A program made the translations under genes and the position numbers. The notes beneath the pieces were generated by a model. The model worked only from the letters and a program-made list of their open reading frames with translations, searched no databases and was not told the DNA's origin. From the NCBI GenBank assembly GCA_026416955.1, contig JAOAEE010000023.1, positions 21,122-85,121 on the forward strand: a stretch of 64,000 nt of DNA. The letters run 5' to 3'. The first letter of the stretch is position 1, and each line of letters opens with the position of its first letter. Source of the DNA: Ignavibacteria bacterium. GTDB taxonomy: Bacteria; Bacteroidota; Ignavibacteria; Kapaibacteriales; UBA2268. This document shows, piece after piece, positions 1 to 64,000 of the stretch.

Positions 1-350
1 GCTTCCTCGGCTCTTTCCTTCGAAACTCCACCAACCTCGAACATTATTTTTCCTCTTTTAACAACAGCAACCCAAAACTCTGGCGAACCTTTCCCACTTC
101 CCATACGTGTTTCAAGTGGTTTTTTCGTAACTGGCTTATCTGGGAAAATTCGTATCCAGAGTTTACCTTCACGTTTAAGATACCTATTTATTGCAACACG
201 GGCAGCTTCGATTTGCCTATTAGTAATCCAAGAACCTTCAAGAGCTTTTAAGCCATATGTACCAAAGACAACAGTTGTCCCTCGGTTCGCAACCCCCCGA
301 ATTCTACCCCTTTGCGTTTTTCTATGCTTAACTCTTTTTGGTAATAACAT
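1..350 (-). CDS. rplP: 50S ribosomal protein L16 (partial; C-terminus lies beyond the window edge)
   Basis: My reverse-strand translation from the ATG at 350-348 reads [93 protein letters not shown]..., a classic L16 sequence. It follows rpsC in S10-operon order. It is absent from the ORF track because it is truncated. Confidence 0.9.
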
Positions 351-367
351 AATTCACCTACTTATTA

Positions 368-1009
368 TTATGCCATTTGTGGTTTACCAAGGATTTCGCC
401 TCGGCAAATCCAAACTTTTACTCCAATACTTCCATATATTGTTTGAGCAACCGCAAAACCATAATCAATATCTGCTCGAAGTGTATGCAGTGGTATTCGT
501 CCATCCTTATATTGTTCCGAACGAGCCATTTCCGCACCACCAAGTCTTCCAGAGCATTGCACTTTTATACCAACCGCACCCATCTTCATTGCATTGCTGA
601 CAGCCATTTTCATAGCACGCCGGAACGACACTCTTCCTTCAATTTGGGCAGCAATATTTTCGGCTACTAAAATTGCCTCCAATTCTGGTTTCTTTACTTC
701 CGAAATTAAAATTTTAACTTCTTTGTTCGTTAGCCGCCGTATCTCTTCTTCCAATTTCGTAATTTCTTGTCCAGAGCGTCCAATAATCAGTCCCGGGCGA
801 GATGAATGAATAGTAATTCGCAATAATTTAGTAGTTCTTTCAATTACAATCCGGGAAACACCAGCTTTTCGCAACCGATTCTTAATATAGCTACGAACTT
901 TGATATCTTCGTGCAACTTTTCGGCAAAGTTCTGCTCGTCGAACCAATTTGCGTCCCAACCACGAATAATTCCTAAACGCAACCCGATTGGATTAGTTTT
1001 CTGTCCCAA
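368..1009 (-). CDS. rpsC: 30S ribosomal protein S3
   Basis: [14 protein letters not shown]... N-terminus, KH-domain region and S3 C-terminal domain. Sits in the S10-operon position between rplV and rplP. Confidence 0.97.
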
Positions 1010-1403
1010 CTTTTGCCTCCTTCTTTACCTTTGACTTAACTTCTTTGTTAACCGTCTTTGTTTCCAATTCATCGACAACAATGGTAATATGACAAGAGCG
1101 TTTTCGCAATCTATACGCCCTACCCATTGGTGCTGGAAGTATTCTTTTCAAAGTAACGCTTTGGTCTACGAAAGCTCTTTTGACAATTACATTTTCTGGG
1201 TCGACACTGCCACGGTCTTTTTTGTTTTCAAGATTAGAAATAGCAGAGCGAAGGACCCTTTCAACTTCAATTGCACCAGCTTTGGGGCAAAATTTCAACA
1301 GAGAAAGTGCTTCGCTGGCTTTTTTCCCTCGAATTAAATCCACAACCAATCTAACCTTTCGAGGGGACATTCTAAGAAACTTTTTTATAGCATATGCTTC
1401 CAT
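993..1403 (-). CDS. rplV: 50S ribosomal protein L22 (with a Lys-rich C-terminal tail)
   Basis: The translation ...[17 protein letters not shown]...HITIVV is typical of L22. Operon order supports the call. It overlaps the rpsC start by 17 nt. Confidence 0.95.
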
Positions 1404-1412
1404 CTTTCCTCC

Positions 1413-1706
1413 TTATTTCTTTTTTGCTGCCGCTTTTTGTTCTTTTCGGTGACCAGCGTGACCACGATATGTCCTCGTTGGAGCAAATTCCCCAAGTTTA
1501 TGCCCGACCATATTTTCCGTAATGTAAACGGGGATAAACTTATTACCGTTGTGAACAGCAAAAGTGTGTCCAACAAACTCTGGAACAATGGTAGATGCTC
1601 TGGACCAAGTTTTAATCACTTGCTTTTTTCTTGTTTGGTTCAAAGCTTCGACCTTTTTAAGCAATTTCCAATAAACATATACGCCTTTTTTTAATGACCT
1701 AGCCAT
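1413..1706 (-). CDS. rpsS: 30S ribosomal protein S19
   Basis: [11 protein letters not shown]...[27 protein letters not shown] is the canonical S19 sequence. Confidence 0.97.
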
Positions 1707-1721
1707 AATTTATACCACCAA

Positions 1722-2558
1722 TTAACCTTTTCTACGACGAATAATATATTTATCCGAAGGCTTGTTTTTCTTTCGAGTTTTCAAACCCTTTGCGAGTTGG
1801 CCCCAAGGAGAACGTGGATGCTGTCGACCTCCACCAGATTTAGAGCGGCCTTCGCCACCACCATTTGGATGGTCAATTGGGTTCATAGCCATTCCTCGGG
1901 TTTGTGGCCTTTCCCCAAGCCAGCGAGAACGACCAGCCTTCCCAAGCATAATATTTTCGTGGTCTGGATTACTCACCCTGCCTATTGTAGCGTAGCAAGT
2001 GTTTAAAATATTTCTAATTTCACCCGAAGGCATCTTAATCTGAGCATATCGTTCGTCCAAACCGACTAATTGAGCAAATACACCAGCGGAACGTGCAATT
2101 TGTCCCCCTTTTCCCGGTTTCATTTCGATATTATGAATGAACATACCAATAGGAATATTCTTTAAAGGAAGAGCATTGCCGTCTTTATATTCAGCATCGG
2201 GGCCAGCCATTAATTTTTCGCCAACTTTCAAGCCATCGGGCGCAAGTATGTATCGGTATTCCCCATCTTCATACTTCAAGAGTGCAATCCTTGCACTTCT
2301 ATTAGGGTCGTACTCTATTGTTTCAACGGTTGCTGGGATACCTCTTTTGTCACGTTTAAAATCAATAATTCTGTAACGCCTTTTATGTCGTCCCCCTCGG
2401 TGCCGAGAAGTAATTCTCCCAGTGTTATTCCTTCCACCTGTTCTTTTCAAAGGGACTACAAGTGGTTCATATGGTTTATCGGTTGTTATTTCTTCGAAAG
2501 TCGAAACCGAGTAAAATCTTGTTCCCGGTGTTATTGGTCTTAAAACTCTTATTCCCAT
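1722..2558 (-). CDS. rplB: 50S ribosomal protein L2
   Basis: 278 aa containing ...[19 protein letters not shown]... and ...[14 protein letters not shown]..., both L2 signatures. Confidence 0.97.
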
Positions 2559-2570
2559 TTCATCACCTTA

Positions 2571-2867
2571 TTATTTTTCTGCCCCTGAAACTAATTCAAT
2601 CGAATAACCTTCCTTTAGAGTAACATAAGCTTTTTTCTTCAAAGGGGTTCGACCAAGCATAAAACCACGCTTTGTATATCTTCTACGAACTTTTCCCTTC
2701 ACGCGTACAGTTCGAACAGAGGCAACTTTAACTTCAAACATTTTTTCGACTGCCTGTTTTATCTGAATTTTATTGGCATTTGGGTCAACTTCGAACACAT
2801 ACTGCCTTTGCTCGCCCAATCTCATTGCCTTTTCTGTAATAATCGGTTTTCTAATAACCTCTATCAT
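2571..2867 (-). CDS. rplW: 50S ribosomal protein L23
   Basis: 98 aa with IRKPIITEKA... at the N-terminus. Lies between rplD and rplB. Confidence 0.95.
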   Translation of the reverse strand: MIEVIRKPIITEKAMRLGEQRQYVFEVDPNANKIQIKQAVEKMFEVKVASVRTVRVKGKVRRRYTKRGFMLGRTPLKKKAYVTLKEGYSIELVSGAEK

Positions 2868-2880
2868 TGTTGCCTCCTAA

Positions 2881-3507
2881 TCAATTAGGGAATGTAGATT
2901 GTAATTGCTCTATGGCACTCTTAAATACCAACAACTTCTTGTGTGCCAATATATGATAGGTCGAAACTTTAACTGCCTCCATAACAGTAAGCTTGTCGAT
3001 ATTTCGCGCTGAAAGATACAACGTTTGATTATTTTGTGGAAGCAGAACTAAGGTCTTTTCTCCGTTTAAGTTCAAGTTCTTCATAACTTGAAAGAATTCT
3101 TTGGTCTTTGGTTTTTCCATTTGGAAATCTTCGACAACAAGGAAATTACCTTCTTGCAATCGCAAAGAAAGTGCGCTTTTCCGAGCAAGTATTTTAAGCT
3201 TTTTATTTAACTTCATCGTGTAATCGCGGGGTTTCGGTCCGTGGATTGTACCACCGTGAACCCAAAGAGGAGACCTAATAGAACCAGCACGAGCAGTTCC
3301 GCGCCCTTTCTGCCTCCAAGGTTTTTTACCACCGCCTCTTACCTCCGACCTAACTTTTGTTTTATGTGTACCTTGCCTCTGATTTGCAAGGTATGCTACA
3401 ACCGCTAAATGCATTGAATGTTCGTGCGGTTCAATTGAAAAGATATCATCTCTCAATTCTATTTGGCCGACAACCTGACCTTCTTTTGAATATACATCCA
3501 CTAACAT
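2881..3507 (-). CDS. rplD: 50S ribosomal protein L4
   Basis: 208 aa with the RGGGKKPWRQKGRGTARAGSIRSPLWVHGG motif. Confidence 0.96.
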   Translation of the reverse strand: MLVDVYSKEGQVVGQIELRDDIFSIEPHEHSMHLAVVAYLANQRQGTHKTKVRSEVRGGGKKPWRQKGRGTARAGSIRSPLWVHGGTIHGPKPRDYTMKLNKKLKILARKSALSLRLQEGNFLVVEDFQMEKPKTKEFFQVMKNLNLNGEKTLVLLPQNNQTLYLSARNIDKLTVMEAVKVSTYHILAHKKLLVFKSAIEQLQSTFPN

Positions 3508-3514
3508 TTTTCGC

Positions 3515-4147
3515 CTACAACTTAACTATTTCCAATAATCCATTTATTGGTCCAGGCACACCACCTTTGACCAGCATTAAATTTTCGTCTGGAATAACTT
3601 CAACAACTTCCAAATTTCTAATCGTTACTCTCTTACCACCCATTCTCCCTGCCATACGCATCCCCTTGAATACACGCGAAGGGAAAGAGGAACCACCAAT
3701 AGAACCTGGTGCACGCACCCTGTCCGACTGACCGTGAGTTGTCATACCAACACCACCAAAATGGTGCCTTTTAACAACTCCCTGAAATCCACGACCTTTG
3801 CTTAACCCAGAAATTTTCACTTTGTCCCCTTTTTTGAACAGGTCTCCAACTCGAAGTACCGTTCCAGGAGAAAGAGAAGTATCAAGAACTCTGAATTCTT
3901 TTAAGTATCTAACTGGGTCAACACCAGCCTTTTTGAAGTGTCCCGTTTCTGGTTTATTTAAACTTTTCGGGGAAATTTTTTCAAAACCAATTTGAACAGA
4001 CTCATAACCATCGCGTTGAATGGTATTAACTTTTATCACTGGGCAGGGTCCGGCTTCGATTACAGTAACGGGAATCTGCTCCCCTTTTTCTGTAAAATAA
4101 CTCGTCATACCCAGCTTTTTTCCTAAAAGTGCTGCACCCATTTCCAA
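3515..4147 (-). CDS. rplC: 50S ribosomal protein L3
   Basis: LLGKKLGMTSYF...FKGMRMAGRMG... is an L3 signature. The start may be the second Met at 4141. Confidence 0.95.
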   Translation of the reverse strand: MEMGAALLGKKLGMTSYFTEKGEQIPVTVIEAGPCPVIKVNTIQRDGYESVQIGFEKISPKSLNKPETGHFKKAGVDPVRYLKEFRVLDTSLSPGTVLRVGDLFKKGDKVKISGLSKGRGFQGVVKRHHFGGVGMTTHGQSDRVRAPGSIGGSSFPSRVFKGMRMAGRMGGKRVTIRNLEVVEVIPDENLMLVKGGVPGPINGLLEIVKL

Positions 4148-4149
4148 AC

Positions 4150-4461
4150 CTATACTTTTACTTCTACATCAACACCTGCAGGGAGTTCAAGTTTCATTAA
4201 AGCATCTATTGTTCTTTGGGAAGTGCTATAAATATCTATTAACCTTTTATGAACTCGCAATTCGAATTGTTCCCGTGATTTTTTATCTACGTGTGGCGAC
4301 CTATTGACAGTAAAAATACTTCTTTTAGTGGGTAGTGGAATAGGACCAGACACTAAAGCACCGGTCTGTTTCACTGTCCGCACTATTCTTTCAGCAGACT
4401 TATCAATTAAATAGTGGTCAAACGATTTTAACTTAATTCTTATTTTCTGAGTAGTTGCCAC
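4150..4461 (-). CDS. rpsJ: 30S ribosomal protein S10
   Basis: The translation [18 protein letters not shown]...[14 protein letters not shown] is S10. It has a GTG start preceded by AGGAG. Confidence 0.96.
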
Positions 4462-4505
4462 TTTTTTCTCCTAAAATTAACAGACTTGCTCAATCAGAGC
4501 AATTT

Positions 4506-5717
4506 TTATTCAATAATTTTTGTAACAACACCAGCACCTACTGTTCTTCCACCTTCTCGAATAGCAAATCGAAGTCCTTCTTCCATAGCAACTGGAGTAA
4601 TCAGTTCAATTGTAATATTATCCAAGTTGTCGCCGGGCATAACCATATCGACACCTTCTGGCAACTTAATAACGCCAGTAACATCAGTAGTTCGGAAATA
4701 AAATTGGGGCCTATATCCCGAGAAAAATGGAGTATGGCGACCACCTTCTTCTTTTTTCAACACGTAAACTTGAGCATTAAACTTAGTATGGGGAGTTATT
4801 GTTCCTGGTTTTGCAATCACCATACCTCTTTCAAGTTCATCTTTGTCAATTCCTCTTAACAACAAGCCAACATTATCGCCAGCAACGCCTTCGTCCAAAA
4901 TTTTTCGGAACATTTCAATACCCGTAACTGTGGTCTTCTTGTGCAACCCAAATCCGACAATTTCGACTTCCTCGTTCAATCGGATTATCCCTCGTTCAAT
5001 TCTTCCGGTTCCGACTGTTCCTCGGCCAGTAATTGAAAAAACATCTTCAACAGGCATTAAGAAAGGTTTATCAATATCCCTTTGCGGAGTAGGAATAAAA
5101 TTATCAACAGCATCCATTAATTCGTAAATGCATTGCAATCTTGGGTCATCGGGTCCAGCATTTGGGTCCAAACCGGCTTGCATAGCTAAAAGCGCAGAAC
5201 CACGGATAATTGGTACATCATCGCCCGGAAATTCATATTTATTTAATAATTCTCGTACTTCCATTTCAATAAGGTCGATTAGCTCTGGATCGGCAATATC
5301 CACTTTATTCAAGAAAACAACAATATATGGAACATTAACTTGGCGAGCAAGAAGAACGTGCTCACGAGTTTGTGGCATTGGACCATCGTCGGCAGCAACA
5401 ACAAGAATAGCACCGTCCATTTGTGCAGCACCTGTAATCATATTCTTAATATAATCGGCGTGTCCCGGGCAATCTACGTGGGCATAATGTCTTTTCTCTG
5501 TTTCATACTCAACATGAGCCGTGTTAATTGTAATACCCCGAGCTCTTTCTTCTGGTGCATTATCAATTGAATCAAATGTTCGGACTTGCGTATTTGTTCC
5601 TTTCTTTGCAAGAGCCATTGTAATTGCAGCAGTAAGCGTAGTCTTACCATGGTCAATATGACCAATGGTTCCAATGTTAATATGAGGTTTTGTCCTTGCG
5701 AATTTCTCTTTTGCCAT
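4506..5717 (-). CDS. tuf: elongation factor Tu
   Basis: 403 aa with [18 protein letters not shown] and NKVD G-motifs. Sits in the fusA-tuf-rpsJ position. Confidence 0.98.
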
Positions 5718-5784
5718 TTTTAAACTCCTTAATTAAACCAACAAAAAATTATATTTTAATTCTAACATACTAATTTTATCCATC

Positions 5785-7842
5785 TTAAAAGAAAGACTTT
5801 TGTTCTACAACGGGTTCATAATGAGAAAACTCCATAGAATAAGAGGCTCTGCCTTGGCTCAACGACCTTAAATCGGTGACGTATCCGAACATTTGGGATA
5901 ATGGAGCAATCCCTTTAATTATTTGGAAATTGCTTCTATGCTCAATGGAATCAATTTTACCTTTCCTAGAATTAAAATCGGCAATAATATCGCCAACATA
6001 ATCCTCTGGTGAAACAATTTCCACTTTAAACACTGGTTCCAACAAAATAGATTTAGATTTTCTTAGCCCCTCTCGAACTGCCATTGAAGAAGCAATCTTA
6101 TAACCAAGTTCTGTATAAAATTCTTTTTCATATTTACCATCAACTATCTCTACACCAACATCGGTCAGTGGATAACCTAGAAAACCTATTTGCAAACCTT
6201 CTTTGATTCCCTCTTCAATGGAGTTCCAATATTGCTTCGGAATAATTTGTTCGGTTATTAAAAATTCTATCTTATTACCAGTTCCACGACTCCTCGGGGT
6301 TATTCGCAATTTAACATATCCAAATTGATTCCTACCACTAATTTGTTTATCAAACAAATAATCCTGCAAAATTTCTTGGGTTATTGTTTCTCTATAAGAA
6401 ACTTGTGGCTTACCTATTCTAACTTCCAAATTATGTTCGCGTTTTAATCTATCAACAATAATTTCGAGTTGAAGTTCTCCAACCCCACTAATTATTATTT
6501 CACCACTCTCTTCGTCATTTGTAAATCGAAAAGTTGGGTCTTCATCTACAAATTTATTTAAGCATTCTATCAACTTATCGCGGTCTTGTTGTGTTTTTGC
6601 TTCGATTCTTTGATTAATTACGGGTTCAGCAAAGGTTATTTTCTCGAATAAAATTTTATTCTTTTCATCACAAAGTGTATCGCCTGTCTTAGTTACTCTT
6701 AAATCCGGGAATGCAACAATTTCGCCGCTAAAAACTTCAGAAATTTCTTCTTTACGGTTAGCATAAAGCCGCATTATTTTCTGAATTCGCTCTCTTTTCC
6801 CAGCATTAGAGTTAAAAACAGAATCCCCAACTTTTAAAGTTCCAGAATAAATTCGAACGAAAGTCAATTTCTTTAAGTATGGGTCGGAAATAATTTTAAA
6901 AGCCAGAGCAGAAAAAGGTTCATCGTCCTTTGCTTTTCGATTAATTTTTCTCTCGTGATTATTGAAATCGTAACCCCAAAACAAACCAATATCCGATGGT
7001 GAAGGTAAATACTTTATCACAGCATCGAGCAATGGTTGAACCCCAATATACTTTTTCGAAGAACCACAAAGAACTGGAACCAATTGATTCGAAATGGTCG
7101 CCTTACGCAACCCCTTTTCTATCTGTTCAGTACTCAAGGTTCCATTTTCAAGATAAAAGTTCAACAATTCATCGTCGGTTTCGGCAACTGCATCAACAAG
7201 TTTTTCCCTCCACTCCTTGGCAATTTCCAACATATTTTCGGGAATATCATCAAAAGTATATCTAAATCCTTTAGTTTCTTCATCAAAATATATTGCTTTC
7301 TGCTGAATTAAATCAACAACACCAACAAACTCATCTTCGGAACCAATTGGCAATTCAACAACAACGGGCTTTGCATTCAATTTTTCTCTCATCATAGCAA
7401 TAACCCGAAAGAAATCAGCCCCTAAGCGGTCCATTTTATTCACATAAGCAATTCGGGGAACATTATACATATCGGCTTGGTGCCAGACGGTCTCCGATTG
7501 TGGTTCAACCCCGCCAACAGCACAAAAAATTGCAATTGCTCCATCGAGGACTCGCAAGGAGCGTTGAACCTCGGCTGTAAAATCTACGTGACCCGGCGTA
7601 TCAATTAAGTTAATTTGATGGTCCCTCCAATGAAAAGTAGTAGCAGCAGAAGTAATAGTGATTCCTCTTTCTTTTTCTTGTTCCATATAATCCATAAAGG
7701 CGGTGCCATCGTCTACTTCGCCAGGCCTATGTAAGAAACCCGTGTAGAACAAAAATCTTTCTGTAGTGGTTGTTTTCCCCGCGTCAATGTGTGCCATTAT
7801 TCCTATGTTACGAACTTTTTCAATTTCTACCTTGCGGGGCAT
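5785..7842 (-). CDS. fusA: elongation factor G, str-operon copy, with a divergent domain IV tip
   Basis: 685 aa with [17 protein letters not shown] and NKMD motifs. Sits in the rpsG-fusA-tuf slot. The domain IV loop reads [14 protein letters not shown] instead of the usual QSGGxGQ(Y/F)GH. Confidence 0.9.
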
Positions 7843-7887
7843 AACACACTACCAGCACTTCAATTTACAAAGAACAAACATAATTGT

Positions 7888-8355
7888 TTACCACTTGAAA
7901 TGAGCAAAAGCTTTGTTAGCTTCCGCCATTCGGTGCGTATCTTCGCGCTTCTTGACAGAGGCACCTTCACCATTGGCCGCAGCGATAATTTCGGAGGCTA
8001 AACGCGCGCTCATAGATTTGTCTTTTCTTTGCTTTGCGAACATTCTCAACCAGCGAAGTGCCAAGGAAATCCTTCGGTCTTCACGCACTTCAACAGGAAC
8101 TTGATAGGTTGCACCACCAATTCGCCGAGAGCGTACTTCGATTAATGGAGCAACATTAGAAACGGCCTTTCGGAATACATCCAAAGGATTTTGCTTCGTT
8201 TTATGTCCGATAATTTCCAATGCACCATAAACAATCTTTCTTGCAATACTCTTTTTACCCTTCCTTAAAACGGTATTTATCATCCTTGCAACGAGTATAT
8301 CGTTGTATTTCGGGTCGGGTTGTAATGGTCTTTTTTCTGCTCTCTTTTTTCTCAT
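7888..8355 (-). CDS. rpsG: 30S ribosomal protein S7
   Basis: 155 aa containing ...[15 protein letters not shown]...[11 protein letters not shown]...AFAHFKW. Confidence 0.97.
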
Positions 8356-8370
8356 TTTATCTACAACCTA

Positions 8371-8757
8371 TTATTTTGCAACTGTCTGCTTGGGTCGTTT
8401 TGTGCCATATTTAGAACGACCTTGTTTTCTTCCGTCAACTCCTTGAGTGTCGGCAACACCACGAACAATATGGTAGCGAACGCCAGGTAAATCCTTCACT
8501 CGGCCACCACGAACATAAACTATCGAGTGCTCTTGAAGATTATGTCCTTCCCCGGGTATATAAGCAATAACTTCGTAGCCAGAACTTAATCGAACTTTTG
8601 CAACCTTCCTCAACGCAGAGTTTGGTTTCTTTGGGGTTGTTGTGTAAACACGAGTACAAACTCCACGCCTTTGCGGGCAAGATGCCAACGCCGGCGATTT
8701 ACTTTTCTTAATAATCCGTTTCCTCGGTTTTCTTACTAATTGACTTATCGTTGGCAC
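8371..8757 (-). CDS. rpsL: 30S ribosomal protein S12
   Basis: [12 protein letters not shown]...[12 protein letters not shown]...[15 protein letters not shown]. The GTG start has GGAG 7 nt upstream. Confidence 0.97.
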
Positions 8758-8806
8758 TCAACTACTCCTAAATCTAAATACAAAAAATTAAAAAAAGAGA
8801 CTACAA

Positions 8807-8820
8807 AATTACAAAAAAAA
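8807..8820. repeat. left copy of the 14-nt direct repeat AAATTACAAAAAAA flanking the R-M cassette
   Basis: Exact match to 10780-10793, read directly from the sequence. It lies in the spacer between the nuclease stop and the rpsL start. Confidence 0.6.
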
Positions 8821-8850
8821 TTAATTCACAAAATATTTAACAAAAATTTT

Positions 8851-9858
8851 TTAAAAAATTATCTTTAATATCAAGATTTCTATTGCTATGTATCTTAATT
8901 TGATGAAATGAATTATTTTATTCCAATTAATTGTAAATTTTCCAACTCTATTATCAATTTTTTTCCAAGAAGATAGAATATCCAATTCCTTCAAAATTCT
9001 TCTAATGTCTCTCAAATCACGAATAATATTAGTATTTTTTGTTGCTAACTTTTCTTTAATTATCTCCTCTGATAACAATCTATCGAAATGGTTCACACTT
9101 TCAAAAACATCGTATTTATCATTTAGCATTTGTATAATTCCTACGATATCTATATAATTTCCCTCTAATAAAAATAACTTTCTAAAAAACTCTTTCAGTT
9201 TTTCAAAATCTTCCGAATTAATAGACAAAAGTTCCTTTCCAAGATTAGAAACCCTGTTTAGAGAAAAATCAAATAGCTTTAAGTCTCTTATGAGCAATTT
9301 TGTGTTAAGAATATTTGATTGTTTAGAACTTTTCCACTTTCTTATTTTGGTGAGAGAAGTCCAAAGAATGTTATCTAAGTCTTGCTTTTTTGTAAAATTT
9401 TCACTTGAGTTTACTAATTCTTTTAAAATAAAATAGATTTCGTTAATTTTTAAATCCCGATAATAGGCATAACCTCTCTTAATATTTTCTTTTTCCACGA
9501 GAATTTGGGGTTGAAATATTGGCTCCCTGATAACTTCAACATTTTGGTAATCCACAGCAAGAATTCCAACATATTCTGGCCAAAGCCATTTTTCCAGTTC
9601 CAAAAATTCCTTTTTTGGCAAAGCAAGATATGATTTTTCAGAATGCCTACAAAAAGCTATAGCTTGTCCAAGCCCGGTTAGATATTCCCTACGACTAGCG
9701 TGGCTTGGTTTGCATTCAATCAATGCTATTGTACCATCCACAAACTGAACAGTAATATCAGGAACTGGAAAGGAAAAAGAATATCTTGATACAATCTCAA
9801 CCTCTGGTTTAATTTTAAACCAATTGGAGACAGTTTGAACTACTTCAAAATGGGTCAT
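8851..9858 (-). CDS. putative type II restriction endonuclease: N-terminal PD-(D/E)XK domain plus an uncharacterised helical C-terminal domain
   Basis: 335 aa. The segment ...FPVPDITVQFVDGTIALIECKP... fits the PD...(E)xK nuclease motif. Its ATG shares one base with the upstream MTase stop (TAATG). The gene is very AT-rich: my counts on two 60-nt lines give 17% and 23% GC. Confidence 0.55.
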   Translation of the reverse strand: MTHFEVVQTVSNWFKIKPEVEIVSRYSFSFPVPDITVQFVDGTIALIECKPSHASRREYLTGLGQAIAFCRHSEKSYLALPKKEFLELEKWLWPEYVGILAVDYQNVEVIREPIFQPQILVEKENIKRGYAYYRDLKINEIYFILKELVNSSENFTKKQDLDNILWTSLTKIRKWKSSKQSNILNTKLLIRDLKLFDFSLNRVSNLGKELLSINSEDFEKLKEFFRKLFLLEGNYIDIVGIIQMLNDKYDVFESVNHFDRLLSEEIIKEKLATKNTNIIRDLRDIRRILKELDILSSWKKIDNRVGKFTINWNKIIHFIKLRYIAIEILILKIIF

Positions 9859-10748
9859 TAAGACTTTTTAAAAATTAACACATAATCGTGATTGCAAATG
9901 AAATAATTTGAGCGCAAGGCTCTATACTTGTTAATGTTTATTTTACCTTGTCTGGATGTTGCAAACCTGGTTACCTTAATTATTTTTGCATAAAATTCAA
10001 ATCCAGTGTCCATTCCAATTTTTGTGGCATAGAAATCTAAAGGAATAGTTTTACCCCCTTTTTTAAAATCTTCACCAATTAACACACAAAAAAATTTCCC
10101 TGTTTTTAACAGCTCAAATACACCAGAAAAAACCAATTTCAATTTATCCAAGAAGCTTTCTAATGATGTTTCTTCGGATAAGTCGCCCGGTGCATTCCCA
10201 TATTCTTGGCTATATTTAACCAATTCCCAGTATGGTGGATGGGCAAAACAAAAATCAAAACTTTCCTTCTGAAAACCAAATTCCATTAACTTCGTGGAGT
10301 CTCCAATTATGATTTTTTGTTGGTCGAACCAATATTTTAACTCATCATCACCAAATTCTAACTTTTGTGATTCTAAATTTGATTTTGCAATTTCAACAAT
10401 TCTCGGGTTAATTTCAATTCCAATTGCTCTTCTTTTTAAATGTGCGGAAACAACTAATGTCGTTCCCGAACCACAAAAAGGGTCTAAAACTAAATCACCT
10501 TGCTTTGTAAACCTAAACAAACACTGCCTTGGAATTTCCACAGGTGAGTTTCCGTGAATTGTGTTTTTTGTCCAATTATAAGGGTCTCTCTCTGGTGTGT
10601 CCCAAATTGTGAAAAATTGTAAATTTAATTTCTCTTCATATTCACGCCATTTTTCAGGTTCCAGTTCATTAACACTCCCATTAATAGTTTTCGAATTGTT
10701 TATTATTTTCTTTTCAACTTTATCCTCGGTTTCAAAAAGCTTTTCCAT
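9858..10748 (-). CDS. DNA methyltransferase (N6/N4 amino-MTase family) with the SAM motif upstream of the catalytic motif
   Basis: 296 aa. HGNSPVEIPRQCLFRFTKQGDLVLDPFCGSGTTLVVSAHLKRRAIGIEIN matches the motif X/I block typical of N6_N4 MTases. It is followed by IIIGDSTKL...FDFCFAHPPYW, a motif IV-like xPPY. Confidence 0.8.
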   Translation of the reverse strand: MEKLFETEDKVEKKIINNSKTINGSVNELEPEKWREYEEKLNLQFFTIWDTPERDPYNWTKNTIHGNSPVEIPRQCLFRFTKQGDLVLDPFCGSGTTLVVSAHLKRRAIGIEINPRIVEIAKSNLESQKLEFGDDELKYWFDQQKIIIGDSTKLMEFGFQKESFDFCFAHPPYWELVKYSQEYGNAPGDLSEETSLESFLDKLKLVFSGVFELLKTGKFFCVLIGEDFKKGGKTIPLDFYATKIGMDTGFEFYAKIIKVTRFATSRQGKININKYRALRSNYFICNHDYVLIFKKS

Positions 10749-10779
10749 TTATTTTATTTTCCAAAAATCAAACGATATT

Positions 10780-10793
10780 AAATTACAAAAAAA
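10780..10793. repeat. right copy of the 14-nt direct repeat AAATTACAAAAAAA
   Basis: Exact match to 8807-8820. It lies in the 50-nt spacer between the EF-G paralog stop and the MTase start. Confidence 0.6.
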
Positions 10794-10798
10794 CTTTA

Positions 10799-12886
10799 TC
10801 ACTGTTTTTTTAACCTTTTATACTCTTCAACTAATTCTTCTTGGACAGAATTTGGAACTGGGGAATATCGTAAAAACTCCATTGTAAATTCTCCCTTACC
10901 TTGGGTCACTCCACGAAGACTCGATGAATAGCCAAACATCTCTTTCAAGGGAACTTCTGCCTCGACAACAACAAATCCACTGTCGACCCGTGTATTAATT
11001 ATTATTCCTCTTCGCTGATTTATTTGACCAATTATTACTCCTTGGAATTCCTCTGGTGCTGTAACTTCCAATTTCATAATAGGTTCTAAAATAACTGGCT
11101 TAGCTTTGGGCAACACTTCTTTAATTGCATATTTCGAGGCAAGTTTAAATGCCATTTCGGAAGAGTCTACTGGATGTGTTTGTCCATCATTAAGAACAAC
11201 TCTAACATTCACAACTGGTTTCCCTACTAATATTCCTTCCTTCAACTGCTCTTGAAAACCTTTATCGCAAGCGGGTATAAACTCTCTCGATATAACCCCA
11301 CCAACTATTTTGTCGACAAATTCATATTCTTTGCCTTCGCTTGCATCGATAGGTTCAATGTAACCTGCAACACGTGCAAATTGTCCTGCACCACCAGTTT
11401 GCTTTTTGTGGATATAGTTAAACTCTGCCTTTTTTGTTATAGTTTCTCTATATGCAACTTTGGGTTGACCAACAACGACTTCGCAATTGTATTCTCTTTT
11501 TATCCTTTCAAGATATATCTCAAGGTGTAATTCGCCCATCCCTTTAACTACAGTTTCTCCGGTTTCTTCATCGCGAAAGACTTGAAAAGTTGGGTCTTCT
11601 TTCTGAAATCTATTTAAAGCTTTCGAAAAGTTGTTTAATGCTGTTTTTTCTTTTGGGGCTACCGACAACTCGATTACCGGAGTTGGTACATACATCGATT
11701 GAAGAGAATAATTTACAGTTCCATCTGTAAATGTATCACCAGAATAACACTCTACTCCAAACATTGCAACGATATCTCCGGCAATTGCGGTTTCAATATC
11801 CGACATTTCCTGCGCGTGCATTCTAACAATTCGAGGAACCTTGATTTTCTTTTTACTTTTAACATTATATATCATATCACCTTTCGACACTTTTCCTTGG
11901 TAAATTCGCATATATGTTAACTGTCCGTATCTACCATCCTCGAGTTTAAAAGCAAGCCCAACAAAAGGCTTGTCGGGAGTACATTGTAACTTCACTTTCG
12001 ATTCGTTTTTGTCTAAATCAAATGCTTCATACTCTCTTTCGGAGGGATTAGGTAAGAACATACCGACTCCGTCCAACAAGGGCTGGACCCCTTTATTCTT
12101 CTTTGCCGACCCAACATAAACTGGGGTCACAAAGTGCGATATTGTTGCTTTTCGCAAACTCGATATGATTTTTTCTGTTGGGACTTGAACATCGGAAAGA
12201 TACATCTCGGCAATCTCGTCATCAAAATCAGCTAAAGTTTCAATCATTTGTATTCTGCGATACTCTGTTTCCTCTATCAACTCCTTAGGTATTTCTTTTT
12301 CGACAACTTTCTCACCATTTTCCCCTTCGAAGTATATTGCTTTCATTTTCAACAAATCGACAACACCAACGAAAGATTCTTCCAAGCCAATTGGCATAGT
12401 TACTAATACGGGGCGAAGATTCAATTTTTCTTTCATTTGTTGAACAACTTTGTCTGGATTTGCTCCGGAACGGTCCAATTTGTTTATGAAAGCAAGCCTG
12501 GAAACATTATACCTTCGTATCTGTCGGTCAACAGTTATTGTTTGGCTCTGTACTCCAGCGACCCCACAAAGCACAAGAATTGCTCCGTCGAGAACCCTAA
12601 GTGCTCTTTCCACTTCAACAGTAAAATCAATATGCCCCGGGGTATCTATCAAGTTGATATGATAATCCTGCCATCTGAAATAAGTTGAAGCAGATTGAAT
12701 TGTAATTCCTTTCTCTCTTTCCAAATCCATTGCATCAAGAGTTGGACCCGAACCGCTCTTATCCCGAACCTCAATAATTTGATGAATTCTTCCAGTGTAA
12801 TATAATATTCGTTCGCTTAAAGTTGTTTTTCCAGAATCAATATGGGCTGTTATTCCAATATTCCTAATCTTACTTAAATCTACCAT
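10799..12886 (-). CDS. elongation factor G paralog (resembles mitochondrial EF-G1 / spd-type)
   Basis: 695 aa with [17 protein letters not shown] and NKLD motifs. The domain IV tip reads [14 protein letters not shown]. Composition is host-like: one 60-nt line counted at 45% GC. Confidence 0.88.
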
Positions 12887-12956
12887 AGCGATACAACATA
12901 AATTTTAACAAATTTCATTGTAATTTCGATAAATTAATGTTTTGTATATTAATTAA

Positions 12957-12980
12957 ACAAGGGGTTTAAACCCCTTGTTC
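12957..12980 (-). terminator. perfect palindromic hairpin after rpoC (terminator or attenuator candidate)
   Basis: AACAAGGGGTTTAAACCCCTTGTT forms an 11-bp inverted repeat with a GGGG/CCCC core. It lies 34 nt downstream of the rpoC stop. On the minus strand it is followed by TTTAATTAAT, a weak U-tract. Confidence 0.5.
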
Positions 12981-13013
12981 TTGATGAACACTATAGATTA
13001 ATAAAATTAATAA

Positions 13014-16000
13014 TTAATCAACAAATCTTTCTAATTCTTTTCCAGTTTTCTGCTCGATGGGTTTTGCTTTTTGCGTGACTGTTGCTTTTATACCTAAATC
13101 TTCATCAAAAATATTTCCAACTTCGCTTTTAACTACTATATCTTGATAATGCTTCAAACCAGTTCCTGCTGGAATCAATTGCCCAAGAATTATGTTTTCT
13201 TTCAAACCGTATAAATAATCCACTTTAGCCTGAACGGCAGCTTCGGAAAGCACTCTGGTTGTTTCTTGGAACGAAGCAGCAGACAACCAACTTTCGGTTT
13301 CGAGAGATGCTTGTGTGATTCCCAAAAGTACTGGTTCTGCGATTGCTGGGTCGGCGGGGCGAGCTTGTGCAACCTTTTTGCCTTTCTTTCTTAAATCTTG
13401 GTTAACCTCTCGGAACTTATCTTTCGAAACAATTTGACCAACTTTGAATTTTGAATCACCTTTATCGGTTATTACTACTTGTTTCTTCAACTTCTCGTTT
13501 TCGTCGATAATTCTAATTCTATCGACATAATCATTTTCGATAAACTTAGAATCGCCGGGGTCAGTAATTCTATATTTTTGCAACATTTGGCGAACAATTA
13601 TTTCGATGTGCTTATCGTTGATTTTAACACCTTGCATACGATAGACTTCTTGTATTTCGTTAACAAGGTACTCTTGAACTGCATTTGGTCCTTTAATTTT
13701 GAGAATGTCGTGTGGATTAATATCTCCATCGGTAAGACGGTCGCCAGCACGGACAAAATCACCATCTTGGACAAGAATATATTTTCCAAATGGAATATTG
13801 TATTCTTGCCGAGTTTTACCATCAAGAGAGGTAACAATAATAGTTCTTTGTCCACGCTTTACTTTTTCGAAAGTAACAATACCATCAATTTCAGAAACAA
13901 ATGCTGGATTTTGAGGTGCACGGGCTTCGAACAATTCAGTCACTCTTGGCAAACCACCAGTAATGTCGCGCATTCGTCCTAAATCGCGTGGAATCTTTAC
14001 CAATGGTGTACCAACTCCAACATACTCGTCCTCTTCGACACGTAATTGGGCTTTGACAGGGATAGAATATGAACGAACCACATTCCCTTTTTCATCGAGT
14101 ATTTCGATAGTTGGTTGTTTGTTTTTATCTCTGGATTCAATAACAACTTTAGTGATATGTCCAGTTTGTTCATCACTAATTTCTCGGTAGGTAACATTAT
14201 GAATCATATCTTTGAATCTAACACGCCCACTTGCTTCTGTTATAATTGTAGCATTATATGGGTCCCATTCATATAGCAACTGCCCTTTCTTTACTGTTTC
14301 GCCATCTCTTATTTTTAGTATTGCACCATACATAGCATCATATTTGGTTAGAATTCTATTACTATCGGGTTCGATAATATTTATTACACCATTTCTGGAT
14401 ACAACTACTTGTACTTCTTCTTCATCCTCTTCGTAAGAGACGGTTCTAATATTTTCGAACTTTGCTATACCATCGAACTTAGCAGATACAGATGATTGAC
14501 TAGTAATTAACAATGCTGTACCACCAGTATGGAAAGTACGCAATGTTAACTGAGTTCCCGGTTCCCCAATCGATTGCGATGCAATTGTTCCTACTGCTTC
14601 ACCAACATCGACAAGCTTTCCAGTAGCAAGGTTTCTACCATAACATTTGGCGCAAACTCCGTGGCGCGATTCGCAAGTAAGCACACTACGAATTGTTACC
14701 TCTTCGATAGGAGATTCTTCAATTTTTTGAGCAATATCTTCATCAATCATCTCGCCAGATTTACATAAAATTTCACCCGTAATTGGATGTTCAACATCCC
14801 AAAGTGCAACGCGTCCAAGAATTCTTTCGTACAAAGTTTCTTTTACCTCTTCTCCTTCCTTCAACGCAGTCATAACAACGCCACGAATTGTTCCGCAATC
14901 GTGTTCTGTAATAATAATATCTTGGGCAACATCGTGCAATCGACGGGTCAAATACCCAGCATCCGCGGTCTTCAAAGCGGTATCAGCTAATCCTTTGCGT
15001 GCACCGTGGGTAGAAATGAAATATTCAAGTATCGAAAGCCCTTCTTTGAAGTTAGAAAGTATCGGGTTCTCAATTAACTCGCCGGTGGAACCAGTTAGCG
15101 ATTTTCTTGGCTTTGCCATCAAGCCACGCATTCCAGCCAACTGACGAATTTGTTCTTTTGAACCACGTGCTTGGGAATCCAACATCATCCAAAAAGTATT
15201 AAATCCTTGGTCTACTTTTGAAATTTCATTGTACAATTTATCGGCAACTCGATTTGTTGCAGTCGACCAAGTATCAATAATTTTGTTGTATCTTTCACCA
15301 AAGCTAATAACACCATTTTGATATGCCGTTTCAATTTCCTCAACTCTTTTTTTCGCTTGCTCTATTATCTCGTACTTTTCTTTCGGAATGACCACGTCGG
15401 AAATGCTTACAGAAAGTCCACCGCGAGTAGCATATTCAAATCCTATTTGCTTTAAATTATCCAGAAACTCAACTGTTGTCGCTAAACCAGCAACACGGAA
15501 ACAATAACCAATAATCTGACGTAGCCTCTTTTTCGTAAGTAACTCATTAATAAATCCTAATTCTTTTGGAACAATTTGGTTTAGCAAGACCCTACCGGTG
15601 GTCGTTTCAACTAATTTACCATCAATTTTGACTTTTATTTTTGCGTGCAAATCCAAAACACCATTATTATGGGCGATAATAACTTCGGAAGGCGAATTAA
15701 ATATCTTTCCTTCGCCCTTAACGCCAGACTTTGCTTTGGTAATGTAGTAAATGCCTAAAACCATATCTTGTGATGGAACAGCAATTGGGTCACCATTTTG
15801 TGTATGGACAATGTTGTGTGGAGCAAGCATAAGAAGCAAAGCTTCGAGTTGTGCTTCGAAACTTAAAGGAACGTGAACTGCCATCTGGTCACCGTCGAAG
15901 TCAGCGTTGAAAGCTGTACAAACCAAAGGATGCAATTGTATTGCTTTCCCCTCTATTAGTCTTGGTTGAAATGCTTGAATACCAACTCGGTGCAATGTTG

Positions 16001-17306
16001 GTGCACGATTTAGCAAAACTGGATGATTTTCTATAACTTTTTCCAAAATGTCCCAAACCTCGTTCGTTTTCTTTTCGACCAATTTCTTTGCACTTTTTAC
16101 TGTTCGGCAATGACCTCTTTCAATAAGTTTTCGTATAATAAAGGGCTTAAACAACTCGACAGCCATATCCTTAGGCAATCCACATTCGTGCATTTTAAGT
16201 TCAGGACCGACCACAATAACGGAGCGACCGGAATAATCGACGCGTTTACCAAGCAAATTCTGACGGAACCTTCCTTGTTTACCCTTCAAAGCATCTGCAA
16301 GAGACTTCAAAGGTTTATTCGACTCTGTCTTAGTTACTTTTCTCGAACTATCAAAAAGTGCATCAACACTTTCTTGAAGCATTCTTTGTTCGTTTCGAAT
16401 AATTACAGCGGGGGCTTTAATATCCATCAATCTCTTTAAACGGTTATTTCGAATAATAACCCTTCGATAAAGGTCGTTTAAATCCGATGCAGCAAATCTC
16501 CCGCCTTCCAAAGGAATCAGTGGCCTAAGGTCTGGGGGAATAACTGGAATTACATCCAAGACCATCCATTCTGGGCGATTTATTGGTTCTCCAGTCTTTT
16601 CGTCGGGAAGAAAAGCCTCCAATACTTTTAGCCGTTTGAATATTTCTTGCTTTTTCTGAGGATTTTTTTCATCGCGCATCAAAGTTCTTAACTTATAATA
16701 TTCCTCTTCGACATCTACTCTTTTAAGCAATTCTTTAATTGCTTGTCCCCCCATCAAAGCAAGAAACTTATTTGGGTCGTCGTCGTCAAGATATTTCTCC
16801 TCGTCAGTAAGGCTTTCCATAATGTTGTTGTATTCTACGTCGGAGATTAAATCGTACTTCTTAAAAGGAAACTTACCAGGATTTACAACAACATAAGTTT
16901 CGTAATAAACTATCTTTTCCAGATCTTTCGAAGATAAACCGAGAACTGCACCAATTTTACTTGGCAAACTCCGTAGAAACCAAATATGAACAACAGGAGT
17001 AGCCAACATTATGTGGCCCATTCTTTCACGGCGCACAGTCTTTTGAGTAACTTCTACTCCACATCTATCGCAAACAATGCCTTTATACCTAATTCTCTTA
17101 TATTTGCCGCAAGCGCATTCCCAATCTTTTACGGGACCAAATATTTTTTCGCAGAATAGACCATCCTTTTCTGGTCTATATGAACGATAGTTAATAGTTT
17201 CTGGCTTTGTAACCTCCCCTCGAGAGCGTTCGAGAATAGAATCGGGGGAAGCAATTTTAATCATTACTTTTCTAAACCCTTTTTTTGGAATTGGTTTCCC
17301 TTGCAT
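13014..17306 (-). CDS. rpoC: DNA-directed RNA polymerase subunit beta-prime
   Basis: 1430 aa. It carries the zinc-finger CxCGKY...CDRCGVEV, the catalytic NADFDGDQM motif, and trigger-loop and bridge-helix regions. Confidence 0.98.
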
Positions 17307-17336
17307 TTTTAACCAAAATTTATTTATAATACCATT

Positions 17337-20300
17337 TTATTCAAGAATCACATCAAGGCACAAACCTTGCATTTCACGCACAAGGACATTGAACGACTCG
17401 GGAACATTCGGGTCGGGCAAATTGTCCCCTTTGACAATTGCTTCGTATGCCTTTGCACGCCCTACTACATCGTCGGATTTTATAGTCAACATTTCTTGAA
17501 GAGTATGAGCGGCACCATAAGCCTCGAGTGCCCAAACCTCCATTTCTCCCAAACGTTGTCCACCAAACTGGGCTTTTCCTCCAAGAGGTTGCTGCGTAAT
17601 CAACGAGTAAGGTCCTATAGAGCGGGCATGTATCTTGTCCTCGACCATATGAACAAGTTTCATCATATAGATAACACCAACTGTAACTTTTTCGTGGAAT
17701 GGCTCGCCAGTCCTCCCATCATATAGAATTGTTTTGCCATCGGGTGGTAAACCGGCAAGTTTCAAAAATTCAGAAACTTGTTCCCAACTAGCTCCATCGA
17801 AAACTGGCGAAGCGAAACGAATCCCAAGTTTCTGACCAGCCCACCCAAGAGAAGTTTCGAACAATTGGCCAAGGTTCATTCTTGAAGGAACGCCAAGTGG
17901 GTTCAAAACAATATCGACTGGTGTTCCATCCGGTAGAAATGGCATATCCTCGACAGGAACAATAATCGAAACGATACCTTTGTTTCCATGTCGGCCAGCC
18001 ATCTTATCGCCAACCATCAATTTTCTTTTTATTGCAATGTAAACTTTTGCCATTTTTACAATTCCGGGTTGCAATTCGTCGCCAGTAGCAGCTTTGGCTC
18101 GGTACGACCTAAAGGTCTGTTGAATTTTGTTCTTTTGTTCAAAATAGTTGCTCAACATTTTACGCAAAAGTATATCGCGTTCTTTATTAGCAACAATTGG
18201 CTTATCTAAATCAATAGCCTCGATTTTAATAGGTTGATTATTGAAATAATCTAAGACTTCTTGAGCAGAAACTTTATATCCACTACGGAAAATGGTTTCA
18301 CCATTGTTTAATTTCAATCCATAAACTTTTTGACCATCAAGGATTTTTGCCAATTTATCCACGGCATCTTTTGCCAATTGAGCCAATTTTTCGCTTTCGG
18401 CTTTTGCTATTCTTTCAAGCCGTCGTTTTTCCTCGGCATCTGAATCGGAGCCCTTGGCATGCCTACGGGAGAATAACTTTGTATTAATGACAACACCGCG
18501 TAAACCCGGTGGAGCTTTCAACGATGCGTCTTTTACATCTCCTGCTTTATCTCCAAAAATTGCTCTCAGAAGTTTTTCTTCGGGGGTTGGTTCAGTTTCT
18601 CCTTTAGGTGTTATTTTACCAATTAGGATATCACCTTCTCGCACTTTTGCCCCAACGCGAACAATTCCATCCTCGTCAAGGTCTTTTGTGGCTTCCTCGG
18701 AAACATTGGGAATATCGCGGGTAAATTCTTCCTCGCCTCTTTTAGTATCGCGAACTTGAAGGGAGAATTCCTCTAAGTGCACAGATGTAAATATATCTTG
18801 AGCAACAAGTCTTTCAGAAACGACAATCGCGTCTTCGAAGTTATAACCTCTCCAAGGCATAAAAGCAACCAAAACATTCCTTCCAAGCGCAAGTTCCCCC
18901 TGGTCTGTTGCAGCACCATCTGCAATTGGCATTCCTTTGTAAACCTTGTCGCCTACCCTTACAATTGGTTTTTGATTGACACAGGTGTTTTGATTAGTTC
19001 TAAAATACTTTAAAAGTTTGTATTCTTTAATCTCTTGAAAAGTAAAGTCCACCAGTTTTTCTTCTTCAGTTCGAGTATCTTGATATTTAATTCTAATTCT
19101 TTCTGAATCTACGTAAATAACCTCACCGGGACCTTCGGCAAACAGCAAAGTGCGAGAATCCTTTGCAACTTTCGGTTCCATACCAGTTCCAACAATTGGG
19201 GCTTCTGGCCGTAAAAGGGGTACCGCTTGTCGTTGCATATTTGAACCCATAAGGGCACGGTTAGCATCATCGTGTTCAAGGAATGGAATCAGCGAAGCAG
19301 CAGCACTCGTTATTTGCTCTGTTGATACTTCCAAATAGTTTACTTCTTCGGGCGAAACAACCACAAAATCGCCAGAAAGCCTTGCATTGACTTTCTTGGC
19401 AATTATTCTTCCACTTTCATCAATAGGTGTATGAACAGTAGCAATTACTTTACCATCTTCGTCTTCTGCAGTAAGGTATTCAATTTCATTGGTTACAACA
19501 CCATCAATTACTTTTCTATAAGGAGTTTCGATAAAGCCCTTATCGTTCACTCTTGCAAACAAAGAAAGAGAAGATATCAAACCGATGTTTGGACCTTCGG
19601 GGGTTTCAATTGGGCAAAGCCTTCCATAATGAGTATAGTGAACGTCGCGTACCTCGAAACCAGCTCGCTCTCTACTAAGTCCGCCCGGACCAAGAGCCGA
19701 AGTTCTTCTCTTGTGGGTCAATTCTGCAAGCGGATTTGTCTGGTCCATAAATTGAGATAATTGGTTCGTACCAAAGAATTGGTTAATAACAGAATTCATT
19801 GTTCGAGCATTGACCAAATCCGCTGGTGTTAAATTCTCAGCTTCCCGGACACTTAATCTCTCTTTAATGGTTCTTGTCATTCTGTTCAAACCAAGATTAA
19901 TTTGGGCAGTAAGTTGTTCACCTACGGTACGAACACGTCTGTTCCCAAGATGGTCAATATCATCGCCACTTAATTTATTATCGTGCAAGTTAAGTAGATA
20001 CTTTATAGTGGCAATAATATCTTCTTTTGTTAATACTGTATATTCTGGGTCGATGTCTAGACCAAGTTTCTTATTTATTTTAAACCTACCAACTAAACCA
20101 AGGTCATATCTTTTTGAGTTAAAGAAAAGTTTTTCGAGCAAAGCCTCGCAAGCTTGTAAATCGGGGGGGTCTGTAGTTCTAAGTTGTCGGAAGATGTGTT
20201 CAAGAGCTTCTTCTCGATTACGAGTGGGGTCTTTTGAAAGAGTTCTTGCAATAACGGGCTCTTCGCTTGGATCGTATGGTTTATACAAACGAATATCAAG

Positions 20301-21194
20301 CACTTGGGTGCTTTTAATTTTCTCGATTAAGTCTGTGGTTAAAATCATATCGCGGGTTGCAATAATTTCGCCAGTTGTTAAATCCACAACATCGCTCGAG
20401 AGTTTGCGGCCTACGTAATTTTCATTTAAATCTTGATTTGTAACCACCTCGTCCAAGCCAAATAGTTGAATAATCTCCATATCGGAGGAATAACCCAAAG
20501 CTCGAAGGAAAGTAGTTGTCAAAAATTTCTTTTTTCTGTCGACATAAGTAGTCAAGACCTCGTGTATGTCGGTTGTGAATTCCAACCAAGAACCTTTGAA
20601 TGGAATAATGCGTGCAGAATAAATTCGGGTTCCGTTAGGATGCATAGTATCGTCGAAGAAAACTCCGGGTGACCGATGTAATTGGGATACAACAACACGT
20701 TCGGCACCATTTATAATAAAAGTACCTCGGGAAGTCATCGCTGGAATATTTCCAAGATAAACTTCTTGTTCGATAGCTTCGATGTAATCTTCGGAATCGG
20801 GCGAAACTTTGCTGGATAATCTGAACTTTGCTTTAAGGGCTTTCGAGTAGGTTAGTTCTCTTTCCCTACATTCCTCCTCAGAGTATTTTGGCTTTTCAAT
20901 TGAATAACTTAAAAACTCGAGTTGATAAATACCAGAAGTATCCTCGACTGGGAAGTTCGAAAGAAAAGCAGATTGCAAACCAACGTTCTTTCGCTCCTCT
21001 GGTGGAACATCTTCTTGGAGAAATTCTTCGTATGATTTTAACTGGATATCAAGTAAATCGGGAAAGTTTGTATACCTTCGAGTCTTACCGAAATTAATTC
21101 TTTCCACTAATCTTACAGTACCATCAATATCCGTATCTCGCAAAACTGAAAGCCCAAAATCTTTTGCTAATTTCTCGATTTTTTCGTTTTTCAC
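17337..21194 (-). CDS. rpoB: DNA-directed RNA polymerase subunit beta
   Basis: Contains ...RINFGK..., GRHGNKG and other typical beta-subunit blocks. The ORF track starts at TTG 21209, but that codon overlaps a GGAGG (21207-21203). A GTG at 21194 lies 8 nt downstream of that SD, so I prefer it as the start. Confidence 0.95.
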
Positions 21195-21349
21195 TGGATT
21201 AACCTCCAAATTTATTACATTACAAATCTATTTTCTTTTTTTGCAAAAAATATAAGGCAAAGCCAAACTCCTGGCTTCACCAATGAACAAGCCCTTTGAA
21301 TGAACTTGTATTGCCAATTGTGTTATTCCATTCAAAAATCCTTGTTTAA

Positions 21350-21381
21350 CAAAAATTGGACCGAGCCGAAACTCGGTCCAA
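21350..21381 (-). terminator. rplL-rpoB intergenic hairpin (attenuator or partial terminator candidate)
   Basis: TTGGACCGAG-ccgaaa-CTCGGTCCAA gives a perfect 10-bp stem at 21356-21381. On the minus strand it is followed by TTTTTG. It lies 10 nt after the rplL stop and about 150 nt before rpoB. Confidence 0.65.
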
Positions 21382-21390
21382 AGTTTTAAT

Positions 21391-21777
21391 TTATTTAAGA
21401 GTAACCTTTGCCCCTTGGGCTTCAAGTTTCTTCTTAATGTCTTCGGCTTCCTCTTTGCTACAACCTTCTTTGACCATTTTAGGAGCACCTTCAACAAGCT
21501 CTTTTGCTTCTTTCAATCCCAAACCAGTAATTTCACGGATAACCTTGATAACATTAAGTTTATTTGGACCCATATCGGTCAATTCGACATCGAATTCAGT
21601 CTTTTCCTCTTCCTTTGGTGCTTCGGCAGGAGCACCGGGAGCAACTGCGCCAGCAACCATAACAGGTGCGGCAGCGGTAACACCAAACTTTTCTTCCAAA
21701 GCCTTTTTCAATTCTGCGGCTTCAACTAATGTAAGTTTCGATATCTTTTCTACCAATTCTTCAACTATTGCAGACAT
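21391..21777 (-). CDS. rplL: 50S ribosomal protein L7/L12
   Basis: [33 protein letters not shown]...GAKVTLK. The ATG at 21777 has AAGGAG 5 nt upstream. The longer ORF-track start at 21807 would abut the rplJ stop and lacks an SD. Confidence 0.95.
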
Positions 21778-21807
21778 TTCTACTCCTTTATTTTTTGATA
21801 AAAACAA

Positions 21808-22332
21808 TTATTGTGAATTCTTTTTTGCAACTTCTTCGATTAAATAAGCAAGGTCGCGAATAACAGCGTTTATCGAACCAATTATTCCAGAAATAGGAGC
21901 GTCCAAGCTACCCAAAATACTTGCAATGATATCGCTTTTCGAAGGCAATGCAGCAAGCGTTTTCAATTGGTCGGCACCATAAGCAATACCTTCGACTACT
22001 GCTCCTTTGAATATTGGTTGCTGAAACTTTTCGATACGCTCTTTAAGTATACGCGCTGGTTCTATTGGGTCGCCATAACCAAAAATCACACCAGTTGGAC
22101 CCCGAAACCCATCTTTCAACCCAGGAAGATTGCCAGCCTCGGATAAAGCCCTTTCGAGAAGAGTATTTTTTGCGACCTTCAATTCCATTTGCTTCTTTTT
22201 CAACTCGCGCCGAAATTGAAGTGTCGTCTCGACATTCATTCCGGTAAAATCAATAAAGTAGTATGAATTTACCTTCTTGAATTTCTCGACAAGACTTTGA
22301 ACCTGTTCCGCTTTCCTTTGTTTTGTAATCAT
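21808..22332 (-). CDS. rplJ: 50S ribosomal protein L10
   Basis: 174 aa. The L10-like N-terminus (KAEQVQSLVEKFKK...) and the position between rplA and rplL support the call. Confidence 0.93.
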   Translation of the reverse strand: MITKQRKAEQVQSLVEKFKKVNSYYFIDFTGMNVETTLQFRRELKKKQMELKVAKNTLLERALSEAGNLPGLKDGFRGPTGVIFGYGDPIEPARILKERIEKFQQPIFKGAVVEGIAYGADQLKTLAALPSKSDIIASILGSLDAPISGIIGSINAVIRDLAYLIEEVAKKNSQ

Positions 22333-22427
22333 TTCACCATCCTTATTTGTTTAAAAAGCGACTTCGTTCAAAAAGAACGAGAAGCAAGCCGCTAATTTCA
22401 TTTATGAGTGCGTAATAGCTTTCATTA

Positions 22428-23126
22428 TTATGCATTTTGGAAAGAAGACTCACTCACTTCCACACTTGGACCCATCGTCGAAGTAAAATGAATGCTTTTA
22501 ACATATCGACCTTTTGCAGTTGCTGGTTTCGCTTTAATAATACTTTGATACAAAGCCTGAATATTTTCGGCCAATTGCTCTACACTAAACGAACATTTTC
22601 CAATCGATGCGTGAACGTTTCCAGTTTTATCAACGCGATACTCGATTTTACCAGCCTTAACTTCTCTTACGGCTTTCGCTATGTCGGTTGTAACAGTACC
22701 ACTTTTAGGATTTGGCATAAGCCCTCGGGGACCAAGGATTTTCCCAAGTTTACCAACTTCACCCATAACATCTGGTGTTGCAATTATTACATCAACATCG
22801 GTCCAACCACCTTTTATTTTTTCTATATATTCTTCGAAACCAGCGTAGTCAGCGCCAGCATCCAAAGCCTCTTGGTCTCTTGGTGGTTTACATAAAACAA
22901 GTACCCGTACTTGTTTGCCAGTTCCGTGTGGTAGCGTTACTGTGCCGCGAACCAATTGGTCTGCTTTTCTTGGGTCGACACCCAAACGAATCGCAACCTC
23001 GAAGGATTCATCGAATTTTGCAGTTGCATTTTTCTTTACAATCTCGATAGCATCCTTGAAGGAATAAACTGCTTTGGGGTCGTAATTTTTTAGCAATTGA
23101 CGGTAACGTTTCCCGTGCTTTTTCAT
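22428..23126 (-). CDS. rplA: 50S ribosomal protein L1
   Basis: [16 protein letters not shown]...[30 protein letters not shown]... The ATG at 23126 is preceded by GAGGGAG. The TTG at 23138 in the ORF track overlaps that SD. Confidence 0.95.
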
Positions 23127-23138
23127 AAACTCCCTCAA

Positions 23139-23564
23139 TTAATCGACAACAGTAACTCCCATACTTCTTGCTGTTCCTTTTATCATAGATACAGCAGATT
23201 CAAGAGTATCACAATTTAAATCTTCCATTTTCATTTTTGCAATTTCCTCGCATTGGGCTCGCGTAATTTGCCCAACCTTCACTTTATGGGGTTGGCCAGA
23301 CCCTTTCTCGATCCCAGCAGCCTTCATAATTAATACTGCTGCAGGTGGGGATTTAACAACAAATGTAAAACTTTTATCGGAGTAAAATGTAACGACAACC
23401 GGAACAATTGTACCTTTTTGTTTTGCAGTTCTTGCGTTAAATTGCTTTACAAATTCAACACCATTAAGCCCTCGTTGTCCAAATGCCGGACCAACGGGTG
23501 GCGACATTGTCGCCTCTCCGGCGGGCAATTGTAGTTTAAACGAACCTAATACCTTTTTTGCCAT
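23139..23564 (-). CDS. rplK: 50S ribosomal protein L11
   Basis: [34 protein letters not shown]... is canonical L11. Confidence 0.97.
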
Positions 23565-23595
23565 ATCTAAACTCTACTTTAATTACTTACACATA

Positions 23596-24189
23596 CTAAA
23601 TTGCACCAATTTCAACTTGACTAAAATCGAGTTCGACTGGGGTTTTGCGCCCTAATATTCCAACTTCTACTTTCAGTTTCTGTTTCTCATAATTAACTTC
23701 TTTAACAGTACCACTAAATCCGCTGAACGGACCATCGATTACTTTGACAGGGTCACCAATTTGAAATTCTGTTCCAATAGTCTCTATATTTTTTCTTTCT
23801 TCTACTCTGCCAATAATTCTTTTTACTTCTGCTTCGGTTAACGGAACCGGTTCTGTCTTTGTTCCAACAAAACTGACAACCGAAGGAAGAGAATTTATAT
23901 AGTCTTTTAATTTTTTATCTAATGCAACACGGAGAATAATGTAACCGGGAAGAAAGCTTTTTATCTTGCTTTTTTTCTTTCCGTGCCGAACCTCGTAAAC
24001 TTGTTCCTGGGGAACAATAATATCTGTTATTCGATTTTGGAGCCCCAATCTTTTAATTTCTGCTTCGAGAGTAAGTTTCACCTTATTCTCGTGACCTGTG
24101 TAGGTTCGAAGGGCATACCATTTAAATTCGGGCGATTTGCCCGATTCGCTTACTTCTTCATTTAAATTAAAAATTTCTTTCTCTTCCAT
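23596..24189 (-). CDS. nusG: transcription termination/antitermination factor NusG
   Basis: Has an NGN domain (WYALRTYTGHENKV) and a KOW motif (GDPVKVIDGPFSGFSGTVKEV). Sits in the secE-nusG-rplK context. Confidence 0.95.
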   Translation of the reverse strand: MEEKEIFNLNEEVSESGKSPEFKWYALRTYTGHENKVKLTLEAEIKRLGLQNRITDIIVPQEQVYEVRHGKKKSKIKSFLPGYIILRVALDKKLKDYINSLPSVVSFVGTKTEPVPLTEAEVKRIIGRVEERKNIETIGTEFQIGDPVKVIDGPFSGFSGTVKEVNYEKQKLKVEVGILGRKTPVELDFSQVEIGAI

Positions 24190-24372
24190 TTAAAAAATAA
24201 ACTCTAAAATTTTAACCATAAGGAAATCTACAATCGAAACAAACAAAGTGAAAATCAACATAGTAATAATAACGATATAAGTCGACTCGCGTAACTGGGC
24301 ACGAGTTGGCCAGGAAACTTTTTTCATTTCCTTAGTTACTTCGTTCAAATATCTTTTAACTTTTCCAAGCAT
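24190..24372 (-). CDS. secE: preprotein translocase subunit SecE
   Basis: Small single-TM protein: ...EMKKVSWPTRAQLRESTYIVIITMLIFTLFVSIVDF... It lies directly upstream of nusG. The ATG at 24372 is preferred. The ORF-track TTG at 24390 would lie only 8 nt from tRNA-Trp. Confidence 0.85.
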   Translation of the reverse strand: MLGKVKRYLNEVTKEMKKVSWPTRAQLRESTYIVIITMLIFTLFVSIVDFLMVKILEFIF

Positions 24373-24398
24373 TTTATTACCGTTTATCAAAAAATTAG

Positions 24399-24471
24399 CA
24401 GGGGTGGAAGGACTCGAACCCTCAGCCTACGGTTTTGGAGACCGCCGCTCTGCCAATTGAGCTACACCCCT
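24399..24471 (-). tRNA. tRNA-Trp (CCA)
   Basis: The reverse complement AGGGGTGTAGCTCAATTGGCAGAGCGGCGGTCTCCAAAACCGTAGGCTGAGGGTTCGAGTCCTTCCACCCCTG folds as a cloverleaf with anticodon loop CTCCAAA. The position before secE is the usual one. Confidence 0.92.
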
Positions 24472-24478
24472 TTACCAG

Positions 24479-24551
24479 AGCTGATGACCGGGATTGAACC
24501 GGTGACCTCTTCCTTACCAAGGAAGCGCTCTACCAACTGAGCTACATCAGC
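24479..24551 (-). tRNA. tRNA-Thr (GGT)
   Basis: The reverse complement GCTGATGTAGCTCAGTTGGTAGAGCGCTTCCTTGGTAAGGAAGAGGTCACCGGTTCAATCCCGGTCATCAGCT has anticodon stem CTTCC/GGAAG and loop TTGGTAA. Confidence 0.92.
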
Positions 24552-24562
24552 AATTATTCGAG

Positions 24563-24635
<73 letters not shown>

Positions 24636-24651
24636 ACCCAAATTCACATCG

Positions 24652-24724
24652 AGCGGGAAACGGGACTCGAACCCGCGACCCTCAGCTTGGAAGGCTGATG
24701 CTCTACCAACTGAGCTACTCCCGC
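24652..24724 (-). tRNA. tRNA-Gly (TCC)
   Basis: The reverse complement GCGGGAGTAGCTCAGTTGGTAGAGCATCAGCCTTCCAAGCTGAGGGTCGCGGGTTCGAGTCCCGTTTCCCGCT has anticodon loop CTTCCAA. It differs from the neighbouring Gly gene at only 3 positions. Confidence 0.9.
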
Positions 24725-24730
24725 ATCGAG

Positions 24731-24813
24731 TGGGCAGGGAAGGATTCGAACCTCCGAAGGGATACCCCAGCAGATTTACAGTCTGCCCCGTTTGACCGCT
24801 TCGGTACCTGCCC
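24731..24813 (-). tRNA. tRNA-Tyr (GTA), with long variable arm
   Basis: The reverse complement GGGCAGGTACCGAAGCGGTCAAACGGGGCAGACTGTAAATCTGCTGGGGTATCCCTTCGGAGGTTCGAATCCTTCCCTGCCCA has anticodon loop CTGTAAA and a class II variable arm. Confidence 0.9.
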
Positions 24814-24995
24814 TTTTTGTAGACTACTAAATTAATAAATTTTATATTAATACCAAAACACATTCTTAACTTTTTTTAAAAATTTTTTGCATTGTGTTAG
24901 ACGTTTTTTGTGCTTTTTATTTTTATTCTTTTACGTTCATTTTGTTTTATTTTATTTACCTTATTTTTGCTTTTGTTTAATGAATTAATTTGCGT

Positions 24996-27053
24996 ATGAT
25001 AGTTGAAGAATTGATTTCGCCAAATAGTATTGTTGTTATTGGTGGGTCGAATGACATTCGTAAACCAGGGGGGAAAGTTTTGCACAATATTATTAACGGA
25101 AATTTCGAAGGCGAACTTCTCGTTGTCAATCCAAAAGAAACTGAAGTACAAGGAGTAAAATCACTCTCCTCGATTAAGGGCCTACCAAAAGTTGATTTAG
25201 CAATTTTTGCAATACCTGCAGGAATGATACCCGAGACTATGAGCGAACTTGCCAATCGCGGAACGCGTGCTTTTATTGTTTTGTCGGCTGGATTTAGCGA
25301 AATGGGCGAAGAAGGAAGGAAACTCGAGAGCAAACTTGTTGAAATCGTAGAAAGTGTTGGTGGAACACTTATCGGTCCAAATTGTATTGGTGTAATTACA
25401 GAGAAATATAAAGGTGTTTTTGCTGGTCCAATTCCAGATTTCGACCCACAAGGATGCGATTTTGTGTCGGCATCTGGTGCAACAGCTGTATTCATTCTCG
25501 AAGAAGCTATTGAAAGAGGAATTAAGTTTAGCTCAATTTTTTCTGTTGGAAATTCTGCACAAATCGGAATCGAGGAAGTTCTTGAATATTGGGATTTAAA
25601 CTACAAACAAGGTATTTCTTCGAACGTGAAGTTAATTTATGCCGAGCAGATAGAAAAACCAAGAAAATTTTTGCAACATTGCGCTTCGTTACGCCAGAAA
25701 GGCTGCAAAATTGCTGGCATAAAGGCAGGTCGAACGTCTGCGGGGCAACGAGCTGTTTCTTCGCATACTGGTGCCCTTGCAGGCGAAGACATTGTAGTCG
25801 AAACATTGTTTCAAAAGGCTGGTATTATTCGATGCGAAGGGCGATTGGATTTAGTTAATGTGGCTGGAATTCTCCTTGCAAACTCACCTAAATCGAACAA
25901 AGTTGCAGTAGTCACACACGCAGGTGGACCGGGTGTTATGCTCACCGATACTCTCGAGGCCGAAGGTTTGCAAGTTCCTAAAATAGAAGGTCCCTTCGCA
26001 GAGGAACTTCTTAAATATCTCCACTTTGGTTCCTCTGTTTCCAATCCAATAGACTTTCTGGCAACTGGTACTGCCGAGCAATTAAATATTATTCTTGAAT
26101 ATGTCGAAAATAAGTTTGATTGCGTTGATTCTTGTGCTGTAATTTTTGGAACACCAGGTCTGTTCGATGTCAAACCAGTGTATGATGTTTTGTATAAAAG
26201 AATTAAAAATTCCCAAAAACCAATATATGCTATACTCCCTTCAATCATACAAGCAAAGGAAGCTATCGACTACTTTAAATCTCTTGGAGGAGTTTATTTT
26301 AACGACGAAGTGGCTTTTGGTAAAGCACTTGCCAAAGTAATTAACTCTACAGTAAAATCAAAGGGAAGGTTTTTTGATTTCGACGATATTAATGTTAATG
26401 GAATTAGAAATCTCTTGGATAACGAGACTACAGGTTTCATATCTCTCCAAAAGACATTTGAAATTCTTAATAATCTTAATCTAAAGGTTGTAGACACTTT
26501 CTATGCCCGAAATGAAAAGGAACTTGAAGACATCCTGGACAAGATTAACTTTCCAATTGTAATGAAAGTAGTTGGACCAATACACAAAACAGATGTTAAA
26601 GGTGTTGCAACAAATATTAATAACAAAGAAGATTCGCATAAATTCTTTTCCACTTTGATACAAATACCCGGTTCTGAAAGTGTTGCAATACAACCAATGC
26701 TTTCCGGAACTGAACTTTTCTTTGGATGCAAATATGAACCAGGCCTTGGTCATTTGCTTGCTTTTGGTTTAGGTGGAATTTTTGTCGAGGTTTTAAAAGA
26801 TGTTCAACTACGCTTGGCACCAATTACAGATACAGAAGCAGAAGAAATGATTGAAAAAATAAGAGGAAAAAAAATACTCCAAGGTTACAGAAACTTGGAA
26901 CCAATTAACAAAAATACTATTGTCGAAGTTTTACTTAGAATTTCTAAATTAACAGAAATTGCACCAGAAATTGTTGAATTGGATATCAATCCAGCATTTG
27001 GTAGTAACAACGAAATTATTATTGTTGACGCAAGAATAAAAATACAAAAATAA
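24996..27053 (+). CDS. acetate--CoA ligase (ADP-forming), fused alpha/beta form (CoA-binding + succinyl-CoA-synthetase-like + ATP-grasp)
   Basis: LISPNSIVVIGGSND..PGG is a CoA-binding Rossmann segment. ...VSSHTGALAG... is the phosphohistidine loop. The C-terminal domain resembles ATP-grasp. The ATG at 24996 is preferred over the TTG at 24990. Confidence 0.85.
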   Translation: MIVEELISPNSIVVIGGSNDIRKPGGKVLHNIINGNFEGELLVVNPKETEVQGVKSLSSIKGLPKVDLAIFAIPAGMIPETMSELANRGTRAFIVLSAGFSEMGEEGRKLESKLVEIVESVGGTLIGPNCIGVITEKYKGVFAGPIPDFDPQGCDFVSASGATAVFILEEAIERGIKFSSIFSVGNSAQIGIEEVLEYWDLNYKQGISSNVKLIYAEQIEKPRKFLQHCASLRQKGCKIAGIKAGRTSAGQRAVSSHTGALAGEDIVVETLFQKAGIIRCEGRLDLVNVAGILLANSPKSNKVAVVTHAGGPGVMLTDTLEAEGLQVPKIEGPFAEELLKYLHFGSSVSNPIDFLATGTAEQLNIILEYVENKFDCVDSCAVIFGTPGLFDVKPVYDVLYKRIKNSQKPIYAILPSIIQAKEAIDYFKSLGGVYFNDEVAFGKALAKVINSTVKSKGRFFDFDDINVNGIRNLLDNETTGFISLQKTFEILNNLNLKVVDTFYARNEKELEDILDKINFPIVMKVVGPIHKTDVKGVATNINNKEDSHKFFSTLIQIPGSESVAIQPMLSGTELFFGCKYEPGLGHLLAFGLGGIFVEVLKDVQLRLAPITDTEAEEMIEKIRGKKILQGYRNLEPINKNTIVEVLLRISKLTEIAPEIVELDINPAFGSNNEIIIVDARIKIQK

Positions 27054-27118
27054 AAAGGACAATTTTATCCGATTTTATTCGTTACTTTTTTTTGTAATTT
27101 TATTTTTTTGGTGAACCT

Positions 27119-28060
27119 ATGAACGAGTTGTATATCACATTATTAATGAACGACCATAGCATAATTGAAAAGGCTTTGGTCATTTTGGAAAAACAGCTTG
27201 CAAGAAAAAAGAAAAATTGGACTACAATTCAGGTACTTTTTGAAATCCTTTGGGATTATGGAGAAAAAAATCACAATATGAAGGAAGAAAAAGTATACTT
27301 TCCGCTTCTACTTGAACGAGGATTACCCCAAAGTGGCCCGGTTGCAGTAATGTTGCAAGAACACGAAGTTGAAAGAAATTATCTTTCTAAATTTAAAGAA
27401 TTCCTATCTAAATCTGAAAAGACCGAGGAAGAGATACAAAGTTTCGTATCCGAATTTAACGATTATGCTAGTCTAACAAAGGACCATATATGGAAGGAAA
27501 ACGATATTCTTTATCCAATGGGCAGAAAATTTGTACAACCCGACGACGTTCCTTACCTTGCAAATGAATTTAAAAGAATCGAAAGGGAAAGTCTTGGCGA
27601 AGGTGCGTATACAAGATACAAAACACTTGTAGATGCACTTGAAAAGGAAAGTGGCGAACGAATAGACCTTCTCGCTTCAATCCCGACCGAGGTAATTGGC
27701 AATATGCTCGATGCTCTCCCAATCGAGATTACTTTTGTCGATGCCGAAGACCGCGTCCGATATTTCAATAAGTTGGACAAAGAAAAAATTTTCGCTCGTA
27801 CACTTTCAGTTATTGGTAGATTGGTTCAACAATGCCACCCACCAAAAAGTATTCATCTTGTAAACAAAATAATAGAAGAAATGAAAGCTGGAAAGCGCGA
27901 CGAAGCAACTTTTTGGATACACTTTAATGGTATGTATCTCTATATTGCATACTATGCTGTTCGCAACGAAAATGGCGAATACCAAGGTGTCGTTGAAATG
28001 GTACAAGATGTTAATCCATACCGTGCTTTGGAAGGAGAAAAAAGATTACTTGATAATTAA
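27119..28060 (+). CDS. DUF438 / hemerythrin-like / PAS-type sensory protein
   Basis: The N-terminus has hemerythrin-like HHE helices (KEEKVYFPLL, MLQEHEVER, KENDILYP). The C-terminus reads LPIEITFVDAEDRVRYFN...QQCHPPKS...FWIHFNGMYLYIAYYAVR..., as I remember for DUF438 plus PAS. Confidence 0.75.
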   Translation: MNELYITLLMNDHSIIEKALVILEKQLARKKKNWTTIQVLFEILWDYGEKNHNMKEEKVYFPLLLERGLPQSGPVAVMLQEHEVERNYLSKFKEFLSKSEKTEEEIQSFVSEFNDYASLTKDHIWKENDILYPMGRKFVQPDDVPYLANEFKRIERESLGEGAYTRYKTLVDALEKESGERIDLLASIPTEVIGNMLDALPIEITFVDAEDRVRYFNKLDKEKIFARTLSVIGRLVQQCHPPKSIHLVNKIIEEMKAGKRDEATFWIHFNGMYLYIAYYAVRNENGEYQGVVEMVQDVNPYRALEGEKRLLDN

Positions 28061-28079
28061 TAATAAAATTTGGTGATTT

Positions 28080-28553
28080 ATGGGTAATTTCAATCCACAA
28101 AATTTAGTCGAACTTGCTCTTAAAGTAGAAGAAAAAGGTGCCAAAGTGTACAATCAACTTGCTGAAAAATTTGCTTCTAATTCAGAAATTTCTGAAACTT
28201 TTCGACTTTTAGCCCGAGACGAGCAAATTCACTATAACCAATTTCTTGCATTAAAAAAGGAAATTCCCGAAACACTAGACAATATCTCAAAAACAAGCGA
28301 AGAATTTTTTAATTATATCGATTTAGAACGGTATTTCCTGCTGTTCGACTCTGTAAGCGAATTGGATAAAATTCTTAAATATGCATACGATTTTGAACGC
28401 GACACTTACATTTTCTACACTGCAATCAGAGACGCAGTCGGAAAATTCGAGGTTTTGGACTCAATTATCGAATTCGAAAAGTCGCATATGATAAAATTGT
28501 TGCAATATATTCTAACCGAAAGTAAGTTCCGTGGTATAGCCGACAAATTTTAG
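28080..28553 (+). CDS. ferritin-like / rubrerythrin-family four-helix-bundle protein
   Basis: 157 aa with paired ExxH-type segments: LARDEQIHYNQF and EFEKSHMIKLLQ. GGTGA lies upstream of the ATG. Confidence 0.65.
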   Translation: MGNFNPQNLVELALKVEEKGAKVYNQLAEKFASNSEISETFRLLARDEQIHYNQFLALKKEIPETLDNISKTSEEFFNYIDLERYFLLFDSVSELDKILKYAYDFERDTYIFYTAIRDAVGKFEVLDSIIEFEKSHMIKLLQYILTESKFRGIADKF

Positions 28554-28716
28554 TAAAATAATTACTTTTTTTGTTTTTGCAATTAAAAACAATTCTTAAC
28601 AATAAAGATAAATTTTTAAAAGACTATTCTTTTAAATAATAGTTTATCGTATTTCCCCAAATATTGGAAATTAACCTTTTATTATTAATTTTGATTTGTT
28701 AACATTTAGAAACATT

Positions 28717-30537
28717 ATGAAAAAATTTACCCTTTGGTTTTCCATTTTAGGAATAATGTTTTTATTATCTTGTGTTACAAAAGTTAAGATTCAAAAGCCG
28801 GTGGTAAAATACGTTAAGGAGCAAAAATGTAGTCCCAATAAGTGGTACGGAATACCAATTGATACAAGTTCTGAATACAAAAAGGTTGCCGAAAGTTACT
28901 ATATTTTTGAACCAGTTAGGGATATTAATTCACCAGCAAATGAATGGGCACTATCATTTATCGACGAAAAAAATGCAATTCTTACTTATAATGACGTTGA
29001 CCAACAATCGCCAATAGCTGTTACTTTCGTTAGCGAAACAAAGGCAAAAACCACTTCTGGGCTTAGTATCCCGCTCGAAGGCCACATAGGATGCTTTTCG
29101 CTACAAGGAAACAACGTTTTCTTCGCAAGGAGCCCAATTCTTTCGCAAGAGAATGAAATTACCGGGAATTCTGATATTTATATGGCAAAATTCAACAAAA
29201 ATGTCGTTGCAAATGTCAAATCATTATCTGAATGGATAAATCCATACTACGTTTCTTGGGAATCACATCCTTCAATATCTAATGACGGGAAGGTTCTTTT
29301 CTTTTCATCAGATAGAATTCCATACAAAGGACCCGATATTTTTTTCACAATACAACTTCCTAATGGGGATTGGAGTGAACCAATAAATTGCGGTGACTCT
29401 ATTAATACCGAATGCGACGAAATTTCCCCTTTTGTAACTCGCGATGGTAAATATTTGCTTTTTAGTTCAACTGGTCACGATAATGTTGGGGGATACGATT
29501 TATTTATTTCCACAATTTCAGAACAGTTTTGGAAGGAAATACAAAATTATTCCAAAGGGAAAAAAGTGGATTTCGAAAAATACTTTGGCAAAGCGAAAAA
29601 TATGAGGCCACCAACGAACACTATTGCCGACGAGATTTTCCCCTCAACACCTACAGACCCAAACGATTTGCTTTACTACAGTTCGAACCAATTCGACCAA
29701 GAAAAAGGGTTATTTCGACGTGGTGGTTTCGATATTTATGTCCGCTATAAATTTACCAAACCCAAGAAAGTAGCCGAAGTAAAGAAACAGGAAAAAGTCG
29801 GTCTGGAAGTTAAAGAAGATATAATCGTCGAACCAAAAATCACGATAGACCCAAATTTTAAGCTTTATGGTTATGTATATTCTTACGAAGGTAACCGCCC
29901 AATCGATGGAGCAAATGTTTACGTCTATCAATTCGACACACTTTTACAAGCATTTCCAGATGTGACAATTACAAAGCCAATGTTTTCCACAAAAACCAAG
30001 AATAATGGTTACTACGAATTTTCTCTTTTAAAAAACATCGATTACCAACTTTTTGCAGAAGCCCCAAATTTCTTTTACGAAACTAAAAGGATTCGTTTAG
30101 ATGTTACTGAACCCCAAAAAGAATACCAATTGGATTTTCATTTACCAATGAAATTAACTCTAAGAATCAACTTTCCTTTCGATGTATACGATAACCCATA
30201 CAAATATACACTCGATAGTAATGGGATGGAAACAAATATTACTTGGGAAGAAGCAATAGAAATGCTCGCTTTGCATTTAATAAATTATAGTCCAATAATT
30301 AAAAAAGTGATACTCGTAGGACATACAGATGATGTTGGAACCGATGAATACAATTTACGTTTAGGGAAAAACCGTGTCGATTTCATTATAAAACAATTAA
30401 TTAAACGAGGGGTTTCCCCCGATATTCTCGAAGGGCAGTCTGCGGGCGAAAGTCAACTACTACCTCGAAATCCAAACGAAGATTTAGCAACATATCGAAA
30501 GCGACTTCGTCGAGTTGAAATTTCAAAAATTTATTAA
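28717..30537 (+). CDS. PorE-like lipoprotein: TolB/PD40 beta-propeller repeats + carboxypeptidase-regulatory-like domain + OmpA_C peptidoglycan-binding domain
   Basis: MKKFTLWFSILGIMFLLSC is a lipobox signal. PD40-like repeats are present (SWESHPSISNDGKVLFFSSDR; EISPFVTRDGKYLLFSS). A CRD-like segment reads YGYVYSYEGNRPIDGANVYVY...NNGYYEFSL. The OmpA_C segment reads VILVGHTDDVGTDEYNLRLGKNRVDF...RRVEI. The ATG at 28717 is preferred over the TTG at 28696. Confidence 0.7.
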   Translation: MKKFTLWFSILGIMFLLSCVTKVKIQKPVVKYVKEQKCSPNKWYGIPIDTSSEYKKVAESYYIFEPVRDINSPANEWALSFIDEKNAILTYNDVDQQSPIAVTFVSETKAKTTSGLSIPLEGHIGCFSLQGNNVFFARSPILSQENEITGNSDIYMAKFNKNVVANVKSLSEWINPYYVSWESHPSISNDGKVLFFSSDRIPYKGPDIFFTIQLPNGDWSEPINCGDSINTECDEISPFVTRDGKYLLFSSTGHDNVGGYDLFISTISEQFWKEIQNYSKGKKVDFEKYFGKAKNMRPPTNTIADEIFPSTPTDPNDLLYYSSNQFDQEKGLFRRGGFDIYVRYKFTKPKKVAEVKKQEKVGLEVKEDIIVEPKITIDPNFKLYGYVYSYEGNRPIDGANVYVYQFDTLLQAFPDVTITKPMFSTKTKNNGYYEFSLLKNIDYQLFAEAPNFFYETKRIRLDVTEPQKEYQLDFHLPMKLTLRINFPFDVYDNPYKYTLDSNGMETNITWEEAIEMLALHLINYSPIIKKVILVGHTDDVGTDEYNLRLGKNRVDFIIKQLIKRGVSPDILEGQSAGESQLLPRNPNEDLATYRKRLRRVEISKIY

Positions 30538-30542
30538 GGAAA

Positions 30543-32639
30543 ATGGAAACCAAAATTACTCCATTTAGACTTTTGCTTATCCTTGTAATTGGAACTTTGA
30601 TATTTCTCCTTTCTATTGCAATATATGTTTACGATGTCGCCTCGTATAATTTACCTTCTTTGGAGCAATTGGAAAATCCACCTCAAAACTATGCAACGCA
30701 AATATTTAGTAGCGACGGGGTTTTAATCGACTATTTATTTGTTGAAAGGCGTGTACCTCTTCCGCTGGATAGTATCCCGAAAGATTTCATTAATGCTTTA
30801 ATTGCAACAGAAGATAGAAAATTTTTTGAACATTGGGGAATACACCTTGGAAGAATTTTCCGCGCTATGATAAAAAATCTAATTTCGTTGAAAGTCAAAG
30901 AAGGCGGTTCCACAATAACAATGCAATTAGCAAGAAATTTATATTTCAACCAAGACTTCTCGATTAAAAGAAAAATTCGCGAGGCATTGACTTCTATTCA
31001 AATCGAAAAACAATTTACAAAAGAAGAAATTCTTGAAATGTATATAAATACTGTACCTTTCGGACGCGGAGCCTATGGACTTTCTGTTGCTTCAAAAGTA
31101 TATTTCGACAAGAATCCAATAGAATTGACTACTTCTGAATGTGCCTTCCTTGTGGGTATACTCAAAGCACCAGAACATTACAACGCAATTGTAGATTACG
31201 ACAAAGGTATTGAAAGGCGGAACCTTGTCCTCCGACTTATGTACGAGCAAGGATATATTAACAGTGCCCAATATTTGAAAGCTTTGGACGAACCAATTCG
31301 GCTTGCAAAAGTCAAAGTAAAAGATAAGAACCAATACCTACTTGCTCCTCATTTCGTTGAATATGTGCGAAGAATTGTTACCTCCGACCCAAGATTTGCT
31401 GAATACGACCTTTACCGCGATGGTCTTACAATATATACTACACTTAACGCGAAAATTCAACAATATGCAAAGGAAGCTTTAGAAGAGCACTTACGAGAAT
31501 ATCAAAAAGTGTTCAATGAATCTTGGAATTGGAAATACAAACAACAATTGTTAAATAAACTTGTAGAAGAAGCAATCAAAAAGAACCAAGAGTATGTGAA
31601 CGCACCAGCAAATAAAAAAGAAGAAATAGCAAAGAAACTTCGACAAAATCCAAATTTCATCGACTCTATAAAAAACGCTGTTACAACAATACAGGCTGGT
31701 TTAGTTGTTATCGACATTCAAACAGGCGAAATTGTCGCAATGGTTGGTGCATCTCCTAAATTTATTAATGAAAATCCGTTCGCTAAGCATTCTCTAAACC
31801 ACGCAACACAAATAAAAAGACAACCGGGCTCTGCATTCAAACCTTTTGTTTATGCTGCCGTACTCGAAGACACTCTTACCCCATTTTCGCTTATTGAATG
31901 TGGTCCATTTTCATATAAACTTCCCGATGGTCAAGTTTGGACCCCGCAGGGGTTTGGAAATTGTGAACCTGGCGAAAAAGTAACATTATTCGAGGCATTG
32001 GCAAAATCTATAAACTCGGTAGCAGCTCGATTAATCACAATGTATACTACGCCATTAAAGGTGATTGAAATAGCCCACAAAATGGGAATTGAGTCTCCAC
32101 TTCAAAATGTGCCAGCTCTTTCGCTTGGTGCTGGGGGCGAAGTTACACCTTTAGAGATGACAGTTGCTTTCTCCACCTTCGCTCGCGAAGGTTTGCGATT
32201 GAAACCAAAAGCAATTAAATATGTCGAAGACAACAGAGGAAATTTAATTGCTGACTTTCAAAAAGTTCAAGACATTAGCGACGCAATTAACCCAAGAATT
32301 GCACAAACTATGGTGAAGATGATGACTGGGGTAATAAATTTTGGAACCGGCTACGAAATTCGCCGATATTTTACAAATTGCGAAGCTGCTGGAAAAACTG
32401 GAACGACCAACAATTTTGCCGATGCTTGGTTTGTTGGTTTCACTCCACAACTTTGTGCTGGTATTTGGGTTGGCTTCGACGACCAGCGAATTAGTTTTAC
32501 TGGTGGTTACGGATACGCTGCAAAAGCAGCAGCTCCAATTTGGGGAAAATTGATGGCAAAGATCTATAATGACCCAACTTTACCTTATAAGCAAAGAAAA
32601 TTTGGTTTTATCGACAGCACTTATATTGTCAAACAGTAA
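30543..32639 (+). CDS. mrcA: penicillin-binding protein 1A (bifunctional transglycosylase/transpeptidase)
   Basis: Has an N-terminal TM helix. GT51 motifs are ATEDRKFFEHWG and GGSTITMQLARN. The transpeptidase motifs are SAFKPF and KTGTT. Confidence 0.93.
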   Translation: METKITPFRLLLILVIGTLIFLLSIAIYVYDVASYNLPSLEQLENPPQNYATQIFSSDGVLIDYLFVERRVPLPLDSIPKDFINALIATEDRKFFEHWGIHLGRIFRAMIKNLISLKVKEGGSTITMQLARNLYFNQDFSIKRKIREALTSIQIEKQFTKEEILEMYINTVPFGRGAYGLSVASKVYFDKNPIELTTSECAFLVGILKAPEHYNAIVDYDKGIERRNLVLRLMYEQGYINSAQYLKALDEPIRLAKVKVKDKNQYLLAPHFVEYVRRIVTSDPRFAEYDLYRDGLTIYTTLNAKIQQYAKEALEEHLREYQKVFNESWNWKYKQQLLNKLVEEAIKKNQEYVNAPANKKEEIAKKLRQNPNFIDSIKNAVTTIQAGLVVIDIQTGEIVAMVGASPKFINENPFAKHSLNHATQIKRQPGSAFKPFVYAAVLEDTLTPFSLIECGPFSYKLPDGQVWTPQGFGNCEPGEKVTLFEALAKSINSVAARLITMYTTPLKVIEIAHKMGIESPLQNVPALSLGAGGEVTPLEMTVAFSTFAREGLRLKPKAIKYVEDNRGNLIADFQKVQDISDAINPRIAQTMVKMMTGVINFGTGYEIRRYFTNCEAAGKTGTTNNFADAWFVGFTPQLCAGIWVGFDDQRISFTGGYGYAAKAAAPIWGKLMAKIYNDPTLPYKQRKFGFIDSTYIVKQ

Positions 32640-32649
32640 AAAGAATTTT

Positions 32650-33324
32650 ATGAAAAGATATCTAAATTTTCTCGACGGACGCAAATGTGAATTGTCAAAC
32701 ATTTACGCTGTTGCAAGCAACTACAAAAAGCACGCAGATGAAATGGGAACAACTATACCCGATGAACCTACAATCTTCCTTAAACCTACCTCTGCATATA
32801 TTTCCGATGGAGGGACTATCCTTTTACCTAAATTTTCAAATGAAATCCACCACGAAGTAGAACTTGTAGTTGTTATTGGAAAAGATGGTAATAATGTTTC
32901 AGAAGAAGATGCAGTCAACTACATAGCAGGATATGCTGTCGGTATCGATGTAACATTGCGAGATACTCAAACTAAGGCAAAGAAGGAAGGAAAACCTTGG
33001 GGGATTGCAAAAGGATTTTACACTTCCGCTCCAATTTCGAGTATTGTTCCAGCCACGGAATTCAACGGAAACATTCCAGATTTCGATTTGTTGTTGAAAG
33101 TAAACGGAGAAATTCGTCAAAGTGCAAATACAAGAATGATGGAACGCTCTGTTGCTCAATTAGTTTCTTTTATTTCAAAAGTTTTCTCTCTAAACGAGGG
33201 TGATTGTATTTTTACAGGAACCCCCGAAGGAGTTGGTAAAATTCAAGATGGTGATACTATTTTCGCAGAATTAGTTGGATTTGTTTCCTTAACTTGTTTT
33301 GTTGCAAACAAATTAGAAGGATAA
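32650..33324 (+). CDS. fumarylacetoacetate hydrolase (FAH) family protein
   Basis: ...IFLKPTSAYISDGGTILLPKFSNEIHHEVELVVVIGKDG...GTPEGVG... is an FAH-fold signature. The in-frame ATG at 32650 avoids the 71-nt overlap with PBP1A that the ORF-track start implies. Confidence 0.85.
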   Translation: MKRYLNFLDGRKCELSNIYAVASNYKKHADEMGTTIPDEPTIFLKPTSAYISDGGTILLPKFSNEIHHEVELVVVIGKDGNNVSEEDAVNYIAGYAVGIDVTLRDTQTKAKKEGKPWGIAKGFYTSAPISSIVPATEFNGNIPDFDLLLKVNGEIRQSANTRMMERSVAQLVSFISKVFSLNEGDCIFTGTPEGVGKIQDGDTIFAELVGFVSLTCFVANKLEG

Positions 33325-33330
33325 ATCAAT

Positions 33331-34734
33331 ATGAAAAACTATCTATTATACTTTTTACTCATTGTGACTTTTGGCTCTTTTCTTGGTTGTGGTACTTTTC
33401 ATACACGAACCGAGACCGAGACATACACCATCGTTGTCCGCGACACGCTAAACCAAATCGAAGTCAAGAACCATCCCGGGCGACAAGATTATGGTGTTGT
33501 ATACCCCTCATCTAAAATTCTCCACTCCACTCGAGAAATAGTTACAAGAGATAGTATTGTAGAAAGATACTATCCAAATTTCATTCGACTTGGTGTATTC
33601 GAAAGTGTAGGTTTGATTGGAACAAGCAAAACCGACCAACTTGGTGCCGGTATTTTTGGAATTTTTCGCGAAATAGAGGATTACCCATCGACGGACAATG
33701 GGTACAAAAACAAATTGTTTTCTGGTGGATACTATCGCTTCGGAATTGGAGAATGGAGATTACGATGGTTTAGGGATGCAAAGAATTGGACAATAGGAAC
33801 TTGCCTTTTCGAATTTTTAGCATCGGACAATATTCGCAAAAACACTCTTGCTGGAGTTTTTCCACTGTACATTAAAAAAAGGTTTTTCGTTTCGGAAAAA
33901 ATCCCATATCTAGCAATTTCCCCTTCGTTTGGTTTTGGTCTTTACCCTTCACAATATGTTAATCTTAACGCAGCTGTTGAACTTGGCTCGCTTGGAGGCT
34001 TGAACTTACGATTATATGGGGGATTTGCGATTGGTCAAAATCCCAAAGGCTTTCCAATGAACGACCGAATTAATGCAGAAACCCAAACCATTTCTACACC
34101 ATACCTTGGTGTTGGTATTTCATTCCTCGATTTTGTCAATATTGTTCCAGAACTTTATACTGAATGGAAAGACCATCCTCATTCTTCTTGGAATATTGGA
34201 GTTCTTCAATTTAGTTTGCTTCACACCAACTCCGACACAAGTTTAGGGAAAAACACAAAATCGCTTGTAAAGGGGCTTTATTTTCGTCTACTACCAGCGT
34301 CAATCTCAATTCCAATACTTAATAATGGATTTTACTTTGGCACATCATTGCTCAATGCTTTCCTTTTTGGGTTAAAAGATATTGGAATTGGTGTTCTTCC
34401 ATTCCGACTTGGTTATTGGCACGTTATTCTTCCAGACGAACTTTCTATCGAACCATTTATAGAATACAATTATTATCCATCGACATTTATACACTTTGGG
34501 AATCGCTTCAATTTGAAAATAAGCGAAACATTCAATTTTTCTTTCATATTGGGCTATGTTAACGGCAATAACGATAGGTTTTTAAAGAAAATAAATCGGG
34601 ATATGAATGATTTATTTGATTTCACACCCTATGCAACTTTTTCACGGTATTATATTGGGATATCTATCGGAATTATCGATAGAATTTTCCAACCCGAAGA
34701 GTTGCGATACAACAAGGAGGAATGGAAAAAATGA
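33331..34734 (+). CDS. hypothetical lipoprotein, possibly an outer-membrane beta-barrel
   Basis: 467 aa. The signal LIVTFGSFLGCGT contains a lipobox. The sequence is rich in alternating aromatic/Gly strands. I recognise no family. Confidence 0.6.
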   Translation: MKNYLLYFLLIVTFGSFLGCGTFHTRTETETYTIVVRDTLNQIEVKNHPGRQDYGVVYPSSKILHSTREIVTRDSIVERYYPNFIRLGVFESVGLIGTSKTDQLGAGIFGIFREIEDYPSTDNGYKNKLFSGGYYRFGIGEWRLRWFRDAKNWTIGTCLFEFLASDNIRKNTLAGVFPLYIKKRFFVSEKIPYLAISPSFGFGLYPSQYVNLNAAVELGSLGGLNLRLYGGFAIGQNPKGFPMNDRINAETQTISTPYLGVGISFLDFVNIVPELYTEWKDHPHSSWNIGVLQFSLLHTNSDTSLGKNTKSLVKGLYFRLLPASISIPILNNGFYFGTSLLNAFLFGLKDIGIGVLPFRLGYWHVILPDELSIEPFIEYNYYPSTFIHFGNRFNLKISETFNFSFILGYVNGNNDRFLKKINRDMNDLFDFTPYATFSRYYIGISIGIIDRIFQPEELRYNKEEWKK

Positions 34735-35369
34735 AGAAGTACATATTTTTTGCATTCTTTGGAGTAATCTTATACTCTTGCTGCTCTCCAAGAAGTGGAG
34801 AAAGTATTCCTTTGTTGAGTTCCAACTTTCGGGGTTATATTGGTTCGGCTCCGGAATACTTCATTTTGAACTGTGGATACGAAAATAAAATTTTAGGAAC
34901 AAAATTTGGTAATCCAGACTCTGTGTATGTTATAAACGATAGATTAACTATTTCCCCGGGGAATATGGTCTCTCTCTATGTCGAAGGAATAAATACTATG
35001 GATGCTGACTTTTACTTACACGTTCCTTATGGCGACGGTGTGCGTTTTTATTTTCGTGCGCCCGGAAAAGATTTTGAAAAATTCCCGAAACTAATTTTTG
35101 AGTACACAGTCCGTGGCAGTAAGGTATTTGAAGATAAAAAACTTCTCGCAAATGTAGACTCGGTTAAGTTAGACAACAATAAACAAAGTAGAATTTTCAT
35201 TCAAAACGAAGGGGAAATAGTCCACGTAATTGTTGGAGTAGATACAGTTTTCCAAGGTCGAACTAAACTACCCTTGTCTGAATTCATCTACGTTGAACCT
35301 ATCAACTCTAAAGTGGTTATTGATGATGTATATTTTTATCAACTTGTAGAAAAATCTTACATTTACTAA
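34731..35369 (+). CDS. hypothetical lipoprotein
   Basis: MKKYIFFAFFGVILYSCCS is a lipobox signal. The ATG at 34731 forms an ATGA overlap with the upstream stop and lies 10 nt after AAGGAGG. The ORF-track ATG at 34722 is only 1 nt from that SD. Confidence 0.65.
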   Translation: MKKYIFFAFFGVILYSCCSPRSGESIPLLSSNFRGYIGSAPEYFILNCGYENKILGTKFGNPDSVYVINDRLTISPGNMVSLYVEGINTMDADFYLHVPYGDGVRFYFRAPGKDFEKFPKLIFEYTVRGSKVFEDKKLLANVDSVKLDNNKQSRIFIQNEGEIVHVIVGVDTVFQGRTKLPLSEFIYVEPINSKVVIDDVYFYQLVEKSYIY

Positions 35370-35781
35370 CAATAAAATAACACCATTTATTCTTGTTTTA
35401 TTACAACTTTTTACCTTTTTCAAACCAAATCTCACTAAAAATTTTATTAATATTTTTAGTAACTTTTTGCAATTTCATTTTCTTTTTTAATATTTGCTAC
35501 TGGAATTTAACTCTGATGTTAAAATTTGTAAAGACTTAATTTAATACGCTTCATTCCTTCTTACTAAATTTAACGTCATGTTAAATACCCTTTTTCAAAT
35601 TAAATAATGAGGATGTAATGGAACATCTTTCAAGGGATTGGGTAAAATAACATTTATTATCGCAGATTTCATTAAAAACCAAAGGAAAAAACTTAGTAGT
35701 AATCTTCATTTTTTTGTTCTACTTGCTAAAAATTTTCTTTAGTCTAATTTCAAATGTTTTCAAAAATTAGTTGGAGGTAAA

Positions 35782-36669
35782 ATGAAAAAATTATTCTTTT
35801 TTTTCTTGTTAATTGGGTTATTTTATTCCTAAACCTATTCGCAATGGAAGCCAGCAAATAATGGACTAAGTAATCCAAAAGTTTCTTGCTTTGCTGTTAG
35901 CGGAAATTACATCTTAATAGGAACCGAAGGCAATGGAATCTACTTACCGACTAACAACAGTTATAGTTGGAGCGAGAAAAATAATGGATTAAAAAACAAG
36001 TATATTCGAACCTTCAAGTTCAAAGGAAACAATATTTTTGCTGGAACATACTACGATGGTGTTTTAATTTCGACCGATTATGGAGAAACTTGGGTCGAAA
36101 AGAATAACGGCTTAACTAACTTCGACGTTTGGGCTATCTTAGTTAAAGAAAATATTCTTTTTGCAGGAACTTATGGGGAAGGGCTGTTCGCTTCGACAGA
36201 TGAAAGCGAAAGCTGGGTGCCCAAAAATAATGGGCTGACTACTCCCGATATTTGGTGGCTTGCAACAAACTGCGATTATATATATGCTGGAACAGCTGGT
36301 GGTGTCTTCCGCGCAAAAATATCCGATTTTGGCTTTTCGAAATTTGATTATGAAAAAAATTATCCTTCGGTTACTATTTTTCCAAACCCTATCCAAAATA
36401 ACTTTTTCATAATTAAGAACAATTCCAACTCCGCTAACATAACTATCCTAAATCAAATTGGGGAAAATGTCTACTCAAGTTTAATGCGAACCGAAGTAAG
36501 TTATTTATTCGTCCAATTCGAGAATTTTTCTTCTGGAACATATTTTCTGTGTATTACTTATTCCAATGGAAAAATAGTAGTTGTTAAATTTTTCAAAGTT
36601 AAATTAACCACATATTATTTTAATTTCTTTGGAAAGAAGAAGTTTAAAACAAATATGTTCAAGTTGTAA
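35782..36669 (+). pseudogene. Asp-box (BNR-like) repeat protein with T9SS C-terminal sorting domain, interrupted by an in-frame TAA after the signal peptide
   Basis: GGAGG-taaa-ATG, then MKKLFFFFLLIGLFYS, then TAA at 35830-35832. The same frame then stays open to 36669. It encodes four repeats of about 41 aa, each beginning NNGL and containing STDYGETW-type Asp-boxes. The C-terminal domain has FPNPIQNNFFII...GTYFLCITYSNGK. No ATG, GTG or TTG occurs in frame between 35833 and 36216. Confidence 0.75.
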
Positions 36670-36752
36670 ATAATCTCTAAAAATTCTTAATCACAATTCA
36701 AATAAAATTAAATATTGCAACTTCGAAAATAGTACAATATTCAGTTTCTTTC

Positions 36753-38597
36753 TTATTTTTCAGCGATTTTTTGCTTAACTTCATTAATTTTAGGTTCAAG
36801 GTTCCTATAAATTTCTAATGCTTCGTTTCGATTGTTCCGATAGTAATCTAATAATGCATTATAGGAGCTAATTCGCAAACCAACATACTCATTCAGTAAT
36901 TCAATCTTCTCCTTGTAACTTGGAGCAATGTTCAGACTATCAAGTCCTTTTAATAAATTTTTACATTCGGACCAAGCACGATTCCCATTTTCCAAAGAAT
37001 TAATTAACACATCTTTCGAAGCGTTCACATCTAGAAAATCATAATACTTTAAAGCTTCGCTTTCATATCTGCTGAACTTCTTTAACCTAAAAAGGTAAAT
37101 AAAATTATGTGGTATCCATACTTCTGGAATTGTAATAATTGTATCTTTTTTTATGATATCTGTTAATTTTAAATAAGAGGCAACTAAACTATCTTCTACT
37201 TCGATTGGATAATTGACTTGCGAAAATATTGTTTTTAGATGCTTATAAGATTCCAACCAAGTTGAATAATAATCTTCCATATATTTTGCTAGTTTCAGAT
37301 TAGTCTCGTTTAACTTGAGATTTGATGAACTCTTGATAAGTTCGAGGCACTTTCTAAAGGATTCAATATCGGCATTAATTGCACTTAAAAAAAGTGTGTC
37401 CGATGCATTTGGATTATCTTTCAACAATCCGAAAAAAGTTTGCGAAGTATTGGATATTGAGTCGGTTTGATGTAAAATTTCCAGCCACTTTGCTCTATAA
37501 TCTGGTGTCGTTCTTAAAGCATAAACCGATACAGCAAGCCCAATAATAATTGGCAAAAAAATAGTTATTGGTTTCAACTTTTCCCCAGTTTTTGCTACAT
37601 CGAGCAAGAAAACCAATCCAACAAAAACTCCGGAAATAAAACCACCCAAGTGCCCAGAATTATCAACATTTGGGTCTACCAACCCGCTTGCAAGAGTGAA
37701 AATTACTAAGGCAACAATATCGTAAAAGAACTTTTTCCTTATACTTACTCTTCGAAAAGCTAAGAGAACAAAGAAAATTGCATACAAACCAAGAATTCCC
37801 CCAGATGCACCAATGCTTACCACAAAATGGTTGTTTATAGTCGATATCGCAGCACCAATCACTCCTGTAACAATAAATGCAACTAGAAATCTTAGACTAC
37901 CAACTCTGGGTTCAAGCAAAGTCCCAATAGAAATCAGCGCTGCAACATTTGCAAAAAGGTGCTCGAGATCACTATGCAAAAAAATACTTGAGAGCAAACG
38001 CCACCATTCCCCGTTCAAAGTTTTAGTTGGGAAATTCCCACCAGATTTTATCAATATTTCTGCTTCAATATCAAAAAAATTAGCACCATTAAAGATAACA
38101 ACCAAAAGATAATAAATAATGTATGCTAAAATCAGAAGAGAAGTAAAGACAACTCCACCTTGTTTCGAGGTTTCAGTTACGATTTCTTCCAATTTTGTTT
38201 GTATTGAGAAAAGTTCTGATTCACTTATCTCTTGTTGAAGTTCATAAATCTTTGTAATGAAATTGTCAATTCTTTTTAGAAGTAAACTCTTATTTCGAAA
38301 AAGACCTAAGTTCGAAAAAAAATTAAAATCGAGTTTAGCAATTTCACCTTCAACACAAATTTTAACCATATAGGGCATATTATATCTGTACTTAAGGATA
38401 TTATTTTCTGTTTCCCTTAAAACATCTTCCGAAGGTTTTCCGTCTAACTTCGCAGTAATGCAATCATTTTCAAAAGAATCTATTTCGTAGCCCAATTTTT
38501 CCAAAGCCTCGACGAAAAAAGGCAGTAGCGAAGTACTTGAATATGTTAAATCTGAAAGTTCAACTTGAAACTTGTTGTTAATAATGTAATTTCCCAT
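36753..38597 (-). CDS. rhomboid-family intramembrane serine protease with large N- and C-terminal extra domains
   Basis: The core reads GEWWRLLSSIFLHSDLEHLFANV...GASGGILGLYA...SGHLGGFISG, giving the rhomboid HxxxN, GxSG and H motifs. It is flanked by about 150 aa on the N-terminal side and about 260 aa on the C-terminal side that I do not recognise. Confidence 0.85.
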   Translation of the reverse strand: MGNYIINNKFQVELSDLTYSSTSLLPFFVEALEKLGYEIDSFENDCITAKLDGKPSEDVLRETENNILKYRYNMPYMVKICVEGEIAKLDFNFFSNLGLFRNKSLLLKRIDNFITKIYELQQEISESELFSIQTKLEEIVTETSKQGGVVFTSLLILAYIIYYLLVVIFNGANFFDIEAEILIKSGGNFPTKTLNGEWWRLLSSIFLHSDLEHLFANVAALISIGTLLEPRVGSLRFLVAFIVTGVIGAAISTINNHFVVSIGASGGILGLYAIFFVLLAFRRVSIRKKFFYDIVALVIFTLASGLVDPNVDNSGHLGGFISGVFVGLVFLLDVAKTGEKLKPITIFLPIIIGLAVSVYALRTTPDYRAKWLEILHQTDSISNTSQTFFGLLKDNPNASDTLFLSAINADIESFRKCLELIKSSSNLKLNETNLKLAKYMEDYYSTWLESYKHLKTIFSQVNYPIEVEDSLVASYLKLTDIIKKDTIITIPEVWIPHNFIYLFRLKKFSRYESEALKYYDFLDVNASKDVLINSLENGNRAWSECKNLLKGLDSLNIAPSYKEKIELLNEYVGLRISSYNALLDYYRNNRNEALEIYRNLEPKINEVKQKIAEK

Positions 38598-38706
38598 AAA
38601 AAACCTTTATGAAAAATAAAACAAAAATTTTCCAAAGGGAAAGACATTGGACAAAAAAATCAAAAATAGTAAAAAAATAATTCAGATTAGGAGTGAGATA
38701 AAAAAA

Positions 38707-40002
38707 TTAATTTGTTTTTCTTTTATTTTGCTGAACTTTGTATTCCAACTCTAAAATCTTTAATTCTTCATCGAAAAGCGATTTCCCTCGCCTCGACATC
38801 ATTGCTTGAATGGAACGGATAGTTCTTTCGAAACTACCCAAAGTGCTTTGCGTCTTATTACCACCCCAAGTAAACGATGGGATATATTTGGAAAGCAGCC
38901 CAGAATTGTAAAGATTACAGCAAATACCAGTAATAGTTCCAGTGTTAAACGAAGTATTAATTGCAGTACGTGAATGGTCGCCAAGTATTAAGCCAAGGAA
39001 TGTTCGACCAGTATCGAAGGTTTCATTTTCAATACGAACGGATACGGTTTCGTAAGTGTTCTTCAAATCTGATGTAGTTGTACCAGCACCTAAATTACAC
39101 CATTCACCGATATATGAATGCCCAACAAATCCAAGATGTTGTTTGTTTGAATATGAATGAAAAATTGAATTTTCGATTTCACCCCCAACTTTACAGACTT
39201 CGCCGATACTTGTTCCTTGATAAATAAAAGACCCAGTTTTAACAACAGAGTTCCTACAAATTGCGACTGGCCCTTCGATGTACGAAAATGGTTGAATGGT
39301 AACATTTGCATCGATAATGATTGGTCCTTTTTCGGCATTCAAAACAACATTTGGCATTATGTTGCAATCGTTCGAAATTTTGATATTTGTTTCATTAATA
39401 ATTGCTACATTCTTTGCTCGAAGGTAATCAAAATCAACTTGATTTTCGAAGTAGCGAAAATCGTCTTCAATTGCCTTGGAATTTAACTCAATTGCATCCC
39501 ACAAAAAATTTATTACATTTGGAATAGGAATAGAAACTTTTGGTAGCTTTTCGAAATACTTCCTTAGAAGTATCTCATAAAATTTAATATCGAACTCGTT
39601 GGGATTAATCATCTCGTCGGAAGTAATATAGAACCCAATTGGTACATCATTCACCACAAATACGCAAGACTTTGTAGTTGTCGTTTGTCGAATAAATTCC
39701 CCGTAAGAAATATTTAAATTTTTCCAAAGTTTCTCTTCTGGAAGTATACCAGAGTTGAGGACCAAAAGGTTGCTTTGCTGAATTTGATTATTTTCTATAC
39801 CAAACTTTTTCAAAAAAAGATTTAAATAGGTTTCCCGATTAGTATAAAAAACAAGTTTAGCAGAAGGAAATTCCTTTTGAACCTTTTCGAACAAACGCAA
39901 AGCACCACACCGAACTTCCCATTGGGTATGAAGAAGATAAAAAGGATAAAGGCTTCGAAAATAATCATTTTCGAATAATAAAATAGTTTCTGGCTTTATC
40001 AT
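38707..40002 (-). CDS. putative sugar nucleotidyltransferase with a left-handed beta-helix (GlmU-like alternative family)
   Basis: 431 aa. Hexapeptide-repeat region: ...HLGFVGHSYIGEWCNLGAGTTTSDLKN... Its start forms an ATGA overlap with the FKBP gene stop. Confidence 0.65.
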   Translation of the reverse strand: MIKPETILLFENDYFRSLYPFYLLHTQWEVRCGALRLFEKVQKEFPSAKLVFYTNRETYLNLFLKKFGIENNQIQQSNLLVLNSGILPEEKLWKNLNISYGEFIRQTTTTKSCVFVVNDVPIGFYITSDEMINPNEFDIKFYEILLRKYFEKLPKVSIPIPNVINFLWDAIELNSKAIEDDFRYFENQVDFDYLRAKNVAIINETNIKISNDCNIMPNVVLNAEKGPIIIDANVTIQPFSYIEGPVAICRNSVVKTGSFIYQGTSIGEVCKVGGEIENSIFHSYSNKQHLGFVGHSYIGEWCNLGAGTTTSDLKNTYETVSVRIENETFDTGRTFLGLILGDHSRTAINTSFNTGTITGICCNLYNSGLLSKYIPSFTWGGNKTQSTLGSFERTIRSIQAMMSRRGKSLFDEELKILELEYKVQQNKRKTN

Positions 40003-40424
40003 TCTACTTTGACCAGTTCTACTTCAATAATCAATTTCGAATTGGGTGGAATTCCACGATACGAATGTGCACCGAAACCAAGTTCTGGCGGTATTATCAA
40101 AATTCTTTTGCCCCCTACCCGCATAGTCGAAACACCTTCTTCTAATCCTTCGATAGCATCCTTATTTCCAAGCGTAAATGTCATCGGTATTCCGCTTTTG
40201 TAAGTGTCTTCGATAATTGTTCCGTCCTCGAGTTTCATAATAAAATTAATTGTAACCCTTTGTCGGGGTTTAGGCATTTCACCGCGTCCTTCGTAAACAT
40301 CAGAATATTGCAAGCCACTCGGGGTTGTTCTCCAATTCTCTTCTTTAGAACTACCCACCTTGCTTGTCCTACAAGAAACGAAAACAAGAGATGCTATTAA
40401 TACAAAAAGAACAAACAGTCTCAT
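39999..40424 (-). CDS. FKBP-type peptidyl-prolyl cis-trans isomerase (lipoprotein)
   Basis: The signal [10 protein letters not shown] is followed by [16 protein letters not shown]...[29 protein letters not shown]... Its start forms an ATGA overlap with the pyrG stop. Confidence 0.9.
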
Positions 40425-42061
40425 AATTCCTCCAACTTTATTTCTTTTTCTTTCCTTTTCCTTAGTGCGGCCTTAATGAACCCAATAAAAAGAGGTGCTC
40501 CGGTAACTGCACGCGATTTCAATTCTGGGTGGAATTGAACACCCACGAACCAAGGATGGTCTTTCAACTCTATCATTTCCACCAAAGTACCATCGGGAGA
40601 TACCCCACTCATAATCATACCGTATTGCTCAAAAATATGACGAAACTCATTGTTCACCTCATATCTATGCCTATGCCTTTCGTAAATTAATTCTTGATTA
40701 TACTCGGAAAAAGCCAGTGTCCCCGGAAGTATCCGACAAGGGTACTGACCAAGTCGCATTGTTCCACCTTTGTTGAATACTTTTTTCTGTTCCTCCATCA
40801 AATCAATTACATTATACTTGGTTTTAGAATCGAATTCAGTAGAATTAGCCCCCGAAAGTCCACACACATTTCGAGCAAATTCAATTATTGCACACTGCAT
40901 TCCTAAACAAATTCCAAAAAAAGGAATTTTATTTTCTCTAACGTATTTGATTGCACTAATTTTTCCTTCAATACCTCTTTTACCAAAACCGGGCCCAACA
41001 AGCACAGCATCTAAATCCTTCAAAATAGTTTCTACATTTCCCTTTTCAAGTTCCTCCGAATCAATCAATTCAACATCGACAGCAGTATTGTTAATGGAAC
41101 CAGCGTGAACAAACGCTTCCAATATACTTTTGTACGAATCCCTATAGCGTACATACTTACCAACTAAGCCCACTTTTACACGGTGTCGGGGATTTTTTAT
41201 CCTTCTTACAAATGTTTTCCACTCCTCCAAGTCTAAATTCTTTGGTTCTACGTTAAGTTTTCGTAGCACAATCTCGTCGAGATTACTTTTAGACAAAATT
41301 AAAGGAACTTCATATATAGTATCTACATCGTAAGCATCGATTACAGATTCTTCGTCGACATTGCAAAACAACGAAATTTTGCTTTTTACATCTTTCGACA
41401 ATTTTGCCTCGCTTCGACAAAGAATAATATCTGGTACAATTCCGTGTTCCATCAATGCTTTGACAGAATGCTGAGTAGGTTTGGTTTTCAATTCGCCAGC
41501 ACTTCTAATGTAAGGAACATAAGTAAGGATAATATTCAAAGCATTATTCATCCCCCGCTCGATAGCAAATTGTCTTGCAGCTTCTAAAAAAGGCAACGAC
41601 TCGATGTCGCCAACAGTTCCGCCTATCTCCACAATTACGAAATCATATTCACCATCAAAATATGCTATTCTCCTTTTAATTTCGTCGGTAATGTGCGGTA
41701 TAACTTGAACAGTTTTTCCAAGATATTGACCTTCTCTTTCTTTAAGAATGACTGTGTAGTAAACTTGACCAGCAGTTGTATTATTGTGTCGGCTCAATGA
41801 ATAACCAAGAAACCGCTCGTAGTGTCCCAAATCTAAATCTGTTTCTGCACCATCGTCCGTAACATAAACTTCTCCGTGTTGGAATGGATTCATAGTTCCC
41901 GGGTCAACATTAATATATGGGTCGAGTTTCATAATTGTAACTTTAAATCCTCGTTGTTTCAAAAGTAATCCAAGAGATGCCGCGGCAATCCCTTTCCCCA
42001 ACGAGGAAACCACTCCACCATAGACAAAAATATACTTAGTTTTTCTTTCGCTTTTTTCCAT
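40421..42061 (-). CDS. pyrG: CTP synthase
   Basis: 546 aa. [17 protein letters not shown] is the N-terminus. The glutamine amidotransferase segment reads GICLGMQ...HRHRYEVN. Confidence 0.97.
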
Positions 42062-42237
42062 TTTTTATTTTATAAATGAAACTAAATTAAGAAAAGAAAC
42101 CGAATAAAGATTTAAAGAATAAATTTGAAATATTCTTGCCAAAATTTTTTCAAAAACAAAACAAAGATAATTTTTCTTTTTTTTCCTTATTTTAACTCAA
42201 AATAACGGTAGAACAGAAACATTTGACTTGATAAAAT

Positions 42238-42270
42238 AAAAAAAAGGGGCTTTACAAAGCCCCTTTTTTG
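42238..42270 (-). terminator. rho-independent terminator after the DUF1573 gene
   Basis: The GGGGCTTT/AAAGCCCC hairpin is flanked by an A8 run and a T6 run. On the minus strand the stem is followed by 8 T. It lies about 25 nt downstream of the stop at 42292. Confidence 0.8.
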
Positions 42271-42291
42271 CAAGTTAATTAGGAAAAATTT

Positions 42292-42993
42292 TTAGTTATT
42301 GAACAATGGACTTTCTTTAACATTGCCATAACCAGGAATGATAATTTCTTTTTGGTCCGGATTGTTTGTTTTGATTTTTACTGAACAGTTAAAATAGCCT
42401 TTTTTATCGGGAACAACTTTTGCAACGATATCATAACTTTCGCCAGCCTTCAAAACTAATTTCTTGGGAAGATTAACATTTAAATTCTCGGGAACAACTT
42501 GAACTTCGGACAAGGTAATGTTTTCATTAGTGTTGTTCTTCAATGTAACTTTTGCTTGGGCTTCTTGTCCTACGGTCATTTCGTTAAAAGTGAAATATGA
42601 AGTTGGAGTTATCGAAATTGGATAAAAAACATTTGCTTTTAAGTATAAGTATTTATTTGGGTTATTCGGGTCGTTAGAAGCAATACGAATACTTTTAACA
42701 ACGTTTCCCGAAGTCCCAGTAATTCTTAGAGTAACATCCAATGTTGCTTCCTCGCCGGGTTTTAACTCGTTTTTATCCAATGGTGCGGTCGTACATCCAC
42801 AGCCGGGTTTAACTTCAGTGATTTTCAAAAGCTCGTTTCCGACATTTTTAATTTTTATCTTTGCCTTTAATGGGTCTTGGGTTGGTTTAACTGTACCCCA
42901 ATCATAACTATCCCCACCAACTATTTCGATTTTAGGTTGAGCAAATAATAGGAATGGGAAAGACAACAACAAAAGAACAAAATATCTTTTCAT
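42292..42993 (-). CDS. DUF1573 domain protein (secreted, tandem Ig-like domains)
   Basis: The signal peptide LLSFPFLLFAQ is followed by ...VKPGCGCTTAP..., the hallmark I remember for DUF1573. Confidence 0.8.
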   Translation of the reverse strand: MKRYFVLLLLSFPFLLFAQPKIEIVGGDSYDWGTVKPTQDPLKAKIKIKNVGNELLKITEVKPGCGCTTAPLDKNELKPGEEATLDVTLRITGTSGNVVKSIRIASNDPNNPNKYLYLKANVFYPISITPTSYFTFNEMTVGQEAQAKVTLKNNTNENITLSEVQVVPENLNVNLPKKLVLKAGESYDIVAKVVPDKKGYFNCSVKIKTNNPDQKEIIIPGYGNVKESPLFNN

Positions 42994-43041
42994 AATTAAT
43001 CCCCAAAATTGTTAATAAATATTAACGAACTTTATGTATTC

Positions 43042-44373
43042 TTATTTTTCACTAACTAAAATTTTAATGCTTTGAATAATTCGATTTTCATCGTAACTTT
43101 CTGCATCGAAAGCATCAATTTTAATTAGTTCTGGTCGTTCCTTCAAAATTCCGCTTCTTTCGATATATTTTTCAACCGTCGATTTTGAACTGCCACCCCA
43201 AGGATTGCGTGCAATTGTTATTCCAATTCTGTTTACAAAAGGAAACATTTTTCTAATCGCTTCTACTGTATCTTTTCCATCTTCATCCCAATCATCCCCA
43301 TCCCCACCATAGAATACGTAAATGTTGTTTTCGATGTACAACCTTTCCTCTTGTATTATCTTGGCAACCAATTGAAACGAAGGTGCAACGCGTGTTCCAC
43401 CCGCTACTTGAAGTCGAATGTAGTTCATAAAATCTGGAACTTCCTTTGCTGTTGTATCGTGGAGTATAAAGCGAGTAACAACATTATTCTGATATTGATA
43501 CATAAGCCAACTGTAAATAAAAATATGTTGGCGCGTTATTACTTCCGTCGGTTTACCGTGCATCGAACCGGAATAGTCGCGAATGAAGAAAACAACAGCT
43601 TGTGCTTCATAGTCTTTTTCTTTCGAAAGAATTCTATAGACGTGGTCACTTGGCAAGATTAGAAATTCAGATGGGTCGGTATCCAAATTTTCGTCTACAC
43701 GGCCAAGAAGTAGATTTGTTTTGATAATTGATTTAAGAGTAGCTTTTTTGTCGAGTATTTGACCAAAACCACGGTGAATATCGGTTAAATCATACTGAAA
43801 TTTCGTAAAAGAGGGTTTTTTCCCTTTGGGTTTAATGTTTGGTAGTTCAAACTTTTCAGTAAGAATTTTTCCTAAATCAAATGCATCTTCGCTTATCTCG
43901 TGCCTTGTATCACCTCCTTGCCCCGGACCGAAACCTTCGCCTTCACCTTGCTCTGGTTGAAGAGGCGCTTCGCCGATAACTTCGCCTTCCTCTTCCTCCC
44001 CAGTTCCGCCAGTTTGAGGTTCTTCCTCGGAAACGCGAGTATCGTGGTAAAATTTTGGTTCGACAGTTGTAGGAACCACAACAATCTTTGGTTTGCCCGA
44101 AGCGTCGGGCCGCATTAGTTTGCCAATTCGAATCCTTCGTGGGAAACCGTCTTGTTCGCGTTGTTTGTCCCGTTCAAGTAATTCCTCCAGAGTTTTTAAC
44201 TCGGTTGTAGGTTTCAAGGAAAAGTCCGGATTCAAGAATAAACCTACATCGTCTACGAGGAAAATATCGTTTAGTTTTTGTTGCAAAACTTTAATTTTCT
44301 CTTCTTCAATAAATCGAGGAGTTTCACTTTTTTCGAAACCCAATTCCTTTTTGTCTTTAATTTTGTCTTCCAC
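43042..44373 (-). CDS. DUF444 family protein (YeaH/YhbH-like, vWA-like)
   Basis: Aligns by eye with E. coli YeaH as I remember it: FELPNIK vs LALPNLK; AVVFFIRDYSGSM vs AVMFCLMDVSGSM; HDTTAKEV vs HHTQAKEV; GGT..AP; DGDDWDED vs DGDNWADD. It also has an acidic Gly-rich linker. Confidence 0.85.
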   Translation of the reverse strand: MEDKIKDKKELGFEKSETPRFIEEEKIKVLQQKLNDIFLVDDVGLFLNPDFSLKPTTELKTLEELLERDKQREQDGFPRRIRIGKLMRPDASGKPKIVVVPTTVEPKFYHDTRVSEEEPQTGGTGEEEEGEVIGEAPLQPEQGEGEGFGPGQGGDTRHEISEDAFDLGKILTEKFELPNIKPKGKKPSFTKFQYDLTDIHRGFGQILDKKATLKSIIKTNLLLGRVDENLDTDPSEFLILPSDHVYRILSKEKDYEAQAVVFFIRDYSGSMHGKPTEVITRQHIFIYSWLMYQYQNNVVTRFILHDTTAKEVPDFMNYIRLQVAGGTRVAPSFQLVAKIIQEERLYIENNIYVFYGGDGDDWDEDGKDTVEAIRKMFPFVNRIGITIARNPWGGSSKSTVEKYIERSGILKERPELIKIDAFDAESYDENRIIQSIKILVSEK

Positions 44374-44427
44374 AATAGTTAATTTAAAACAAAATTAAGT
44401 TACCAATTGCAAAATAAGAGAAATTTC

Positions 44428-47307
44428 TTATTTGATTATCAAAAAAGGAAAAACAAACGCTTGTCCGTCAATTTCTAATTTCAAGAAATACGTGCCATTT
44501 GTGAAAGAAGATGTTAGAAACCAAATTGGGATTACCTTTGTCTCCGAATTAAAAATTAATGAACTTTCATATAATTTGTTCCCCAAGAGGTTATAAATAA
44601 ATAATTTACAATTAATACTTTGCATAGAATTAATTAATATCACTTCGGTCTCATTTCCAGTAACAATCGAAGGCACTTGAATAGAAATTCCACATTTGTT
44701 CTGGACAGAAGTGGTAGATGTATCGACCTCTCCGACAAAAATATTATCGAACCAAACGGTTCCAGTATGACCTCGGAATAAACAATAAACATTTCCTTTA
44801 TAAATCGGGAAAGGAGGTACGTAAATGACGCCTGAATATTCCCAATCGTGGGTTCCAGTAGAAAATTTTGCAATCCGACCATACCAAGGCTTGTTTTCCT
44901 TAGAATAAAAATCGCAATAAATTGCGTAGTTGTAGCCAGGTTGTCCCGAAACTCCTTCTGCTTTCGACCAACCAGCAACCAAAATCGGCTTCGCTTCGGT
45001 TTGGTTTAAGTAAATAACAGTATAAACACCACCAGTATCGCTCGAAGAAGTGTTGGTTACTTTTACGGAACGCTTAAAGTGTTGGGCATTTAAACCAGTT
45101 GTGTCATACTCAAAACGACCATAGTAAGGGTACCAATTATCGGGAATTCCATTCATATCGACATCATATTCAAAACTGAAATTCGGAACAAAATTGCTTG
45201 TATCGATATTTCCAAGTTTAGGATTTACATAATTAATTGTCATTAGCCCAGTCGAAGACATCGCAACAATTGGAAATACTAAATCTCTCAATTTCGCACC
45301 AACTGGAATTTTTATTTCACCAGAGTATTCAGAAAAAACTTCATTTGCCGGTGAACCGTCGTTTTTCAGAACTAAATCCTCCAATATCCCAATTGTTGTA
45401 AGGTCTACATAAACATATAAAGGCAAATTAGGTCTGCTTTTAAACTCATTAGAAGATGAATCGGCACATTCAACACGTGCGCGAATTGCAATCTCATTTT
45501 TACCCGCACTTTCAATAATAATACTTGGATTTTTTATCATCGGAGAGGTTAATTTACTGGACTTACCTTTCAAAATTATTTTGGCACTTTTAGGAAATAG
45601 AATAGAATCGGCAGTTTTAGTAAAAAGTCTTCCCCCTTCAATAGAAAGCAAAGTATCGACAGTAATTTCGGGCATACCTTGGATAGTAGGAATAACAACG
45701 GTATCCTTTGCATTCGAGTTAACATAAACAACACAGTTATCGAATTCTCTTTTAAAATACTTCTTTCCTTTCTTGTCCAACTGTTGCAATTGCTGTATAG
45801 AATCTGTTGCATTTTCCAAAGCATTTCCGACAGGGATATCGAATTCTGGAAAATGTGCAAAAACTTGATAATTAACTGAATTGCCAAAAGCCGAATTTTT
45901 CCCTCCAGTGAGCAAAAAAGACGATACGCAGTAAATCCGAGATTGTGGTAATTTATCCAAAATTCCACTCAAAGGTAGCCACATTTTTTTGTACTGGTTC
46001 TCGCACTTAATACCTCGATTACAAGCATTTAACCAATTAGTTTCGGTAACATAACCCGACCAATGATTATGAGCAAAACCTTCGTCCATCCCTCCGTCAC
46101 TAACTTCAAGAAACCTCAACCCTCTGCTTTCATAAAGCCCATTGAAAATTAAAGGTTTACTTCCCAATGCTTTTTTTACTTCGTAAAGGAAATTGTAAAC
46201 ACCATCATACCATATGCTATCTGAATAATTCAAAGGTGGATAACAATCGACACCCCAATTGGAAATTCTATTCCAAGCATCGTCGGCAAAAACTCCGTTG
46301 TATCCTCTTGCAAATGCTTTTTGAACTTGCTCAATGTAATTTCTTCTCCATTTTTCGTTAGTTACATCCATAACAAAGAAATTATAATAATCATTTTTAA
46401 CCCTATTGTTTGCATTATTCGTCCAAAATCCAACTTTTGGGTATCGATATTGCTTACCTTTCTTGAAACAAACGATATAACACTCAATCCCAGCATTTAC
46501 GACATAATTTAGCAATTCACTATAAACAAAATTATCAGCACTAAAAGGTATAATGATTATCTCATTTTGGTCGAATTTGTTGTTTTTATTCAAATCTGCG
46601 TAAAAATACATTGAATCGGGATATGTCTTGGACACAAATTTAATAACCACATCAAATTGAGTTGAATTATTGGTTTTTTTTGTTTGAATGGTTTCGGGAA
46701 GACAAATTGGTATTCCTTCCTCGTATCTCAATTCAATTGGAAAGCTGTAAGGAATTTCGAGAGTATCGTTGACGATAGTATTTAACTTAACCCAACGTGC
46801 AGATTTAGGCAAAGAAATTGCTAATTCATTTGTCTTAACAATAGTATCCGTACTTAAATAATTGTCGATTGAATCTTTACTCCAATATAACTTATAAGAA
46901 ATTTTTACATTTGTATCCAACTCGAATCTTCTATCTGGCATCCAATAAAACTTCCAGCTTTTATCGAAAGTAACGGTCAAACAAGAAGGTTCAGAAATAT
47001 GAAGGAAAGCATCCTCTTCGAGGTTAATTTTTGGATATTCTTCAAGATAATAATTCAAAGCAACGACATCTTTGTAGAAAAGTATTATATAGTCCTTATC
47101 GAAACTTCTAATTAATTTTAATTCGGCCTTACTTGCTTCGTCCAAAAATGCAAATCGCTTGTATGCAAGCTTTGTTAAAAAAACATCACCTTTGATTGCC
47201 CAATAATTGACTAAATAACTTTTGTAGCCACGCGGTAAATACTCTTTAGGTTGGGAAAAAGAACTTACAGAAGAAATAAGAAAAAGTAATAAAACCAAAC
47301 AAATCAT
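44428..47307 (-). CDS. secreted glycoside-hydrolase-like protein (GHL15/GH114-like TIM-barrel region) with T9SS C-terminal sorting domain
   Basis: 959 aa. Signal peptide: LLLFLISSVSSFSQ. The central segment ARGYNGVFADDAWNR...GGMDEGFAHNHW resembles GFDGVFLD-type GH114/GHL families (from memory, weak). The C-terminus LFIYNLLGNKLYES...GTYFLKLEIDGQAFVFPFLIIK resembles a T9SS CTD. Confidence 0.55.
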   Translation of the reverse strand: MICLVLLLFLISSVSSFSQPKEYLPRGYKSYLVNYWAIKGDVFLTKLAYKRFAFLDEASKAELKLIRSFDKDYIILFYKDVVALNYYLEEYPKINLEEDAFLHISEPSCLTVTFDKSWKFYWMPDRRFELDTNVKISYKLYWSKDSIDNYLSTDTIVKTNELAISLPKSARWVKLNTIVNDTLEIPYSFPIELRYEEGIPICLPETIQTKKTNNSTQFDVVIKFVSKTYPDSMYFYADLNKNNKFDQNEIIIIPFSADNFVYSELLNYVVNAGIECYIVCFKKGKQYRYPKVGFWTNNANNRVKNDYYNFFVMDVTNEKWRRNYIEQVQKAFARGYNGVFADDAWNRISNWGVDCYPPLNYSDSIWYDGVYNFLYEVKKALGSKPLIFNGLYESRGLRFLEVSDGGMDEGFAHNHWSGYVTETNWLNACNRGIKCENQYKKMWLPLSGILDKLPQSRIYCVSSFLLTGGKNSAFGNSVNYQVFAHFPEFDIPVGNALENATDSIQQLQQLDKKGKKYFKREFDNCVVYVNSNAKDTVVIPTIQGMPEITVDTLLSIEGGRLFTKTADSILFPKSAKIILKGKSSKLTSPMIKNPSIIIESAGKNEIAIRARVECADSSSNEFKSRPNLPLYVYVDLTTIGILEDLVLKNDGSPANEVFSEYSGEIKIPVGAKLRDLVFPIVAMSSTGLMTINYVNPKLGNIDTSNFVPNFSFEYDVDMNGIPDNWYPYYGRFEYDTTGLNAQHFKRSVKVTNTSSSDTGGVYTVIYLNQTEAKPILVAGWSKAEGVSGQPGYNYAIYCDFYSKENKPWYGRIAKFSTGTHDWEYSGVIYVPPFPIYKGNVYCLFRGHTGTVWFDNIFVGEVDTSTTSVQNKCGISIQVPSIVTGNETEVILINSMQSINCKLFIYNLLGNKLYESSLIFNSETKVIPIWFLTSSFTNGTYFLKLEIDGQAFVFPFLIIK

Positions 47308-47369
47308 ATTCCCTCCAAATATTCAATTTTAAATTAATAAATGAGAATTTATTAAAGTAATCAATTAGA

Positions 47370-48011
47370 TTAAAAGAACTTGAAATATTTTAAGATTCTT
47401 TTTGTCCATTCGTAAGAGCAAAACGAAGCTAAAATTGCAATCACAACATCGATCGTGTAATGGGCTTTTTGGAAAATAACTCCCAATCCAACAACAAGAG
47501 TTGCAAAAAAAAGAAAAAATTTCGCAGGCTTATTGTGGATAAGTAGAAAAAGTAGAAACATAAGAGACGTGTGACCAGAAAAGAACAAATCCTTGGTCAA
47601 TGTTACGTCAGTTCCGAAATATTCTATTATTGGGTCCTTCAAAAGAATAATATCATTGGGTGGATTTAATGGCAAAAAGTACATACAGGAAATTCGTAAA
47701 AACAGAAGGAATGAATACGAAAGAAAGGCAAGTACCAATTCCTTAGGGTTTCTCAAAAGTAAAACAAAAGACAACAACACAGAGAAATATAAAAAAGAAA
47801 AGATTAACCAAGTTAAATCTAATGGTTCGAATAAAGAGAGAATTGGGTCGTTGAATGAAAAACCATTTCTTTGTTCCACGGAAACAATAAAACGCGCAGT
47901 AAAGTGGAGCATCAACACCATAGCAAAAAACGAAAAGAGGAGCAAGATAAAATTTGTTTTTTTTCGTAAGAATTCACTCCAAATTTCCGAAAGTGAAGTC
48001 CTTTCCTTCAT
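47370..48011 (-). CDS. sphingomyelin-synthase-like PAP2_C family membrane protein
   Basis: 213 aa, polytopic. It has FFSGHTSLMF and, about 40 aa later, AHYTIDVVIAILAS. These match the SGHT and HYTxDV catalytic motifs of SMS / PAP2_C enzymes. Confidence 0.65.
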   Translation of the reverse strand: MKERTSLSEIWSEFLRKKTNFILLLFSFFAMVLMLHFTARFIVSVEQRNGFSFNDPILSLFEPLDLTWLIFSFLYFSVLLSFVLLLRNPKELVLAFLSYSFLLFLRISCMYFLPLNPPNDIILLKDPIIEYFGTDVTLTKDLFFSGHTSLMFLLFLLIHNKPAKFFLFFATLVVGLGVIFQKAHYTIDVVIAILASFCSYEWTKRILKYFKFF

Positions 48012-48057
48012 TCACCAAATTTTGCTAATTTTGATTTTTTAAATCTACAAAAATAAT

Positions 48058-48606
48058 ATGGATAGCAAGGAAAACAAAATTCTACATTCTACTACTGTTG
48101 TAGGGTTAATAAAAGATGGAAAAGCAGTAATTGGAAGCGATGGCCAAGTAACTTTTGGAACAACAGTTTTGAAACACACAGCAAAAAAAATCAGAAAACT
48201 ATACAACGGTACTGTTCTGACTGGTTTCGCCGGTGGAACTGCCGATGCTTTTGCCCTTTTACAACGCTTCGAGGAGAAACTTGATGCTACCCGTGGTCAA
48301 TTGTATCGCTCCGTTATCGAGTTTGCCAAAGATTGGAGAACAGACCGATATCTTCGTCGTTTGGAAGCAATGATGATAGTTATGAACAAAGAGAAACTTT
48401 TCGTCCTAACTGGTAATGGCGATGTTGTTGAGCCCGACGACAACCTTGCCGCAATCGGGTCGGGTGGTCCTTACGCATTGGCTGCTGCAAGAGCACTTGT
48501 CGAAACCACAAACCTCGACGCTAAAACAATTGTCGAAACATCTCTCAAAATTGCCTCTCAAATTTGTATTTACACAAATTCTGAATTCACAATCGAGGAA
48601 TTGTAG
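48058..48606 (+). CDS. hslV: ATP-dependent protease subunit HslV, with an 11-residue N-terminal extension
   Basis: ...[53 protein letters not shown]...[14 protein letters not shown]... aligns to HslV throughout. Confidence 0.93.
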
Positions 48607-48610
48607 GTTT

Positions 48611-49243
48611 ATGATAAAAAGTTCTCAGCTTGTAAATTTAAAAATTCCTTTAGTATTAGCAAGTAGTTCCCCAAGAAGGAAAAAACTCTTAGAAATGTTA
48701 GGTTTAGAGTTCAATATTATTTCTCCAAATATAGACGAAGATAATGTAGCCAAAGATATTTATGACTTCTCGCTTAAAGTTACCGAAATTGCCAAGACGA
48801 AAGCATTAAAAGTTTCGGAACTTATCGGCTACGAAGCAATAATACTCGGTGCGGACACTATTGTTGTTCTCGATGGTAACATTTTAACAAAACCAAACGA
48901 TGAGTACGAGGCAAGAGTTATGCTAAAAAAACTTAGCAATAGAACACATATAGTTTTCACGGGTCTTGCACTCTTGCACAAACCCAGTATGAACTTCAAA
49001 ACTTGTTTTCGGCGGACAGAAGTTTCCTTCCGGCAAATTTTCGATGACGAAATAGAGGCTTACATTCGCTCGGGCTCTCCTTTGGATAAGGCTGGTGCTT
49101 ACGGAATTCAAGACGACTTCGGAGCAGTTTTTGTGAAAAACATAAATGGTTGTTATTACAACATTGTAGGACTTCCTCTGGAATGCTTTTACACTTCTTT
49201 AAGGAATTTCATCAATGAATTGGAAGAGGAAGGAATTTTATAA
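48611..49243 (+). CDS. maf: Maf-like nucleoside triphosphate pyrophosphatase
   Basis: PLVLASSSPRRKKLLEMLGL...GADTIVVLDG.ILTKP...DKAGAYGIQ. The ATG at 48611 follows the hslV stop. The ORF-track start at 48416 overlaps hslV. Confidence 0.9.
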   Translation: MIKSSQLVNLKIPLVLASSSPRRKKLLEMLGLEFNIISPNIDEDNVAKDIYDFSLKVTEIAKTKALKVSELIGYEAIILGADTIVVLDGNILTKPNDEYEARVMLKKLSNRTHIVFTGLALLHKPSMNFKTCFRRTEVSFRQIFDDEIEAYIRSGSPLDKAGAYGIQDDFGAVFVKNINGCYYNIVGLPLECFYTSLRNFINELEEEGIL

Positions 49244-50090
49244 CAATCTACTTCTGATTTCCCCTTGGATTATTGTATTTACAATTTTCTGGCTTTATCC
49301 CATAATTTATGCTTTTTATCTTTCGCTTTGCGATTATCAAACCCTAACATCAAAGACTAAATACATTGGTTTTAAAAATTACGAGCGAATTTTTAAAGAC
49401 CCGTTATTTTGGTTAGCATTAAAAAATACTGCAATTTTTACATTTGTTACTGTTCCAATAACCACAGCGATTTCCCTATTCCTTGCTAATGTGTTAAATA
49501 AAAGAAACCTTAGGTTTAGGAATTTCTTCCAATCTGCATTTTTTGTTCCTTCAATTACATCAATTGTTGTAATATCTATTGTATTTGTAAACCTATATTC
49601 AAGCGAAGGCTACATCAACAATTTGCTTAAACTGTTACATTTGCCTTATCCAAAATTTGGTTGGTTGCAGAACGAAACCACTGCACTTCCCGCAATAATG
49701 CTAATGGACATTTGGATGAGCATTGGGTACTATATGGTATTGTTCCTTGCCTCGATGCAATCAATTCCAAATGAGTATTATGAAGTTGCGGAACTTTATA
49801 CAGCCTCTTCTTGGCAAAAGTTTTGGAAAATTACTTTTCCTTCAATCCGACCTATGTTTCTTTTTGTGATTGTATTAAACTCGATAAAATCATTTCAAAT
49901 ATTTGTTGAAATCTATGTTATGACCAAAGGAGGACCATTGAATGCAACAACTACCCTTGTTTATCTTATTTACGAAAATGCTTTTGTAAAAATCGACCAA
50001 ATGGGCTATGCCTCGGCAATTGCTTTCGTAGTATTTTTCCTTTTACTTGGTTTTTCATTTCTACAGATTCGTTTACTCAAGGTAAAATAA
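49215..50090 (+). CDS. carbohydrate ABC transporter permease (MalF/UgpA-like)
   Basis: Six predicted TM helices. The EAA-type loop reads YYEVAELYTASSWQKFWKITFPSIRP. It overlaps the maf 3' end by 29 nt. Confidence 0.85.
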   Translation: MNWKRKEFYNNLLLISPWIIVFTIFWLYPIIYAFYLSLCDYQTLTSKTKYIGFKNYERIFKDPLFWLALKNTAIFTFVTVPITTAISLFLANVLNKRNLRFRNFFQSAFFVPSITSIVVISIVFVNLYSSEGYINNLLKLLHLPYPKFGWLQNETTALPAIMLMDIWMSIGYYMVLFLASMQSIPNEYYEVAELYTASSWQKFWKITFPSIRPMFLFVIVLNSIKSFQIFVEIYVMTKGGPLNATTTLVYLIYENAFVKIDQMGYASAIAFVVFFLLLGFSFLQIRLLKVK

Positions 50091-50104
50091 ATAGTGAGTT
50101 TAAT

Positions 50105-51208
50105 TTGGAAACAAATGTTATTAAAATACTAGTATCTGCTGGTGGAACAGGTGGACATCTTTTTCCAGCAATTGCAGTAATCGAAGAGATAGAAAATATT
50201 TTAAAAAATAAATATCAACTGGAAATATTTGCTATTGGAAAACAGAACAAAATCGAAGCAAAAAAAAGTTACGAAAAAGGTTGGCACTTCATTCCAATTC
50301 CAATGGAAGGTTTTTCTGGTTTTGGATTGAAATTTTTTGATTTTTTTGTCAAGACTATTAAGTCTGTAAATATTGTGCGCAATTTGATTCGCAAAGAAAA
50401 TATCGATTTTGGAATAGGAACAGGTGCCTACATTACCTATCCAGCTGGTATTGCTCTTTATTCAGAAAAAAAACCATTTTTTCTACTTGAAAGCAATTTG
50501 GTGCCGGGACGCGCAAATCGTTTGCTTGCAAGAAAATCATCTATTTTTTTTGCAACTTTCGAAAATACAATAAAGTACCTACCTCCAAACATTGAAACTA
50601 AATTCAAAGTATACGGGACACCAATTAGGAAAGATTTGCTTTCACAAATTCCAAAGGAGCAAGCAAGAAAGAAACTAGGCCTTGACCCCGAAAAAAACAC
50701 TATTCTGATTTTTGGTGGTAGCCTTGGTGCTAAGTCCATTAACGATGTTGTTTTTTCAAACTACAAGAAACTTCTCGCTTCTGGCTTCCAAATTATTTGG
50801 CAAGTTGGAAAAAACTTTGATGTTGACATTGTCAATCAAAAAGGGCTAATAATTTTCGAGTTCATTGATGATATGGCAACTGCTTATGCAGCAGCGGATT
50901 TGGTAGTTTCTCGCTCTGGTGCTTCCACAATTGCAGAAATTTCTGCTCTTGGTAAACCAGCAATTCTTATCCCTTATCCTTTTGCTACTGGAAAACACCA
51001 AGAACTAAACGCAATGGAATTGCACACTAACGAAGCAGCAATTTTAGTTCACGACAACGAAGCAAAGGAAAAGTTAATACCAAAAATCTTTGAACTTTTC
51101 GAAAATCAAGAAATGTTAACTAAATTAGCAATGAACATAAAAAAATTCTATAAACCAAATTCTTGCGAAAGAATTGCAAAAGAAATTTTGAAATTTTTAA
51201 ATATTTAA
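50105..51208 (+). CDS. murG: undecaprenyldiphospho-muramoylpentapeptide beta-N-acetylglucosaminyltransferase
   Basis: ILVSAGGTGGHLFPAIAV...LIFGGSLGA...SRSGASTIAEISALGKPAILIPYP...HQ..NA. The start is TTG and its position is uncertain. Confidence 0.9.
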   Translation: METNVIKILVSAGGTGGHLFPAIAVIEEIENILKNKYQLEIFAIGKQNKIEAKKSYEKGWHFIPIPMEGFSGFGLKFFDFFVKTIKSVNIVRNLIRKENIDFGIGTGAYITYPAGIALYSEKKPFFLLESNLVPGRANRLLARKSSIFFATFENTIKYLPPNIETKFKVYGTPIRKDLLSQIPKEQARKKLGLDPEKNTILIFGGSLGAKSINDVVFSNYKKLLASGFQIIWQVGKNFDVDIVNQKGLIIFEFIDDMATAYAAADLVVSRSGASTIAEISALGKPAILIPYPFATGKHQELNAMELHTNEAAILVHDNEAKEKLIPKIFELFENQEMLTKLAMNIKKFYKPNSCERIAKEILKFLNI

Positions 51209-51248
51209 CTTAATTTTGATTTTTAACAGATTTTATTAGTAATTTTTT

Positions 51249-51716
51249 ATGGGGAAACAATTTCCTTTAATTTTCGAGAAAAGATTTGATTTTTACTGGA
51301 AATCTATTGCAATTTATTGTATTGTTTTGATTTTGTATTCGCTACTTCGTGGTACTTTAGAAGAAGGCACTCTAACCCTACGAGTTTCGGACCCCCTAGT
51401 TATTTTGCTTACTCTAATTATACTTTTTTCTATTGTTGGGTATCTTTTTAGCATTTGGAAATCTCCAAAAGTAATTGTAGGTAAAGACTATATAACACTA
51501 AAAACAAGGTTCAAAGAAATCAATCTACCCGCAAATCAAATCTCAAAAATCGTAATTGGTAAAGAAATTGTTTCGAACCTTAAAAGGCCTATGAGGATAA
51601 TTAAAATTTTCGTTACGTTCCGAAAGGCACCTTTTCGTATTCGCCCAAGTTTGTTTTGGAACCACAAAGAATTAATCGAAGCGCTAATTCAATTTAAGAA
51701 AAGTAACAACAAATGA
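51249..51716 (+). CDS. hypothetical membrane protein (2 TM helices plus a possible bacterial PH-like domain)
   Basis: 155 aa with two hydrophobic helices followed by a basic soluble domain. I recognise no family. Confidence 0.55.
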   Translation: MGKQFPLIFEKRFDFYWKSIAIYCIVLILYSLLRGTLEEGTLTLRVSDPLVILLTLIILFSIVGYLFSIWKSPKVIVGKDYITLKTRFKEINLPANQISKIVIGKEIVSNLKRPMRIIKIFVTFRKAPFRIRPSLFWNHKELIEALIQFKKSNNK

Positions 51717-52318
51717 AAATTAAACCTATTTCCATTCTCTTTCTTTCTTTCTTTCTTTGTATCCCATCGCTAACAACCCAAGAAGAAGTAATTTCTTCGA
51801 ATAAACAAATAGTCCTTGGTTTCATCAAAGAACTTGCCGATAGTCTATCTATTTATCCAACGAATCGGTATTTGCACCTAAAAATCTCCACTCATTCTCT
51901 TTCAGAATTCGTTGAAAGCATTATTATCGAAAGACTTTCGGCAAAGGAATTCAAGTTCTTTACTTTTCAGTGCGATTCTTGTACTAATATTCAATTAACA
52001 ATTAGAAAGTTCGATATTAACTATAAACGAATTATCAAAGAAAAACCAACAAATTTTATCATTAGAAAAGTTGAACTTGAAGTAGTTTCACTGATTAAAG
52101 AACCAAACTCAGATATCAAACCTTTATTATTTGTCGAGACATACAATGATACGATTAATTTTGAAAATTTCGACATAGTGGAAAAAGATGGTATTCCTTT
52201 CACGGGGAAAAAACCAAAAGAACCAGAGAATTTCCTTAAAAAATATATTGAACCAATAGTTATTATTGGTTCAACAGCACTTGGTGTGCTATTATTCTTT
52301 ACAATTCGCTCGAAGTAA
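51713..52318 (+). CDS. hypothetical protein with a signal peptide and a C-terminal TM anchor
   Basis: The start forms an ATGA overlap with the upstream gene. N-terminal signal: ILFLSFFLCIPSL. C-terminal helix: IVIIGSTALGVLLFFTI. Confidence 0.55.
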   Translation: MKIKPISILFLSFFLCIPSLTTQEEVISSNKQIVLGFIKELADSLSIYPTNRYLHLKISTHSLSEFVESIIIERLSAKEFKFFTFQCDSCTNIQLTIRKFDINYKRIIKEKPTNFIIRKVELEVVSLIKEPNSDIKPLLFVETYNDTINFENFDIVEKDGIPFTGKKPKEPENFLKKYIEPIVIIGSTALGVLLFFTIRSK

Positions 52319-53641
52319 TTATTTCGAAACTATTATTATTTCTGTTCTACGATTTAGTTTTCTTCCAAATTCAGTATCGTTTGGTGCAATTGGCTTTCTC
52401 TTGCCAAAGCCAACTGTTTTAATTCTATCGGGTGAAATGCCACGGTTGACAAGGTAGTTTTTGACTGCGTCTGCACGCAAAATCGAAAGTCTATCGTTAT
52501 AAGGATGTGAGCCACGGTCGTCGGTATGCCCTTCGACCAATATTGTAACATTGGGCTTGTTCTTCATAAATTGGTATAGTACTTCCAGTTCTTTAACAGT
52601 ATCGGGTAAACTTGCGCTATTTGTTTCGAAAAGTAAATTTTCAATTATTAATTTTCTTCCCAGTTCAACTATTGGTATTGTTTTACGCACAATTTCTTTT
52701 CTTTCGGGACTAAAGATTGCTATGTTAATAGAATCGGGAATTGCAGGTAGATCTGTTCTATATTTTATCGAGTACAAATTAGTAAGTTGGCTCGAAAAAT
52801 TATTCAAAATGGTCGAGAAAGGATACTCAATATCGAATTGATTTCCGCGTGTTTTAGAAGCAATAGTCTTATAATCCTTCAATTTTGGGGGTGTTATTGT
52901 AAAGCAACGAATATCATTTTTATTCAAATACTCAATAATTGAGTTGGTGGTTTCAAAAGTAGTCCCATCCCCTTTCTCGCCTAGCTGATGATAGGGAGCA
53001 TCAGTTATCAACACTATCACACGATTTGCCGAGGGTCTAAATGCTATCTGGCTGGTTGATTTGATGGCTTCGAGAGCGTTTTCCTTTTCGTCGCCACCAC
53101 CATACGCACGTACAGTTGAAAGCCACGCAAGAAAGTTGTTTACATTATCCGATGGTTGATAAACTTTTTCAACAATATCGGAAAAAAGAATTAAGCCAAT
53201 ACGATAATCAATTCCTCGACTTAGCAAAGTAGAAAGAAACCTCGATATGTTACTCTTTATGTCATCAATATGCTTTTGCATCGAGCCAGTTACATCGACA
53301 ATAAAAACGAAATCAACTGGAATTCTTTCCTTTACGGAAATCTTTGAAACAGAAATTACTTGTTTTTCTATGCCATTTTCTGTTACAATTACATCACTTG
53401 TTGTTAAAGTATCCAAAGGAAATCCGCTTGTATTGAAGGCTTCTACTATAATATTAATCTCTGGGAACTTGGCAATATCAACATTTCGAATAGTAAGCAA
53501 AACAGGCTTCTTTTCGGTTTTAACCTCAGCAGATTTCAAAACCTCTTGAATTTTTTTCATTGAATCTGGGGTTGGAATTTGCCCATAAACAAGGAATGTA
53601 ATGAAAAATAATACTACAAGCAAACGCAAAATCATCTTCAT
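52319..53641 (-). CDS. vWA-domain protein with a C-terminal OmpA-like peptidoglycan-binding domain
   Basis: The signal peptide is LLVVLFFITFLVYGQ. The MIDAS motif is VFIVDVTGSM...GGGDEKE...LITDA. The OmpA_C segment is ILVEGHTDDRGSHPYNDRLSILRADAVKNYL...NRRTEI. Confidence 0.85.
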   Translation of the reverse strand: MKMILRLLVVLFFITFLVYGQIPTPDSMKKIQEVLKSAEVKTEKKPVLLTIRNVDIAKFPEINIIVEAFNTSGFPLDTLTTSDVIVTENGIEKQVISVSKISVKERIPVDFVFIVDVTGSMQKHIDDIKSNISRFLSTLLSRGIDYRIGLILFSDIVEKVYQPSDNVNNFLAWLSTVRAYGGGDEKENALEAIKSTSQIAFRPSANRVIVLITDAPYHQLGEKGDGTTFETTNSIIEYLNKNDIRCFTITPPKLKDYKTIASKTRGNQFDIEYPFSTILNNFSSQLTNLYSIKYRTDLPAIPDSINIAIFSPERKEIVRKTIPIVELGRKLIIENLLFETNSASLPDTVKELEVLYQFMKNKPNVTILVEGHTDDRGSHPYNDRLSILRADAVKNYLVNRGISPDRIKTVGFGKRKPIAPNDTEFGRKLNRRTEIIIVSK

Positions 53642-53680
53642 AAAGAAAGACTAATTATTCATACATAATAATTAATTTAC

Positions 53681-53712
53681 AAAAAAACCCTCTAACTAAA
53701 AAAGTCAGAGGG
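53681..53712 (-). terminator. rho-independent terminator candidate between the 473-aa gene and the vWA-OmpA gene
   Basis: CCCTCT..AGAGGG forms a 6-bp stem, plus 2 further pairs across a bulge. On the minus strand the hairpin is followed by a 7-T run (A-run at 53681-53687 on the plus strand). Confidence 0.5.
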
Positions 53713-53735
53713 TAACAAAAACTAAATAAATCATA

Positions 53736-55157
53736 TTACAAAGTTAACCGTAAAACGGGAGAAATCAGAAAGAAAGTTTTGTTTTCGAAAGGTTGAGCAG
53801 TTCTCATAATCCGAGCAACTCTACCTTCGATATACAACCAGTTGAACAAAGGCAAATAAACACGCCCTAAAAGTATTTGATTGGAATACTGCACACTTGC
53901 CCCAAATGGCCAAACAGACTGATTTCTATATTCAAACTTAACAAACAACCAATCTGCGAACTCATTAGGTTTATGAGTATTTAAAACAATGCTTTCATCT
54001 TCGGGCGTAGGAACAAGATAGTAATGTTGAAATTGTGAAGGTTTGAAAAATACTTCCCTAACTTCGAAATAATTAATCCCTAAATCGAAACGAAAATAAT
54101 TTTCAGGATTTGCTTCGGTTAACCATAAATTATAGAAAACAGTAAACTGACCTGAGGAACGAAGTAAAGGAGCAACTTTGTAATTTTCAAGTGTTAACTC
54201 GTTCACTTTATTGTAAGCAAAGTATTTTGTTGGGTCAACTGCTTCCTCTTTTAATTCGGACAACGGTAGTTGCATATTAAGGTGCAAACCCAATTTGGGA
54301 TGGAAAGGCAAATGGAAATCCAACCCTGCAATTAACATTCCGCCGGGACCTTGATTTAACTTCTGACTTGGAACCCAACTAAAAACCGTACCTTTGTTGT
54401 TAATCCCACCAGATATTCTATATGAACCGCCAAGATAAGCATTTATCAAATAAGGAATTCTATCGCTTGTTCTGGAATCTCGATTAACATAGAGTGGCCT
54501 TTTCAGCAAGATTTTCGATGAACCAGATGTCCAAAATGTATATCCAATTTCATCAGTACCAATAGCATTTTTCAACCAGAATCCCGATTCACCAAACTTC
54601 AGTGTTTGCTCGAAAAATGATAAAGTAAAGGAATGGGTAACATTGGTTGGTTCAAGATAATTTATAATGGCTTGTGCTTGCGAGGCAGTAACGGGAACTT
54701 CGGGAGGAATATCGACATAACAATAGTCTCTTTTCCCTTCGACCCAAGTGAAAGGATTCGAAAAAGCATCAGCACCAGACAAAATATTGACAAGTCGTTC
54801 ACCAAGGTTTACTTGAATTTGGGATGCACTAAGACTAACTTCCCCACAAGTTAACAACAGCATATCAAATGGTTCGTATTCGCTTTTCCTTGGTGCTGCA
54901 AGTATTTCAATTCTGGTCTTACTAAGTTTGGATTCATCGTAGCCCAAAATTCTAAATGCTTGAAATACTTGTATTTGCAAGTCTGTTTCACAAACTTTCC
55001 ACCGAGGGAAATACTTTCTAATTTCTGGGTCAATAGTTGTCATTGAATCAATCAACTCGCGAGGGTTAACATTTAGATGTTGCGATTTTAATTCAAAAAA
55101 TGAAACTAAAACAAGCAACCCAACAAAAACAAATAACTTTCTCATATCACTTATCAT
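53736..55157 (-). CDS. hypothetical secreted protein, predicted outer-membrane beta-barrel; paralog of the upstream 582-aa gene
   Basis: Signal peptide: MRKLFVFVGLLVLVSFFELKSQ. The alternative ATG at 55145 is equally possible. The C-terminal 130 aa aligns with the neighbouring gene: FRFDLG..YFEV vs FRFGLG..FYQV, and WPFGASVQY vs TPFGANLQY. Confidence 0.6.
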   Translation of the reverse strand: MISDMRKLFVFVGLLVLVSFFELKSQHLNVNPRELIDSMTTIDPEIRKYFPRWKVCETDLQIQVFQAFRILGYDESKLSKTRIEILAAPRKSEYEPFDMLLLTCGEVSLSASQIQVNLGERLVNILSGADAFSNPFTWVEGKRDYCYVDIPPEVPVTASQAQAIINYLEPTNVTHSFTLSFFEQTLKFGESGFWLKNAIGTDEIGYTFWTSGSSKILLKRPLYVNRDSRTSDRIPYLINAYLGGSYRISGGINNKGTVFSWVPSQKLNQGPGGMLIAGLDFHLPFHPKLGLHLNMQLPLSELKEEAVDPTKYFAYNKVNELTLENYKVAPLLRSSGQFTVFYNLWLTEANPENYFRFDLGINYFEVREVFFKPSQFQHYYLVPTPEDESIVLNTHKPNEFADWLFVKFEYRNQSVWPFGASVQYSNQILLGRVYLPLFNWLYIEGRVARIMRTAQPFENKTFFLISPVLRLTL

Positions 55158-55169
55158 AATTGTTTACAA

Positions 55170-56888
55170 TTAAAAATTAACAATAAAACGAACCATTGGA
55201 ACGAAATACCCTTTGTTTTCCCATTCCTCTGGTTTATCCTTGAATGGGACAAAATACCCGCGCCCATCTATTCGCAAAGCCAGAGTTTGACGAATTATAG
55301 GAACTTGCAACCACAAACCACCGCCGATACCACCATTAATGTATTGAAGATTGGCACCAAATGGAGTGGCAATATTTGTTGCCATAAAATCAATTCGGAT
55401 GGAAACATCTCCAACTGAAACTTCATCGTACTTACGGAAAACAAGTTTACGGCGCAAATCGGCAGTGTCTAAATCGTAAAACCATTTTTCAACTTGATAG
55501 AAGGTTGCACCTAAGCCAAATCTAAACAAATAATCATTATCAATTTGTACACCAAAAGTATAATAGGCTTGGGCATTTCCTCTAATAAGGTAATCAAAAT
55601 CCGAACGGGCTATTGCATCATTTGGGTTGTAAGTCATAGAATCCAAATTTCTCGATTTATATTTACTTTCTTTAGCATCGCCAACAACATAACCGAAATC
55701 GAAATGAAATACTCCACTCTTTGGTATTACCTTAATAGGAAAATCGAAAGAACCAGCAAGACCAAAACTTGCAAAAGTAAGTTTCCGATTAATATCAAAA
55801 AGATTTTTACCCATCGAAGCCCAACCATCGGTAGGAAGAATTAATCCAAGTTTAACATTTTGCCAAAGAGCACTTAAAGTTAATCTTTCACTGAAAAATG
55901 AAAGATAGTTGATACAATCTATCCCATATTTTAACTCTAATCCAAAGTTTGGCAAATCGGAGTTAGAATGCAAAGCACTGTCAATCACAAATTTTCCTGC
56001 ATCGTCGTAGTATCCTGGAGGTGGGAACCTACGCCACAAAATCCAATCGGGGCTTAAAATGAGTTCATTTTGCTTGAGTCCGAAATCGAAAGGTTCACCT
56101 TCGGAAACGCGAAGAATTTTTTGAACATCAAAGGAAGTTAAATCAGACTCATTAATAAATGGACTTCCAGTATTCCCAAAAACCTTACGAGCAAACCACT
56201 GAGGGTTACCAATCCCTTGTGCTTGTATTGTAACATTTTCGACATTTCTTTGAACCAAAGTAGTAACCATTAAGTCGTACATATTATCGGCAGAGAAAGT
56301 GGTATCAAGTTTAAAATTTCTCATTTCATCATAAGTGTAAATATCCCCAGGCCCAATGCTTCTTAAACTTTTCTCCAGATCCTGAGTTTGTGAATAACTA
56401 ATTAACAGGGCGATAATTACTTTTGGCAGTTCCCCGGGTTTAGTCCTTGTAGTAATCAAGTATGCGTTTTCTGGTCTTTGTTCTGCAGCACCTTGATATT
56501 TAACACGGTAAAATTGGTAGACCTGTTCAAGAATTGCTGGTTCTGGTGGAGTTAAACCCCGGTTCTCTATAGCATTAGTAATTTCCCTAAGGCTTTCATC
56601 TGCACGCACACCATCTTCGATAATCGAAAGAATATCTTGTGAAACAGCCTTCAAAATTTCCTCATTAATTTGAACGCCTGCAACTCTTTGTTGCTTCAAC
56701 TGAATAGCTCTACGAATATCGCCGATATTTTTTAATCGGTAAATAGAAATATTACCAAAACGATAATTTGAAAATCTACTTAGAATTTGTTCCATCTCAG
56801 TCCTTGAAGCTTCGTCTTGGGAAAATACTGGACTCGACAAAAAAACACAAAGTAATATCGCCAGTATTCTTAAATTGTTTTTTTTCAT
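55170..56888 (-). CDS. hypothetical secreted protein, predicted outer-membrane beta-barrel
   Basis: The ATG at 56888 has GGTGA 8 nt upstream. Signal peptide: MKKNNLRILAILLCVFLSSPVFSQ. The C-terminal half has alternating strand patterns and ends ...MVRFIVNF, an OMP-style terminal Phe. Confidence 0.6.
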   Translation of the reverse strand: MKKNNLRILAILLCVFLSSPVFSQDEASRTEMEQILSRFSNYRFGNISIYRLKNIGDIRRAIQLKQQRVAGVQINEEILKAVSQDILSIIEDGVRADESLREITNAIENRGLTPPEPAILEQVYQFYRVKYQGAAEQRPENAYLITTRTKPGELPKVIIALLISYSQTQDLEKSLRSIGPGDIYTYDEMRNFKLDTTFSADNMYDLMVTTLVQRNVENVTIQAQGIGNPQWFARKVFGNTGSPFINESDLTSFDVQKILRVSEGEPFDFGLKQNELILSPDWILWRRFPPPGYYDDAGKFVIDSALHSNSDLPNFGLELKYGIDCINYLSFFSERLTLSALWQNVKLGLILPTDGWASMGKNLFDINRKLTFASFGLAGSFDFPIKVIPKSGVFHFDFGYVVGDAKESKYKSRNLDSMTYNPNDAIARSDFDYLIRGNAQAYYTFGVQIDNDYLFRFGLGATFYQVEKWFYDLDTADLRRKLVFRKYDEVSVGDVSIRIDFMATNIATPFGANLQYINGGIGGGLWLQVPIIRQTLALRIDGRGYFVPFKDKPEEWENKGYFVPMVRFIVNF

Positions 56889-56942
56889 AATTTTTTCACC
56901 TATTATCAAACAAATCAATTTTCTCCAATTAAGAGTAAAATA

Positions 56943-59267
56943 TCACCTTCTCTTTTGTGGACCACTTGGAGTGGTGCGTCGTGTACCTTTTTCTCTTTCA
57001 TAAAGGAACGAAACGCTTAAGGTAGCATTCCTTTGTGAAACTTTTCCATTGCATTGATTCCTTGCAGTTGCTGTAATTGGAAATCTTGCTATTCCGGTTA
57101 ACTCATCTTGACCACGAGGAATTAAACCAGTATTGACAGTAAAATCGAAAGTTATAGAATAACCATTTTCCTCTTTTTCAATTATTGGGTCTGAAGCTAA
57201 ATCAACAATTCCTTCAATACCTTCGAATTTTGGTTTACCAATACTAAGTGAAACTTCTGCCTTAGTCTTCCCACCAGAGCCATCATCTGGTTCTATCACA
57301 GTAACATTCAAAACTTGTATTCGAACTTTGTTTCCAGTTTGACTTCGCTTCTCACTCTTTGAAGCAAGATTAACCTTGGGTTCATCTTGTTTTATTTCAT
57401 TCTCTGTCAAAGGTAATAATTCCACCTCTTTACCAGTTATAGGTTGTATCCACCATATTTTTGCAAAAAGTTTGTTCGCCTTGCAATCTAAGAAAACTTT
57501 TTGTTCAGGCGGTATGGACAAACCAACATATGGTGGTTTTTGCTGTTCTAAATCTGTTGCCAAATAAATTCTAAATTGGTCGGATTTAATTTTAGCACCA
57601 GAATTCGGAATAACGCTAAAGTAAATGTTATATCCATAATATGCACTTGCCAATTTGGACTTAATTAATTGGGCACTTTCATCGGTCAATCCAGTCTTAA
57701 ATATTTCAAGTTCTGCTGTCTCGGTTTTTGCTCGGCCAGCAAGTCTATGGGTAATCTCGATTTTATATTTTCCAGGGGATAGTTGCCGTTCAACTATTCC
57801 ACGATAATAGCGATTTCCCCCAACCACGGGTTTAGGAACAATAGAACCAGCAAATTCATCTTCACCCCGGCAAATAATCCGGGCTACGGGATTTCCGCTT
57901 TCATCAAGAACTCTACCCGATACATCGTTTGCAGCAGTTCCTTGATATGGACTTATTGTGAAGCCAAATACTGGTTCGACTGCATCAAATTGGGCAAAGT
58001 ATGGCTCTATTGTAACAGTAGGTTCGCTAACAGCAGGTTTCGGGGTAATTACACGTACATCGAAAGATATGCTGTTTGCATTTTGGGGAAACATTACAGA
58101 AAGGCCGGGTGTGAGTAATTTGGCAATGTATCCATAAAGTTTTATCTTGCTTATAGTTTCAACAGCATTTTCCTCCCCTGCAGCCATTTTGATAGAATTT
58201 TCAAGCATTTGGTCGAACTTTTCAATATCATCAACAGATTGAGCGTTTTGTAGCAATTCAGAAGGAGGTAAGTTGTACTTTATTAATCTTGTTTCAAGTT
58301 CTTTCTTAACTTTGTTCAAATCCTTAACAGTTAAAGTAACAGTACCAATATTAATTCGAGTTTCTTCGGGAACTTCTGGCCCAGCGGTTTCTTTCACAAC
58401 ACCAAGTATCCTATTAGTTCGGGAATATATGCGAAGTTTATACCAACCAGGTTTATTTGGGGGTTGAAAATTAACAATGAAAATCCTTTTCTTTAAGTCG
58501 GACAAAAGGCTGGCACCTTTTTGCGAAGAAATTTCAGGAGAGTAAAAGAAAACACTGTCTTCGTTGTTGTTCGGGGAATACGGGGGACCAACTGCAAATC
58601 TCAGGTTTTTGGGATAAAATGGCTCAAGATGTTCTAGGGTTAAATGTTGCAGATTATCAATAATGACTTTCTCGATTTGTTGATAGTCTAGTGTAAGTTT
58701 GCGTAAAGAAAGGAACTCCCAAGTTGTTCCGTCGGAAGCAGTAATAGTCTGTCCCGGTTGCATTTTGGTGAAATCTAACCCTTTTTTGCGAATTTCTTCC
58801 TCAGTTAAAAATGGTGGAGCATTTATCGGGTCTTGGCTAGAATTAAAGAAAATTTGATATTCAATTTCTTGGACATTTGCAAGTTTTGCTGCAACTCTCA
58901 TTCTTTCAAGATATTCTTTTTCGCTCTCGCCTTCTTTCCTTTTTAGTTCTGCCGAAACATCGGTAACACCAACCTCAACAATGTATTTTCGGGAAGACTT
59001 AATATCGGCTCCCATAATCTGCTTCATATTAATTCCCGGAGGGGGTATTGTAATTTCGTCTTGTGGTCGAGTATTAATACCTTCTGTACCGGAACCAGAT
59101 TGAAGCTGGGAAAGTATGCTCTCTACAATACGCATCGTTTCTCTTTGTTTCTTAAGAAGGCTTTCTTCTGCTTCGTCCCTTTCGACAATGATAATAAGTA
59201 ACTCCAAGATAACGGCAAGATATAAAATGAAATAAACCTTCCCGGCACCACCACCCTTTGCAGACAT
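56943..59267 (-). CDS. hypothetical bitopic membrane protein with a long periplasmic region (beta-sandwich-like segments)
   Basis: A strong SD (AAAGGAG) precedes the ATG. MSAKGGGAGK is followed by a single TM helix VYFILYLAVILELLIIIV and a charged helical linker. About 700 aa follow, containing PGWYKLRIYSR and PGKYKIEITHR motifs. The C-terminal tail is basic. Confidence 0.6.
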   Translation of the reverse strand: MSAKGGGAGKVYFILYLAVILELLIIIVERDEAEESLLKKQRETMRIVESILSQLQSGSGTEGINTRPQDEITIPPPGINMKQIMGADIKSSRKYIVEVGVTDVSAELKRKEGESEKEYLERMRVAAKLANVQEIEYQIFFNSSQDPINAPPFLTEEEIRKKGLDFTKMQPGQTITASDGTTWEFLSLRKLTLDYQQIEKVIIDNLQHLTLEHLEPFYPKNLRFAVGPPYSPNNNEDSVFFYSPEISSQKGASLLSDLKKRIFIVNFQPPNKPGWYKLRIYSRTNRILGVVKETAGPEVPEETRINIGTVTLTVKDLNKVKKELETRLIKYNLPPSELLQNAQSVDDIEKFDQMLENSIKMAAGEENAVETISKIKLYGYIAKLLTPGLSVMFPQNANSISFDVRVITPKPAVSEPTVTIEPYFAQFDAVEPVFGFTISPYQGTAANDVSGRVLDESGNPVARIICRGEDEFAGSIVPKPVVGGNRYYRGIVERQLSPGKYKIEITHRLAGRAKTETAELEIFKTGLTDESAQLIKSKLASAYYGYNIYFSVIPNSGAKIKSDQFRIYLATDLEQQKPPYVGLSIPPEQKVFLDCKANKLFAKIWWIQPITGKEVELLPLTENEIKQDEPKVNLASKSEKRSQTGNKVRIQVLNVTVIEPDDGSGGKTKAEVSLSIGKPKFEGIEGIVDLASDPIIEKEENGYSITFDFTVNTGLIPRGQDELTGIARFPITATARNQCNGKVSQRNATLSVSFLYEREKGTRRTTPSGPQKRR

Positions 59268-59518
59268 TTCAACTCCTTTCTATTTTATTTAAATACATAA
59301 AACTTTTGCAAAATTATACAACAAAAAAATAAAAACAAAACTGTAATAAATTTCAATTTAAATAGTTTGTAAAACTTGCAAAATAATAAATAAAATGATT
59401 TTTTTGTAGAATTATAAAAAGAAACAATGTAGTAGAAAAAACGACAATCTTTAAGTTATTCAATTTACAATTTTGCTTATTATTTTATTTTATTTTTGCT
59501 TTTATTCGTTTCGAAAAA

Positions 59519-61669
59519 ATGTTACAAGTATTGCAGCATCAACAGAGTGGTGAAATTGTCGTTGCAGAAGTTCCGCCTCCGAATTGCCCGGATAAGGGAA
59601 TTCTTGTTAGGAATTTCTTCTCTGTTATTAGCTCTGGTACAGAAAAAACTTCGGTAGAAACAACCAGATTATCACTCTTGGAAAGGGCTAAAAGACAACC
59701 CGAACAAGTTCGAAATATTCTCGAAAATCTTAAAAAAGAAGGTATCAAGTCTACTATAAATAAGATTACCACCAAACTTGACTCTTATAAAACATTTGGA
59801 TACAGTTCGGCTGGTATTGTCCTTGAATCCAAAAGCGAATTCTTTGTGCCTGGTGACCGTGTTGCTTGTGCAGGTAGTGGATATGCAACGCACAGCGAAA
59901 TTGTCGCTATTCCCCAGAATTTAGCCTGTAAAATTCCCGATGGTGTTTCGTTCGAAAGTGCCTCTTTTGCAACAATTGGAGCAATTGCTCTTCAAGGTGT
60001 TCGGCAAGCAAACCCCAATTTGGGCGAAAACGTTGCTGTCCTTGGGCTTGGATTAATTGGGTTAATAACAGTTCAACTTTTAAAAGCCAATGGTTGTTTT
60101 GTTGCTGGAATAGACATCAAGGAAGATAATTTTGAGTTGGCTCGTGCATTCGGTTGCAATTTTCTCTGTATAAGCAGTTCAGAATCAATTCCAAACCTTT
60201 TAGCATTCACCAACGGTTTGGGTTTCGACTCTGTTATTATTACTGCTAGTACAACAAGTAATGAACCCATAGAACTTGCCTTACAAATTGTACGAAAAAA
60301 AGGGCGAGTTGTGATTGTTGGTAGTATTGGAATGAACGTTCCACGTTCTCCATTTTATGAAAAGGAAGTAGAACTAACTATCGCTTGCAGTTACGGTCCG
60401 GGCCGTTACGACAAGAACTATGAAGAATATGGTAACGACTATCCATTTGCTTACGTTCGATGGACAGAAAATAGAAATTTACAAGCCTTTTTAAATCTTA
60501 TTAATGATAAAAAAATCGACGTTACAAAACTTATAACTCATAGATTTTCTATAGAACAAGCAGTCGAAGCCTATAACTTACTTTCAAACTCAAATGAAAA
60601 ACACATTGCAATTCTTCTGGAATACCCAAATACCCCGAAGAATTTCCCAAAAATCATTACGACACAAATCAAAAAATCAAAAGAGGGTAAGCTAAAACTT
60701 GGGTTCATAGGTGCAGGCAGTTTCGCACAGTTCTATCTTTTACCAGTTTTGAAAGAACTTGATGTTGAATTTCACAGTGTTTCTACCGCTACGCCAAGCA
60801 ATGCAATCTCTGTTGCAAAACATTTTGGCTTCAAATATTCTACAACGAATTCATTGGAAATAATTCATAATCCAGAGGTCGATATTATTTTTATTGCATC
60901 ACGTCACGACACCCATTCTCAATTCGTTTTAGAAAGTATCAAAGCCAATAAACCAGTCTTCGTCGAAAAACCATTATGCATAAAAATTGAAGAACTGGAA
61001 GAAATTGAGCGTGAATATGCTAAAAATCCAATTCCAGTAATGGTTGGCTACAACAGAAGATTTTCAAAACCATTTCAATTTATTAAGAAAGCAATAACAA
61101 ATCGGTCACAACCCATTGCAATGCATTATAGAATTAATGCTGGTTTTATTCCCAACGACCATTGGATACAAAAACCCGAAATCGGAGGGGGAAGAATAAT
61201 TGGGGAAGTTTGCCATTTTATTGATACTATGATGTTTTTGACCGACTCCGAACCCAATGAGGTTTATGCAGAAGTGCTCTCCCACAAATTAGTGAATGCA
61301 ACCCTTTACGACACTACAGCAATTACGATAAAGTTCAATGATGGCTCTATTGGAGTAATAGAATATTTTGCAAATGGTAGTAAAAAGCTGGAAAAAGAAT
61401 ATTTTGAAGTTTTTTGGGAAGGTAACACAATTATTCTAAATAATTTCGAAGTTTTGTCGATTTATACTAATAAAGTTACAAGGAAAAAATATAATGGTTC
61501 AAAAGGTCATAAAGAAGAAATCGAAGAAACAATTAAATTGTTTACAGAGGGAAAAAGTCCAATTGAATTTTCTGGCATTAAACTTGTTACTCTTACTACT
61601 TTTGCAATATTAAATTCTTTGCAAAAAGGGGAAAAAGTTTCCTTGAAGAATTTCTTACTAAATAAATAG
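59519..61669 (+). CDS. bi-domain oxidoreductase (N-terminal MDR/zinc-type alcohol dehydrogenase-like + C-terminal Gfo/Idh/MocA)
   Basis: The N-terminal half has a GroES-like segment and the Rossmann motif VLGLGLIGL. The C-terminal half has LGFIGAGSFAQ..LLP and ...EKP... typical of Gfo/Idh/MocA. Confidence 0.8.
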   Translation: MLQVLQHQQSGEIVVAEVPPPNCPDKGILVRNFFSVISSGTEKTSVETTRLSLLERAKRQPEQVRNILENLKKEGIKSTINKITTKLDSYKTFGYSSAGIVLESKSEFFVPGDRVACAGSGYATHSEIVAIPQNLACKIPDGVSFESASFATIGAIALQGVRQANPNLGENVAVLGLGLIGLITVQLLKANGCFVAGIDIKEDNFELARAFGCNFLCISSSESIPNLLAFTNGLGFDSVIITASTTSNEPIELALQIVRKKGRVVIVGSIGMNVPRSPFYEKEVELTIACSYGPGRYDKNYEEYGNDYPFAYVRWTENRNLQAFLNLINDKKIDVTKLITHRFSIEQAVEAYNLLSNSNEKHIAILLEYPNTPKNFPKIITTQIKKSKEGKLKLGFIGAGSFAQFYLLPVLKELDVEFHSVSTATPSNAISVAKHFGFKYSTTNSLEIIHNPEVDIIFIASRHDTHSQFVLESIKANKPVFVEKPLCIKIEELEEIEREYAKNPIPVMVGYNRRFSKPFQFIKKAITNRSQPIAMHYRINAGFIPNDHWIQKPEIGGGRIIGEVCHFIDTMMFLTDSEPNEVYAEVLSHKLVNATLYDTTAITIKFNDGSIGVIEYFANGSKKLEKEYFEVFWEGNTIILNNFEVLSIYTNKVTRKKYNGSKGHKEEIEETIKLFTEGKSPIEFSGIKLVTLTTFAILNSLQKGEKVSLKNFLLNK

Positions 61670-61679
61670 AGGGCAAGCG

Positions 61680-62168
61680 ATGAAAAAACCTTTAGTTTAC
61701 GTCGTGGATGATAACAAGATAACTGTGAAGCTAATGAGAAGATACCTCGAAGTCAATGGCTTCGAGGTTGGAGAAGCATACGATGGAATTGAATGCCTTG
61801 AACTTGTAGCAAAGCAGAAACCAGATGCTATTGTTTTAGATGTTATGATGCCTCGTTTAGATGGCTACGATACATCTAAAAGATTGAAAGAAAATCCCGA
61901 AACCAAAGATATTCCAGTTGTAATTGTCACTGCATTGAACGATGTCCCCAACCAAGTAAAGGCTATCGATTGTGGCGCAGACGATTTTTTAAGCAAACCT
62001 ATTGAAGAAAAACTCCTTGTGGCAAAAGTTCGATTGCTTTCCGACCTTTCTTTTTGCCGAAAAAGAGTAAAAAGGTTAATGGAAATTATTGAATCATTAC
62101 AAAATGGTAATGAGGAATACAAATACATAACCCCAATTCAAATTTTAGAACAAGATGGTCTTTTTTAA
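61680..62168 (+). CDS. stand-alone response regulator receiver protein (CheY-like) with a short C-terminal helical tail
   Basis: VYVVDDN, the AIVLDVMMPRLDG phospho-acceptor Asp, VIVTAL and SKP motifs are present. There is no output domain and no adjacent histidine kinase. Confidence 0.88.
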   Translation: MKKPLVYVVDDNKITVKLMRRYLEVNGFEVGEAYDGIECLELVAKQKPDAIVLDVMMPRLDGYDTSKRLKENPETKDIPVVIVTALNDVPNQVKAIDCGADDFLSKPIEEKLLVAKVRLLSDLSFCRKRVKRLMEIIESLQNGNEEYKYITPIQILEQDGLF

Positions 62169-62332
62169 TTGATTTTGAATATGTTTAAGTTAACCAATAA
62201 ATAATTTACATAATTATCCAAATAAGCTAATTAATTAGTGTTAAATACTTTTTTATTTCATTAGAGGGAAAGATTATAACTAACAGTTTAAAAAATAATT
62301 TTATTATGTTGCTTATTACCAGTTGATAATTT

Positions 62333-63262
62333 CTACGAAATTTTCTCTGCCGCTCTCAATTTTGCACTACGCGAACGTGGATTTAAGGCTATTTCTTCTT
62401 TACTTGGAACTATAGGCTTTTTGGTTAATACCTTCAATCTTGGCATTATTTTTGAGGTTTCATTTACTTTTGACAAAGAAAATTTGCGAAAGAAATTTTT
62501 AACTATGCGGTCTTCAAGCGAATGGTACGAAATCACAACAATCCTACCCCCTTTGGATAGGCATCCAAGAGAGGCAAACAAAGCGTTTTCCAATACGTTA
62601 AGTTCATCATTTATTGCGATTCTAATAGCCTGGAAAACCCGAGATAGGGACTTAACTAAATATTTCTTTGGCACAACATTTTCCACCACTTTTGCAAGGT
62701 CGACAGTTGTACGAAGTGGGGAAATTTTCCGCTGTTGGACAATTGCCTTAGCAATTTTTTTGGCAAAAGGCTCTTCTCCGTATCTTTGGAGAAGAGCCGC
62801 CAAAACTTCCTCGTTTGCTGCGTTGACAAGGTCTTCTGCTGTTTGTCCGTGCGGTGAAAAACGCAAATCCAAAGGGCCAACCGCACGATACGAAAAGCCA
62901 CGGCGGCTCTCGTCGAGCTGCCGTGACGACACCCCCAAATCAAGCAGAAAACCTGTCCATTCCCCCCGATGTCTCGTTATGCTGCATGCTTTACTAAAAC
63001 ACTCATTGAAAAGTTCAATTCTCGAACGCTCCCCTCGTTCGAGTTCCCCCTTAAACCTTTCTTTACAAAATTCAATTGCCTCAATATCTTTATCAAATCC
63101 AAATATTCTTCCTCCTTCTCCAAGTCTTTCTAAAATCTTCTCTGAATGCCCACCTCCCCCAATAGTTCCATCTACATAAATACCATTCTCATCTGTTACA
63201 AGCAACTCAACTACTTCTTTTAAAAGAACCGGAATATGATAAAAAACCTGCTCTTTTGCCAT
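62333..63262 (-). CDS. rsmH: 16S rRNA (cytosine1402-N4)-methyltransferase
   Basis: HIPVLLKEVVELL...DGTIGGGGHSE...LLDLGVSS.QLD...SYHSLEDR... The position after mraZ supports the call. Confidence 0.96.
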   Translation of the reverse strand: MAKEQVFYHIPVLLKEVVELLVTDENGIYVDGTIGGGGHSEKILERLGEGGRIFGFDKDIEAIEFCKERFKGELERGERSRIELFNECFSKACSITRHRGEWTGFLLDLGVSSRQLDESRRGFSYRAVGPLDLRFSPHGQTAEDLVNAANEEVLAALLQRYGEEPFAKKIAKAIVQQRKISPLRTTVDLAKVVENVVPKKYLVKSLSRVFQAIRIAINDELNVLENALFASLGCLSKGGRIVVISYHSLEDRIVKNFFRKFSLSKVNETSKIMPRLKVLTKKPIVPSKEEIALNPRSRSAKLRAAEKIS

Positions 63263-63266
63263 CGAA

Positions 63267-63758
63267 TTAATTTTCTTCGTAACCCTCTACTTTTTGTCCA
63301 ACCCCGTTATAATGATTTGTACCAAGCACTTTTTCGAATACCTTTGCATATTCTTCCTCGTCGAACGTATATATTCGATTGAATTCATCTGGATTCCAAA
63401 TCTCGATATGGTCAATTTTCCCTACCAACAACGCCTTGTTTTCTATTTTTGCATAGATTAGCAAATCCTTTGGAATCAAAATTCTATTTTGTGCATCAAG
63501 AGAAGTTTCCTTACAAAACATTGTAAGAAAAGTAATTATTTTATCATTTTCTGGATTAAATGGGTTCAACTCCAAAAGTTTCTTTTGAATTTTTTCCCAT
63601 TGGTCAATCGGATACGCCACTATGCATTTCCGTATGCCTCGTGTAATTGTAAATGTTTCCCTTGCTTCGGGGCTGAGCGCTCGACGCATCATTGGAGGTA
63701 TAGTTACCCGACCTTTGTTATCAATAATATATTCTTCGCTACCTTGAAAAAAAGTCAT
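63267..63758 (-). CDS. mraZ: transcriptional regulator MraZ
   Basis: Has two DxxxR-type SpoVT/AbrB-like repeats, DNKGRVTIP and DAQNRILIP. It lies directly upstream of rsmH. Confidence 0.93.
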   Translation of the reverse strand: MTFFQGSEEYIIDNKGRVTIPPMMRRALSPEARETFTITRGIRKCIVAYPIDQWEKIQKKLLELNPFNPENDKIITFLTMFCKETSLDAQNRILIPKDLLIYAKIENKALLVGKIDHIEIWNPDEFNRIYTFDEEEYAKVFEKVLGTNHYNGVGQKVEGYEEN

Positions 63759-63766
63759 TCTTTTTG

Positions 63767-63814
63767 CCCCACTTTAGTTATTTTTTTTGGGAAATAATTA
63801 ATCTTTTTCCCCAC
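63767..63814 (-). promoter_or_regulatory. two GTGGGG boxes upstream of mraZ (candidate MraZ operator)
   Basis: On the minus strand the sequences are AAAGTGGGG (63767-63772 core) and GCAGTGGGG (63809-63814 core), 42 bp apart. MraZ operators in other bacteria are GTGG-containing direct repeats (from memory). The proximal box could instead be an SD-like element. Confidence 0.3.
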
Positions 63815-64000
63815 TGCAAAATAATAAAAAAAAAATCTAATTACCAAATCTTTTTGATAAATTTTCTTAAGATTGATTAATAAAAAAAGTTAACCTTTTC
63901 ATTATTAATAGGTTAACAACTTTCAAGTTTTTTTTCAATTTGAAATTGGTTTCAACTTGAATTTAACTTTGAAAAAAAGATTAGACTATAAACTTATTTT

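Follow-up and report, generated by a model that had tools for sequence, protein, structure and literature searches.

The window, a stretch of 64,000 nucleotides, contains two extra open reading frames (ORFs), both on the minus strand, between the gene for an EF-G paralog and rpsL. The EF-G paralog (10799..12886, minus strand; TIGR00484, E 1.7e-279) forms the left flank, and rpsL (8371..8757, minus strand), which opens the str operon and starts with GTG, forms the right flank. The upstream gene of the inserted pair, M (9858..10748, minus strand), encodes a predicted DNA amino-methyltransferase (MTase) of 296 amino acids, and the downstream gene, R (8851..9858, minus strand), encodes a predicted PaqCI-like restriction endonuclease of 335 amino acids. 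The two genes meet at a TAATG junction (9856..9860, minus strand), in which base 9858 is common to the MTase stop and the nuclease start. A preliminary description of the locus had proposed this co-directional pair, the overlap and the lack of an accompanying recombinase gene, and all three hold: the overlap is read directly from the letters, and the ORFs that neighbour the cassette are exclusively rpo, str or ribosomal genes, with none that is recombinase-like. At homologous loci, M and R meet in ATGA or another short overlap, or are separated by a few bases. A terminator scan identified no terminator-like hairpin between the EF-G paralog and the MTase gene.

The M gene product matches PF01555 (E 3.5e-28), and the PADLOC model for Type II MTases (MTase_II) covers residues 24–295 (E 6e-50). 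Its best solved relative is 2zie (E 1e-20), which aligned as two swapped blocks, with HPPYW of the MTase opposite SPPYW of 2zie. The SAM-binding and catalytic halves are therefore homologous to those of TTHA0409-type beta-class N6/N4 DNA MTases (2zie; PF01555), and the xPPYW catalytic loop aligns; however, the halves are swapped, with motif I (FCGSGT, residues 91–96) preceding motif IV (HPPY, residues 170–173), and HPPY stands where the TTHA0409-type enzymes have S/D/NPPY. Both motifs of a Type II MTase are thus present, and only the first residue of HPPY is unusual. HPPY is kept in 90 of the 93 family members examined, and searching the literature for this motif in methyltransferases returned irrelevant matches only. 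On these homologies, identification of the M gene product as a permuted N6-adenine or N4-cytosine DNA amino-methyltransferase is well supported. Several other MTases are encoded in the same genome.

The nuclease has no match in Pfam, NCBIfam or PADLOC; a sequence-profile search of the PDB returned noise only (E 0.78 or worse), and its near neighbours in the ESM Atlas are unnamed clusters. The family is rare, with 21 clusters among 5.8 billion proteins. Its PD..ExK motif (P33 D34 ... E48 C49 K50) is invariant in 17 homologues, and the nuclease of the present genome (G000) is full length and keeps 47 of 47 family-invariant residues, including P33, D34, E48 and K50. An AF2 model (pLDDT 87.5) has an alpha-beta-beta-beta-alpha-beta core (helix 3–15; strands 20–24, 35–39 and 44–49; helix 56–69; strand 75–81) in which D begins strand 2 and ExK lies on strand 3, the arrangement of the PD-(D/E)XK superfamily. 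This N-terminal domain (approximately residues 1–115) resembles NucS, SdaI, Can2 and similar nuclease domains (Z 7–10). A helical/winged-helix recognition domain occupies approximately residues 136–322, so the modelled chain combines separate cleavage and recognition domains, as Type IIS enzymes do. A 13-amino-acid C-terminal tail is absent in relatives and has low confidence in the model.

The full-length model matches PaqCI 8EM1 (Foldseek E 8e-11; VIA, Z 22.4, 310 residues aligned, rmsd 4.1). PaqCI, a Type IIS enzyme (CACCTGC 4/8; PDB 8EM1/8EPX), has an N-terminal EN and then a C-terminal TRD, with catalytic residues D54, E73 and K75 (PMC10201449). The domain order is the same in the nuclease, with PD-(D/E)XK N-terminal and recognition C-terminal, and both enzymes have a D...ExK catalytic triad; because identity is only 13%, with no sequence-level match, the likeness is one of fold. 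The nuclease differs from PaqCI in being approximately 150 residues shorter (335 compared with about 490–510 amino acids) and in being partnered by one small amino-MTase. Its C-terminal region (residues 130–327) also resembles the recognition domains of FokI (Z 10.3, 180 residues) and BpuJI (Z 9.1, 176 residues), in both cases at the fold level only, and FokI has the opposite domain order, with its nuclease domain at the C terminus. Judged by its model, the nuclease is a hitherto uncharacterised PaqCI-like restriction enzyme, which would make this a system of an ordinary type whose enzyme family is new, and it is probably Type IIS-like, cutting beside an asymmetric site.

The same MTase lies directly upstream of the nuclease, in M-then-R order, at 13 of 13 close homologue loci, which come from Kapabacteria, Ignavibacteria, Chlorobi, WOR-3 and Bathyarchaeia. 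Other settings of the pair are rseP/dnaX, histidine kinase/aminotransferase, rnhB/ftsK and archaeal contigs. The linkage of an endonuclease gene to the MTase gene that characterizes a Type II restriction–modification (R-M) system is thus conserved in bacteria and archaea. Together with the MTase family, the PD..ExK nuclease and the overlapping reading frames, this linkage gives good support to the earlier proposal of an R-M module. Horizontal acquisition, also proposed, stands in part: the patchy spread over phyla and both domains indicates that the pair was acquired horizontally at some point, but not as a recent foreign island. A search for sequencing runs listed two hot-spring metagenome DNA datasets and no RNA dataset.

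Type IIS systems usually encode two C5-MTases followed by the restriction endonuclease, and protection of both strands is usually needed. Remote homologues of the nuclease (22–28% identity; Clostridia, Flavobacteriia and others) have this arrangement, following two tandem C5-MTases or one fused double C5-MTase, whereas the Kapaibacterium subfamily has a single amino-MTase: one protein of 296 amino acids here and one MTase in all close homologues. The second MTase activity of a Type IIS system is therefore missing, which weakens the claim of a classical Type IIS system and leaves that of a PaqCI-like fold unaffected. In two other contexts, an ORF of 115–116 amino acids precedes the pair; it was considered as a controller or third component and rejected, as the two proteins are unrelated.

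The pair decays in a consistent direction. Three loci have an intact M next to a broken R, which is interrupted by a stop at W13 in L037, by a stop at E58 in L039 and by a frameshift in L046. In G009, L047, G001 and G004 neither gene is intact, and among the loci examined there is no case of a broken M with an intact R, a bias that lends indirect support to the R-M reading. These genomes are metagenome-assembled, so some of the stops and frameshifts may be assembly errors. Close relatives have empty sites, pseudogenes, small remnants or rearrangement breakpoints at the rpsL site. It had been suggested that deletion from such a locus would be risky; decay or loss of the cassette in these relatives shows that its loss is clearly tolerated.

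The base composition of the pair is similar to that of the host. Over its whole length, the MTase gene has a GC content of 32.7% and the nuclease gene one of 29.3%, compared with 34.8% for the genome, 35.3 ± 3.5% for the mean gene, 38.4% for the EF-G paralog and 44.4% for rpsL, such that the contrast initially drawn from single 60-nucleotide lines was overstated. Among the genes of the genome, the MTase is at the 23rd percentile for GC and the 45th for GC3, and the nuclease at the 4th and 12th; by likelihood, their synonymous codon choice (90th and 77th percentiles, respectively) is more genome-typical than average. The cassette does not exceed the host range in GC, GC3 and codon usage as a foreign island would, and the MTase does not differ in GC from the genome, an outcome that had been named beforehand as contrary to the island proposal. 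The atypical genes are the flanking GC-rich translation and RNA polymerase genes, with rpsL at the 99.7th percentile for GC. In an AT-rich genome with GC-rich conserved translation genes, ordinary neighbouring genes look like ‘AT-rich islands’.

The 14-mer AAATTACAAAAAAA occurs at 8806–8819, on the rpsL side of the pair, and at 10780–10793, on the EF-G side. Both copies had been reported and are exact, although the first had been placed one base off, at 8807–8820. A further exact copy lies in the window at 27087–27100 on the other strand; the genome has 8 exact copies, 7 of which stand 18–48 nucleotides upstream of an ORF. The EF-G-side copy is a cassette-borne, promoter-like word, TTTTTTTGTAATTT (10780..10793, minus strand), which precedes the MTase ATG by 31 nucleotides. 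Comparable words stand in front of the MTase gene in G003 (11 nucleotides shared), in L037 (13 of 14) and in the ectopic copy of G009 (TAATTTTGTA). The rpsL-side copy is included in a conserved rpsL promoter block (8794..8832, minus strand) that consists of a −33 TTTG (8829–8832), a 17-nucleotide spacer and a −7 TAATTTTG (8804–8811). This block fits the Bacteroidota-type TTTG / TAnnTTTG consensus of the Bacteroides and Flavobacterium promoter literature. It is conserved with its 14-mer in all members of the genus, empty sites included. The two copies, which had been thought to bracket the insert, are thus both at promoter distance from a gene, and the 14-mer is by its position a recurrent promoter word that may well function as a promoter. 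The preliminary description had conceded that a common word would count against it, and the genomic copies indicate such a word.

The order of elements at the site also speaks against a simple target duplication. Filled sites read EF-G stop, 5 nucleotides, repeat, cassette, X, repeat, rpsL, and empty sites read EF-G stop, X, repeat, rpsL, in which X is an ancestral spacer of roughly 34 nucleotides. The left copy of the repeat therefore came with the cassette, and it is not a duplicated target because X lies solely to the right of the cassette. A single copy at empty sites in relatives, which had been suggested as a check, was indeed found, on the rpsL side; however, spacer order and promoter-word status contradict a target-site duplication. 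The probability that two random 95-nucleotide upstream regions of the genome share an exact match of at least 14 nucleotides is 1.4e-3, so the repeat is not trivial noise. A promoter consensus common to both regions is a better explanation of it than insertion, and the two copies may have a historical link, such as partial promoter copying. Short A/T-rich intergenic ‘direct repeats’ can be plain promoter words.

Ancestrally, the family has the gene order rpoC, EF-G paralog, rpsL. Outgroup genera lack the insert, and their gap between the EF-G paralog and fusA is about 1.0–1.3 kb, compared with about 3.0 kb here. The cassette shares one site in five lineages from two sister genera—G000, G003, G001 (pseudogenes), G004 (remnants) and L037 (the sister genus)—and is intact in G000 and G003. 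Protein identity between the copies at this site is 55–76%, and comparison by domain identified no recognition-domain swap. In trees computed with iqtree, the four Kapaibacterium-group copies form one clade, and the nuclease tree agrees with the species grouping (G000 with G003, L037 with G009). Occupancy is patchily distributed over the flank tree, in which filled G003 has an empty sister, G007, and filled L037 likewise has an empty sister, G021. The ratio of cassette to flank distance is about 3.6-fold for G000–G003 and 1.6–2.2-fold for more distant pairs; the disproportionate G000–G003 distance means that strict vertical descent is not proven. When the 353-nucleotide spacer of G021 was evaluated as a deletion scar, the left junction gave no significant result (p 0.57); the result for the right junction, compared with the 3′ end of the nuclease gene, was suggestive only (p = 0.013). 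We conclude that the R-M pair is an old, often-decaying resident of the rpsL site in Kapaibacterium.

We propose, with a probability of roughly 80%, that the pair is a two-gene Type II R-M module that was inserted into this spacer ancestrally in the Kapaibacterium group or spread by way of the flanks, and was later kept or decayed. The MTase would methylate a specific DNA sequence at an exocyclic amino group, giving m6A or m4C, and the downstream, translationally coupled nuclease would cut unmodified DNA, in a PaqCI-type layout. The module would have entered the spacer immediately after the EF-G paralog stop, upstream of an intact rpsL promoter, either in the Kapaibacterium-group ancestor or by spreading among relatives through the highly conserved flanks. 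It would have carried in a promoter-like word of its own, and this accounts for the 14-nucleotide repeat. Afterwards, it would have stayed intact in some lineages (the present genome and G003) and elsewhere decayed, R first, or been deleted.

Another reading concerns the mode of spread. Repeated transfer of the same module between related species, through homologous recombination in the conserved rpoC/EF-G and rpsL flanks, as opposed to one ancient insertion and many losses, would account for the patchy flank tree (G003/G007 and L037/G021), the inconstant distance ratio and an MTase in L037 that is nearer to that of G000 (75.9% identity) than the MTase of G003 is (72.6%). We nevertheless regard it as the less likely course, as the nuclease tree matches the species grouping, pseudogenes and remnants indicate long residence, and the G021 spacer may retain a scar of the nuclease 3′ end that fits loss by deletion. 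A recent, compositionally foreign R-M island whose insertion duplicated a 14-nucleotide target is a far weaker candidate, and is already largely refuted. An exact repeat does flank the pair, empty sites do have a single copy, two promoter regions rarely have a 14-mer in common by chance and the GC content of the nuclease gene is low; but the MTase is typical of the host in GC, GC3 and codon use, the same site is shared by five lineages of two genera with diverged and in some cases heavily decayed copies, X lies on one side only, most copies of the word are promoter-positioned and the left copy in G003 matches over just 11 nucleotides.

Two further readings concern function. The pair in the present genome might no longer restrict DNA: the MTase would then be an orphan methylase or have an epigenetic role, and the nuclease would be inactive or repurposed. 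Inactivated R genes are frequent in this family and the G000 nuclease has its odd, low-confidence tail; we consider this reading improbable, given a full-length nuclease with every invariant residue, catalytic positions included, and a retained overlap of the M and R reading frames. It is hardly credible that the MTase instead serves translation, methylating rRNA, tRNA, a ribosomal protein or EF-G, with a nuclease that is unrelated to it. The gene does sit among translation genes and has weak, sub-threshold matches to RNA and protein MTase models, but DNA MTases give its strongest matches, the pair co-travels in unrelated contexts that include archaeal contigs, and it is absent from the rpsL site in most relatives.

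More tentatively, the family might form an R-M lineage of its own: one small circularly permuted HPPY amino-MTase would guard a Type IIS-like nuclease with the PaqCI fold, and flank recombination would re-seed the lineage in Kapabacteria at one permissive spacer; we think this possible but doubtful. If it were true, either one enzyme would methylate both strands of an asymmetric site or methylation of a single strand would protect. The locus presents a series of R-M decay at one position, from intact genes through a nonsense mutation in R and pseudogenes of both genes to a remnant and an empty site. A rare family without a Pfam domain is now assigned a predicted function and fold, those of a PaqCI-like restriction enzyme, and this family of hot-spring bacteria and archaea could supply new, possibly thermostable, Type IIS-like specificities.

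The first 17 kb of the window carries every gene on the minus strand: rpoC (13014-17306), a paralog of EF-G (10799-12886), open reading frames (ORFs) of 296 and 335 amino acids that encode a methyltransferase (MTase; 9858-10748) and a nuclease (8851-9858), and rpsL (8371-8757, GTG start), beyond which lie rpsG, fusA and tuf. The MTase and nuclease ORFs overlap as TAATG, sharing base 9858, and no recombinase-like gene was found near this cassette. A terminator-like hairpin (AGGGG...CCCCT with a T-rich tail) at 12959-12975 on the minus strand, between the rpoC stop and the start of the EF-G paralog, suggests something other than simple co-transcription of rpoC and the paralog. The source genome (2.49 Mb, 78 contigs, 34.8% GC) has relatives labelled Candidatus Kapaibacterium, Kapabacteria or Ignavibacteria, and its DNA is present in hot-spring metagenomes.

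The MTase passes the Pfam model PF01555 (N6_N4_Mtase; E = 3.5e-28), and a PADLOC Type II MTase model spans nearly its full length (E = 6e-50). Against 2zie, its best match with a solved structure, it aligns as two blocks in exchanged order: the N-terminal part of the MTase (motif I, FCGSGT) pairs with the C-terminal part of 2zie, and the central part (HPPYW) with the SPPYW region, which is N-terminal in 2zie whereas HPPYW follows motif I here. The MTase is therefore related to the beta-class amino-MTases by circular permutation, and its product would be m6A or m4C. Of the 52 family members in which both motifs could be located, 50 have motif I ahead of motif IV, and HPPY replaces D/N/SPPY in 90 of 93 retrieved members, extending to Thermoplasmata homologues at 32% identity; our literature search found no description of this catalytic variant. 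The MTase query also matches nine places in the source genome (on contigs C4, C11, C18, C25, C67 and others), which therefore probably carries several further DNA methyltransferases or restriction–modification (R–M) systems.

The nuclease had no match in Pfam, NCBIfam or PADLOC, nor by sequence in the PDB, and few proteins belong to its family: searches of 5.8 billion and 1.84 billion proteins gave 21 clusters and 32 representatives (E ≤ 1e-3), respectively. Seventeen homologues are colinear and share 47 invariant residues, including P33, D34, E48, C49 and K50. An AlphaFold model built from their alignment is confident (pLDDT 87.5, pTM 0.83) and has an alpha-beta-beta-beta-alpha-beta core, in which D34 opens strand 2 and E48 and K50 lie on strand 3, followed by about 190 helical and winged-helix residues. 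The top Foldseek match of the model is the Type IIS enzyme PaqCI (E = 8e-11); a search independent of Foldseek also returned PaqCI (Z = 22.4, 310 of 335 residues aligned), with the next matches far below. The C-terminal half resembles the recognition domains of FokI (Z = 10.3) and BpuJI (Z = 9.1). PaqCI has an N-terminal endonuclease with active site D54/E73/K75 and a C-terminal recognition domain (PMC10201449), a domain order that the model shares. The nuclease of the source genome ends in a 13-residue tail, YIAIEILILKIIF (8851-8892), that is absent from all 16 aligned homologues and modelled at pLDDT <50; it looks as if the stop codon had been lost or shifted, so that the reading frame runs on into the spacer.

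In all 13 close-homologue loci—from Kapabacteria, Ignavibacteria, a Chlorobi metagenome-assembled genome (MAG), WOR-3 and several Bathyarchaeia—the nuclease directly follows the same MTase, the two genes overlapping slightly or standing a few bases apart. The surroundings of the pair are unrelated (rseP/dnaX, histidine kinase/aminotransferase, rnhB/ftsK and archaeal contigs), and the MTase (55–76% identity) is always better conserved than the nuclease (40–63%). Remote nuclease homologues (22–28% identity; Clostridia, Flavobacteriia and others) follow C5-cytosine MTases, either two in tandem or one fused double, which is the usual Type IIS arrangement. The nuclease alone is broken at three loci (L037, stop at invariant W13; L039, stop at invariant E58; L046, frameshift) and both genes at four (L047 and genus genomes G001, G004 and G009), whereas a broken MTase beside an intact nuclease was never seen among the loci examined; these are MAGs, and some lesions could be assembly errors. 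Such asymmetry would be expected of a nuclease that damages its host unless the cognate methylase is present. Taken together, these observations indicate that the two genes are a genuine R–M pair of an ordinary kind.

The preliminary description took the cassette for an AT-rich, horizontally acquired insertion. Mean gene GC in the source genome is 35.3 ± 3.5%; the MTase, with 32.7%, ranks at the 23rd percentile and the nuclease, with 29.3%, at the 4th, and their GC3 at the 45th and 12th, respectively. When synonymous codon choice is modelled across the genome, both score as more typical than the majority of genes (90th and 77th percentiles); the outliers are the flanking rpsL (44.4% GC) and rpsG, both at the 99th GC percentile, with rpsL at the 0.7th percentile for codon typicality. 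The AT-rich look is mainly a contrast effect, and GC, GC3 and codon choice give no compositional evidence for recent foreign origin.

A 14-nt direct repeat had also been described as bracketing the cassette. The repeat exists, at 10780-10793 as described and at 8806-8819, one base from the position first assigned; a third copy lies in the window and the genome has eight. The word reads TTTTTTTGTAATTT on the coding strand, and seven of the eight copies precede, in sense orientation, the start of a substantial ORF by 18–48 nt. Within 100 nt ahead of ORFs, the word and its cores are enriched 10–21-fold, most strongly 20–50 nt from the start. The rpsL-side copy belongs to a block (TTTG, a 17-nt spacer and TAATTTTG) that is conserved upstream of rpsL in every genus member, whether the site is filled or empty, and that we take to fit the Bacteroidota-type -33/-7 promoter consensus. 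The MTase-side copy has only the 14 nt in common with this block; the MTase of G003, of L037 and of the ectopic G009 copy has a similar, non-identical word ahead of it. At empty sites, the EF-G stop is followed by block X (about 33 nt, with the -33 box), one repeat and rpsL; at the filled site it is followed by 5 nt, a repeat, the cassette, X, a second repeat and rpsL. The cassette thus entered immediately behind the EF-G stop and brought the left repeat with it, X being found only to the right of the cassette. A recent, AT-rich insertion bracketed by a target duplication is not supported. The left repeat is most likely the cassette's own predicted promoter. Some doubt remains here: only 0.14% of random pairs of upstream regions share a word of at least 14 nt, so the two promoters may be linked by descent or copying.

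Other genera of the family have rpoC, the EF-G paralog, rpsL, rpsG and fusA with no cassette between the EF-G paralog and rpsL, and no nuclease homologue was found in any other genus searched. Within the genus, the cassette is intact at this site in the source genome and G003, present as pseudogenes in G001, reduced to small remnants after the EF-G paralog in G004 and absent from G002, G005, G006 and G007; G009 has an empty site and, between rnhB and ftsK, a broken copy at a break in synteny where blocks syntenic with source contigs C15 and C26 meet. In G004 and G008 a rearrangement has placed rpsL beside a block syntenic with source contig C32, the remnants staying behind the EF-G paralog. 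Rearrangement breakpoints coincide with the cassette at L029 (G004:C8), L023 (G004:C2), L025 (G008:C216) and L036 (G009:C44). Elsewhere in the window, nothing in the syntenic neighbourhood of G003, a complete relative, corresponds to 28553-62333 (~34 kb); in G003, matches to genes at 62333-63758 directly adjoin those to 28080-28553; this could be an insertion in the source genome or a deletion in G003.

The nonsense-mutated cassette of L037 occupies the same EF-G paralog/rpsL site. Its contig (CAZPSM010000002.1) is labelled 'uncultured Hyphomicrobiales', but is probably mis-binned, judging from its rpoC, EF-G and rpsL genes (86–90% identical to Kapaibacterium); its rpoC and EF-G genes group with the sister genus represented by G021, and its EF-G paralog appears frameshifted near residue 134–170. 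The site in G021 itself is empty; its spacer, which is longer, may retain a vestige of the 3′ end of the nuclease gene (p = 0.013; left side not significant). The four Kapaibacterium-group cassettes form one clade among all homologues, and the nuclease tree, which separates the source genome and G003 from L037 and G009, is compatible with the flank tree. Identity between the source genome and G003 (MTase 73%, nuclease 63%) is within the range of non-ribosomal neighbours (56–87%). We favour an old gain of the cassette, which afterwards decayed or was lost several times. Its distribution is patchy, though, and cassette and flank distances do not keep a constant ratio, so homologous recombination in the conserved flanks may have helped to spread it.

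The cassette lies between two transcription units, downstream of the EF-G stop and upstream of the intact, conserved rpsL promoter, and so leaves the str operon uninterrupted. No terminator-like hairpin was found between the EF-G paralog and the cassette, making read-through transcription possible. Empty, decayed and rearranged versions are numerous and contradict the idea that this location guards the cassette from deletion. The detail of interest in this otherwise ordinary system is its nuclease, from a rare, uncharacterised family with PaqCI-like architecture and served by a single permuted HPPY amino-MTase.

Follow-up and report, generated by a model that had tools for sequence, protein, structure and literature searches.

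In the Tol-Pal system TolA, which is bitopic in the inner membrane and extends across the periplasm, acts with Pal, a peptidoglycan-binding OmpA_C partner, and with a connection to the outer membrane (OM), the whole being a core envelope function encoded at a single locus. The bitopic protein of the type IX secretion system (T9SS), PorM or GldM, has an N-terminal TM helix, an all-helical D1 domain and three Ig-like periplasmic domains which at the C-terminus reach the OM, and PorE provides an OmpA_C peptidoglycan anchor. MotB, ExbD and TolR each have a single N-terminal TM helix with an invariant acidic residue, and in the 5:2 motors MotAB, ExbBD and GldLM the TM helix is enclosed by other subunits. 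The Agl-Glt gliding complex of Myxococcus comprises bitopic inner-membrane proteins, the paralogous OM barrels GltA, GltB and GltH and the vWA-domain adhesin CglB, a surface lipoprotein whose MIDAS site matters.

The locus dealt with here, four genes designated A to D, lies in a window of 64,000 nucleotides from an Ignavibacteria bacterium. An initial annotation had seen in four co-directional minus-strand genes the parts list of a trans-envelope apparatus, with three of the four products lacking a recognisable family. The genes are indeed present as open reading frames (Table 1) and, as judged by Pfam, NCBIfam and PDB sequence searches, A, B and C fall in no described protein family: none of the three in the window has a Pfam or NCBIfam match even at E ≤ 1 or a PDB sequence match, and no member of the B family matches Pfam or NCBIfam. 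The trans-envelope reading itself is plausible but unproven. Of the outcomes which that annotation had named as telling against it, namely profile matches to unrelated families, unconserved gene order and soluble rather than barrel-like models, none emerged: A, B and C have no profile matches, gene order is conserved and the B model is barrel-like.

Table 1. Features of the locus, in window coordinates
Feature	Position	Strand	Basis
Gene A, predicted bitopic inner-membrane protein, 774 aa	56943..59267	-	ORF + AlphaFold2
A signature segment, residues ~10-36, K-VYFxLYLAV-LELLIIIVERDEAEE	59160..59240	-	conservation, 54 sequences
Gene B, predicted secreted protein, 572 aa from ATG	55170..56888	-	ORF, AlphaFold2
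Gene C, predicted secreted paralogue of B, 473 aa	53736..55157	-	ORF, hhalign
Intrinsic-terminator-like hairpin between C and D	53677..53713	-	sequence
Gene D, predicted secreted periplasmic protein, 440 aa	52319..53641	-	ORF, Pfam
D vWA domain, residues 110-265	52847-53314	-	Pfam above cut-off
D OmpA_C peptidoglycan-binding domain, residues 337-431	52349-52633	-	Pfam above cut-off

Distribution and gene order

A is encoded in ~290 species-level genomes (GTDB species), all of them MAGs from an uncultured lineage labelled Kapabacteria, Ignavibacteria or Chlorobiota, with no cultured carrier of the module seen among the genomes found; its more than 645 homologues are, every one, annotated ‘hypothetical’. 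Such a distribution, ~290 GTDB species and one locus per contig examined, is what one would expect of genes with a core role in the envelope. The A-B-C-D order and orientation is the same in 63/63 related genomes with a long enough contig, persisting down to 40% identity in A, and in every one of the 63 loci that extend far enough D is directly downstream of C. Conservation of order, which the initial annotation had wished to see across the FCB group and Ignavibacteria, thus holds within a single uncultured lineage and not FCB-wide, the module being confined to one class-level lineage of Kapabacteria-type bacteria.

The flanks are unrelated housekeeping genes that vary between genomes. Apart from A to D themselves, neighbouring gene families are each common to at most 20 of the 80 loci, and conserved neighbours in those 80 include no gene for a motor, an ATPase or a T9SS component; nor is another inner-membrane partner encoded near the module. 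In typical loci A to D are passed on as one block, an abc operon with an always-adjacent d. The A-B-C triad is retained in very divergent forms, two divergent lineages having no D beside it and some having a third barrel, and in the lineage of locus L090 the C-D spacing is just 6 nt, such that D is nearly fused to C.

Protein A

The AlphaFold2 model of A (pLDDT 83) has a short cytoplasmic tail, a TM helix, a stalk helix, a mixed alpha/beta region (residues 61-313), a helical bundle and, at the C-terminus, three Ig-like beta-sandwiches. In it a single N-terminal TM helix precedes ~720 extracytoplasmic residues laid out as serial domains, in agreement with the short tail, lone TM helix and about 700 periplasmic residues originally proposed, and the PGxYK motifs then pointed out are present as PGWYK and PGKYK. 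Foldseek with this model finds generic tandem Ig/FnIII proteins only.

Across 54 sequences of mean 28% identity, the commonest residue is found in 96% of sequences along the TM helix (residues 11-28), in 93% along residues 29-36 and in just 28-34% in the C-terminal domains. The helix is near-invariant on all faces and includes an invariant intramembrane Glu22, six residues from its periplasmic end; the sequence ERDEAEE follows, with Arg30 and Asp31 invariant, and after it a stalk that is heptad-patterned (residues 37-56). This signature segment is the main part kept in short divergent forms, together with parts of the central region, and a central domain (residues ~245-381) is also present in proteins with a T9SS CTD.

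Proteins B, C and D

By sequence comparison B and C are paralogues, as had been suggested: BLASTP aligns them at E=3e-5, their profiles align in hhalign with a probability of 92% (E=6e-7) across the C-terminal ~200 residues, and both profiles cross-match B and C in divergent loci. Both proteins have predicted signal peptides, with hydrophobic N-termini, and 12 nt separate the B stop from the C start. An alternative TTG start at 56918 would give a B of 582 aa, and in the NCBI annotation C starts four codons later, with 469 aa. In the model of B (pLDDT 82) an alpha/beta domain at the N-terminus (~29-265) precedes a beta-strand domain at the C-terminus (~274-571), the latter having at least 12 long antiparallel strands, most of which show alternating hydrophobicity (dyad amphipathicity). 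Of its 50 listed Foldseek PDB matches nearly all are OM barrels, including porins, OmpG, AlgE, FadL and PgaA, the two exceptions being of very low probability; E-values range from 4e-5 to 4e-3 and TM-scores are low (target 0.24-0.39, query 0.14-0.23). Of the 74 members 71 end in Phe, the B studied here ending RFIVNF as first noted. In C a B-like beta domain at the C-terminus follows a highly conserved N-terminal domain that contains Cys; main-clade members end in Ile or Leu, those of the divergent loci L086/L087, L089 and L090 in Phe. In OM barrels generally, a signal peptide goes with a closed antiparallel barrel, whose hydrophobic strands face the lipid, and with a C-terminal beta-signal that has an aromatic last residue. 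The original description of both as OM-barrel-like stands in part: the B model supports a weak resemblance of its C-terminal domain to OM beta-barrels, and for C a barrel-like nature would follow from homology to B.

D is, as was proposed, a vWA domain fused to OmpA_C, and both domains are above curated cut-offs. Its C-terminus has the Pfam match and the motif of an OmpA_C-like peptidoglycan-binding domain (PF00691, 84.2 bits for a gathering score of 27.2, many PDB matches, and, from the NxxLSxxRAxxV / GHTD consensus, GHTD...N..LS..RA conserved among 65 orthologues). Preceding this is a von Willebrand A domain (VWA 46, VWA_2 47.7 and VWA_4 50.7 bits, each above cut-off) with a putative MIDAS site, for which the predicted metal site is a variant, DxTxS...D...D, of the usual DxSxS...T...D; the expected DVTGSM is present, D116, T118 and D213 are invariant and D184 occurs in at least 90% of the 65 orthologues. 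Ahead of the vWA domain are a cleavable-type signal peptide, which in this genome has no lipobox Cys, and a beta domain, and there are no TM anchors.

Comparison with described envelope systems

With Tol-Pal the module shares the combination of a bitopic protein (A), an OmpA_C partner (D) and a putative OM connection, as well as the character of a core, single-locus function. However, it has no sequence relationship to that system; tolQ, tolR, tolA and tolB are not among the conserved neighbours, A has neither the SHLS-type TM motif of TolA/TonB nor TolA domain III, and in place of a lipid anchor the OM attachment would be via two barrel paralogues. D was rejected as a Pal (TIGR02802, 78.9 bits against 125.35), the lipobox Cys being absent and the vWA domain extra. 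A is like MotB, ExbD and TolR in its single N-terminal TM helix with an invariant acidic residue and every face highly conserved, and the module also has MotB's OmpA_C peptidoglycan-binding function, though on a separate protein. Unlike theirs, the acidic residue of A is Glu and nearer the periplasmic helix end, and A has a periplasmic region five times as long. Irrespective of such likeness, assignment of A as a stator subunit of this kind was rejected, with no HMM match and no linked MotA/ExbB/TolQ-type gene.

Agl-Glt similarly combines a bitopic inner-membrane protein, paralogous OM barrels and a vWA protein. In contrast to CglB, D is predicted to be periplasmic and peptidoglycan-bound; the TolQR-like motor genes and TPR partners are absent near the module; A, B and C are without any Pfam or NCBIfam homology; and the host is in the FCB group rather than the Myxococcota. 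Nor is D a Bat (Bacteroides aerotolerance) vWA protein: BatA and BatB are membrane-anchored and act with the TPR protein BatC and with BatD and BatE, and D has a cleavable-type signal peptide and OmpA_C and no TM anchors. The module has no TPR or Bat-type neighbours, and no specific Bat HMM is among the matches listed for D (25 of 46 matching NCBIfam families).

The host lineage does use T9SS, and A resembles PorM/GldM in being bitopic with a TM helix and three Ig-like domains, as D resembles PorE in its OmpA_C anchor. Of the T9SS context originally reported for the window (two CTD cargo genes and a PorE-like gene), one clear Por_Secre_tail domain is upheld (36217-36669, 39.5 bits); the second, at 44428-47307, is sub-threshold and the ‘PorE-like’ gene (PD40+CRD+OmpA) reaches 132 bits where the PorE model requires 600. 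A relationship of A to GldM/PorM was rejected, the A-family profile giving an hhalign probability of 0.3% against residues 1-364 of F. johnsoniae GldM (sequence checked against PDB 6ys8). A has no match to Pfam GldM_N or GldM_C at E ≤ 1, the top 50 Foldseek matches of A contain no PorM or GldM chain, and the 80 loci have no gldL/porL or gldKLMN-type cluster beside A. In contrast to the all-helical D1, the N-terminal periplasmic part of A is mixed alpha/beta. D as PorE was likewise rejected (77 bits against the NCBIfam NF052230 cut-off of 600, with just the OmpA_C part aligning); unlike PorE it has no TPR, beta-propeller or CRD, and unlike T9SS clusters the module has no porL, porK or porN nearby. 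Nothing in these comparisons ties the module to T9SS, secretion, adhesion or motility, as had been suggested, and a secretion or motility role is speculation.

What might the module do?

The reading that we favour, tentatively, is that of a lineage-specific complex which bridges inner membrane, peptidoglycan and OM, as an envelope-tethering or force-transmitting link. A would be anchored in the inner membrane within a protein assembly, since the TM helix, buried Glu22 included, is near-invariant all round; it would oligomerise, probably via the heptad-patterned stalk, and extend through the periplasm by means of the variable Ig-like domains. The OM would house B and C, and D would attach the assembly to the cell wall, where its MIDAS site may clamp an acidic residue in one of the other three proteins. 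The three layers would in this way be joined by something working like the Tol-Pal or TonB systems and possibly energised by an unlinked inner-membrane partner. With no motor, ATPase or inner-membrane partner encoded nearby, the partner of the buried helix is hypothetical. Counting against such a bridge, the distal Ig-like domains of A, where contact with B, C or D is to be expected, are its least conserved part, and two divergent lineages have no D beside A-B-C.

A dedicated secretion or motility machine seems less likely. We consider it improbable that the module is a new energised machine for secretion, surface adhesion or gliding, with A as periplasm-spanning shaft, its Glu-bearing helix in a proton-conducting MotA/ExbB/TolQ/GldL-like ring encoded elsewhere, B and C as OM conduits or tracks and D as peptidoglycan-anchored stator or adhesin-holding element. 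The all-round near-invariance of the helix with its Glu22 is what a helix surrounded by other subunits would be expected to show, and the bitopic multi-Ig architecture of A, the T9SS-type cargo in the genome and the recurrence of the central A domain in CTD-bearing proteins are also in its favour. However, the conserved neighbours include no gene for a motor, an ATPase, a cargo protein or an adhesin, A has no homology to GldM, ExbD, TolR or MotB models, Glu22 is towards the periplasmic helix end and not, as in MotB, ExbD and TolR, the cytoplasmic end, and the Kapabacteria-type lineage is not known to be motile. Were A-B-C(-D) a previously unrecognised energised machine private to this uncultured lineage, a prospect that we rate as rather improbable, the helix would serve as rotor or plunger within an ion-conducting ring encoded elsewhere, the Ig-domain shaft would drive secretion, surface-adhesin movement or OM remodelling at two OM barrels, and D would be a peptidoglycan-fixed stator element using its MIDAS clamp. 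Membership of T9SS as an accessory module, e.g. an alternative PorLMNK/PorE-like sub-complex, has a very slim chance: at least one CTD protein in the genome, the PD40+CRD+OmpA gene elsewhere in the window and the partial match of D's OmpA domain to the PorE model are outweighed by the low scores of D against PorE and of A against GldM, by the missing PorM/GldM structures among the top 50 fold matches of A, by the lack of any conserved T9SS core neighbour and by the presence of T9SS throughout Bacteroidota when the module is in one class-level lineage.

Functional linkage could also exist with no bridge at all, and this we hold to be unlikely: B and C would be OM channels of an ordinary kind, or factors of OM biogenesis, that serve a lineage-specific polysaccharide/lipid-type substrate. 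A, anchored in the membrane, would then be a periplasmic scaffold for binding or processing, and D an unspecialised anchor to the cell wall that merely happens to be next door. That AlgE, PgaA and FadL, exporters and importers of polysaccharide and hydrophobic substrates, are among the fold matches of B fits this, as do the conserved terminator between D and A-B-C, the two lineages without an adjacent D and the poor conservation of the distal A domains. Yet glycosyltransferase, ABC-transporter and polymerase neighbours are absent, D remains adjacent in all 63 typical loci amid changing surroundings (and nearly fused to C in L090), and a passive scaffold does not explain the extreme conservation of the A TM helix. 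It would be surprising, finally, if B and C were soluble or peripherally attached beta-rich proteins of a periplasmic peptidoglycan-associated scaffold. The low query TM-scores of B to real barrels and the non-aromatic ending of main-clade C point that way, against which stand the near-exclusive membrane-barrel matches of B, its long, mostly alternating strands and terminal Phe, and the Phe that ends the divergent C proteins.

Transcription units

The hairpin reported between C and D was confirmed, with a GC-rich stem at 53713-53687 (11 pairs, 5-nt loop) followed by a T-run. Whether it separates D from the other genes, as the initial annotation had asked, is answered partly in the affirmative by comparative data: an equivalent hairpin and T-run after C is found in 52 of 63 related genomes, such that D would be a separate or attenuated unit, yet one that is still adjacent. 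Controls gave 3/63 after A, 0/63 after B and 0/63 in gene interiors, and the sequences suggest abc as one unit with d as a linked second unit.

The module and its setting

Four open reading frames run co-directionally on the minus strand where the initial annotation had placed them (Table), and the details it read from their sequences, PGWYK and PGKYK in A, the ...RFIVNF ending of B, DVTGSM in D and the 12 nt separating B from C, are present. B has an alternative TTG start at 56918, the NCBI record taking the ATG, and in the NCBI MAG labelled 'Ignavibacteria bacterium', with which the window agrees at 100% identity, the locus tags at the module, N2560_03840-03850, are every one 'hypothetical protein'. 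The surroundings are ordinary core chromosome (rpoBC, EF-G, EF-Tu, NusG, PBP1a, CTP synthase, MurG and mraZ/rsmH), and the nearest relatives of the genome are 'Candidatus Kapaibacterium' MAGs. Sequence inspection 5' of A reveals a strong Shine-Dalgarno-like AGGAG 8 nt from its ATG (59268-59290, minus strand) and, at 59309-59316, the element TAATTTTG (TAnnTTTG, like the -7 element of Bacteroidota); there is no plausible small ORF upstream of A. A scan for sigma-70 consensus promoters found 27 with 24 expected, no better than shuffled sequence, and its output was left unused.

Table. Positions of the module genes and of the intervening hairpin in the window, and of structural regions within the products
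Feature	Position	Strand	Length or content	Basis
Gene A	56943-59267	-	774 aa	ORF
Gene B	55170-56888	-	572 aa from ATG	ORF
Gene C	53736-55157	-	473 aa	ORF; start in NCBI record 4 codons later
Gene D	52319-53641	-	440 aa	ORF
Hairpin between C and D	53713-53687		11-bp stem, then T-run	
A, continuous helix	residues 9-56		TM segment 11-28 and stalk	AlphaFold2
A, mixed alpha/beta region	residues 61-313			AlphaFold2
A, helical bundle	residues 314-392			AlphaFold2
A, three Ig-like beta-sandwiches	residues 397-523, 565-658, 671-757			AlphaFold2
B, alpha/beta domain	residues ~29-265		follows signal-peptide helix; then at least 12 long antiparallel strands	structure model
D, vWA domain	residues 110-265			three VWA models above cut-off
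D, OmpA_C domain	residues 337-431			84 bits

Conservation and distribution

Relatives of A are encoded in 290 of the 185,579 species-representative genomes scanned. At the best 80 loci the order and orientation A-B-C-D are identical wherever the contig continues: A is present in all 80, and B (71 loci), C (67) and D (63) are missing where a contig breaks off; the four genes are inherited as a block. Conservation of gene order holds within the related lineage, and the module is not found across the FCB group: none of the named carriers lies outside MAGs labelled Kapabacteria, Kapaibacterium, Ignavibacteria, Chlorobiota or Bacteroidota, in all of which the proteins are again 'hypothetical'. When 1.84 billion cluster representatives were searched exhaustively with HMMER, only 212 clusters matched, and these appear to belong to the A family, many of them as partial sequences, barring a few proteins that share single A domains (the three of these that were scanned all have T9SS C-terminal sorting domains). 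No cultured organism was seen among the matched members, and a literature search found no account of the cluster. The 3+1-gene module looks to be core to an entire uncultured lineage at class level. Many 'binchicken' MAGs (L007, L012, L013, L015, L020, L021 and others among the loci with A relatives) bear the title 'uncultured Hyphomicrobiales bacterium', and L055 bears 'Desulfobulbaceae'; such names are clearly mistaken and unusable for taxonomic distribution.

What else travels with the module? When all flanking ORFs were clustered, no further family recurred in more than 20 of the 80 loci, and the recurrent neighbours (an HD-domain protein, TrkA/TrkH, peptidase M28, a PRTase and a response regulator) are unrelated. 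The more divergent loci vary the arrangement: two (L086 and L089) have A'-B'-C' without D, another (L090) has A'-B'-C'-D with a C-D spacing of just 6 nt, and L088 (12024-18678) has A'-B'-B''-C'-D, so that three barrel paralogues, two of B type and one of C type, stand between A and D and the number of barrels is not fixed at two. From these variants the core is A+B+C, with D a near-constant fourth member.

MurG and the two small predicted membrane proteins that follow it (155 aa and 201 aa, without Pfam or NCBIfam match; 50105-52318, plus strand) were considered as a module partner and rejected. Besides the window, the trio was seen in L005-L012, L001, L003, L029 and L031; in the closest relatives it is convergent to D, and in some more distant genomes it is again near the module, sometimes in the other orientation or several kb off. 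With adjacency limited to the closest relatives and a few others, its members are treated as neighbours rather than parts. The 155-aa and 201-aa genes have the look of a small conserved pair linked to murG.

Whether the hairpin after C separates D from A-B-C had been left as a question for RNA-seq, and comparatively the answer is yes. Counting stable hairpins (40 nt, dG <= -12 kcal/mol) that have a T-run behind them and lie within 100 nt of the gene end, such a structure follows C in 52 of 63 genomes, A in 3, B in none and D in 17, and control gene interiors gave 0/63. The stem sequences vary between lineages, so that it is the structure which is conserved, and this points to abc as a conserved transcription unit, with d probably having transcription of its own or else depending on read-through from abc. 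All other neighbours change whereas D strictly adjoins C, and this favors a functional connection.

The proteins

The statement that three of the four proteins lack a recognizable family is borne out: A, B and C have no match in Pfam or NCBIfam even at E<=1, a per-member scan of the B and C alignments gave scattered chance matches, and the three family profiles against PDB sequences gave chance matches only (E>0.1; NADH peroxidase, FliS).

The model of A (AlphaFold2, 74-sequence alignment, mean pLDDT 83) searched whole-chain with Foldseek against the PDB retrieved generic tandem Ig/FnIII proteins and nothing specific. What stands out most in A is a gradient of conservation: scored as the fraction with the commonest residue in 54 sequences averaging 28% identity, conservation is 96% in the TM helix and 93% in the ERDEAEE stretch that follows, and 28-34% in the C-terminal Ig-like domains. 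Glu22, which lies within the TM helix, and Arg30 and Asp31 are invariant, and every face of the helix is conserved, from which we infer that the proteins of an assembly, and not lipid, surround it. Read from the sequence, residues 38, 41, 45, 48, 52 and 55 fall into heptads, suggestive of a stalk that oligomerizes. In very divergent short relatives (540-640 aa) the similarity to A is largely confined to its first ~75 residues and some of the central beta-sandwich. The family motif K-VYFxLYLAV-LELLIIIVERDEAEE is a sharp diagnostic, able to annotate hundreds of metagenome-assembled genomes. A prepilin-like reading of the N-terminus (LELLIII resembling the pilin xIELLIV) was rejected, there being no Gly at -6 from the Glu and no TIGR02532 match. 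The central region, the PGWYK beta-sandwich and following helices at residues ~245-381, also occurs in three otherwise unrelated 600-800-aa proteins with a T9SS C-terminal sorting domain (matches P0473, P0479 and P0501), and so it is a mobile extracytoplasmic module that A shares with other proteins.

The initial annotation took B and C for two paralogous proteins resembling outer-membrane barrels. The paralogy stands (BLASTP E=3e-5; hhalign probability 92%, E=6e-7, over the last ~200 residues), and in divergent loci the B and C genes each match both family profiles. The resemblance of B, a putative barrel, to outer-membrane barrels is well supported: membrane beta-barrels (porins, OmpG, AlgE, PgaA, FadL, OmpT and Tom40) make up almost all of the 50 listed Foldseek matches to its model (pLDDT 82), with two very low-probability exceptions, though all of this at low similarity (E 4e-5 to 4e-3, target TM-score 0.24-0.39). 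In 71 of 74 members the C-terminal residue of B is Phe, and hydrophobicity alternates along most strands; in L086/L087, L089 and L090 both B and C terminate in Phe. C would be barrel-like through its homology to B. That neither is a membrane barrel at all is, given that almost all listed matches to the B model are such barrels, a strongly disfavored alternative, with the weakness of the structural scores in its favor.

The vWA-OmpA architecture proposed for D is confirmed, both domains being unambiguous and, on their sequences, ordinary members of their families. Across 65 orthologues the MIDAS residues D116, T118 and D213 are invariant, making the site a variant DxTxS...D...D, and the peptidoglycan-binding motif GHTD...N..LS..RA is kept. 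The signal peptide of the window's D has no lipobox cysteine, and D is thus predicted to be a soluble, wall-bound periplasmic protein.

Known systems and possible function

Envelope-spanning complexes such as Tol-Pal, TonB, Lpt, T9SS and Glt are central to the assembly, cohesion and use of the outer membrane in diderms; all of them were, to our knowledge, discovered in cultured model organisms. The parts list of the module matches that of such a complex: A, anchored in the membrane, with many domains in its long extracytoplasmic portion; a secreted paralogous pair (B modelled with a barrel-like C-terminal half, C linked to it by homology); and D, also secreted, which combines a domain for binding the cell wall with a conserved metal-dependent adhesion site motif. 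Its logic is like that of Tol-Pal, TonB or PorLM-PorE, yet the sequence and gene-context tests run place it in none of them. A matched none of the Pfam and NCBIfam models of GldM, ExbD, TolR, MotB, TolA and TonB, and was rejected as a GldM/PorM homologue at an hhalign probability of 0.3% (GldM sequence verified against PDB 6ys8); D scored 79 bits against the Pal model (cut-off 125) and 77 against PorE (cut-off 600); and no tolQRB or porLKN neighbours were found among the flanking genes. The Myxococcus Glt/CglB system has paralogous barrels and a vWA protein, and the module may be likened to it. The parts are known folds and the overall logic is that of known envelope-spanning complexes; what is new, as judged from sequence comparison, is three orphan protein families whose arrangement is strictly conserved and which are limited to one uncultured lineage.

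Our tentative reading, to which we give a little under an even chance, is that the four products together connect the inner membrane, the peptidoglycan and the outer membrane. A would be held in the inner membrane inside an assembly, as a homo-oligomer or with an unlinked partner, its stalk and serial domains crossing the periplasm; B and C would anchor the structure in the outer membrane with their N-terminal domains turned to the periplasm; and D would pin it to peptidoglycan, its MIDAS site perhaps clamping an acidic side chain of a partner. As to role, we prefer envelope tethering or force transmission, as in Tol-Pal or TonB, because of the look of a single-locus core, the lack of cargo, ATPase or adhesin genes and the Pal-like wall anchor. 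An energized secretion or motility machine has its best argument in the buried Glu-bearing helix of A; against it is chiefly the lack of a linked motor, unbiased clustering of flanking ORFs at 84 loci having disclosed no motor, ATPase, T9SS or regulator gene, and we think it unlikely, and a truly new energized machine rather doubtful too. The same survey speaks against a T9SS accessory module, a very improbable reading. That the four are functionally linked and do not bridge the envelope is unlikely. If the bridge linking the two membranes and the wall is real, it would be a different way to couple them, in which barrel anchors and a soluble vWA-OmpA clamp replace a lipoprotein.

Other features of the window

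The gene at 28696-30537 (plus strand), described initially as PorE-like, does have PD40, CarboxypepD_reg and OmpA domains, but misses the NCBIfam PorE cut-off (132 bits, 600 required), with the CHU_0125 'OM integrity' model scoring nearly equally; a class A PBP (30543-32639) is directly after it. At 36217-36669 (plus strand) a 150-aa GTG-start ORF is almost entirely a T9SS C-terminal sorting domain (Por_Secre_tail, 39.5 bits) and may be the tail of a longer gene, frameshifted or mis-started; the ORFs upstream of it, 33331-34734 and 34722-35369, have no family match. Two full-length EF-G paralogues (5785-7842 and 10799-12886, minus strand) are separated by a DNA methylase (9858-10748) and a 335-aa ORF without assignment (8851-9858), and this minus-strand stretch, 5785-12886, may hold a restriction-modification insertion within a translation-factor region.
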